Source: Nemertoderma westbladi
Taxonomy: Eukaryota > Animalia > Xenacoelomorpha
Length of the DNA stretch: 42,332 bases
NCBI GenBank assembly: GCA_032718475.1
Contig: JAUCBJ010002704.1
Coordinates: forward strand, 1 to 42,332
Direction of reading: 5' to 3'
Positions 1-42,332 of this stretch are shown here, in pieces. The notes under the pieces are model-generated. The model was not told the origin of the DNA and searched no databases. It saw only the letters and a list, made by a program, of their open reading frames with translations. How positions within the stretch are numbered: position 1 is the first letter of the stretch; each line of letters starts with the position of its first letter. A program made the position numbers and the translations under genes.

Positions 1-45
1 TTAAGTGAGATTGATTAGTTAAGTGAGATTGATTAGTTAAGTGAG
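1..45. repeat. 18-bp tandem repeat (TTAAGTGAGATTGATTAG), ~2.5 copies, may continue left of window
   Basis: Units at 1-18, 19-36 and partial 37-45 read directly. Confidence 0.9.
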
Positions 46-513
46 GTAACAGTTATACTTTCGATAATTTAAGCAGTTTTACTGGAGTTATTCCCAAAAG
101 CCGGTGTTATGGCGAAAAATGGGAACATAACAACCGAATCATATGAAGAATCATATGACTAGAATGACTATACGAGTATACCAACTACCCTTATTCCACG
201 AAGCTCCCGTTCAACACAGAGGATGAGCATAGAGATAGGAAATTCAGTTCAGTAGCTCTGGGATAGGTCGAAATCAACGCCCACTCAAATTCTATTGGCC
301 GACACGGACAGCAGGGCAGAGGCAACCTCTCTAAGCTAGTTGGCCGATTAAACTGAGCCCAGATATCTCCGTACAGCACATCAGCCAATAAGCTGGTAGC
401 TTGCACTATTTTAGTTATAAATTTTTGAGAGTATTCTAGCGACCGGGGGGGAACTGGCCAGCAAAGGCAAACGTATCAGTTATCCCACAAAAGCTTTTAC
501 AACTGTCGGACAC

Positions 514-783
514 TCGGTACCGGTAGTTTCAAACTTTTGATAAAAACTAAAATAAGTCGTTCAATCAAATGATGAATTAAACCAAACTTGTACGTATGCA
601 CTCCATTAAAAGTTTGGAAAGTATCTGAAGTTTGGTCAAAAATAGGTCAGTCGGTACCGGTGGTTTCAGACTTTTTATAAAAACCGAAATAAGTCGGGCA
701 ATTGCAGTTCAGACTTTTATATAAACCGAAATAAGTCGGGCAATTGCAGATTAAATTAAACCAAAATTTGTACGTATGCACTC
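514..783. repeat. Imperfect direct duplication, probably internal repeats of a non-autonomous DNA element
   Basis: TCGGTACCGGT.GTTTCA.ACTTTT...AAATAAGTCG...TTGTACGTATGCACTC occurs at ~514-603 and ~651-783; the second copy has an extra AAACCGAAATAAGTCGGGCAATTGCAG duplication. Confidence 0.7.
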
Positions 784-969
784 TCGTGCTGCGCGAAGTC
801 CCCACGAACGTGTTTTATTGCAAAGAGAATTTCCTTGTGACTGTAAGACTGTAGAGATAAGCGAGCAACATCCATTGTTTCACGGGATAGAGATGGGTTG
901 ATCTTTGTAGGCGGTAGTTCAGGTTTAGTTTACAATAATTAAATATATTAATTATATTATTTTTATCTC

Positions 970-1809
970 ATTTTTTCCATTTCTGAACACCTTATTACGA
1001 TATCATTTATTAAAGTTGCATTAACGTAACAGCTCAACTACAATTCATTTAGTTAATTAATATGACCAGGCAGCAATACTCGAGCTGAATATTTATTCAA
1101 TATCAACCATGACCCAAATGACTTGGACCTCAGCAAAATATCTGGGTATAGGAGACGAACGGCCGCACAACTTATATCCAACGGATTTCATCATAATCTG
1201 TTCTCGTCAGAAAATTGTTGGAGGCCGACAGATAAATGCATATGCTGGCTATGTCACTCAACTGCTTCCACAACTTCGCACTATAATAACTGTGGAAAAA
1301 TACCAAAATTAACGCGTTTTGAAACGGCGGCATTTCTTAACAAACTCCAACGGCCCGTCAATGGCACTCCCTTTTAGGGTTTTAAACTCGATATATATAT
1401 CTTTTATTTATTCTAATTACACTCACTGAATCTTATAATTTTTATACCGTTAGTGTTTTATTTTAATGTCCTATATTTTATTTTATGTAATGCCCTACAG
1501 TTTCGACATGGTGCGAGATAAACCGAATCTAAGTTTCATATTTATTTATTTGTATTTCCCTCCTGTTGCACTCTAACATAGTTGATGCAGGTAGGTCCGC
1601 AGTTAGAGATAGGATATGCATCTTAAGACTGCCTGTTCAATAGTTAAGTGGATTAAATAGAAATATGAATGTCAGAGGAGAGTGGCTGAACCTATTAGCG
1701 CTACTGACGAGGCCTGATAGCCGAAACGTACGTGTAGCGCTGGTTCAACCCCCGGTGACGCGCTTTCTAATTTTTTCCATTTCTGAACAACTTAGTACAA
1801 AATCATTTA
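970..1809 (+). mobile_element. Probable Penelope-like element remnant between two 40-bp direct repeats
   Basis: ATTTTTTCCATTTCTGAACA.CTTA.TAC.A.ATCATTTA at 970-1009 and 1770-1809. The interval ends in a minimal hammerhead; ORF 1109-1312 only weakly recalls a GIY-YIG C-terminus. Confidence 0.4.
1687..1747 (+). ncRNA. Minimal type I hammerhead ribozyme motif with non-canonical GUG cleavage triplet
   Basis: Stem I TGAACC..AGCGCTA / TAGCGCT-GGTTCA; core CTGACGA 1704-1710; stem II GGC-ctgata-GCC; GAAA 1723-1726; short stem III with palindromic ACGTACGT; position 17 is G (1734). Confidence 0.8.
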
Positions 1810-2477
1810 GTTTACAATAGCAGAAGTTAAATATTTGATATTGATTATAAATCTGTCCGTCCCAGGTAGTATCGAATATTAACTCTCCGTTAAGTATTGG
1901 AAAGGCAACAGTTGCTGCACGAAAGATTTATATTGAAGTTGGTCTCCAGAACAATCCTGAGCCGAGCGAGGTTTGACACGTTTTGATCCGCAGTATACGC
2001 CTTAAGCAGGATCTAACCAAGGCCTGCATAGTAATATGCACAGGAACTTGTACCAGAGGTCCAGTGGTAAGTTTGATTGTATGTTTGGGGCATAGAGTTT
2101 AAAACATTGTCGTTGTGGGGCGAGCCACGAAGTAACGTGTAAGCTCTGTACGAAAATACCGGATGCCTTCGAACCCATAACTATGTTCTACTGTGTAATT
2201 TATATTACAAGAATAGAATGCCTTTTCCAAATTTCTCTCCCTACGTTACTTTATTTTGACTTCAAATCTTTTCCATTGACAAGAGCAGATCCAATGACAT
2301 TTTGCTTTGTAACTTTCAAAAGTTCTAATTTACAGTATGTCAAACGGGTGTTTGAAAAGGAAAAGGGTGGACTGGACATAGGCACATAAAACATAGATAA
2401 ATAGTCTGACCAATCAGAAACGTATTAAGTAAGCAATGCTGTTTTGTAGTGATTGGACTGTCCATCTTTTTCAGATC

Positions 2478-2527
2478 TGTCGGGTTGTCAACAAAATTGC
2501 GCCGCCACAACTCCCCATCACCCATGA
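2478..2527 (-). mobile_element. Short 3' fragment of the RTE LINE family
   Basis: Encodes MGDGELWRRNFVDNP, matching MGDRELWRRNFVDKP at the end of the LINE (33711-33760). Confidence 0.8.
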
Positions 2528-5500
2528 ATTTCGCGAAATTATCCGCAACCTCAATGACAGTCAGTGTCTTTTAAGAAGCGACTCAAGAAAGTCATTGTCT
2601 TCAATTAGTCAACTGCGGATGTACTGCTGTACAGTAATAATTAATATTCTGGAATATGGAGACAGGAGGGGGGGTGGGGGGACTGGACGCAAAACCCGCC
2701 TTGGCGAATTAATATCCCGCCTCAATGTTAAATTCTCAATTTAGGGAAAAGAGCAGGTTACAGTGGCACGCTATTTTAACCAAAACAATAAACTAAACAC
2801 AATAGAACAGCTTACATTTTTATTTTTTAGAGTAATCATATGTTATTTGCGTCGAATTTACCCTGGAGAGGGAACTTTATTGCGTCCAGTTTCCCCGCTA
2901 TCTGGGAATATGTTGTTTATTTAATGAGTAGCTAGGCAATAGTAAATTGACATTAAACTAATGTATTAATTAATACTTGTCAAACAAATAATAAGTGATT
3001 TGCAGGTTGCGGAGGAATCAAATACCTACATTTTTTGACGCCGATATCTCAGCTATTTCTCAACGAAACTAATAGCTATTGCCATATTAGATTCGTTGCC
3101 TCGCCAGCTTTCCATTGCTATGAACAGATCACGATAAGGACGAAGGTGTGCGACTGGTGCATATCGACAAAATTATTTATTAAACAATTTCTTTTAGTAC
3201 AGTAATTATAATAATAATAAGCATGATTCTAACAATAAAACCACACAGGGGACCTATTGCACAAAAAATAAAATACTTTATTTACATTTCGCGTCTCGAT
3301 CAAACAGATCTCGGGTCGAAAGGTAATTAAAGCCTATTATATTTACCGTACAATAAATACAGTAGTTATTATAATTAACGTTGTAATGCGATAGAATATT
3401 AACGTTCAAATATTGATTCTTAGCTCACAGACTTCTTGGCTCGCCCCATATTATTGCTACATAGTAGGTCATTGTTGGTCACAGTAAGTATGGGATAATA
3501 ATAACAATAATCCATAAAAACTTTCTGAAAATTTTTTCAAAACGTGGAAAGAGCTGCAAATCAATCTGATAGATCAATTCATTGACTCTTAATAAAAGCT
3601 GAAAAATGTGGACATGTTGGGTGACACAACTCGCCCGTGATTGGTCCGTCCATTATCCATGTTTTCTATGTCCAGTCTACCCTTTTCAAACAACCATGTC
3701 AAACTGCACCAATCTGTAAAATATGTGAAAGATTCTAGAATATGTAATAAATTTGAATAATAATTAATATTATTTCATTTTTGTTGAATTCCAATTCAAA
3801 ATTAACTGTTTGCAGTGTTTAGCTAATATCGATGGGATAAAGCAACCAAAAGGAAGTCAAATTTCCCAGTGGTTGCCATTGGGACCAGATGGTCGGTTTA
3901 ATTTGTTTGCGTCACAATAATAACCTTTTTTCTTAAAAGTTTCTGTACGGTAAACCACTGAGTCCGGACCTCCCCAACAGCTACTAATAAACCTCAGTCT
4001 ATTTAATACAAATAAATTCGTGGTAGTTTGTGAGAATCCTGAAATACATTCCGATACGGAGACAGGCAGATCTTCATAAATCCTTAATCGGATGGGTTAA
4101 ACTGATGTAACTTTATGATACCTAAATTCATTTAATTGAAAATGAAATTTAATTGAAAAATAGTTAAGTGATAAAATAATTTAGTAAGAAATTTATCGTT
4201 GATAATTAACACAAATTATTAAATCAACTTCTCACGCAATTTCTTGGCACAATAAGTTAGTTGTATTATTGTTGTAGTGTTTCATTTAATAATTAATTAT
4301 ATTACAGTAGGTATGGTACAGGCGGACTATCTAATCAATTAATCCTGCCACAACTATAACCTATCAATGTTATCTGCATATTAATTAATTTCAAACTAAT
4401 TATTAGCCAATAGGAAGTTATCAACCAGACAAAGGGAAATCTCGATGTTTCTTTATTTAAATTATTTATTTTCAACCTAAAATACTCAATGTTTCTTGAT
4501 TCTCAAACTTTCTACTGTTATTCAAATTCCTTATCATATTACCGATTTCAAATTATAAACGTCATCTCGAACAATGTGCAATTAGTTAGGCTTTCTTTTA
4601 GGATTGTTAATGTTCCCCGGAATATGAGTTTAAAAATATAATGTTCATGTGCAGTAGGCCCCCGGACAATAGCCCCACAGGAGCCCCCCAAGGATGATTA
4701 GTACAGTAGTAGGCCTTTACTTGTAGACCCTTACTCGTCATAAATATTTATAACCAAATTAAGTCTACATTTTCTTTATATAATATTTTTTTATATCACT
4801 GAAATAAAAGAATGTTAAATAGCTAATTGCATTGACATACAGATAGGTCAAATGTATTGTATTATTATTGTTGTAGGCCTAAGTATTTGTTCAAGTATTA
4901 CTGCTATATAACCAGGACGCATCCTTGCCTTTGCATCCTTAATAGGTAGCTACAAAGTCTACTGGAGTTTTCTCTGGGGAGTATAATTCTGGGGGGAACG
5001 TACTGGAAATATGTCGTCAGACTTTGTGGGTAATCCCTGGCCTTTTGGCCGAAGAAAATTTATTTTTTACTTTACTTTTATATGGTGTACCATACATCTG
5101 CGATGTTTCAGTTTGAAACAGCGCTCAAACCATCATCAATAAGTTGCTAAGAAACCACAACAACACTGACGTATACGCCATCTTATGTCCATTAGGAAAT
5201 TATTACTTTTATTAATAACGGAGTACTCACTAACGAAGGACTAAATACTCGTTCTAGTCGCTAATTATAAGTTCTCCGATAAGTGCACTTCCGTTAATTT
5301 TACGATTAACCTTTCAGGGGCGAGCTATTCTAACAAAAACAATAAACGATCAACATAACAATAACAATAGATAGGTCACAAAAGGCGGGCTTTTCATTTT
5401 CTATCCCAAATAACCCCATTTACTATTCGTTACCAATTGATCAAAAGGAGCAGGTTACGGAGTAGGCTATTTAAAATGTGGGAAACAAATACCAAATTTC

Positions 5501-5739
5501 TGAAATTAGTTAATTTATTACTTAGTTAAAATTATTTTTACGACAGTACCTACGGTATCAGCGAACAGATTTGCAGTGTTATTCTTCCTATGGTATAGGC
5601 TTTATCGTATCATTACCTACTATAAAAGTATGTCATGATGTGCATTTACAAATTTTTAAATAGAGAAAGATATCGCAGTATTAAGATAGAAGAATCAATC
5701 AATAATGGAAAAACTCCAAAATTTCAGTTACCAATGTTA

Positions 5740-8700
5740 CTGGAAGCTACTGTAGATTAGGAGATCAAATACATAAAGTTCAAGCCTACAAACTACGTAA
5801 ATTCATTCACAATGCAGACCCAGACAGCATAGCCAGTGTCACCCGTTCAGACTAATAAGGTCACATCATCAAACTGCAGTAGAAACTGTCGATGAGTTAT
5901 TTATAAGAAAACAACACAGAGGACACAGCCAACTATAAACAAAAACATTGTTCTAACAAATTTATTGTCTTCGAAGAAATTGATGACTCTTTGACAAGCG
6001 ATACTGCGACAAGTGAATAACTTGAATAAACAAGTCACTTATACTAAACAAAATACGGGCCAATGAGCATGTCTCAACATCCGTCTCCCAAACCGTAACT
6101 AGTGAGTCCCACCCAGTACGGGCCAATGAGCATGTCTCAACATCCGTCTCCCAAACCGTAACTAGTGAGTCCCACCCAGTACGGGCCAATGAGCATGTCT
6201 CAACATCCGTCTCCCAACCGTAACTAGTGAGTCCCACCCCAGTACGGGCCAATGAGCATGCCTCAACATCCATTTCCCAAACCGTAACTAGTGAGTCCCA
6301 CCCCAGTACGGGCCAATGAGCATGTCTCAACATCCGTCTCCCAAACCGTAACTAGTGAGTCCCACCCAGTACGGGCCAATGAGCATGTCTCAACATCCGT
6401 CTCCCAAACCGTAACTAGTGAGTCTCACCCCAGTACGGGCCAATGAGCATGTCTCAACATACGTCTCCCAAACCGTAACTAGTGAGTCCCACCCCAGTAC
6501 GGGCCAATGAGCATGTCTCAACATCCATTTCCCAAACCGTAACTAGTGAGTCCCACCCCAGTACGGGCCAATGAGCATGTCTCAACATCCATTTCCCAAA
6601 CCGTAACTAGTGAGTCCCACCCAGTACGGGCCAATGAGCATGTCTCAACATCTGTCTCCCAAACCGTAACTAGTGAGTCCCACCCAGTACGGGCCAATGA
6701 GCATGTCTCAACATCCGTCTCCCAAACCGTAACTAGTGAGTCCCACCCCAGTACTGGCCAATGAGCATGTCTCAACATCTGTCTCCCAAACCGTAACTAG
6801 TGAGTCCCACCCCAGTACGGGCCAATGAGCATGCCTCAACATCCATTTCCCAAACCGTAACTAGTGAGTCCCACCCCAGTACGGGCCAATGAGCATGTCT
6901 CAACATCTGTCTCCCAAACCGTAACTAGTGAGTCCCACCCAGCACGGGCCAATGAGCATGTCTCAACATCCGTCTCCCAAACCGTAACTAGTGAGTCCCA
7001 CCCCAGTACGGGCCAATGAGCATGTCTCAACATCTGTCTCCCAAACCGTAACTAGTGAGTCCCACCCCAGTACGGGCCAATGAGCATGTCTCAACATCCA
7101 TTTCCCAAACCGTAACTAGTGAGTCCCACCCCAGTACGGGCCAATGAGCATGTCTCAACATCCATTTCCCAAACCGTAACTAGTGAGTCCCACCCAGTAC
7201 GGGCCAATGAGCATGTCTCAACATCTGTCTCCCAAACCGTAACTAGTGAGTCCCACCCAGTACGGGCCAATGAGCATGTCTCAACATCCGTCTCCCAAAC
7301 CGTAACTAGTGAGTCCCACCCCAGTACTGGCCAATGAGCATGTCTCAACATCTGTCTCCCAAACCGTAACTAGTGAGTCCCACCCAGTACGGGCCAATGA
7401 GCATGTCTCAACATCCGTCTCCCAACCGTAACTAGTGAGTCCCACCCCAGTACGGGCCAATGAGCATGTCTCAACATCCATTTCCCAAACCGTAACTAGT
7501 GAGTCCCACCCCAGTACGGGCCAATGAGCATGTCTCAACATCTGTCTCCCAAACCGTAACTAGTGAGTCCCACCCAGTACGGGCCAATGAGCATGTCTCA
7601 ACATCCGTCTCCCAAACCGTAACTAGTGAGTCCCACTCAGTACGGGCCAATGAGCATGTCTCAACATCTGTCTCCCAAACCGTAACTAGTGAGTCCCACC
7701 CCAGTACGGGCCAATGAGCATGTCTCAACATCTGTCTCCCAAACCGTAACTAGTGAGTCCCACCCCAGTACGGGCCAATGAGCATGTCTCAACATCCATT
7801 TCCCAAACCGTAACTAGTGAGTCCCACCCCAGTACGGGCCAATGAGCATGTCTCAACATCCATTTCCCAAACCGTAACTAGTGAGTCCCACCCCAGTACG
7901 GGCCAATGAGCATGTCTCAACATCTGTCTCCCAAACCGTAACTAGTGAGTCCCACCCAGTACGGGCCAATGAGCATGTCTCAACATCCGTCCCCCAAACC
8001 GTAACTAGTGAGTCCCACTCAGTACGGGCCAATGAGCATGTCTCAACATCTGTCTCCCAAACCGTAACTAGTGAGTCCTACCCACTCCGGGCCAATGAGC
8101 ATGTCTCAACATCCGTCTCCCAAACCGTAACTAGTGAGTCCCACCCAGTACGGGCCAATGAGCATGTCTCAACATCCGTCTCCCAAACCGTAACTAGCGA
8201 GTCCCACCCACTCCGGGCCAATGAGCATGTCTCAACATCCGTCTCCCAAACCGTAACTAGTGAGTCCCACCCCAGTACGGGCCAATGAGCATGTCTCAAC
8301 ATCAATTTCCCAAACCGAAACTAGTGAGTCCCACCCCAGTACGGGCCAATGAGCATGTCTCAACATCTGTCTCCCAAACCGTAACTAGTGAGTCCCACCC
8401 AGTACGGGCCAATGAGCATGTCTCAACATCTGTCTCCCAAACCGTAACTAGTGAGTCCCACCCCAGTACGGGCCAATGAGCATGTCTCAACATCAATTTC
8501 CCAAACCGAAACTAGTGAGTCCCACCCCAGTACGGGCCAATGAGCATGTCTCAACATCTGTCTCCCAAACCGTAACTAGTGAGTCCCACCCCAGTACGGG
8601 CCAATGAGCATGTCTCAACATCCATTTCCCAAACCGTAACTAGTGAGTCCCACCCAGTACGGGCCAATGAGCATGTCTCAACATCTGTCTCCCAAACCGT

Positions 8701-10970
8701 AACTAGTGAGTCCCACCCAGTACGGGCCAATGAGCATGTCTCAACATCCGTCTCCCAAACCGTAACTAGCGAGTCCCACCCACTCCGGGCCAATGAGCAT
8801 GTCTCAACATCCGTCTCCCAAACCGTAACTAGTGAGTCCCACCCAGTACGGGCCAATGAGCATGTCTCAACATCTGTCTCCCAAACCGTAACTAGTGAGT
8901 CCTACCCCAGTACGGGCCAATGAGCATGTCTCAACATCTGTCTCCCAAACCGTAACTAGTGAGTCCCACCCCAGTACGGGCCAATGAGCATGTCTCAACA
9001 TCCATTTCCCAAACCGTAACTAGTGAGTCCCACCCAGTACGGGCCAATGAGCATGTCTCAACATCTGTCTCCCAAACCGTAACTAGTGAGTCCCACCCAG
9101 TACGGGCCAATGAGCATGTCTCAACATCCGTCTCCCAAACCGTAACTAGTGAGTCCCACCCAGTACGGGCCAATGAGCATGTCTCAACATCCGTCTCCCA
9201 AACCGTAACTAGTGAGTCCCACCCAGTACGGGCCAATGAGCATGTCTCAACATCCGTCTCCCAAACCGTAACTAGTGAGTCCCACCCAGTACGGGCCAAT
9301 GAGCATGTCTCAACATCCGTCTCCCAACCGTAACTAGTGAGTCCCACCCCAGTACGGGCCAATGAGCATGTCTCAACATCCATTTCCCAAACCGTAACTA
9401 GTGAGTCCCACCCAGTACGGGCCAATGAGCATGTCTCAACATCCGTCTCCCAAACCGTAACTAGTGAGTCCCACCCAGTACGGGCCAATGAGCATGTCTC
9501 AACATCCGTCTCCCAAACCGTAACTAGTGAGTCCCACCCAGTACTGGCCAATGAGCATGTCTCAACATCTGTCTCCCAAACCGTAACTAGTGAGTCCCAC
9601 CCAGTACGGGCCAATGAGCATGTCTCAACATCCGTCTCCCAACCGTAACTAGTGAGTCCCACCCCAGTACGGGCCAATGAGCATGTCTCAACATCCATTT
9701 CCCAAACCGTAACTAGTGAGTCCCACCCAGTACGGGCCAATGAGCATGTCTCAACATCCGTCTCCCAAACCGTAACTAGTGAGTCCCACCCAGTACGGGC
9801 CAATGAGCATGTCTCAACATCCGTCTCCCAAACCGTAACTAGTGAGTCCCACCCAGTACGGGCCAATGAGCATGTCTCAACATCCGTCTCCCAACCGTAA
9901 CTAGTGAGTCCCACCCAGTACGGGCCAATGAGCATGTCTCAACATCTGTCTCCCAAACCGTAACTAGTGAGTCCCACCCCAGTACGGGCCAATGAGCATG
10001 TCTCAACATCCGTCTCCCAACCGTAACTAGTAAGTCCCACCCAGTCTGTTTAAGATGAGATCAAAATGATAAGAGGTAGATGATAGTTAGTTTTCTAAGG
10101 AGAAGAAGTGTCAAACCATGTGATCACTATGATGAAAATTAATTTCGACGCGATAACTTTCATAAAAGGAGCACTAACACAAGCAAGATTTTAGGGATGT
10201 GTACTTCCTACAAGTTCAGTCTCTCAAGGCCAATTCAAATCTGAATGAAAGCTCCCAGGTTGGAAAATATATTCCAACAATTTGGATTTGCTGAATCTCA
10301 TAAACTAAAAATAATTTTGTAAAATTAAAGGAATTCTATCAGGCAGAGTCACAACTTGGTTTCATGGTCCGTCGATGTAGCATCTTTAACAAAAAATCAC
10401 GAACAAAGAAATCCAGGATGAGGCAAATTGGTGGAATCGAATCATCAACTGGCAGGTACAATGGCAGCTCTACGATCACCTGAATCTAGCACAACTAACA
10501 TGTACTGTAAAACTGAGCAATTAGAAAAACCAACAAAATGATGTTATCTATAGGATAGTGCAGTACATCCAACAACAAGGACGATTTGACCTCAACTGAC
10601 CATATATGACTGCCATGAGTTTCATGCAAATCCGCCTTAAATAACTCTCGATAACTTTGATGTTCTAGAGATTCAAGAACTCTAGAATGTAAACTTTTTT
10701 TAAAATAAGCATACCCAGTCGAATAAAGATGGCGTACATTTTTAAAATATGCATACCCAGTCGAATAAATATGGCGCACAGAGTGCCCCATAGAAGTCGC
10801 AAGTATAACCAATCTACCTGAAGGGGGATCTCGTACCCTTTTAGTACGAGCATACGTTTCTCGACTATGAGATTATTCGTGAGCCAAATACAGCTTATGA
10901 TGATGTTATCTGCAAAATCAAGCTGCTAGCAGAGACTTTCCACAGAAATGGATGGATATTGCGAATAGGT
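5740..10970 (+). mobile_element. Highly decayed Ty1/Copia (GalEa-like) pol remnant interrupted by the 63-bp satellite
   Basis: Broken motifs in Copia order: RLGDQIHKVQAYKLR (~5755-5800, integrase C-terminus-like); DAITFIKG and FRDVYFL (~10145-10210, RT-like); RQIGG..INW (~10420-10450); ASITNLPEGGS (~10797-10830, like RNase H DASFANLPDGGS); LLAETF (~10925, like TLAAET). Many stops and frameshifts. Confidence 0.5.
6054..10045. repeat. 63-bp tandem satellite, ~63 copies
   Basis: Consensus TACGGGCCAATGAGCATGTCTCAACATCCGTCTCCCAAACCGTAACTAGTGAGTCCCACCCAG with 62-64 bp variants (CCC/CCCC, AA/AAA, CCGTC/CTGTC/CCATT). All ORF-track entries at 5962-9935 are translations of this array. Confidence 0.98.
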
Positions 10971-12599
10971 TAATTTGGAACGCTTGTGCATCATCATTAC
11001 CTGCTCCACTCTCTAATTTTACCTTCGAAATTGGAGCACTTACTGACACCCTAATGAAATCACTCGATTCTTAGTATCATAAACAGCTCAGTGGACTGCT
11101 ATGCATCGCATCGGCGACCTTACCCCTCCCTGGGGTGGTGTTATACCTCTAGTGCAGTGGGTGTGGTATGACACCACACCCACACAGCATTGGTACTCAT
11201 ACTCCTAATGTATTTTATTACTGGTTTAGTGACTTTCAAAATTCAAATGATTAATAATTTATTGATATTATTGACGGTGAATCAAGCGCTTTTAATCTTA
11301 TTTAAGTGTTTAGCAGTACTCTTACTCTTACGACTTATTCGTCAATTTTAATTAATTTAATTTTAATCTCGCAATGTTATATATTGGTTTCTAAATATGT
11401 ATTTTCATATTACAGTATTTACTATAATAATATTATATTATATATAATGATATTTCATATTATTCAATATTCATGCCAGCAAGACGGGAGTAAAAGTTAA
11501 AATGAAATAAATGTTATTCGATTTTAGTAATTTATTATTTATAATAGTTTACAACATGGTTTCCCACTTCTGTAGTAGGCCTAGTTATTTATTAGTTAAA
11601 TAACATGGATCCATAGACCCGGGTTGTAGTATATGTATGTATTTTTTATTTAATTTATTAATTAATGGGGATACTCTTAAGATATGGTAACTAACTACTG
11701 TAGTAGGTAACTAAGCAGGTTTCTACATCATTGGATAGAACTTCTCGAATTCTAAAAAGAGTGTACCTACTAGTGTAGACCCAACAATAAGACCCAACAA
11801 GCAATGATTTTTTTCGATAACATAAAAGTATTGTAACGAAGTATGTTTTCTCGCTATTATCAATTGACCGAATCGACCGTGCATTGCGATTTGCAGGAGT
11901 TTGCAAGAATACACTAAACCTATTATATAATACCTAAGTGTAGGATTGGTTACCACCCTCAGTTACAAAAATATTCACGCAACCATGTCAGTTTTACATG
12001 ACGATAGCGGCATATGGGCCAACACGATTACACGACCATGTGAAGTATACCAGGAATTCTGCTGTTATATTTCAATTTTCATTTTTCCCCCATGTGAAAG
12101 TATACTAGGTTTTCAGTTTCACGAAAAAACCATGTTACAGAAGGGCTGAATCCAACCAAAACAATAAACTGCTTAGCATATGTACAGGTTATAAACGCTT
12201 AAAACACGTAATAAGGATAAATTATAAAAAATAAAAAAAAAATTCTTCATTTATAAAATTTTGATAAAAATTTGACCGAAAAGTGAAAACCAGGTATTGT
12301 TCACACCGGCCAATTTTACAATTAATTGATTTCTTCCTCGCCTGCAGAAATGATGTTCCATAGTGCCAGCTACAGTATGTGCCTCACATATCTATTTAAT
12401 TAATTTGTTCAAACTATTTCAATCTAATTGTCAATAAGTCGAACATGAGATAAGACTGTGTGTACAATGCAATGTCATGGACAAAGTCTGCTAGTAGTAA
12501 ATGTTTATCTTGCATACCAGAGCCCAGATAACGAGGAACTGTTACTATCGTGTCTAGGTAAATTAAGTTCAATAAGACAAAGTATTGTGCTGCATGACT

Positions 12600-12830
12600 T
12601 TGTGTTATTGGGGAATTTTATGCGAATCTAGGTAAACTATTTTTTGATTTACTTAGAAACTGGTGCTTTTCATCTGAGTTCTGATGGCCGATATGAAAGC
12701 GTTGCCTGAGGACACTTTTAGTTTTGTAAGTAGTTCCCATGAGTCTACATTGTGGTTAGACCTTATAATTTGTTATGATAATCACTGTATAGTGTGTGAT
12801 GATCACATTCCTATTTTTATTGATCTTGAG
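12600..12830 (+). mobile_element. Decayed non-LTR retrotransposon apurinic endonuclease fragment
   Basis: CVIGEFYAN (GDFNA-like), TFSFVSSSHESTLWLDLII (TFxS..WLDH-like) and DDHIPI (SDHxP-like) occur in the expected order. Confidence 0.65.
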
Positions 12831-13273
12831 GTAATAAGTGTTGCTGATATTTGCTCTCGAGTACCGTTGCCAAAATTCAGTCATGATGACTCGCCCACGG
12901 CTAGCCGCTGTGATTGGAATCGGCGACCATGGTGATATTTCAAATTCTGCTGATAGAGTCAGACATGAACTACTTTCAGTATTCTCCAATATCAGTTTAA
13001 CCAATTTTTGTAATGTTCCATGTGAACAGGGTAAAGCAGAAAATATTGATTTGTTTATAATAATATTTTTAATCGTCTTACTGTAGCTGGTAACTCCGTC
13101 TTACCTTGTGTTCACATCATCCATAGTGATAAACAGAGATTATCGCCTGTCCCAGAAGGTGATATACGGTTATAAAACCTGAAGCAAATAAATTTATTTA
13201 TTTGCTATTTTTTATTTGCTGGATTTATTACGCCATTCAGTAGTGCGTCGACGCGCATGATGAACTGCTCCAA

Positions 13274-13998
13274 ATGATTGGCCACTCGGAGAACATGGTG
13301 GTGACTTGGATATCCTCAGTGCACGACGCGGCTAATGCATGCCGCACCACTGCGCAAACATACCTATCTACCTGTTCCAGTACCCGGTCCATCGCCTCGG
13401 GTGCATGTTCTCAAATGAGTGCCGTTCGGCCCATCAGGAACTCAAAGCCAAACTTGAACTCGAAAAACTTCGACAAAATTAAGTCAGTCCAAACTGTATC
13501 TTTCTCGGTTGGAAATATTTCCAATGCAGGCACCAGGTTCCGGGTACCCGACGCCTACACTGTTCCTATACTGAACGTCCCTTCCTATCACCTCGAGGCA
13601 CCCCGACTGAAAGAGAGATGGAAGCACCTCTCCAATTTGGATCTATCTTCCTTAGACTCCAGTAAAGTTGGCCTCCTACTCGGAGCCAATGTATTCAATG
13701 CCATCTGTTCCCATGGCTATCATGCGGGACCCCCCTGCTCACCCTATGCGGTCCTCACAAACTTCGGATGGACCTGAACATCTAGCATCGAGTTCAGAGA
13801 CTCTGGTACCGACAACGGCGAGCAGCTTCACATTATGCATGTCCAGGACTCTGCTGTTCCCGCCGTCCCCACTGCTGTGGAAACCGACGCCGCCTTCCAC
13901 GAACAGGTCCAGCGGTCCTGGGCCACTGAATCGCACGGAACACTTACTGACTCATCCAAACTCCTCTCTCGGGACGACCAGGCTGCGTTGAAAATCCT
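13274..13998 (+). mobile_element. Old BEL/Pao pol fragment, left part (protease-RT linker), degenerate
   Basis: WKHLSNLDL..VGLLLGANV..GPPCSPYAVLTNFGWT (BEL P.A..T..GW motif) followed by WATESHGT..LSRDDQAALKIL; frameshifted; continues at 33811. Confidence 0.8.
13945..13998 (+). repeat. 54-bp target-site duplication of the RTE LINE, left copy
   Basis: TACTGACTCATCCAAACTCCTCTCTCGGGACGACCAGGCTGCGTTGAAAATCCT is repeated at 33811-33864 with 2 mismatches. Confidence 0.9.
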
Positions 13999-15677
13999 CA
14001 TGCAATTCATGGATCAGCATACATTCTTAACATTCCTGGGAGACTTTAATGCAAGTCTGCATCAATCACCTACATCGCCCTGGGTCTATAGCAATTGTGT
14101 CAACCGAAATTCCGCCCATCTTCAGGATTTTATCTCTGGAAATTGACAGTTTTCGGCTGGAACCCAGTTCAAGAAGCGAACTGGAAAGCTATGGACTCAT
14201 AGTGGACCCAGTGGTCACAAGTCCCAGATAGACCATATTCTGTTTCGTAGGAAGTACAGGAGCTCTATACAAGACTGTAATGCATTTACACTTCGACCCT
14301 TCTCCAGTGATCACCGCCTTATTGTGGCCAAGGTAAGACTTAGTCAGCGTGCTAGCAGAACAACGAAATCTACCTTGCCGGGACATGACTGGTCCTCTCT
14401 GTTGCAACAGCCAAGTGTGAGATACAGCTTCACACTACAGCTGAGCAACAGGTATGAGGTTCTTGCCTCTGAGGCGGCAGATCACTGTGAGGGCTATACT
14501 GCCTTCACAGAAGCAGTTAAGTTAGCAGCTGCAGAAACAGTTCCTGTATACACTCGAAATAGGAAATGGGCCCCCTGGACTGACAACAAATTCCAGAAGT
14601 GCCGAAATGTCCTATATAGGGCGCAGAAAGAGTCCCGACTCAAACAGACTACAGCGGCGAAGGCAGTTAAGGCTGCATCTAGATCCCTGAACAGGCAGTA
14701 CTCTGTTAATCTACAGGAGCTAATAAACCAACAGGTTGTTGCCATCAATGATGCCGACGACAGCACGCAATCATCCCAGGCATGGAAATCGATCAACTTG
14801 CTTACTGGGCGGAAAAGCCAACCAACCACCAAGGTTAAGGCTGAATCACCAGCCGATCGCCTCAATGGTTGGAAGGCCCACTTTGAAAAGCTCCTCAATA
14901 TTGACAGGGTATTGCCTGATAACTTTATAGAAGTAAAAGTGTCTGAGTCTGTACTCCCAGATATTCCCATTGGCGATATCTCCTTTGCAGAAGTGAAGGC
15001 TGCTGCAAAGAGCATTAAGACCAATCGTGCCTGTGGAGTAGATGGTGTTCCCCCCTTTTTTTTATCCCATCATAGTAGTCATGTACCGAACAACAAGAGT
15101 CCCACAAGAAATGAAAACAAATAAGTTGGTGCCAGTTCCCAAGAAGGGCAACCTAACACTCTATGGTTCTTTTCGGGGAATCTCATTGATCTCGATTGCT
15201 GCAAAGCTATACAATAGAATTATATTAAATCGCATCAGGTATCCCATTGAGAGACTGCTCCGTGGAAATCAGAATGGGTTCCGTAAAGGTCGTGGGACCA
15301 TGGAGCCCATTTTGGCACTTAGAAGGATAATTGAAGAGTTATCATAAAAGAAAGACAAGCATCTGGGTGTTATCTTTGTTGACTTCTTCAAGGCCTTTGA
15401 TTCAGTCTCCCGATCACGTATGTTCAGCATACTTTCATTATATGGGATTCCTGATGAAATTATTGCAGCAATCAGATCAGTATACGTTGGTTCGACAACA
15501 TTTGTGTCTACTGTTGATGGTGACACAGAACCATTTGAAGTGTTATGGGGCGTCCTCCAGGGAGACACACTTGCACCATTCTTGTTCATAATTGTGGTTG
15601 ACTATGTTCTACGCATGTCCTTAGATCATCATAATGATGATGGGGTGATGATAACTCCACCTACTGGTTCCAGAAGT
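13999..15677 (+). mobile_element. RTE-clade LINE, 5'-truncated, left part (APE C-terminus, linker, RT N-half), pseudogenised
   Basis: LGDFNA, QIDHILFR and SDHRL endonuclease motifs; RT motifs VPKKGNL..FRGISLISIAAKLYNRII, QNGFRKGR, FVDFFKAFDSV, GVLQGDTLAPFLFIIVVDYVLR; stops and frameshifts. Confidence 0.9.
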
Positions 15678-16846
15678 TGTAAAAGCTTTTGCGTCATTAA
15701 CCGGTTATTTTCCCTTAAAGTACTCTGTAGTTGGTTTGCCAGGCATAAAAAGGCCGTGTCCTTGCTGTACTGGTGTTTTAGAGGACATAAAAGTCATTTC
15801 TTCTGTATTTGTACTGTATTTGTACTTTAGAGGACATAATCCGCAATCTCGTGACGCGATAAGCTAGATACTCTTGAAAACAGTGTCGCTACCATGACGA
15901 CGGCTAACAGCTGATATTGCCACGTCGACATTTCTTTGTTTCTTTGTTCTCTAGTTGTTCGGTTGACCAATCAGAGCGTTTTTTGTCTCTGTGTTGGAGG
16001 TGTATACAGAACTCAGTAGTTCAGTGTGTTGTTTTTGCCCAGAGCCTAAGAACATCGGCTTTTGGCACCTCCGTATATCAGCATTCTTTAGCTTTACATT
16101 AGTAGGCTTAATTATAGAACGTATATCTGTTATCAATGCAATTCATACAAATCAAACCAATTATATGTAATTCATATCTTACATTACTGCTTTTACTGTT
16201 GGTTATTCGTTATATTTGTTGATGAAATATTATATCGGAATACTGATCAATAGTCAGACACCCCACCTTCTTGATATACTAAAGGTTAGAGAGACCGGTT
16301 ACAGATAAACGATTGCGACCTATGTTGAGTGGTTTGAAGTGAATCTAATGCTATTTCATATGCCCAACATAAATTGTCTGTTGCTCTCTTTATACGTGAC
16401 TAAATTTAGTGAAGGTCGGCAGATTAGTGAGCAGTATTGTGCAGCATTGTGTATGATTGTAACTGATAACAAAGCATCTCCTAAAGAATGCGCCATATAC
16501 ATAAATCTATAGCCTTTTCGTTGTGTCTGGTTTAAGTCATAACTCTGTTTACATATTTAGAGCGCCACGTCCTAAAGGAACTGTTAATATTTCCCGAAAG
16601 TGAATAATATTTGTCAGAGATTATATATTACGATCAGTCGAATAATACGGTAGGCTTACACTATCAATCATTAAGCTCCGAACTCAGTCTCCCGGGTATA
16701 TCCAACGGGTGAATGATTGCGCATAGACTGGCTTCGGCTAATGTAGTGTATCAAATACTCGTCATAAAGCTAAAGAATATATATCATCTAAAAGACATTC
16801 TAATTTTGGCAGGTTAAACTGTCAAAGGTCTTCAAAAGCGCAAACA
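15678..16846 (+). repeat. 5' LTR (1169 bp)
   Basis: Starts TGTAAAAGC, ends GCGCAAACA; matches 31857-33025 except C16236/T32415 and A16430/T32609 (by eye). Contains CCAAT (~15966), TATA-like GTATATCA (16073-16080) and Inr-like TTAGT (16099-16103). Confidence 0.97.
16123..16133 (+). promoter_or_regulatory. Putative self-primer ATATCTGTTAT in the LTR (second copy at 32302-32312)
   Basis: Exact reverse complement of the 11 nt abutting the 5' LTR (16847-16857). Confidence 0.75.
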
Positions 16847-16857
16847 ATAACAGATAT
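16847..16857 (+). promoter_or_regulatory. Non-tRNA primer-binding site ATAACAGATAT
   Basis: Directly follows the LTR terminal CA, does not start with TGG, and pairs with 16123-16133. Confidence 0.75.
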
Positions 16858-17129
16858 TGCTTCTGGATTGCGGTGTAAGCAATCTAGTAGAAAGTACCGG
16901 TCGACCGGTAACCAGTAGGCCTGACTGCCTGATCATCCGGACCGGTACCTACAGTAGTACAGGTACAGCAGTATTATTTGATTGTGGTATTGTATACCGG
17001 TAGGCTGTTTAAGAGATTAGGGACTGTACACCCCTTGTTTCTTTTGGAGCTTACTTATTTCTGTCAGTTTTATTTATTTGTAGGCCAGTATTGAGCAGAA
17101 GGCGTGTAAGCCTGCTCAGATTATACAGC

Positions 17130-17700
17130 TAATTTGTAGGCTTGACTGTTGGCTAACTGTTGATTAGGTCTGAACGGATTGCAGTGCATGTAGAGTGTAT
17201 GTCCGATAAAGAACGGTTAGGAAGTAGGGGCAGCCATAGCTGTAAGGTAAACCTCCATCTAAAGAATAAGTCGTACTACTGGGTTAGAACGCATACTACT
17301 TAACCATTTCGGAGTCTGCATGTCCTGTGGTTTATTTAGGCTTGATAGGAGTCCGCCAGCGTTTGGTCTGTACTTTGTTTGTGTAGTCTGTATGGGTAGC
17401 GTATAATTTTATTTAGATAATTTGTAGGCTGGATAGTTGTCTGGCTGCTGTTGTGTTTGAGGAAATTTCGGTGTGTGTAAAGCATCTGTCCGATAAAGAA
17501 CGGTTAGGAAGTAGGGGCAGCCATAGCTGTAAGGTAAACCGCCATCTAAAGAATAAGTCGTACTACTGGGTTAGAACGCATACTACTTAACCATTTCGGA
17601 GTCTGCATATACCGTAGTTTGTTTAGGCTTGATAGTAGTCTGTCAGTATTTGGTCTGCATTTTGTTTGAATAGTTTGTACGCGTAGCGTAATATTTATTA
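17130..17700 (+). repeat. Two ~287-bp leader repeats, each a long G.U-rich RNA stem-loop with a conserved 122-nt apex
   Basis: Cores 17200-17321 and 17487-17608 differ at 1 nt; the flanks are diverged in sequence but pair in both copies. Confidence 0.85.
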
Positions 17701-18649
17701 TTCAGAGTTTATGCGATTATTCGCAACATTCATATCCCCAAGTTTATTCCTACAGTAATTGTGTTTGTTATACATACCGTTATAGTTAAACTAACCCCGG
17801 TACTACATCAGGGCTGCTCGGCGTAGGTAAAGACTGGAGATTTTGTGCTTTGGTCACTCCGGCAGATACCGTGGTTCTTTTAGCTGTTCAAGTATTTTTA
17901 ACTACTAATTATTTGTTGTACAAGTACTTGTACCTAATTTAGGGTTTAGTGTACAGTACTTTCCGAAGGTAATTAGTGTGTAGGCAGTGTATTTGTGTTG
18001 TAAAGTGGTTAATAGGCACGTTGGTTCTGGTAGACCGCGGTAATTAACTTCTAGGTAGGGACACTCCATGATACATAACGTAGTACCTATAGCGATACGG
18101 TTATAGGTCGTCAGGCGGTGGTATTTTCCTATCTGGACAACGCAGTATATTTACTACTACTTATTATTTTCAAATACCGTAGTAACCTGTCCGTTGTAAT
18201 AACCAGATATTCTAACCCTTTGTTAGGCTGGTTAGTAGACTTCTTGTAAAATTACCCTAAAAATTCGTATTTGTGTATTTGTAATTAAAATTTTGTGTTT
18301 ATTTAGAGATTGTAATCTCAACCCGAATTGTACGTAATTTGTAGTATTAAGTAACTTAGGTAAATTAGAATTATTTGTTTTAGTGTCCAACAAGTAGCAC
18401 TCCACTGAGAGCGCACAGCTTATGTGTAGTGACTCCCCCAGAAATAATAACATTTATTTCAAACATTGACAAAACCCATTAAACGGGTATATATATATTA
18501 TAAATCAACTCAAACGATTTATAAATAGTAGGCCTGCCATATAACAATTAGGTCTCAATATCTGTTGGACTACTGCTCAAATAACGGCAATAAAGTAAGT
18601 TAAAGTAACCAAGTAACCCTTAAAATTCAGAAATTCAATTATTCTAAAA

Positions 18650-18910
18650 TAATTGACATACCGGTATTTACAATAGGCTTATTATATTTATTTCTATAAA
18701 TTTTAGGTTGAAATCATACCGGTATTCTGTAATTAATTCTAGTCTGTAATTATACTTATATATATACATTATAAGTGTAAACTACATACCGGTATCCACG
18801 ATAGGCCTATTATATATTTATATATTTGTGCTGAAATGATACCGGTATTCTGTAATTAACCTAGTCTGTAATAATACTTATATATACCCTAAGTATACCG
18901 GTATTCTAAT
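18650..18910. repeat. Five ATACCGGTAT palindromes at ~55-70 bp spacing within a ~120-bp duplicated unit upstream of gag
   Basis: Copies near 18658, 18716, 18786, 18839 and 18895. Confidence 0.8.
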
Positions 18911-19035
18911 ATTATATATCACGCTACACTGAGTAGCAGTATCGGTAATTAATTACTAGGCTAGCAGTTAAGGCTGAATTACTAAACTTGCTTAGACTGT
19001 AATATAGCAGTAGGCATTCAACTGTGTAAACAAAC

Positions 19036-21294
19036 ATGTCTGATACTAAGCAGAACCTGTCAGACAGTTTATTAGATGTAACTATCTGCGACTCAGATAA
19101 GGGTGTAGAACCGTCTAGTCCTAAATTCAGTTCACCTCCCACTGTGAGGAAAGTCATCCCTCCAGTAGTAATAACAGAACCTAGGCTGGTCCAACATCGT
19201 AGGTCTATCATAGGCACTCGAGCCCAGGTCAAGCGGGACCAAGAAGCAGCGGAACAGCAACAACCCGCGAGCCAAGAACTTATTTCTCAGCGGCCCGACA
19301 GCGCCAGTAGTGAAGATACTGTAGAGCTGACACCCGAGCGCGGAGCAAGGATGTCTGATGCGGTTTATTCGGATCCCCTTCTCATCCTTCCTGCAGCCGT
19401 ACTCACTAGGTTATTGATCGCGGTGGAAGAACACCAGATCGATTGGGCGAGAAGTAAGCGATCAACTAAAGATCGTTATGAGGGATACACAAGGGAAGAA
19501 CTGAAGTCTATGGTTGAGTCACAATGGAACTTCCCCGGACCCAGACTCCCGTTTGATTTATCAGAAGCTGCCTGGGAAGACATACACCGGATGGGAGTAG
19601 CCAAGGAAACCATCGATCCAGCTGTGTGGAAGAGGTCCGCAGCCGGATACGCACAGGGATTCTTCAGCTCTATGGAGCGAGTAGAAAAACAACTGTTTCA
19701 ACAACCTCAAGGACCTCAAGAGCAGGGACAACTGCTTTATCAAGTTAGAGAAAGAATTCTGCGAATCAGGCTAATATTATCAGCCTTTGAAGAAGCTTCT
19801 AAAAGAAAACAAGACATGTCGTTGCAAGTTGCCGTAAAGACTTGGTTTCAACGGGTGAGTCGCCAGGTTCAAGGAACAGCTCAGTGGAAAGCTCAGCTGG
19901 AGGAGCGCTCAACCCATGGAGAATCAACGGACACTACTTTTTCCCAAGTGGAAAGTGAAGCGACGGCAGAGAAACCGCATAAGAGGGATGCCATTGACAT
20001 CTATCTGTCAGACTATCAGCGTTTTTTGGGAGATGAAGAGTTGAGGAGAAGGCTAGATGGACTTAGCCCTAATAGTGAAGGAGCCCAGCGTGTGTTGGAT
20101 GCAATTGATGTGGATAGGTTAGTGGCGAACCAAGCTAAATTCGATGAACAACTCCGCATCGCTAGAGACCAAGAAGAAAGGGTGAAGAAAAAACGCATAG
20201 AAGACAGAAAGAAAGCAGCAGTAGCAGCTGCAGAAGCCGAAAGGAAAGCAGCCGAAGAGGAAAGTAAAGCAGCCGAAATGGAAAGAAAGGCGGCATCGGC
20301 AGCGGCAGAGGCAGAAGCGAAAAGAAAAGCAGCTGAAATGGAAAGAAAAGCGGCAATGGCAGCGGCAGAAGCAGAACGGATAGCGGCTGAAGAGATCGCC
20401 CAATTAGAATTGGAAAATATTCAGGAAAATCAAGACTGCATAAATAAACAGTTAACAGCTAGTAATATGCAGATGATGAATCGATCTACTCCCAAAAGAC
20501 AGGGATATACATCATCTGAGGAAGGCGATACCACCGATACTGAAGGCAAAGGAAATAGATCTCACCTAAGCCGACGTAAAAGAACATCCCACCGTCAGAA
20601 ATTGCCTGATTTGCCTCCAGCTGTTAGAAGGCAACTAAATAACACCAACTTAGGTAGTACAGAACCCACAGACCAAATAATTACAATAGAGAGACTCCCT
20701 ACTATAGTAGATGAGCCTGAAATAGTTAGGCCTGTTCCCGAAGCCACCCTTTCGGTCGTAGAGACACCTGTACTCCCTGAACCTACCTCTCAATTCCCGT
20801 TGCACAGCACTAAGCTACTTGTGCCCAGCAGAACAGCCCATGAGACAGTTCATGCCCTGGACTCCGAGCGAAATATTCATGATTTGTCGCCCGTTGTCCC
20901 TCGTCCACCCGCTACGACGTTGGCGGATCCCGTTTCGGCGGTTGATTGGGTGGACGAGAGACGGCGGGGGATGGACATTCTCCTCGAAAAGATGGAGGAG
21001 AATCGAGTACGCTCCTCCCAACAGGTCCGAGAGTTAGAAGGGACTGTTCAACAGTTAAAGGGAACCGTAAAGGAAAGTAGGTTAGAGTTGCAAGAAGTGC
21101 AGCAAAATATCGCGCTAGAACGTGATAAATTAGTAAATTTACAAAAGGGTATACCACCACCCCCTGTAACAATGTGTCAACCTGTTAGGTCTGAAGTATC
21201 TCATGCGCAAGGTGTGGAGCCTGCACGCATCTATACTGCTAGCGAAGTAGAAACTCCTATAGTGAACCCTATTAAGGGTAATTATAGATGTTGA
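19036..21294 (+). CDS. BEL/Pao Gag N-terminal region, 752 aa, coiled-coil and low-complexity; probably joined to the next ORF by a frameshift
   Basis: First long ORF of the element; AAEMERKAA-type A/E/K/R helical repeats and a C-terminal heptad region; the next frame is open from 21266, overlapping this stop. Confidence 0.8.
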   Translation: MSDTKQNLSDSLLDVTICDSDKGVEPSSPKFSSPPTVRKVIPPVVITEPRLVQHRRSIIGTRAQVKRDQEAAEQQQPASQELISQRPDSASSEDTVELTPERGARMSDAVYSDPLLILPAAVLTRLLIAVEEHQIDWARSKRSTKDRYEGYTREELKSMVESQWNFPGPRLPFDLSEAAWEDIHRMGVAKETIDPAVWKRSAAGYAQGFFSSMERVEKQLFQQPQGPQEQGQLLYQVRERILRIRLILSAFEEASKRKQDMSLQVAVKTWFQRVSRQVQGTAQWKAQLEERSTHGESTDTTFSQVESEATAEKPHKRDAIDIYLSDYQRFLGDEELRRRLDGLSPNSEGAQRVLDAIDVDRLVANQAKFDEQLRIARDQEERVKKKRIEDRKKAAVAAAEAERKAAEEESKAAEMERKAASAAAEAEAKRKAAEMERKAAMAAAEAERIAAEEIAQLELENIQENQDCINKQLTASNMQMMNRSTPKRQGYTSSEEGDTTDTEGKGNRSHLSRRKRTSHRQKLPDLPPAVRRQLNNTNLGSTEPTDQIITIERLPTIVDEPEIVRPVPEATLSVVETPVLPEPTSQFPLHSTKLLVPSRTAHETVHALDSERNIHDLSPVVPRPPATTLADPVSAVDWVDERRRGMDILLEKMEENRVRSSQQVRELEGTVQQLKGTVKESRLELQEVQQNIALERDKLVNLQKGIPPPPVTMCQPVRSEVSHAQGVEPARIYTASEVETPIVNPIKGNYRC

Positions 21295-21367
21295 TAATGA
21301 TATTCCCTATAGACCGGATCATAATCCGAGAAATTTATATACCGATAACTCGATATTAAATAACACG

Positions 21368-24300
21368 ATGGCCCAAGAAAGTTTCACGCGTCAAATGGCT
21401 AGAACCGAAGCCCGGCAAGCGGTAAAGGTGGGAGAGATCATCAAGTTCAATGGAGATGAGATGAAATGGTTACCTTTTAATGAATATTACAAAGATAACA
21501 TACAGAACTCTGTGCTATCTAATGGAGAGAAACTTAGATTCCTCATCGAGTGCTTGGAAGGATCTCCCAAGTTAATGGCGTTAAAGTTTATTGGACATCC
21601 TGACGGATTAAGACAAGTTTGGGATACACTAAACATCAGGTATGGTAATAGGAATAACATAGCTGGGTATTTGTATGCAAAGTTGGTAGCGCCCCGAAAG
21701 TTTATTAGCAGCGGAATTATAGAGTTTTCCGATGAGATTCAGGAGATCTGCAGACAATTAGATTGGCTAGGTAAGTCTCATGAGTATCAGAATGCTATGG
21801 TTATTAGAGCAGTGGCTTCTACTTTACCGAAGGGTGGAGTAGGTACACGCTGGGATAAGAAAGTGCTATATATGATGGAACAACAACGACGAGACCCTAC
21901 CATGGCTGATCTCATGTCATTCCTAGATGGAGAAGTGAAATTACAGCTCCTGAAACTGTCCAGAGAGAAGACACCGGAAAACAAGGTAATTGAAAAACCC
22001 GTCGCTAGGAGAAAGGTAACACCAGTGTGTTATACAGATGATGGCGAAAGCCAGACTTCTCAAGGAGAAGATAGCGGGAAAGACACTGATAGATCTTATT
22101 ACGTAAATAAAATGCCTAAAGATCAGGTAAATAAATTCAAGTCTCGAACAAATGACAGGAGAGAACAGGTAAGAAAAACTCCTCCTACGTCTCCCAAGAT
22201 AATTCAGGTGAGAAAGCCCGAAGAAAAAGCAAGTGTACACAATGTTACTCAGAGTAAAGTAAGTAACATCAAACCGAAATGTGCGCTATGTGATGGAACC
22301 CATCGCTTAAATATGTGTGATGAATTTCTAAAGAAATCTTTAACTGAGAGACGTGAAGTCATGTGGGACAAGCGGTTGTGCTATAATTGCCTCAGACAAG
22401 GACACCAACGGCGAACCTGTTACTCTGACACAAGATGTGCCAAGTGCGGTGCGAAACATCATATCTTGTTGCACACTGAATTCGAGCGAAATAGTCCGAG
22501 TCAGGTAAGTGATTCCAAACTACATGTTCAATTCAGTGATGTGAACGACACTGATCAATCTGAGATGGAAGGATTCTATACGGACGAATTCTCCGACGAA
22601 AACGAATCCTGTTACATGATAAATACCACAGTGTATCGAGCACTCATTTATGAAAAAGATACAGACATTGACCTCGCTCTAACTACTTCTGATCGACAAC
22701 CATCTTGGAAAGCGCCAACTTCCAATGTAGGGATTAGAGAATTTCCTGTGGTACAGGTAAGGGTCCACGGACCAAAAAGGAGTTATGTAGTGAACGCCCT
22801 CCTTGACTCCGGTAGTACAGGAACATTCATCGACAAAGAGCTAGCCGAAGACATATTCGCTGGACAACCCAAGTTCCGAACTAAGCTAAACATGTCAGGA
22901 ATTATGCAAGTTTGGAAATCCACAGTAACCGCGGATTATTATGTAGGTGTGTTGTCCACCCCCCAGGACGAACTAGGAGAACATAGCATAAGGTCAGTGA
23001 AAATGGTGGCTATAAAGAACTTCGCTACTACTCAAGCAGACCTTTATAATTGGGACGAGGATGAGAGCATCCAACATCTTAAGATACCTCGATTCCAGAC
23101 AGATTATCCTGGAGTGCAAATACTCATCGGCCAAAACGCGCATGAGGCGCTCGAGACATTGGAGAAACGACCTGCTCAACCGCAACCTCTACAAGTTTAT
23201 GCGGGAAGAACTAGAGTAGGTTGGTACTTTACTGGCCCTTCCCGTAGAACTCTAATGGAAAGATTACCGAAAGATCAGATATATCAAGCGCGAGAATGGG
23301 AAGTTGAGAACAGTGAGTTCGACGATCCAACTGAGGGAACTCCATACTCCTCAGACAACGACGATATACATCAACTTTTTGATGAGGAGAATGCCATCGA
23401 TCTCCTTAAGGAAAGCGAGACTTGGCAAAATCAAGTGAACTTATGTCAACTCCTTCACCCATCTGAGCGAGACGACTATAACGATGAGCTTAATGACGTC
23501 ATTGAACGTTATAATGCCAAGACTCGGGATGAACACGCTGTGAGATTTTTTACTCAAGAGGTCGTAGAGCCCAACTCCTACGATAAGGCCCTATCGGTGG
23601 AGGAAGAAAGAGCCAAGCAGATCCAAGCGACAACTACTCGTTTTCTTAAAGATCAAGGTAGGTATGAGATCGGACTTCCTTTCCAAAAGCGAGAACCAAA
23701 GTTCATTAACAACAGACCTTTGGCAGAGAAAAGAATTGCTCAACTACATCGACGCCTTACGGCAAATTCTTCAGCTAAAGAAATGTATAAAACACAGTTG
23801 AAGAAGTTTATTAGCAAGGGATATGCGGAGCTAGTACCGGAAGAAACCCCTATAACTGAGAGAACGTATTACTTAACTCACCATTACGTTCCCAAACCCA
23901 GTAAACCCCATGAAGTACGAGTGGTGTTTGACGGTTCCGCCCTCTATATGGGCCAATCCCTTAATTCTGAATTGTTACCCGGACCCAACTTACTCCAATC
24001 TTTGTTGGGAATATTATTAAGGTTAAGACAATACTCCATTGCTTTCGCCTCAGATATAGAAGGCATGTTCTTACAAGTCAAAGCGCTGGATAGGGATCGA
24101 GATAGCCTACGATTTTTGTGGTGGCCTGAAGGAGACCTCAATAAGAAACCGGTGGAGTACTGGATGACCATCCAAGCTTTTGGGATAATCTCGAGCCCTT
24201 CAAATGCCTGTTCCGTGGTACGCACCACTGCAGATGACAACCGAGACGCCTTCTCTAAAGAAGTGATCGACAATATCAAACGAGACATCTACATGGACGA

Positions 24301-25576
24301 TAATCTGAAGTCCCTTCCATCAGTCGAAGAAGTCATTGAGGTCGCTAAAGGAACGGTAGAATGCTTAAAGAAAGGTGGATTTCGATTAACTAAATTCACC
24401 AGCAACTCCCGTGAGTTTCTGGAGTCGATCCCGGTAGAAGATCGAGGAGCAAAAGACATAGATCTAATAAAGGATGATCTCCCAGAAACTAAGACCCTTG
24501 GTTTGAAATGGGACACAGAAAGATATATCCTGTTTTTCCAACTAAAACAGCGAGATAATCCAGTTCGGACTAAACGGATTTGTTTAAGTATCCTGAGCAC
24601 TTATTTCGATCCATTGGGATTTATTAGCCCAGTTATATTGATTGCTCGGAGTTTAGTACAACAAATGTGGCTTGAAAACCACTCATGGGACGATCCACTT
24701 AAGGGAGAATTATTAAAGAAGTGGATGAAATGGGAAGATTCTCTACCAGCCATCGAAAACTTCATAATTTCCCGTTCATATTTTGGTCATGTTCTCCCTA
24801 CGTATTCATATCAACTCCATGTGTTTGGAGACGCCAGCGATATGGGAATCGGTATAGTAGCCTACCTAAGGGTGGAAACTCCGGACGGAATTAAAGTCGC
24901 CTTGGTTACCTCTAAGGCATTGATAAACAACAAGTTAAAAGTTCCTCGAGCGGAGTTAAAAGCGGCTCTATACGCTACAGCTATCGGCCGGAATGTAACA
25001 GAACAGATCGACTATCCTCTGGAGAAAACTGTCTATTGGACCGACGCTTTACTCTTGTTGGAGTATATAACCAATGAAGTCTGTCAGTTCAGCGTCTTCG
25101 TTACCAACAGAGTAGCTATTATACTCAGTCGCACGACGATGGATCAATGGAGACATTGCCCCGGAACGATTAATCCAGCGGACATCGCTTCCAGGGGGGC
25201 AACTCCACAAGAACTGGTAGATACTCCAGACTGGTTAGGTGGACCCGACTTCCTCTACAAAGAAGAAGAAGAATGGCCTCCTCATCTTACTACAGCAGAA
25301 ATTAGACAGGCCAAGGGAGCGGAGAAAGTCAAACCTAAAACTCAGGCGAGTAAATCGAAGTTATTCAAACCCACAGTGGATCTGTCTGTACTACTTCCGG
25401 AGACGACGCTTTGGATCAGAAACCCACAGCCACAAATAAACCCGTTGTGGAAATCCGTGATAAGGATTGGATATCTGGCATACCAGACGTCTCGCAAGGA
25501 CTCTCACCTCTTCTGCAGAGAGCGATACATCACTACAGTTCCTGGAATCGGCTCTGTAAAGCCGTTACATATTTAA
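21368..25576 (+). CDS. BEL/Pao Gag core, zinc knuckles, protease, RT and RNase H
   Basis: KFNGDEMKW..KLRFLIECLEG (DUF1759-like); CALCDGTHRLNMC, CYNCLRQGHQRRTC, CAKCGAKHHILLH; LLDSGS; YLTHHYV..RVVFDGS..SLNSELLPGPNL..DIEGMFLQV..YMDD; FGDAS..PRAELKA..WTDA..NPADIASRG. True reading likely shifts frame near 25354-25400. Confidence 0.95.
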   Translation: MAQESFTRQMARTEARQAVKVGEIIKFNGDEMKWLPFNEYYKDNIQNSVLSNGEKLRFLIECLEGSPKLMALKFIGHPDGLRQVWDTLNIRYGNRNNIAGYLYAKLVAPRKFISSGIIEFSDEIQEICRQLDWLGKSHEYQNAMVIRAVASTLPKGGVGTRWDKKVLYMMEQQRRDPTMADLMSFLDGEVKLQLLKLSREKTPENKVIEKPVARRKVTPVCYTDDGESQTSQGEDSGKDTDRSYYVNKMPKDQVNKFKSRTNDRREQVRKTPPTSPKIIQVRKPEEKASVHNVTQSKVSNIKPKCALCDGTHRLNMCDEFLKKSLTERREVMWDKRLCYNCLRQGHQRRTCYSDTRCAKCGAKHHILLHTEFERNSPSQVSDSKLHVQFSDVNDTDQSEMEGFYTDEFSDENESCYMINTTVYRALIYEKDTDIDLALTTSDRQPSWKAPTSNVGIREFPVVQVRVHGPKRSYVVNALLDSGSTGTFIDKELAEDIFAGQPKFRTKLNMSGIMQVWKSTVTADYYVGVLSTPQDELGEHSIRSVKMVAIKNFATTQADLYNWDEDESIQHLKIPRFQTDYPGVQILIGQNAHEALETLEKRPAQPQPLQVYAGRTRVGWYFTGPSRRTLMERLPKDQIYQAREWEVENSEFDDPTEGTPYSSDNDDIHQLFDEENAIDLLKESETWQNQVNLCQLLHPSERDDYNDELNDVIERYNAKTRDEHAVRFFTQEVVEPNSYDKALSVEEERAKQIQATTTRFLKDQGRYEIGLPFQKREPKFINNRPLAEKRIAQLHRRLTANSSAKEMYKTQLKKFISKGYAELVPEETPITERTYYLTHHYVPKPSKPHEVRVVFDGSALYMGQSLNSELLPGPNLLQSLLGILLRLRQYSIAFASDIEGMFLQVKALDRDRDSLRFLWWPEGDLNKKPVEYWMTIQAFGIISSPSNACSVVRTTADDNRDAFSKEVIDNIKRDIYMDDNLKSLPSVEEVIEVAKGTVECLKKGGFRLTKFTSNSREFLESIPVEDRGAKDIDLIKDDLPETKTLGLKWDTERYILFFQLKQRDNPVRTKRICLSILSTYFDPLGFISPVILIARSLVQQMWLENHSWDDPLKGELLKKWMKWEDSLPAIENFIISRSYFGHVLPTYSYQLHVFGDASDMGIGIVAYLRVETPDGIKVALVTSKALINNKLKVPRAELKAALYATAIGRNVTEQIDYPLEKTVYWTDALLLLEYITNEVCQFSVFVTNRVAIILSRTTMDQWRHCPGTINPADIASRGATPQELVDTPDWLGGPDFLYKEEEEWPPHLTTAEIRQAKGAEKVKPKTQASKSKLFKPTVDLSVLLPETTLWIRNPQPQINPLWKSVIRIGYLAYQTSRKDSHLFCRERYITTVPGIGSVKPLHI

Positions 25577-27171
25577 AGAGATGTTTTCACCATCACTACT
25601 CTGGGATGAAAACAAAGGATGATACCGCTCCAATCACATCAGTGCAGGTCCATGTTATTAAAGACCTCCCTAAATATAAGGTACCCGACAAGTTTCTGAA
25701 GGAGAAGATCAGTTATCAGGAGCATGAAGAAACCAACAAACAGATGCTGAGACTCTTACAATGCTATGAAGATTCCGATAAGTATTTCCTGTTGTTGAGA
25801 AATCCACAGATGCGCTTAAGGGATCGTTTCTCTAGCACAATGATAGATGGGTTGATACGTGTTGGAGGAAGGTTAACGAATGCCCCATTATCCTTTGATA
25901 CTAAGTTCCCCATACTCATTAGAAATCTTGAAATACAAGTCAAGATGATTGTAGATGTTCACAGCAAACTTTATCATGCTGGTAGAGAACGAGTTCTTAG
26001 CGAAATTCGAACTCGCTATTATTTTTATAAACCCCGTAGAGCTCTGAACCAAGTTCTTAGGAACTGTATACCCTGTAGGAAAGCATTCAGTAGGCTTTTA
26101 ACACAGCGAGAGGCAGAATTACCTAGGGAACGAGTAAGCTTTTATGAACCACCCTTTACTAATACCGGTGTGGATTTATTTGGCCCTATTGAAGTATATC
26201 GTGCTAGGACTATAGTCAAGAGATGGTGTGTAATCTTTGTTTGTATGACTTGTAGAGCCATCCATCTCGATATGGTGAACGATTTATCTACCAACAGCTT
26301 TCTATTAAGCTTACGACGACAGATCGCTCGCTTTGGCACGAGTAACACGATGAGATCTGATAAGGGAACAAACTTCATTGGTGCCAACAATGAAATCAAA
26401 GCTTACGTCAAAGATTGGAACCAAAGACAGGTGGACGACCAACTACGAGTAACAGCGTCTAGTTGGACCTTCAACGCCGCCGACGCCCCTTGGTGGGGAG
26501 GAAGTTGGGAGAGATTAATAAGAAGCGTGAAGACAGCATTTCATTTTATAGTGCCTTGCCGCGCTTATCTCACCGACGAACTTTTGCGGACGTTAATGGA
26601 AGAAATCGCCGCCTATCTCAACGAGAGACCGCTTATGCCAGTCTCATCGAGTCCCGATTCCCTGGAAGCGCTAACACCCGCGCACTTCCTACTAAAGAAA
26701 CCTGTAGCCATGCTCCCACAATCGGAAATCACAGACGGAGACGAATACTGCCGACAAACTTGGCAACTCATGCAGTTGTTATCCCGTCGTTTCGCTGACC
26801 ATTTCGAAAAACATTATCTGCCCACGCTACAACTTCGAACTAAGTGGTTTGCGCAGCAAGAAAACGTTAGCGCTGGAGACATGGTTCTTATTGTGGATGT
26901 AGATCTTCCACGTAAGAGGTGGCAGACAGGTCGTATAATCGAGACACACATCTCGGATGACGGTTTGGTGGGATCGGTAGAACTCGTCGTCATGCGACGT
27001 AACTTCAAGAAACCGGGAATTGTCTTCGAGACGCAGCAGCTCAATCGCCCAGTGGGACGTTTATGTTTACTGGAAAGAGACAGAGAACTCTCCGGAAACT
27101 ATGGGAGACAAGATACTCTTCCCACGACCACCTCCCTAATCCAACAAACATCTAGGGACTCCCCAACTTAA
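25354..27171 (+). CDS. BEL/Pao integrase, in the -1 frame relative to RT/RH
   Basis: Frame open from 25354; YSSWNRL, GLIRVGGRL, H..H..CIPC zinc finger, GVDLFGP, SDKGTNF, WGGSWERLIRSVK, LNERPL, LTPAHFL and a DUF5641-like C-terminus. Confidence 0.95.
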   Translation: MEVIQTHSGSVCTTSGDDALDQKPTATNKPVVEIRDKDWISGIPDVSQGLSPLLQRAIHHYSSWNRLCKAVTYLKRCFHHHYSGMKTKDDTAPITSVQVHVIKDLPKYKVPDKFLKEKISYQEHEETNKQMLRLLQCYEDSDKYFLLLRNPQMRLRDRFSSTMIDGLIRVGGRLTNAPLSFDTKFPILIRNLEIQVKMIVDVHSKLYHAGRERVLSEIRTRYYFYKPRRALNQVLRNCIPCRKAFSRLLTQREAELPRERVSFYEPPFTNTGVDLFGPIEVYRARTIVKRWCVIFVCMTCRAIHLDMVNDLSTNSFLLSLRRQIARFGTSNTMRSDKGTNFIGANNEIKAYVKDWNQRQVDDQLRVTASSWTFNAADAPWWGGSWERLIRSVKTAFHFIVPCRAYLTDELLRTLMEEIAAYLNERPLMPVSSSPDSLEALTPAHFLLKKPVAMLPQSEITDGDEYCRQTWQLMQLLSRRFADHFEKHYLPTLQLRTKWFAQQENVSAGDMVLIVDVDLPRKRWQTGRIIETHISDDGLVGSVELVVMRRNFKKPGIVFETQQLNRPVGRLCLLERDRELSGNYGRQDTLPTTTSLIQQTSRDSPT

Positions 27172-27725
27172 AATGGCTGGAGTGGGTGTGTGACCATATT
27201 ATTTTATATTTGTATTTGTTTTATTTTTATATTTATGTATGTATTATTATGTAATTTTATTTTAATCGTTTTATTTAATTTTATTTAGTAACATGTTATT
27301 TTAGTGATCATTTAGTAGATTAGTGCAATATACTAGTGTTTATTACGTACGTAATTACTTATAATATATATTTAGTGCGACGGCGAGAAATAATTATTTT
27401 TCTCTTTCCTTACTGCCCGTATTACATTATCAATACGTGACTACAGTAAGATGAAATCTTCGTACTTATTAAAGTACAATAAAGCCACTACTATATTCAA
27501 GTATTATTGGTAGGCAGAGTATTAGGAATGCAAAGTTCAGATCCTCGTGTCTCGGCTAAACCAAGCTCTGGGTAGACCTTGGAAACGACTTGCCTCTTCA
27601 CACTGACATTGCTTCGTGCGATATTGCTCTCATACCGTATATTAAATAATACATATAGTAGCGTGATGTCCCTTTAACAGTAGCGTATAACGCAAATAAA
27701 TCTGTTAAACCCTTTGACCATCTGC

Positions 27726-27992
27726 AATTCTAGTCGATTAAGATATCGCGGCACCCACCGAATTACTTGAAAGACAAAATTCTAGAATCAATGGTTAACG
27801 TCCCCAGACAAGTTCTGGAATAAACTGGTGCCCATCCTAAATATTAATTATTAATATTTACAAAAATCTGTCAAATATCAGATCCTTTAAAATTCTAGTC
27901 GATTAAGATATCGTAGCACTTACCGATACTCTTAAAAAGACAAAATTCCTAGAATTAAGGATCCTATGTCCCCAGACACATTCTGGAATAAA
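27726..27992 (+). repeat. Duplicated ~100-bp structured unit in the post-pol region
   Basis: AATTCTAGTCGATTAAGATATCG...GACAAAATTC(C)TAGAAT...GTCCCCAGACA..TTCTGGAATAAA at ~27726-27825 and ~27891-27992. Confidence 0.8.
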
Positions 27993-28815
27993 ATTGTGTC
28001 TATTTAACTATCAAATAATAAAATTTACGGGAATAAATTTAAATTCATATATTTAAATGAATTTAATAAATTGCAATTTTATGCAATTTATAACATTCCC
28101 AAAATTCCATTAATTAATAGATCATGGGAGCGGAGATTCACTCTATTAAGTGTATTTGTGTGCGAGAATCTCCAATGCATAGTCAATAGCCGATAAAATT
28201 CATAGAATCATGTATAAAGGGGGTATTGACCATTAAAGAATTACTATTAAATAGCATCCCAGATCTGTATGCATGAGAATTACCCTAATTCTACCGCTAG
28301 CTCTCCATAATGTCACCATGGCAACTACCACGCTAGAATTAGAAGTGAGTTAAAAGAACAATAGAAAGCATGCCCCATTGGATAGCATAGGGAATAAATA
28401 GCGCACTGCTAGTATCCAAGGATACATAATAAATACAGTGACATTCTGGAAGGCACTGACTAACGGACAAATGGCCCGAATGTGTGCAGTTTGTTGCAGT
28501 TGTGTTGAATTTGTGCGTTTGTAGGTGAATGTTACTACTAAGGTGTGTTTACAGTAGCGAGTCGCAATTGTGAAAGTAACCCTAACTCTCCAAGAAGAAC
28601 CTGCAGTACATCTAAGCCTTTGGGACGGACAGTTAAGTGACTTGTGCCGGTTATCGTTGTCGTTGTGTAGCTACATCGTTGGCGAAAGCACAGCGATGAC
28701 GGTACATCGGCGCTGAGGATCTTACACTGTCCGGGGGCAAAAGAGGGGTAGGCAGCGACGCCCGCTAGCCTAATATATATAAACTCATTATAATATTGAT
28801 AAACTCATAGCAGAT

Positions 28816-29214
28816 ATGACTGAGTTGATAGAAGATGATCTTGGCATCAGGGAGCGATATACTCTACCTTTACAAGCGTTTGTCGATAGCTTGATACGCG
28901 GCGACGCTGGTCCAACTACTACGGAGGATGATGGTCGTTATATCGAACCGCCGATGTCCCCGGAGCAACTTACGCGTGAATTGGACTATAGAAAGTTCAC
29001 CGCTCGCTATACGCATCGTAATGGTACGTATATGGACTTCTTAACTACCGGCCACCCTATCGATTTACACGATACGGACGATGTGGATACCGAAAGGGAA
29101 ATGGTTTTATTTAAATATCATACCCAACGGAATCGGAACGATAAGCCAAGAATAGAACACGAGAACTCTATTCGAAATCAGCTCGAAAGAAAGAACGTGG
29201 ATGAAGGCTTGTAA
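28816..29214 (+). CDS. Accessory ORF, 132 aa, charged, unknown function
   Basis: ATG-initiated, protein-like composition, inside the LTR element; preceded by TATA-like TATATATAAA (~28774) and a possible acceptor TAGCAG. Confidence 0.55.
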   Translation: MTELIEDDLGIRERYTLPLQAFVDSLIRGDAGPTTTEDDGRYIEPPMSPEQLTRELDYRKFTARYTHRNGTYMDFLTTGHPIDLHDTDDVDTEREMVLFKYHTQRNRNDKPRIEHENSIRNQLERKNVDEGL

Positions 29215-30002
29215 AGACAAATATAGGAGAACCACTGGAGAAGAGACGTATGTTAATGTCCAGGGTCCATAATGTGAATAGTTTTCCCCGGGGCACGGGT
29301 GCTCGCGGGCGGTCTCCTTCGGGAGGCTGTAAATTTCTCTTCCCTCATCGTTTTCTTGTAATTCTTGTGATCAGTGTCACAATTAAAAGACAAGAATGAA
29401 TGATGACGTGACGGAAAACTGGTCCATTGTGGTATCTTATGGATACTACCCTATATCCTCCCTCCTCTTTACTCCCTTTATCCCTCTATACATCACTATT
29501 GAAAATACAACCCACTTCGTCACACCTTCTCTTCCCAATGCGCTCGGAACTTTGGGAGACGATCGACCAATCCTAGTTGTATCGTGGTATGAATCATACC
29601 GCCTCCTAATAAATCTCCCCACCCTTTACTGTTTATTTGTATGCTCATATTGGTGACCTCACCTCTTGTCCATGTACCATTCTGTTGATATTTATGATAT
29701 CAACTTCCACCCTCTCGTTGTTGATTAGAAAATCAACCACCAATGATTTCCTTAAGTCCACAACCGTGATACAAGGACTGAAAGGACACGCGGATAGTTT
29801 GTGAACAACTGGTACCATTATGTGTCATAAATCTGGTTGTTCACCCCCTAATCACTGGGGATAAATTCATTTGGAGATAGTCATCGAATGATGCAATCCT
29901 CCTACTGAGATCGTATTTCGGAATATTTCTGAATATGACATAGGTCTTCCCCTGCTCTCTACCACTACCATCAATGGAGACCTACAGAACGACTTTCGGA
30001 AT

Positions 30003-31778
30003 ATGGAGAACATTCCATACCCCTTCGTTGATACTCAGCTGATTGCTCCTTGGGCAGAAGGCCGAGGTTTCTTCCGCACTATGTATGCCAATACACCCAG
30101 CGGAATTACTAAAGTACAAAGAACCTCCATCGGACATCTTGCCTTTCAAGAATACGGATGGAATTTCAAGGTTGGAAATCCTATAAATTACCAACAAGTA
30201 TACGGAGATCATTATTCTCGTTTATACTTTGATGGACCATTGACCGCACCTGGCGCCGTGTATAGCTTTATGAGTGTTCCACTTCGTCCCTCCTTAGCTA
30301 TATACACGATCTTTGAAAACGCAGCACTTGCCGGTTGGCTAGCCGATGTGTGCAGTCGTACCATACGCGCCCATCCCTTAATACTTGGAACCAAACTCGC
30401 CAAGTTAGATGAACACAATAAATTCATCCGCTTTGAATGTTTCAGGCGCTTTCTGACTCCGTTCCGTAACGTTGATAGTCAGTTCAAGGACCGCGCTCTG
30501 ACCAAACTCAGCCTGAGAGACTCAGCGGCGGAGAAACTAAACAGCGCGGGATTTGCCCTTTTTCAGGACGTTTGTATACAGAACTTGCACTCATCTGTTA
30601 TACAAAGACCCCGAATACCCACGGGTTATTCTGTCGTCGAAGTTCAGACAGTGGGTCCGCTTGCGGAGACAGCCGCACCTACCTCAGCTATGCAATTGGA
30701 AGACGAACTAATATGCTTAGAAGCTGAATCGATTCAACCTACAGCACCCCGGAGCAGCGATAACGACTACGTCTTAGAGTGGTATCAAGGTCCACAATGT
30801 CTCACCGCATACGATTATCGACACGCTAACTATGTTTCTCGAAAACGTTGTCGATTATGCGCATCGAGAGACCATTTTACTCCTATGGACTCAGACGTAC
30901 CCTGTTCCTATTTCCACGAACAACCAATGATGGAGATATATTGTGCGTATTGCAGACTTAATAACTCTCATATTTTTGCAGTCTGCCCCCAATTTATGAC
31001 TCAATGCCACCACTGTCAACTTAAAGGAAATGCCAGTTATAATTGCCCCTTTAATCACGATTTAGAGAGCGTAGATGAAATGATTACCCTGCGCTACATC
31101 CGAGCTTGGGAAGCGAACGCGGATTTACATTGTGAGTCCCGTCATCGATACTACCCTGGACGCTCTTACGAGGGAGTTTACGCGTTCCATCCTTATTTAT
31201 TAGCGTCTGTGGAACAAAAAACACGCATACCGAGTTACGAGCTAATGAAGCGTGTTGGTGAGTGTATTTCCACTAAATTTGTTAGAAGATACCTTAGGAA
31301 CGTCAATCCTAACGATATTACTTCATACCATTTGATCAATTATATCCGTCAAGACCCTGAGTATGGCGACTTATTTATCAACTCGCACCCTGAGTTGCAA
31401 GAAGTATCTCGACGGCCCTACGAATATCGAGCCCGAGAACGCGAGCTGGAAAGAACTATTAAACCAAGGAAGTTTCTTACCACCCACGGTCCGCCTACCG
31501 CCATTGCCCAGACAACCCGTCAAGGACCCGTAGGAGCTGCTGTCCTGAGGCGCGCCCTAAAGGCTGTTAGACCTCGCTCCACGGAAGTTGATATCGATCA
31601 ACCAGGTACCTCGACCGGCGGATACACCGATCGCAATCCGACACCTTCTGATGCAATTGTATTGCACCCTTCACCCAGGAGTTACAGCCCTCCTAGTAAA
31701 GTGGCTCGCCCCAAAGAGAAAAGGACTCTTGCTAGCCTCAAAAAACTGCGTAAACGCCGTCCGCGTAAGAAAGACTAA
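30003..31778 (+). CDS. Accessory ORF, 591 aa, three Cys/His knuckle-like motifs and basic NLS-like tail; not Env
   Basis: CRLCASRDH..C, CAYCRLNNSHIFAVC, CHHCQLKGNASYNC; C-terminal KKLRKRRPRKKD; no evident signal peptide or TM helix; frame open from 29892; ends 78 nt before the 3' LTR. Confidence 0.85.
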   Translation: MENIPYPFVDTQLIAPWAEGRGFFRTMYANTPSGITKVQRTSIGHLAFQEYGWNFKVGNPINYQQVYGDHYSRLYFDGPLTAPGAVYSFMSVPLRPSLAIYTIFENAALAGWLADVCSRTIRAHPLILGTKLAKLDEHNKFIRFECFRRFLTPFRNVDSQFKDRALTKLSLRDSAAEKLNSAGFALFQDVCIQNLHSSVIQRPRIPTGYSVVEVQTVGPLAETAAPTSAMQLEDELICLEAESIQPTAPRSSDNDYVLEWYQGPQCLTAYDYRHANYVSRKRCRLCASRDHFTPMDSDVPCSYFHEQPMMEIYCAYCRLNNSHIFAVCPQFMTQCHHCQLKGNASYNCPFNHDLESVDEMITLRYIRAWEANADLHCESRHRYYPGRSYEGVYAFHPYLLASVEQKTRIPSYELMKRVGECISTKFVRRYLRNVNPNDITSYHLINYIRQDPEYGDLFINSHPELQEVSRRPYEYRARERELERTIKPRKFLTTHGPPTAIAQTTRQGPVGAAVLRRALKAVRPRSTEVDIDQPGTSTGGYTDRNPTPSDAIVLHPSPRSYSPPSKVARPKEKRTLASLKKLRKRRPRKKD

Positions 31779-31847
31779 CTGTTTAGAGTATTTTTATATT
31801 TTAGAAACTGTGATTTGTTATATTTTATAGACTTAAATCCCATTTTC

Positions 31848-31856
31848 TGGGAGCGG
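31848..31856 (+). promoter_or_regulatory. Polypurine tract TGGGAGCGG
   Basis: Purine-rich run directly before the TG of the 3' LTR. Confidence 0.8.
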
Positions 31857-33025
31857 TGTAAAAGCTTTTGCGTCATTAACCGGTTATTTTCCCTTAAAGT
31901 ACTCTGTAGTTGGTTTGCCAGGCATAAAAAGGCCGTGTCCTTGCTGTACTGGTGTTTTAGAGGACATAAAAGTCATTTCTTCTGTATTTGTACTGTATTT
32001 GTACTTTAGAGGACATAATCCGCAATCTCGTGACGCGATAAGCTAGATACTCTTGAAAACAGTGTCGCTACCATGACGACGGCTAACAGCTGATATTGCC
32101 ACGTCGACATTTCTTTGTTTCTTTGTTCTCTAGTTGTTCGGTTGACCAATCAGAGCGTTTTTTGTCTCTGTGTTGGAGGTGTATACAGAACTCAGTAGTT
32201 CAGTGTGTTGTTTTTGCCCAGAGCCTAAGAACATCGGCTTTTGGCACCTCCGTATATCAGCATTCTTTAGCTTTACATTAGTAGGCTTAATTATAGAACG
32301 TATATCTGTTATCAATGCAATTCATACAAATCAAACCAATTATATGTAATTCATATCTTACATTACTGCTTTTACTGTTGGTTATTCGTTATATTTGTTG
32401 ATGAAATATTATATTGGAATACTGATCAATAGTCAGACACCCCACCTTCTTGATATACTAAAGGTTAGAGAGACCGGTTACAGATAAACGATTGCGACCT
32501 ATGTTGAGTGGTTTGAAGTGAATCTAATGCTATTTCATATGCCCAACATAAATTGTCTGTTGCTCTCTTTATACGTGACTAAATTTAGTGAAGGTCGGCA
32601 GATTAGTGTGCAGTATTGTGCAGCATTGTGTATGATTGTAACTGATAACAAAGCATCTCCTAAAGAATGCGCCATATACATAAATCTATAGCCTTTTCGT
32701 TGTGTCTGGTTTAAGTCATAACTCTGTTTACATATTTAGAGCGCCACGTCCTAAAGGAACTGTTAATATTTCCCGAAAGTGAATAATATTTGTCAGAGAT
32801 TATATATTACGATCAGTCGAATAATACGGTAGGCTTACACTATCAATCATTAAGCTCCGAACTCAGTCTCCCGGGTATATCCAACGGGTGAATGATTGCG
32901 CATAGACTGGCTTCGGCTAATGTAGTGTATCAAATACTCGTCATAAAGCTAAAGAATATATATCATCTAAAAGACATTCTAATTTTGGCAGGTTAAACTG
33001 TCAAAGGTCTTCAAAAGCGCAAACA
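31857..33025 (+). repeat. 3' LTR (1169 bp)
   Basis: Copy of 15678-16846, followed by the GAAGT TSD. Confidence 0.97.
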
Positions 33026-33030
33026 GAAGT

Positions 33031-33810
33031 CGAGGAAATCTTGCGAAGTACCTAACTGATCTAGACTTTGGTGATAATTTAGGAGTACTTTCAGAATCAC
33101 TATTTTTAGAGTTAACTTTGAAAGATCTCCACAAGTCTCTGATCGGATGAGCATAAGCTCAAAGGATGGTATGCTTGAGCATGTGGACGACTTCTGTTAC
33201 CTGGTATCATGGATCCGGAAGTCAGGTGAGGACCTTCGAATACGCAAGGGAAAGGCATGGCAGCCTTGAATAGGCTTTCCAGGATTTGGAAGTCACCGAG
33301 AATTAATTGGAAACTGAAGGTCCGATTATTTAGAGCAGCAGTAGTTCCAGTACTCCTCTATGGGAGTCCATGCTGGGCTCTAACTGCTGAGGACACAAAA
33401 TCTCTGGATGGCACATTCACAAGAATGCTACGCCGGGTACATTTTTTCATTGTGTCAAGTACAATGCACACATCTCCAACCAGACACTATATAACATTGG
33501 AGGTGTCTCATTGGTTCCCCCAAGCTCGGCACTAGAACAAAATCGCCTCCGCTTTACAGGACATTGCTTTTGCCGTGAGGACCAGCTAGTGCATAATCTT
33601 CTACTTTGGCAGCCTCATGGAGTGAATACGCATGGTGGACAGCCCATGACTTTCTTGAGACGCATCTTAAAGGACACTGGCCTTGAAGATGCGGATGATC
33701 TATCAAATGTCATGGGTGATAGGGAGTTGTGGCGGCGCAATTTTGTCGACAAGCCGGCACAGCATTCTTAAAAATGCAGCTGCAATGCAGCATGCCGATT
33801 CTAGTAGTAG
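33031..33810 (+). mobile_element. RTE-clade LINE, right part (RT C-half, C-terminus, 3' UTR, (TAG)n tail)
   Basis: Continues PPTGSRS with RGNLAKYLTDLDFGDNL (degenerate FADD); VDDFCYL, LKVRLFRAAVVPVLLYG, RLRFTGHC, LLLWQP, MGDRELWR; GCTGCAATGCAGC inverted repeat; ends CTAGTAGTAG. Confidence 0.92.
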
Positions 33811-34302
33811 TACTGACTCATCCAAACTCCTCTCTCGGGATGACCAGGCAGCGTTGAAAATCCTGAACGAGTCTACCACACACGTCAATGGCCACTACCA
33901 GAACTCTCATCTGTGGAAATTTAAAGTTGCGCTTCACCCAACAACTACGAGATGGCGAAATGGGGGCGTAATGCGTCGCGTAAACAGGATCGTTAAACTT
34001 GTCGAGCAGTATACTCGGAACCTTCTCGGTTATGTCAATCGGGATTTCACTGAGAAGGTCCCTGCGGATCAACTCGATGGCCCCCAGGTACCTCTCCCAC
34101 CATCCCGTGTTTCATCCACAGAAAGACAAAAGGCATATTGTGTTTAACGCCTCCACCTGCTACAGCCGGATATAGCTCAACGACACAGTTTATCGGGGCC
34201 CCGATTACCTTTCCAGTTTGGTCGTGATGCTGCTCCGGTTCAAACAAAACTCGTTCGCCGTTTCCGGAGACATTAGCGCCATGTACCACCAGGTTCGAGA
34301 CC
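33811..34302 (+). mobile_element. Old BEL/Pao pol fragment, right part (RT N-terminus), starting with the right 54-bp TSD copy
   Basis: LSRDDQAALKILNESTTHVNGHY, YLSHHPVFHPQK, IVFNAS, SLNDTV..GPDYLSSLVVMLLRFKQ..AVSGDISAMYHQV across frameshifts. Confidence 0.85.
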
Positions 34303-35222
34303 ACCTTCGCCCCAGTTCAACCACCTCACACCCATACCCGCTTGATTGATTGTCGTGATCGTGACGCTCACCATACTGACAGTATCCTGACGGTATATTG
34401 TATCATGTGTGTACACAGTTCCCCGGCGTAAATGCTATATCATGTATATTTCTGCAGCTCGATCGGTGATCATTTATATATATTTTCTCCCAATTTGTGC
34501 TCTTACTTATTAATTTCATTTATTATTGTTACCCGTGAATATCGTGCATTTTTTATGTTACATTTTGTAATGGATTAAACAAATATATATTGTGAACAAT
34601 GGTGAATTTTGTGTTATTTCTTCAGAATTCGGAAAAACCATGTGGTGTGTAATACTATTTCTAAAATTGGTAACTCGGTTTACTGTATTGCAAAATACTG
34701 AATTACGTGATTTTATTGCAGTATTCTCCTGAGATTTTGAGTGTTGTCCCCACACGTTTGCCTGTTTTCTTGCGACCTGCCGGCGAAATGCGGAAGAACC
34801 GAAACCTGGCTGAATTACTTTTCGGATTACGATCTACTGTTATTTTAACTGTTATCACAAATCATGACCTACTATAGATACGACCCGCCAAACTGCTGCA
34901 AAGCCCATAAACTTAGTGGGCCAGTTATTGCTCTTAGATAGAACCCCTGAAAGAATATGTCTAGCGCGTCGAAAGTTATTGTTCCTAACTAAAATTATGT
35001 CCTCTATCAAATGAGACAAATAAAAATGCAATAGCTCAAGTTGTTGTCGAGATGTGAGGAGTTCCTGGCACCCATACCATATCAGCACTTTTCGGAATTG
35101 ATAAAATTACTCAAAATACATCACCCTTCAAGACTTTGGTATAACCATTAAACCAATATTATGCTTTATTGGTTAGTCGAATTAATTATTAGTAATCGAA
35201 AGCGAAATTAGAATAAAATCTT

Positions 35223-35492
35223 AATAATAATAATAATAATAATATTGGTTATTTATATAGCGCTTTTCTACGCTCAGCATACTCAAAGCGCTTTTATTAT
35301 CATTACCCCAGCAAAGCCAGGTTCCCATTATACCGCTGGGTTGGCTGGCGTAGGCACTAATGTCTAAAGTGTCTTGCCTAGGGACACAACAGTGCGAAAT
35401 TTCTACAGCCTTTAGTCTTATTCGAACCTGCACCACCAAACACTATTGTGTAAGCAGTTCAGGCGCCGTATCCAGTCGGACACTGCGACACG
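35223..35492 (-). mobile_element. tRNA-derived SINE with CORE/V-like body and L2-like tail
   Basis: On the minus strand: A-box-like GTGTCCGACTGG, B-box GGTTCGAAT, TTGTGTCCCTAGGCAAGACACTT, AAAGCGCTTTGAG...GAAAAGCGCTATATAAAT and (ATT)n tail; TSD AATCTT at 35217-35222 and 35493-35498. Confidence 0.85.
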
Positions 35493-36199
35493 AATCTTCA
35501 TTGTTTATTTTATAATAGACACTAAAAGAGCACCAAAATTACATGTAGCTCGAAATTTTCAAATAGCCAAAAGTGGTAATTTGGCCGTATAACACCAGAT
35601 GACACCAGGGCGTTCCACTAACATTTGTACATTTCGACGGGCGATATATTCAGAAAACTCAGAATCTGTTCCGAATTCAGTGTGCTAAATGCCTCAAATT
35701 CCTCGGAGACCGCCACTAAAAAGAATATATCGTCCATCGTCCATCGAAATGTGTAATTCTCCTGCCTAATCCAGCGGGACTCCTATCTGAATCGCCCGAA
35801 GACATATCAGCCCTTTCGGAGGATTTCAAGTATGACAATGTGCGTGGCCACCTTAACAGTGTTCGCTTCTTACTATCTTGGATTTAATAGACAAATGTTA
35901 TTGATACATAATAGATATGTTGAGATAAATTAATATTACGACTTCAATATAATGAGGAACTGATATTATTTAGGGGAATTATTATTAACTGCAATTATTG
36001 ATGTAATGGAGTATGGAGTATGGTTACGAGTATGGTTTATTTTTCTCTACTCTACTATGTGTTTGATGCGGAATTAAGAGATTCATATTCAGTTACTACC
36101 GTAATCCTGATTTACCGGTACGTTTAACCCATCTGCTATCTGGCCCGGGCTATATTACTGCAGTTCCTACTTAATTGGGCCGTGGAGGGGGGGTAGATT

Positions 36200-36960
36200 T
36201 GGCTCAAAAATTACAATTTTGATGGTATAAGGGATTTCGAGGACGCTGATCACGATAAAACTTGTTAAAAATATTTTCTGGCAATGCATCAATCATTTTT
36301 GGTACTATTTTGGCCCCCAGGACGAAAAGTACAAGTAAAAAATTGTCAAATTAAACATTTTGTGTTTGCTTTGATAATTCTGAACGTATACGGGTTTTCG
36401 AGGTTTTCAAGAGTCGCTGATCACGATGAAAGTAGTTAGTGCCATTCTGGTGCCCCAGAACGAAAAGTACAAGTAGTAAAAATTTGAAACTGTTAAATTT
36501 TGCCTTTGGTTTGGTAATTCTGAAGCTATACTGGTTTTCAAAGCCGCTGATAACGATACAACTCGTTAAAAAGAATTCGTGGTATCGCAACTATCGTTTT
36601 TGGTGTTTGTCTGGTGGGACGAAAAATACAAGTGCATAAAATTTTAAACAGCAAGAATCGAATTTGGTTGGATAATACGATATTTTTGGGTGTCATATAC
36701 TTGATCAGCATCCCTGAAAACCCATAATGTCATAAAATGAGGTTGATTCGGAAATGATTTTTAATTATCAAATTTGTGCTACTTGTATTTTTCGTGCCGC
36801 ACATTGACATTGACACGTATTCAACAAGGTACGATATATTTCAGTGTCATATTTGGATCAGCATCCCGAAAAACCCATTTGGATATAAAATCAATTTGTT
36901 TTCGTGGTAATTTTTCATTTTTATATTTCCACTACTTGTTTTTTTCGTGCTCCAGGGGGT
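36200..36960. mobile_element. Non-autonomous DNA element with direct and inverted subterminal repeats
   Basis: GGTTTTC..G..GCTGAT.ACGAT..ACGAAAA.TACAAGT units (~36231, 36402, 36533) are followed by inverted units GATCAGCATCCC..AAAACCC..ACTTG..TTTTCGTG (~36703, 36856). Confidence 0.6.
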
Positions 36961-37483
36961 ACAAATAGAAAAAATTGACTAATAACTAATATATCAACAT
37001 GCCTAGGTTGTTGTTATACAGTATTACACAACTCTTCGATATGCTTGATGCAGGTAGAGGAATAAACCTTCCCAAAGAAATCAGCACATTCTAAAACCTT
37101 AGTAGCCAAACTGTGTGGCCAATTTACCACGTTTGAAAAAAGTGCTACTTGCACTTTTGGTGCTCTTTTAGTTTATATTGATAAAAAAAATGAAAATGTT
37201 GCTTCTAATCTTGCTTTCGATTACTAATAATGAATTCAACAAACCAAAAAAGCATAGTATGGTTTAATGGTTATACCGAAGTCTTTGAAGGGTGATGTAT
37301 TTTGAGTAATTTTATCAATTCCGAAAGATATGGTATGGGTGCCAGGAATGCCTCATATCTCGAAAACTTACTGGAGTTGTTAATTTTTTATTAGTCCCAT
37401 CTGAAAGAGGACATAATTATAGACGCGAATATAAAACCTATCCCAAATTAGGTATTTATAAAATCAATCACTGTTAAAAAATA

Positions 37484-38160
37484 TGTGGCGTGTCAAGTAG
37501 AAACGGATTATATAAAAAAAGGCGTTCTGAGAAAAACGCATTTAAGGTTTTATGATGTATATTTTTTTTCTTGCAAGACCTTATGGGCTAGAACAACAGT
37601 TTCTGACTCAAAATTTTACGAGGAATCCGAAAATTTCGATTTAAACCACGTAGACGCAATCCTTTGTGAACAAATATCTAATGACAGACAAATTGGCAAA
37701 ATGACGGACAGTCAGACAGGCGGACAGACAGTCTAGATTTCGTGAAATGTGAAAACTGACATCGGAAATGAAATCACGAACCCGAGAAACCCCAATAGCA
37801 AAAATTTAGATAGTTTGTACGCTTTCTTAATGTTTGACGGACAGTCTGACAAAAAGACGGACAGACAGACAAATGGACAGACAATCTATGTTACGTAAAA
37901 TGTTAAAACTAACATCGGAAATGAAACCACGAACCCAAAAAACCTCTTAGCGAGAATTTTAGTTAGCCTGTATTCTTTCTTAATGTTTGACATACAAACA
38001 GACTCACCCTTTAGTTTTCGTAAAATTATTCCAAAATGGATATGATAGAAGCTAAGTGTAATAATACCACAAGATAGCCCGAAAAATTCTCTACCACCCT
38101 ATCCACCATAAAAAAATATGGATTTTTTTTATAAAATCCGTTTCTACTTGACATGCCTCA
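37484..38160. mobile_element. Tc1/mariner-like MITE with ~37-bp TIRs and TA TSD
   Basis: TA|TGTGGCGTGTCAAGTAGAAACGGATTATATAAAAAAA ... TTTTTTTATAAAATCCGTTTCTACTTGACATGCCTCA|TA; internal GACA-rich repeats and a ~150-bp-period duplication. Confidence 0.8.
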
Positions 38161-39718
38161 TATTAAAGAATCTTACAATAGATTGTTTTGTTTACTATTT
38201 ACATTAAATTGGTATCAAATCAATTACAACAAAAATTCCTTATGTATATTGTTAATACTACTGTTAATACTATTAAATTGATTGAATTTTAAATTTCCCT
38301 CCTACAATAGTTCAGCAATACTATGACAGTTTCAGAGACAGGTCAGTTTACGGGTCATTTTTATGGTCATAAATAATAATATGAAAATTAATTTTTGTTT
38401 TAAGATAAAGAATAATAAATTTTAGGAAAAGTAACGGAATTTCACTTGCAATAAATGTGGTTTGGCTTTGAACCAAGCAATCAAATAAAGTGCGTCTCCA
38501 AAAGTCCCCCCCCCCCGGTATGGATAGGGTTAATAATAACAATACTTCCATACCAGTACTATTGTTATTATTGTATACAAATATACACGGTATAATCACT
38601 AAGACACTAACTTGAACTTAGCAACAACAGCAAATATTCCCGCAGCCATGGTAAGATAATGATGTATAATCTCAAGAGTGATGATTTATAGTCGAAATTT
38701 ATCGAAATAATAATAGTCAGTCTTCTCCAATTTAGGCAATCGAAGTCAATGAAATGTGAGTAAATTTTATGCTTAAAACAAATTATTTGTAAGGAATCAT
38801 TTGAAATGGAAACTTAGTTGAATAACATGTGATTACACACCAATAAATAATATGTACTGTGAGTTAATTAGTTGTACACTGCCGTTCATTGACACTGTGT
38901 ATGGCGGGTATTAAATCCTAATAGGGTTTTATTAGTTCTTAGCGAGATAAATAAATTAATGCCGGCGAATTGGCAAAGGGTATGCATTGCATATAGTAAG
39001 AATAAACCAAGGTGGTTTTTAATTGCGCAAGGCGCTTTTATTACGCATCCAATCTAATGGAAATATGTAAATGAAGTGAAATTATCGCCAGGCAATAAAA
39101 TGTATACACGGTTCCTTTTTTTTGAATTTGAACTCACAAAAAAGACACGGCGTTATTTATATAGTAATGTATTACTTAACAAGAGAGCAGGGGAAATAAT
39201 CAGTGGACCTGTGATTAAAATAAACTTCAGTGGCAGATCGATTTTATACTCGGAAATATAAAAATGGTAAAGGCCTATTTATATAATCCGAATTATTATC
39301 TCCCAGGACTTCGATTAAATCTTAATCTTGACTTTTTCTATGATCAACCAGTTAAGAGTCTTACTTAATTAAATATTTCGTACTTTGGGAATCGATAGTT
39401 AATTAAACTTTATCAAATTGATTATTTTCAGTTAAATATAAGTCTGAAAACAACCCTGTGCGCCAAAACAAACCGTCAAAATTTTAAAAGAGAAAACATT
39501 GAAGTCTATGAGGGTAGCCAGGGACGGATTAACTGTGGTGGTAGACTCTAATAGTGAGTTATTGGTGATATAGATAAAGGAGGGTTGCACAAAAATAAAC
39601 ATAAAACAATATATTTCACATATTTTGTAATGCATCTACGATACTACTGTACATATCGATTCAAGCCTCCTTCACTGCCCACGTGTTTTAAAAACGCATT
39701 TTGTACGGAAAGAGCTTA

Positions 39719-39870
39719 ACAGTTATTGTACTGTTAACGGTGATATTGTATTGTATTGTATTGTGGTACCGGTACTGTGATATTGTACAGTTATTGTACT
39801 GTTAACGGTGATATTGTATTGTATTGTATTGTGGTACCGGTACTGTGATATTGTACAGTTATTGTACTGT
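39719..39870. repeat. 68-bp tandem repeat, ~2.2 copies, with (TATTG)n core
   Basis: ACAGTTATTGTACTGTT starts at 39719, 39787 and 39855. Confidence 0.85.
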
Positions 39871-40276
39871 TATTGTTAACTGTATTATCTTTTTAACATC
39901 ATCCATACCTACTGTAGTTTTGAAACGAAAAGTTAATTTATCTAACATAAATAAAGCATCACATTTATATGTCATTTGGACAGTGCTATCAAAACCGGGC
40001 TTAACACACTAGGAAAACATATTGTAAGAGTCCTGCAAAATAGTGAGTAATAATTATCAAGAAATTCAAAATTACTTTTCGCTATAAATCTGTTTATAAT
40101 TGAACTTATCACCCAGCACGCTCTGCTCTAGAGAACCATATGCACACACCACCAACCAGACAGACCCTGTACAGCGTTTGAAGTGAAGTCATTAGTCCCC
40201 CAAGCTTATTGACATTTGAACAGAGCCGCCTCAGCATAGTAGGTCATTACAGACTGACTTTATTGAGACGCCTCTG

Positions 40277-40402
40277 AAAGGACATTGGCCTTGAAGATGC
40301 GGATGATATCGCCAAAATCACCTGGAGTAGTAGCGGCGCAATGTTGTTGCTAAGCCGGCACAGCATTCTTAACACGGCTGCCCCGCAGCGTGCTGATTAT
40401 AG
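40277..40402 (+). mobile_element. Diverged 3' fragment of the RTE LINE
   Basis: AAAGGACATTGGCCTTGAAGATGCGGATGAT...AAGCCGGCACAGCATTCTTAA matches ~33669-33800. Confidence 0.8.
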
Positions 40403-40530
40403 ATACAGAACAAGCCATCTTGCTGTTCCCATAGGTCGGTATTTTATTACCACTGTTTTCTTTTCCTTAAATGTTTTCCTAGTGTTTTACTGTTTTACTA
40501 ATTGAGAACTTCAGCCCTTATGGACAGAAA

Positions 40531-40781
40531 TACTACTAGGATCGGCATGCTGCATTGCAGCTGCATTTTTAAGAATGCTGTGCCGGCTTGTCGACAAAAT
40601 TGCGCCGCCACAACTCCCTAACACCCATGACATTTGCTAGATAATCCGAATCTTTAAAGCCAGTGTCCTTTAAGATGCGTCTCAAGAAAGTCATGGGCTG
40701 TCCACCATGCTTATTCACTCCATGAGGCTGACAAAGCACAAGATTATGCACTGGCTGTTCCTCACGGCAAAAGCAATGTCC
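40531..40781 (-). mobile_element. 3' fragment of the RTE LINE with (TAG)n tail
   Basis: HNLVLCQPHGVNKHGGQPMTFLRRILKDTG..ELWRRNFVDKPAQHS plus the 3' UTR; reverse complement of ~33559-33812. Confidence 0.9.
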
Positions 40782-41514
40782 AGAAATAGCAGACGCAGAC
40801 AGGATTGTATCTATAAAAAAACCTCATAATACAGATACGCGTTATTACAGAGGGTCTAGGGGACAGTTCAAAGTATTATTGGGTGAATAACAATAAATAA
40901 TTATTCGTGATTAAAATGTTACTGATAAATAAATATAGCTCATCAGTAATTTATCTCTTCGAAGTACAAGGCGTAAATCTCAATAAAATCCAAGTAAGAT
41001 ATTCAAGCCATGCCATTAGTTAAATAGCAGGAATGAAGATTGCTAGTCCATTGTCTAGTGCATTGTGGACTTTTGATTGTTCACAATTTCGTTCAAATAA
41101 CTAAATAAATCCTCTATAATAAAAACTATCGAGACAAAATGAATCGATATTTTACAGTAAAAGTTTGACCAACTGTATCGTAAAGTTAGCTTGAGGTTCA
41201 AGTTAAAGTTAACTTGATCATAGAATATAAATATATTATTACATTATTAAAAACATTAACAATACACAAAACTGTACTAAAGGTATTGTCTAAGCTTAAA
41301 ATGACATTGCGTACACGTAGGTCGTACATTTTACAGTAATTACAGAACACAGTAAATTTATTTTTAACCTTAAAAGGTTATAAATTCTTTATTTTAAATA
41401 AGTTAATATAATAAATAATTACAGTATATAATATTATTAATTAATAATAATAATAGCCTTACAGCCGACATTCCAATTTATTTCTTATTGAATTTATTTA
41501 TTTGCTTATTAAAG

Positions 41515-42332
41515 ATGCCCCGTCTAAGAAAATGGGTGCTGAGGGGGAACCTCAACAGAATGCCAACACAGTCTGACTTCCGAATGGAAGAAAGTGAAGC
41601 ACCCGGGCTGAACGAGGGAGATATATTGGTCGAAACGCTATACGTCTCTGTCGACATCGGTTCCGTTCTGGCGAAGGTTGTTCGTTCGAGAAACTCAAAG
41701 TATCCGCCAGGGTGCCATGTTGTGTCATACAGTGGGTTGGTTGACGGCGCTGTCATCCCTAAAGCCGTAGCTGACATGCCTGAACCTCTATCGGTAAGCA
41801 TTGTAGACGATATTAAGGGGTTGCACATGTCGCTGCATTTAGGATGTCTGGGATTGGCCGGTCTCAGCGCATATTTCGGGTTGACGCGTATCCTTGAAGC
41901 GAAAGCCGGAGAAACGATAGTCATAAACGGAGCTTCGGGAGCGGTGGGCAGCGTTGTGGGGCAGATCGCAAAGATTATAGGCTGTACGAAGGTGATTGGA
42001 ATAACAGGCAGTACAGAGAAAAGCGAGTGGTTGAAATCAATAGGATTTGATCACGCTTTGATTTACGGGGGACTAGCGTCAACTCTACGAAGGGTAGCCC
42101 CGGAAGGAGTCCATTGTTTCTTTGATAACATGGGGGTCAGTCCGTCCTCCAACACGGTGATAGCCCATATGAATAGTAGAGGACGCATTGCGGTATGCGG
42201 GGCCATATCCGGCTACATAGAAGATATGCCGCCCAGCGCTATGATGGTTCAACCTCTGTTGATACGGAAGGAGCTGCGGATGGAAGGGTTCTCAGTGAAC
42301 AGATGGGATGCAGAGGAACGCAAAGCTGCCGT
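41515..42332 (+). CDS. PTGR1: Prostaglandin reductase 1-like NADP-dependent MDR oxidoreductase, runs off the window end
   Basis: Manual translation: MPRLRKWVLRG..PTQSDFRMEE..LYVSVD..LGCLGLAGLSAYFGL..GETIVINGASGAVGSVVGQIAKIIGC..GSTEK..GFDH..APEGVHCFFDNMG..MNSRGRIAVCGAISGY..LRMEGF. No stop or intron in 818 nt; absent from the ORF track because it has no stop codon in the window. Confidence 0.92.
   Translation, partial: MPRLRKWVLRGNLNRMPTQSDFRMEESEAPGLNEGDILVETLYVSVDIGSVLAKVVRSRNSKYPPGCHVVSYSGLVDGAVIPKAVADMPEPLSVSIVDDIKGLHMSLHLGCLGLAGLSAYFGLTRILEAKAGETIVINGASGAVGSVVGQIAKIIGCTKVIGITGSTEKSEWLKSIGFDHALIYGGLASTLRRVAPEGVHCFFDNMGVSPSSNTVIAHMNSRGRIAVCGAISGYIEDMPPSAMMVQPLLIRKELRMEGFSVNRWDAEERKAA

Follow-up and report, generated by a model that had tools for sequence, protein, structure and literature searches.

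BEL/Pao retrotransposons are generally tRNA-primed. The locus described here raises the question of what starts reverse transcription in a BEL/Pao element whose primer-binding site (PBS) has no tRNA signature and matches, in complement, a stretch of its own long terminal repeat (LTR). The window, by which the whole analysed stretch of 42,332 nucleotides is meant, contains one such element in full, and its features are collected in Table 1.

Table 1. Positions of the features of the element in the window
Feature	Position	Strand	Description
Target-site duplication (TSD)	15673-15677 and 33026-33030		5 bp, GAAGT, on both outer sides of the LTRs
5' LTR	15678-16846	+	1169 bp, TG..CA; direct repeat
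Arm A	16083-16096	+	14/14 complement of 16765-16778; sequence and shuffles
Block common to family copies	16085-16134	+	runs X1, X3 and X4; divergence behind 16134-16137
Predicted 3' end of self-primer	16123-16133	+	ATATCTGTTAT; predicted cut after 16133
Arm A'	16765-16778	+	pairs with arm A; lies 68 nt upstream of the PBS
Predicted hairpin near U5 end	16804-16827	+	9 bp; local fold
PBS	16847-16857	+	ATAACAGATAT; adjoins the LTR, no TGG
ORF1	19030-21294	+	754 aa stop to stop; alanine/glutamate-rich repeat
ORF2	21266-25576	+	DUF1759, triple Cys-His box, protease, RT, RNase H, PF05380
ORF3	25354-27171	+	integrase zinc finger, DDE motifs, DUF5641
Extra ORF	29892-31778	+	628 aa, second half Cys/His-rich; sense, between pol and 3' LTR
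Polypurine tract (PPT)	31849-31856	+	GGGAGCGG; adjoins the 3' LTR without spacer, as the PBS also does
3' LTR	31857-33025	+	direct repeat

The element and its class

The full-length element occupies 15678-33025 and is young, with only two mismatches between its LTRs (at 16236 and 16430), which form the sole long direct repeat pair around the self-match. It interrupts a LINE-like reverse transcriptase (RT) fragment, as seen from an RVT_1 match on the frame entering the LTR. Contigs in two runs (X1 and X5) that pass from 15677 into sequence resembling the flank behind the 3' LTR represent other copies of the LINE. The family is very abundant, with 20,701 contigs aligning in X1, a host DNA run in which depth is not copy number.

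In this copy gag-pol is split over three overlapping frames. ORF1, which has no Pfam match, likely encodes the N-terminal part of gag. ORF2 carries the triple Cys-His box and the LLDSG-type protease (motifs at aa 339, 372, 391 and 512), the RT motif YMDD and the RNase H motifs FGDAS, PRAEL, WTDA and NPAD, and the PF05380 match in the element interior reaches an E value of 4e-36. The Pao-type RT/RNase H, the DUF1759 gag, DUF5641 and the order PR-RT-RH-IN all mark the element as BEL/Pao, as do the TG..CA LTRs, the PPT, the TSD, the protease type and the triple Cys-His box, the last being described as a BEL/Pao feature in the available text of PMC554778. Membership in Tf1/sushi is contradicted by these domains and by the lack of any chromodomain match. 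The element is BEL/Pao by every tested mark and Tf1-like in logic. Identity to its closest relatives in the database is 38-44% across RT/RNase H; PF05380 is present in every homolog listed, and the relatives bearing a eukaryote name are marine animals.

The extra ORF upstream of the 3' LTR has no Pfam match; in the atlas it weakly resembles CCHC zinc-knuckle proteins (best score 0.86), which is a lead only. A PPT-like word followed by TG (27180-27191) comes directly behind the pol stop and 4.7 kb upstream of the real 3' LTR; it may be a second plus-strand primer or the relic of an older LTR start. The 2.2-kb leader contains a 287-nt tandem duplication (17178-17696).

The primer-binding site and its complement in the LTR

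The preliminary description had recognised a BEL/Pao element without a tRNA-type PBS, in which the 11 nt after the 5' LTR are the exact complement of a stretch inside it, and this is confirmed. The PBS follows the LTR without a gap and is the exact reverse complement of 16123-16133; it occurs once in the window, and its reverse complement only at 16123 and in the 3'-LTR twin at 32302. There is no TGG before 16864 and no tRNA gene in the window, and a scan of 15600-19100 against Rfam gave one match, at chance level. The element shows the Tf1-type arrangement of a PBS at the LTR end complementary to its own LTR over at least 10 nt.

An 11-nt match at offset 0 was obtained in 25 of 20,000 dinucleotide shuffles of the LTR, and an 11-mer at any offset from 0 to 5 in 79 of 20,000; an LTR complement of at least 11 nt is found at 5 of 14,990 internal positions. 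The match fell within the 52-nt conserved block described below in 7 of 40,000 local shuffles, and 3 of 500 shuffled PBS reached the score of this element when matches were allowed to be contiguous or spliced. When thousands of elements are scanned, such shuffle odds carry little weight by themselves, and independent support was therefore sought.

The pairing had also been proposed to continue beyond an internal loop (AGAA with TTCT, then GCTTA with TAAGC). These words do lie where they were placed, but their pairing does not exceed chance. Pairing of the 34-nt window at 16101 with 16847-16885 yields -20.1 kcal/mol, whereas other LTR windows reach -23.8 kcal/mol; opening the extended duplex would cost 29.1 against 19.0 kcal/mol gained, and family insertions fall inside it at 16110 and 16117.

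A primer assembled by splicing was tried for this element and rejected, the best match (5-7 nt with GT[AG] donors, offsets 0-3) being shorter than the contiguous 11 nt. A donor-like word at 16167 and an acceptor-like one at 16800-16812 outline a candidate intron (16167-16812) downstream of the primer, which, judged from these words, could remove most of the distance between primer and PBS. Since no canonical poly(A) signal is present in 16134-16846, the R region is undefined.

Conservation of the predicted primer region among family copies

Contigs of four runs were aligned on 16078-16177, yielding 190 (X1), 45 (X3), 7 (X4) and 0 (X5); X1, X3 and X4 are DNA runs. The copies share a block whose right edge lies one base past the predicted primer end at 16133. 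Summed contig depth in X1 drops from 135,114 (16130-16133) to 1,440 (16138-16141), about a hundredfold within five bases; over the same edge it drops about fiftyfold in X3 (84,605 to 1,577) and from 534 to 0 in X4. The loose ends behind 16134-16137 are A/C-rich and mutually unlike in X1, X3 and X4, with 7 of the 17 loose-end rows listed starting there, and 15 of the 23 pieces listed (of 242) end at 16134-16137. Indels among the matches listed occur at 16110, 16117 and 16140 and none in 16123-16133, while per-site conservation within the block is read only from a few zero-difference pieces, no substitutions being listed. Block conservation up to 16134, together with the relatives described below, gives comparative support to the earlier proposal of an own-RNA primer ending at 16133.

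Two words that we take to be initiator-like, at 16078-16082 and 16099-16103, would place the beginning of the predicted primer at +44 or +23. The block edge also fits an initiator with a downstream promoter element (+28 to +33 corresponding to 16128-16133 if +1 is 16101). Because a core promoter fits the edge too, block conservation alone is not specific to priming. The TATA-like word at 16073, read in the preliminary description as lying upstream of the transcription start, does not hold up in the family: among the matches listed, 16075 A>G and 16077 A>T make up 45-47% of the depth in X1 and 78% in X3.

Directly behind the predicted primer end, the stretch 16135-16200 is hypervariable, A/C-rich and G-poor in family copies, and may keep the cut site unstructured. 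One X4 contig is a rearranged copy that joins leader-like letters, as found near 16921-16943, directly to 16102-16134.

Self-matches in distant BEL relatives

Relatives comprised 97 loci, of which 17 came from genome contigs and 80 were the best of 534 from a metagenome scan. The anchored test covered the 15 loci having a direct repeat whose 3' end does not touch a contig end, the rest being left out. Matches could be contiguous or span a GT-AG junction in the LTR and could lie at an offset of 0-3 to the PBS. As this offset range and the LTR ends of L006 and L092 were set after seeing the data, the fair control is a cross-matrix in which every PBS is compared with the other LTRs under the same rule.

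A self-match of 11-16 nt was found in 10 of the 15 anchored loci, representing about eight families. Two of these are contiguous (L038 and L092); in the other eight (L002, L004, L006, L014, L020, L030, L033 and L046) the match, 11-15 nt long, spans the point where two exons join once a GT-AG intron is removed from the LTR, most of them with a strong donor word and a pyrimidine-rich acceptor word. Shuffled PBS reached the score in 0 of 500 cases for nine loci and in 2 of 500 for L038. In the cross-matrix the 11-16 nt found with the own LTR were not attained by non-sister LTRs, which did not exceed 10 nt (0 of 152 pairs reaching 11). Between the sisters L002 and L004, primer and PBS have changed together at two positions that face each other.

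The agreement between PBS and LTR on which the preliminary description had let its reading depend thus extends to most of the anchored relatives, and is absent from five (L010, L011, L034, L044 and L068). L010 and L011 have a TGG site and self-matches of only 6 and 3 nt at the true LTR end; in L034, L044 and L068 the repeat ends are not CA-type LTR ends, and L044 has a TGG site elsewhere. Together with L075, three of these loci (L010, L011 and L044) make up the four TGG-type elements of the sample, in which TGG stands 1-7 nt behind the end of the LTR or an ACA word.

In 6 of the 9 elements in which both could be read, the bases that separate the PBS from its LTR are complementary to those that separate the PPT from its LTR, with the PPT end assumed. 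This element and L014 have no spacer, L006, L020 and L033 have two bases and L038 has three; mirroring was not seen in L002, L004 and L030. Mirrored spacers are expected if these sites are true primer sites. The match starts at GT in nine of the ten anchored relatives and, counted from that G, at AT in none. The likeness to the Tf1 PBS pointed out in the preliminary description is real, in that both sites begin ATAAC (as given in the available text of PMC11042837), but for this reason it is probably a coincidence. Primers end in ..AC in the eight relatives with a spliced match and in ..AT here.

L092, with its contiguous match, and the candidate L056, with a split one, share a clade, as expected of intron loss. 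Many relatives assemble such a primer by splicing, and the contiguous one of the present element is likely its version without an intron. In a FastTree tree of 91 rows (pieces below 330 aa left out unless labelled) the element sits on a long branch (1.04) with a best identity of 43%, and is drawn beside TGG elements with unstarred support; no named reference elements are in the tree, and since the placement is unsure no claim is made on the number of origins. An origin independent of Tf1 is plausible.

An unanchored scan of 63 loci had 19 that reached 11 nt, compared with 4 and 2 for its two control orientations. Several of its top matches are unrelated inverted repeats, so that it served only to list further candidates (L005, L022, L023, L026, L047, L056, L059 and L072, with L066 at 10 nt). 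On these observations the trait is no one-off of this element but occurs across many marine BEL lineages, for the most part in splice-built form.

Beside their spliced matches of 12 nt, L006 (4400-4408) and L020 (795-802) match the PBS contiguously over 8-9 nt, at a distance of about 28 nt behind a word resembling an initiator. Forty-eight loci gave 3 tRNA calls. An exact 25-nt LTR-end pattern had 0 matches in the metagenome contigs, and none of the 30 stretches matched in viral contigs is a relative. Animal BEL elements (L010, L011, L014 and other genome-contig loci) are found inside bacterial genome records, that is, as host DNA in bins.

A proposed fold-back mechanism and RNA folding

The pairing is a real feature and is likely functional. 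The class of the element, the position of its PBS, the exact 11-nt complement, the conservation of the block to 16134 and the same self-match in distant relatives are established, and the comparative sequence evidence makes it likely that the primer is some form of the element's own RNA. That this RNA folds back in cis, is cut after 16133 and begins the minus strand exactly at the LTR end is the reading favoured here, with fair rather than high confidence. Transcription would start at about 16080 or 16101, making the primer a capped 5' piece of 33-54 nt in which pairing is confined to the last 11 nt. The helix of 14 bp between arm A and arm A' would dock the 5' end of the RNA near the PBS across a gap of 713 nt, forming an H-type pseudoknot. 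By analogy with Tf1, the element's own RNase H, whose four catalytic motifs can be read from the sequence, would cut after 16133, and the freed 3' end would be extended into minus-strand DNA from the LTR end. As PBS and PPT both adjoin the LTRs, the resulting cDNA would be blunt.

An inverted repeat of at least 14 was the longest in 10 of 2000 shuffles of the LTR, and the left arm, arm A, opens the conserved block. When the RNA starts at 16080, the arm A helix is predicted with a probability above 0.9 at 13 of 14 pairs. Arm A has further possible partners: 16081-16091 is complementary to 16481-16491 at 11 of 11 positions, and the 9-mer CTAAAGAAT, complementary to a stretch of arm A, occurs at 16481, 16770, 17259 and 17546 (R/U5 and leader), two of these four copies lying in the tandem duplication, and is absent elsewhere in the window outside the LTR twins. 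Within arm A', 16777 A>C is found at 40% in X1 and 65% in X3 among the matches listed (40 of 401 rows), and a G at the facing base is seen in loose ends at similar shares, on unlinked contigs; from these shares a compensatory change is possible. The same helix could equally join the 5' arm to the 3'-LTR copy of the other arm, circularising the RNA for strand transfer.

The self-priming mechanism, as modelled, is weakest in its folding. The arm A helix crosses the primer helix, and nested folding therefore cannot show both. In nested folds the primer duplex has a probability of at most 0.003 if the RNA begins at 16101 and of 0 if it begins at 16080; a beginning at 16123 alone brings it to 0.04-0.57, and it returns to 0 once the RNA extends to 17100, and the primer is predicted to pair with 16464-16500 rather than with the PBS. 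With the arm A helix kept, opening primer and PBS would cost 11.0 kcal/mol and their pairing return 10.5 kcal/mol including the initiation penalty, a calculated near balance which suggests no barrier for a Gag-chaperoned step.

These results bear on the most credible alternative, that own-RNA priming takes place in trans, from a second packaged RNA or a short LTR-derived transcript. Its appeal lies in the poor showing of the cis duplex in nested folding, in a PBS that is largely unpaired in local folds, in the abundance of the family and in the 713 nt that separate primer and PBS here, compared with 44-200 nt in the anchored relatives. Arm A nevertheless offers a docking helix in cis, and Tf1 is described as acting in cis in the available part of PMC7175516, which leaves priming in trans rather unlikely, though a serious contender.

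A second alternative gives the primer role to a host RNA fragment, for example half of tRNA-Asn(GUU), with the LTR match a by-product of a promoter word or of chance. Half-tRNA priming is known in Ty1/copia (PMC6317226, in the text available), and the primer holds CTGTTA, which also occurs in the anticodon loop of tRNA-Asn in bacterial stand-in genomes. The two stand-in tRNA-Asn genes, however, share 6 of 11 nt with the primer and have another base opposite the first one of the PBS, no Rfam match of weight lies on 15600-19100, a self-match inside the block is as rare by chance as reported above, and relatives with other PBS letters each match their own LTR. On balance such a fragment is an improbable primer. 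Still less credible is a purely regulatory pairing, an RNA switch in packaging, translation or PBS masking, with something else as the primer. The several candidate partners of arm A (16481, 16770, 17259 and 17546) are as expected of a switch, but the match sets in directly behind the LTR, and no other register regenerates the LTR end; PBS and PPT spacers also mirror each other in most readable elements. Finally, a non-BEL outer element supplying LTRs and PBS around an inserted BEL coding region, to which the PPT-like word and TG after the pol stop might point, can be practically dismissed: no inner LTR pair was found between 15678-19100 and 27100-31900 at word size 7, so that LTRs and coding region belong together, and ordinary BEL relatives follow the same PBS logic.

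Relation to known self-priming elements

In Tf1, the RNA's first 11 bases are paired to the PBS, and cleavage by RNase H falls between bases 11 and 12 (PMC7175516, available text). Tf1 and Tf2 of S. pombe, Tj1 of S. japonicus and the Tf1/sushi and Tcn1 chromoviruses (Ty3/gypsy) likewise have an 11-nt PBS that adjoins the LTR and is complementary to it, and no tRNA site. For the TAR lineage of Ty1/copia (Houba, Osr-1), self-priming has been predicted from an LTR complement of at least 10 nt located 0-5 nt from the LTR end, as set out in the accessible part of PMC6317226. The present element passes this test too; the TAR elements differ in being plant copia elements, known by prediction only. 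Fungal GalEa copia elements and bivalve TRIMs also have no tRNA PBS but differ in having a local hairpin, with no LTR complement found in them according to the available portions of PMC5445492 and PMC6934838. The TGG-type BEL/Pao elements of the sample (L010, L011, L044 and L075) have the same PF05380, DUF1759 and DUF5641 matches, PR-RT-RH-IN order, triple Cys-His box and 5-bp TSD, but they carry TGG at the distance given above and, in L010 and L011 (tested at the true end), have no self-match.

A full-text literature search, assessed by titles and the starts of abstracts, returned no report of self-priming in BEL/Pao, although subscription journals, Repbase entries and supplements may mention it; the terms PBS, tRNA and priming are absent from the available portions of PMC3118150 and PMC554778. 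Self-priming has so far been described for the Tf1/sushi chromoviruses and predicted for one copia lineage, so that its wide occurrence in BEL/Pao would extend it to all three LTR superfamilies and to animal-specific elements. It can be proposed, with confidence a little short of even, that a large share of marine BEL/Pao elements has replaced tRNA priming by an own-RNA primer, mostly assembled by splicing, and that the present intron-less branch docks its capped leader through the crossing 14-bp helix, its primer overlapping the core promoter. If true, this would add two routes of primer assembly not described for Tf1, and through the splice-built primers of the relatives the onset of reverse transcription would depend on host splicing. 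It would also free the elements from control by tRNA fragments, explain why PBS-based annotation would miss many marine LTR elements, and have a bearing on which of tRNA priming and self-priming is the older, a question raised in the accessible part of PMC3601003.

Elsewhere in the window, a 63-nt GC-rich tandem repeat (63 copies, 95% matches) occupies 6054-10045, and long inverted termini about 2.2 kb apart, resembling those of a DNA transposon, are found at 35043-37367.

Follow-up and report, generated by a model that had tools for sequence, protein, structure and literature searches.

The window analysed here, a stretch of 42,332 nucleotides from Nemertoderma westbladi (contig JAUCBJ010002704.1), contains an LTR retrotransposon assigned to the BEL/Pao superfamily that carries, in the position of env, an open reading frame (ORF) for a protein of 591 amino acids (aa). 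This ORF is borne by the element family and kept by purifying selection, and we are highly confident of its status as a genuine non-Env accessory gene. Tentatively, and with a probability somewhat short of even, we regard its product as a trans-acting nuclear factor that would bind the RNA of the element, by analogy to CERV and Rev. An orphan accessory gene with zinc knuckle-like motifs appears to be new for BEL/Pao; non-Env ORFs as such are known in other LTR lineages.

The host element and its non-coding regions

The ORF resides in an LTR retrotransposon of 17,348 bp (positions 15678-33025; all features described here are on the forward strand), bounded by a 5' LTR (15678..16846) and a 3' LTR (31857..33025) of 1169 bp each. 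Both LTRs have TG...CA termini, differ from each other by 2 mismatches in 1169 bp, and are flanked by a 5-bp target-site duplication (15673..15677 on the left and 33026-33030 on the right). The near-identity of the LTRs together with this duplication indicates a recent insertion. Its target was a LINE-type reverse-transcriptase fragment (Pfam RVT_1, E 1.4e-8 on 15348-15677), whose frame resumes beyond the 3' LTR. A leader of 2.2 kb (16847..19035), which includes a duplication of about 288 bp, precedes a 752-aa ORF with charged helical repeats (19036..21294). This ORF likely encodes the N-terminal part of Gag, because DUF1759 is preceded by 330-680 aa in other BEL loci; in this copy its frame differs from that of the Gag core. 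The Gag core (DUF1759 and a triple Cys-His box), protease (LLDSG...LIG), reverse transcriptase (YMDD), and RNase H (DAS) are encoded at 21368..25576, and the integrase frame, with HHCC, D-D(49)-E, and DUF5641, spans 25354..27171. The pol frame of this copy is broken ahead of the integrase, and gag-pol has two frame breaks. A purine-rich 9-mer directly before the 3' LTR (31848..31856) occupies the position of the polypurine tract.

Pfam matches (DUF1759, E 1.8e-10; Peptidase_A17, E 3.6e-36; DUF5641, E 9.6e-19; Integrase_H2C2, E 1.4e-7) and the group hallmarks as given in PMC554778 place the element, judged from its predicted proteins, in BEL/Pao (Belpaoviridae, genus Semotivirus). According to that source, the Gag box of the group reads CX2CX3-4HX4C, CX2CX2-4HX4-5C, and CX2-4CX3HX4H, and conforming motifs occur at aa 305, 338, and 357 of the ORF that starts at 21368. 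Further traits shared with the group as described there are the LLDxG/LIG, YxDD, DAS, and D-D(49)-E signatures, the domain order PR-RT-RH-IN, the TG...CA ends of the LTRs, and a 5-bp target-site duplication (PMC554778). The Pao-specific profiles, the polypurine tract, and an LTR length within the group's range of 0.2-1.2 kb also agree with this assignment. Among 603 database relatives of the integrase, the best 120 share only 35-42% identity with it, and thus the lineage appears to be unsampled; the best matches include records from fish, echinoderms, crustaceans, and molluscs. Whereas BEL/Pao genomes comprise 4.2-10 kb, a descriptive range and no phylogenetic criterion, and contain one to three genes with a third gene that is at most env-like (PMC8742986), the element described here extends over 17.3 kb and has two extra ORFs downstream of the integrase, both under selection and non-Env. 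The distance from the integrase stop (27171) to the 3' LTR is 4,686 nt. In a comparison set of 80 BEL/Pao loci from metagenomes, of which 26 showed a 3' LTR, this LTR starts 45-653 nt past the integrase match in 25 of the 26; in the remaining locus the distance is 1,992 nt, without an ORF of 100 aa. Long downstream ORFs with knuckles in four of the 80 loci were considered as relatives of the accessory gene and turned out to be neighbouring gag-pol genes (DUF1759).

The primer site of BEL/Pao elements has 18 nt and is complementary to tRNA-Arg or tRNA-Gly (PMC8742986). In this element, no tRNA-type primer site is apparent directly behind the 5' LTR, where the first TGG is found at offset 17. 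The 11 bases at the primer-binding position (16847..16857) are the exact complement of LTR positions 16123-16133, with 0.0015 such matches expected per LTR. This perfect complementarity suggests a candidate self-priming site of the Tf1 type, a mechanism described in PMC4600332. A tRNA scan found no tRNA gene, and an Rfam scan returned six weak matches, none of which attained the gathering score. Over its first 254 nt, the leader folds better than shuffled sequences (z -3.6). An AU-rich, strongly folding non-coding region with a duplication of about 140 bp (27672..28140) is a candidate cis-acting RNA element; for 27880-28140, z is -5.9 and none of 200 shuffles folded equally well. This region also contains an exact internal repeat of the 9-mer found directly before the 3' LTR (28125..28133; two matches in the window, 0.15 expected), which is possibly a second polypurine tract. 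Second internal polypurine tracts are known from complex retroviruses. Hairpins at 29272-29340 were discarded, as z was -5.2 in one 150-nt window but -0.1 after refolding as 126 nt. A TATAAA sequence at 28778, which sits in a 20-bp tandem duplication, was considered weak.

Anatomy and conservation of the 591-aa ORF

The initial annotation, made from the sequence alone, had described an intact 591-aa ORF in the env position, and this was borne out: the ORF (30003..31778) is open throughout, starts 2.8 kb past the integrase stop, has a favourable Kozak setting around its ATG (A at -3, G at +4), and ends 78 nt short of the 3' LTR. The absence of a signal peptide and of transmembrane segments likewise agrees with hydropathy, which revealed no signal-like or membrane segment, the upstream in-frame extension included (Kyte-Doolittle maxima of 1.19 for 19-residue means and 0.69 for N-terminal 10-residue means). 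The protein consists of an N-terminal region (aa 1-200), an acidic linker (200-265), three knuckle-like motifs (283-348), a helical region (about 355-486), and a Pro/Ser/Arg-rich tail. The helical domain behind the knuckles had been overlooked in the initial annotation. Knuckle 1 (aa 283-301; 30849..30905) reads CX2CX4HX9C and not, as proposed earlier, CX2CX4HX8C, a pattern without any match in the protein. Knuckle 2 is CX2CX5HX4C (aa 314-328; 30942..30986) as annotated. Knuckle 3 (aa 335-348; 31005..31046) indeed has the sequence CX2CX4NX4C in this copy, with Asn at position 343, but this residue is not a family trait (see below). Three knuckle-like matches occurred in none of 100,000 residue shuffles and two matches in eight, for a loose pattern (CX2CX3-5[HN]X4-9C) that was picked post hoc after viewing the protein. 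The basic C-terminus (aa 573-591; 31719..31775) matches a bipartite nuclear localisation signal (NLS) at the level of the pattern only; nine of the last 12 residues are K or R, and the reported terminus KKLRKRRPRKKD is present. Four matches to the pattern of nuclear export signals are loose, the pattern being common by chance, and include no convincing export signal. The only two N-glycosylation sequons lie inside the knuckles, and the cysteines are clustered as CxxC. Single-sequence AlphaFold modelling yielded a mean pLDDT of 33.6 for the whole protein and of 42.5 for residues 270-494, with values of 25-45 across the N-terminal 190-200 aa and of 50-68 only in the predicted helical region. The globular look that the initial annotation ascribed to the N-terminal part is thus not borne out by the model.

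Eighteen ATGs lie between the upstream accessory ORF (see below) and the start of the 591-aa ORF, which therefore should require its own subgenomic or a spliced message. ORF3s of other elements typically come from spliced messages, as stated in PMC5408684. A strict scan for splice acceptors found none near the start of the 591-aa ORF.

Searches for homologues were uniformly negative at the thresholds used. The whole protein had no match in Pfam or PHROGs, and among its pieces the knuckle region of this copy matched zf-CCHC_3 below the cut-off (E 0.022). No relative was found by phmmer among 1,835,955,588 cluster representatives, by word-based searches among 5,329 candidates of near length or, for residues 1-500, among 908 shorter ones, among 54 pattern matches in metagenome contigs, or among four viral contigs; the best match to PDB sequences had an E-value of 0.55. 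An exact look-up of five window proteins in the collection retrieved none of them. The nearest clusters in the language model-based Atlas are proteins with CCHC arrays (best score 0.86), which is a lead only, and residues 1-205 had no usable match. Foldseek, a check proposed in the initial annotation, gave no match at E 0.001, and VIA-align retrieved generic helical bundles (best Z 5.0), in both cases for a low-confidence model without the N-terminal part. Capsid, RRM, Gag, and ORF1 families were not matched in Pfam or the databases (folds were of low confidence), and sequence comparison revealed no relationship to the glycoproteins F, gB, or Gc, the structure model being poor. A derivation from the element's own Gag was rejected (best E 0.89), and the knuckle spacing is unlike that of the BEL triple box as reported in PMC554778. 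The linkage to BEL pol in other genomes that the initial annotation had proposed to check by tBLASTn did not emerge: none of the 591-aa, 132-aa, and 752-aa ORFs was found at E up to 1 in the 80 BEL/Pao loci, which are only 31-41% related and include several near-duplicates.

The family itself can be traced in public sequencing runs. Six runs from four studies contain part of the region 27200-31850, and three of them contain more than half of its words. The numbers of contigs aligned on 29900-31856 are 9,210 in run X1, 3,195 in X3, 197 in X4, and 41 in X5, a run with a differing organism label whose RNA nature is only guessed. Many aligned contigs are less than 90% alike to the copy in the window; the family is high-copy and internally diverse. 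Of 502 variant sites the analysis covered 40, and 39 of these 40 lie inside the 591-aa ORF. Among these 39 listed variants, 29 are synonymous versus 11.3 expected (P 1.7e-9), 10 change a residue, and none creates a stop, which corresponds to a crude omega of 0.14. Read in the other two frames, the same listed sites would be synonymous in only 4 and 3 of 39 cases. The integrase, used as positive control, had 16 synonymous variants among 20 listed. None of the 10 listed residue changes removes a Cys or His ligand, and one restores the missing His of this copy: codon 343 encodes His in all depth of all four runs, whereas Asn is private to the copy in the window. Knuckle 3 of the family is the canonical CX2CX4HX4C, and Asn343 is a defect of this copy; the spacing of knuckles 1 and 2 is variant. 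As the other copies read His at this codon, the interpretation of the motifs as knuckles is strengthened. Five of the listed sites are copy-private, differing in at least 99.6% of the depth in both deep runs, and four of the five change a residue, as expected for decay after insertion.

The reading frame is preserved as well. Six indels were listed, three of which fall into about 180 flanking bases; inside the ORF, one X5 contig has two indels that offset each other, and one X4 contig, which makes up about 30% of the depth at its site, has a frameshifting insertion. In the two deep runs, no frameshifting indel within the 1776 bp of the ORF reached a share of 10%. Copies at 74-85% identity retain the open frame. 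Cover jumps about 15-fold at the bin with the ATG and is low across the spacer upstream. In one divergent X4 contig of 1,162 bases, the ORF body and tail continue into the sequence directly in front of the polypurine tract; this contig demonstrates the linkage of the ORF to the 3' end of the element. The contigs are short, and the connection of the ORF to pol in other copies lies beyond their span. Together with the position within the LTRs, purifying selection thus supports the earlier proposal of an element-borne, non-Env accessory gene.

A second ORF, which encodes an acidic protein of 132 aa (28816..29214; pI 4.9, without a transmembrane segment), had escaped the initial annotation. All five of its listed variants are synonymous versus 1.4 expected (P 0.0015), and it is a second gene under selection. 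Neither Pfam nor PHROGs contained a match for it.

Possible functions of the 591-aa protein

The distribution of the ORF within the family bears on its function. From position 31616 on, summed depth increases 4- to 14-fold in X1, X3, and X4 (in X1 from 131,000 to 825,000 and 1.8 million across this position), depth being a poor measure of copy number, and three runs contain loose contig ends at 31616. Because of this step and the loose ends, a more numerous form of the element appears to lack most of the ORF. This form, the data suggest, retains only the last 55 or so codons, and in many copies the shared part seems limited to roughly the final 240 bases. Summed depth also drops past 29241, and there are hints that the numerous form has retained the 3' end as well as the 132-aa ORF and the non-coding region upstream. 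In the longest loose end, 12 letters match the end of the 132-aa ORF by eye. The initial annotation had named, as findings that would speak against it, a match to a host gene or to the Gag of another element and absence from other family members. No such match was found and the ORF occurs in thousands of family contigs, but the numerous form apparently is without most of it. Loss of the ORF from many copies would fit a product that acts in trans and equally a dispensable one.

According to the reading that we tentatively favour, the three CCHC-type motifs, which are predicted to coordinate zinc, likely bind RNA, and the basic tail is predicted to route the protein into the nucleus. The bound target would be the unspliced RNA of the element. 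With a predicted length of about 16 kb and structured, AU-rich non-coding stretches that amount to kilobases, this RNA exceeds the 4-10 kb of the BEL/Pao family (PMC8742986). Binding might aid its exit from the nucleus or its escape from decay, in the manner of CERV in Cer1 and of Rev in HIV, and the folding region at 27.7-28.1 kb or the leader may serve as the RNA target. The protein could also act in trans on the numerous shorter copies that keep the non-coding regions but lack the ORF. Against a role as RNA factor, neither sequence nor structure connects the protein with CERV, Rev, or any other characterised protein, the reading being built on motifs and analogy, and most copies may be without the ORF. 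Moreover, zinc knuckles bind proteins and single-stranded DNA too, and therefore the motif alone does not imply RNA binding.

The same anatomy and the same selection would be expected of an anti-silencing factor, a nuclear protein that blocks host silencing by small RNAs, chromatin, or the nuclear exosome, for example as a decoy of knuckle adaptors of the Air1/2 type. The very high abundance of the family (the 9,210 X1 contigs align on 2 kb) and AIR2-like knuckle clusters among the weak Atlas matches (0.76) point in this direction, and action in trans would account for the loss of the ORF in many copies. However, the Atlas scores stay below 0.9, the recognition value of 1735 is below the informative level, and no sequence match to Air or ZCCHC proteins was obtained; we consider an anti-silencing function unlikely. 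Nucleocapsid proteins combine knuckles with basic regions, and the three knuckles and basic segments of the 591-aa protein would also suit an additional nucleocapsid-like chaperone that is packaged and helps to fold and copy the very long RNA, including its self-priming. The 11-base pairing between the primer position and the LTR, in place of a TGG start, and the second polypurine-like site are in line with such a chaperone, which nevertheless is rather improbable: an intact triple Cys-His box is already present in Gag, the bipartite basic tail points to the nucleus, and most of the 591 aa are unlike nucleocapsid.

A helical region followed by knuckles and a low-complexity basic tail is a common layout of Gag and ORF1 proteins. 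The 591-aa protein fits this layout, and it might be a captured host gene or the Gag or ORF1 of another element with a role unrelated to nuclear RNA handling. The host proteome seems unsampled, as judged from the five window proteins missing in the collection and the low integrase identity, so that a lineage-specific donor could have been missed, and LTR elements do capture foreign ORFs according to PMC5408684, PMC5177903, and PMC6431247. On the other hand, neither the 1.84 billion representatives nor the two word-based searches contained a match, no Gag or ORF1 family of Pfam was hit, the element's own Gag is not similar, and the spacing of the knuckles departs from the BEL box given in PMC554778. 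As the frame is kept in copies at 74-85% identity, a capture would not be recent; a recent host capture is unlikely, an old one from an unsampled donor is conceivable, and we assign a low probability to the capture reading as a whole. A diverged envelope or another protein for spread between cells would be at home in the env position, a site at which fusogens were acquired by BEL/Pao elements (PMC13524379), but is very unlikely in view of the missing signal-like or membrane segments, the lack of a fusogen match, the two sequons confined to the knuckles, and the CxxC arrangement of the cysteines. Finally, the missing homologues, the poor structure prediction, and the apparent absence from many copies would be compatible with a non-functional passenger or a chance open frame; the strong synonymous bias and the preserved frame largely refute this notion, which is extremely unlikely.

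A more far-reaching and doubtful reading is that of a new kind of complex BEL/Pao element, with a 17-kb genome that would be primed by itself instead of by a tRNA, and in which a regulatory cassette of the acidic 132-aa protein and the 591-aa zinc-knuckle protein, the latter of a new family, would replace env. The cassette would act in trans on structured RNA elements that numerous deleted copies have preserved, and would constitute an independently evolved Rev/Tat-like layer in the least studied LTR superfamily.

Known systems and significance

The initial annotation knew extra ORFs of BEL/Pao only as envelope-like, and for the most part this agrees with the literature consulted. Examples are the env genes of Tas and Cer7 (PMC554778; PMC3118150) and the F-like fusogen of Roo and Chuviridae-like gB of mosquito elements (PMC13524379). 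An exception is eBxnv-1 of Bursaphelenchus xylophilus, a Bel/Pao element that, as described in PMC5177903, carries a nodavirus RdRp and another, unknown ORF. Like the element in the window it has non-Env ORFs, but it is degenerate and the product of a recent capture, whereas the ORF reported here belongs to a high-copy family and is under selection. In the openly accessible literature, Repbase excluded, we found no account of a non-Env ORF with zinc knuckles that is maintained in BEL/Pao elements. Outside this superfamily, non-Env ORF3s and large elements rich in accessory genes are known from Gypsy-like and foamy-like lineages (PMC5408684; PMC6431247; PMC2774666). The ORF3s of bdelloid rotifers (GDSL esterase, DEDDy exonuclease) and the extra ORFs of Ogre and Burro reside in Gypsy-like elements and mostly encode recognisable enzymes, in contrast to the unrecognised knuckle protein of this BEL/Pao element.

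The closest functional analogy may be CERV of the Gypsy/Ty3 element Cer1 of C. elegans, a nuclear protein of 517 aa needed for the export of genomic RNA, which according to PMC10309623 has a Cys-rich loop, a candidate NLS, and flexible linkers that join three domains. Both proteins are element-encoded orphans of similar size with a Cys-rich putative zinc finger, a candidate NLS, and structured parts separated by flexible linkers. However, CERV belongs to a different superfamily, is expressed from a spliced message that shares gag sequence instead of occupying the env position, and contains a C4-type loop and a G-like domain as reported in that source; it has no sequence similarity to the 591-aa protein. 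Complex retroviruses with HIV Rev/Tat or foamy Tas/Bet also have accessory ORFs near the 3' LTR, and foamy-like fish elements reach up to 17 kb through accessory ORFs (PMC6431247). They differ from the element described here, which lacks env, shows no sequence relation to them, and has a putative regulatory role for its ORFs.

Little is understood about how BEL/Pao elements replicate and are regulated, and captured envelopes have been their only well-known extra genes. The family found in N. westbladi is very successful and recently active. Its 591-aa protein and the candidate RNA targets offer a handle on how long retrotransposon RNAs of invertebrates leave the nucleus or evade silencing. If the protein were a silencing antagonist, it would point to a host pathway under pressure. 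The accessory gene thus opens the question whether Rev-like control arose repeatedly.

Host site and neighbouring repeats

The 17,348-bp BEL/Pao element (15678-33025) resides in a decayed LINE-type reverse-transcriptase gene, remnants of which flank it at 15348-15677 and 33026-33150. Upstream lies a tandem satellite (6054-10045) consisting of 63 copies of a 63-bp unit with 95% matches. The minus strand of this satellite contains a 334-aa ORF that represents read-through of the repeat. Dispersed and inverted repeats also occur in the window (33554-33815, 40525-40786, 2478-2600, and 34989-35213 with 37203-37422) and are likely the ends of DNA transposons or MITEs. Among the 80 BEL/Pao loci fetched from metagenomes for comparison, L010, L012, L054, and L067 are tandem or nested arrays, in which a second BEL/Pao gag-pol of the same orientation comes immediately after the first BEL/Pao element.

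Accessory cassette and possible deletion derivatives

The 591-aa ORF with the knuckle-like motifs (30003-31778) shares its cassette with an acidic 132-aa ORF (28816-29214) that lacks transmembrane segments and in which all five variants among the sites listed are synonymous. At position 31616, within the 591-aa ORF, contigs of three public sequencing runs continue into other sequence. By eye, the single long loose end at this position and the end of the 132-aa ORF (29175-29186) have a 12-letter run in common; this word, which was picked post hoc, has one match in the window versus 0.01 expected. In addition, the depth of the run contigs aligned to the element drops past 29241. Taken together, the joins, the shared run, and the depth drop hint at an abundant derivative without most of the 591-aa ORF. 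Another joint (25329-27042), found in three runs and flanked by short sides of 20-25 letters, omits 1,712 bases comprising most of the integrase and is possibly a deletion derivative as well.

Two frame breaks interrupt gag-pol in the window copy, one between the 752-aa ORF and the Gag core (21266-21294) and the other between RNase H and integrase (25354-25576). They may reflect decay, assembly errors, or programmed shifts.

Candidate priming sites

An exact internal repeat of the 9 bases preceding the 3' LTR (28125-28133) may be a second plus-strand priming site or the relic of an older 3' end. The 11 bases directly 3' of the 5' LTR (16847-16857) are the exact complement of a site within this LTR (16123-16133), which matches the expectation for Tf1-type self-priming as described in PMC4600332. 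Among the papers listed by a literature search, none was seen to report this mechanism in BEL/Pao elements. The complementarity suggests that 16847-16857 is a candidate Tf1-type self-priming site in a BEL/Pao element.
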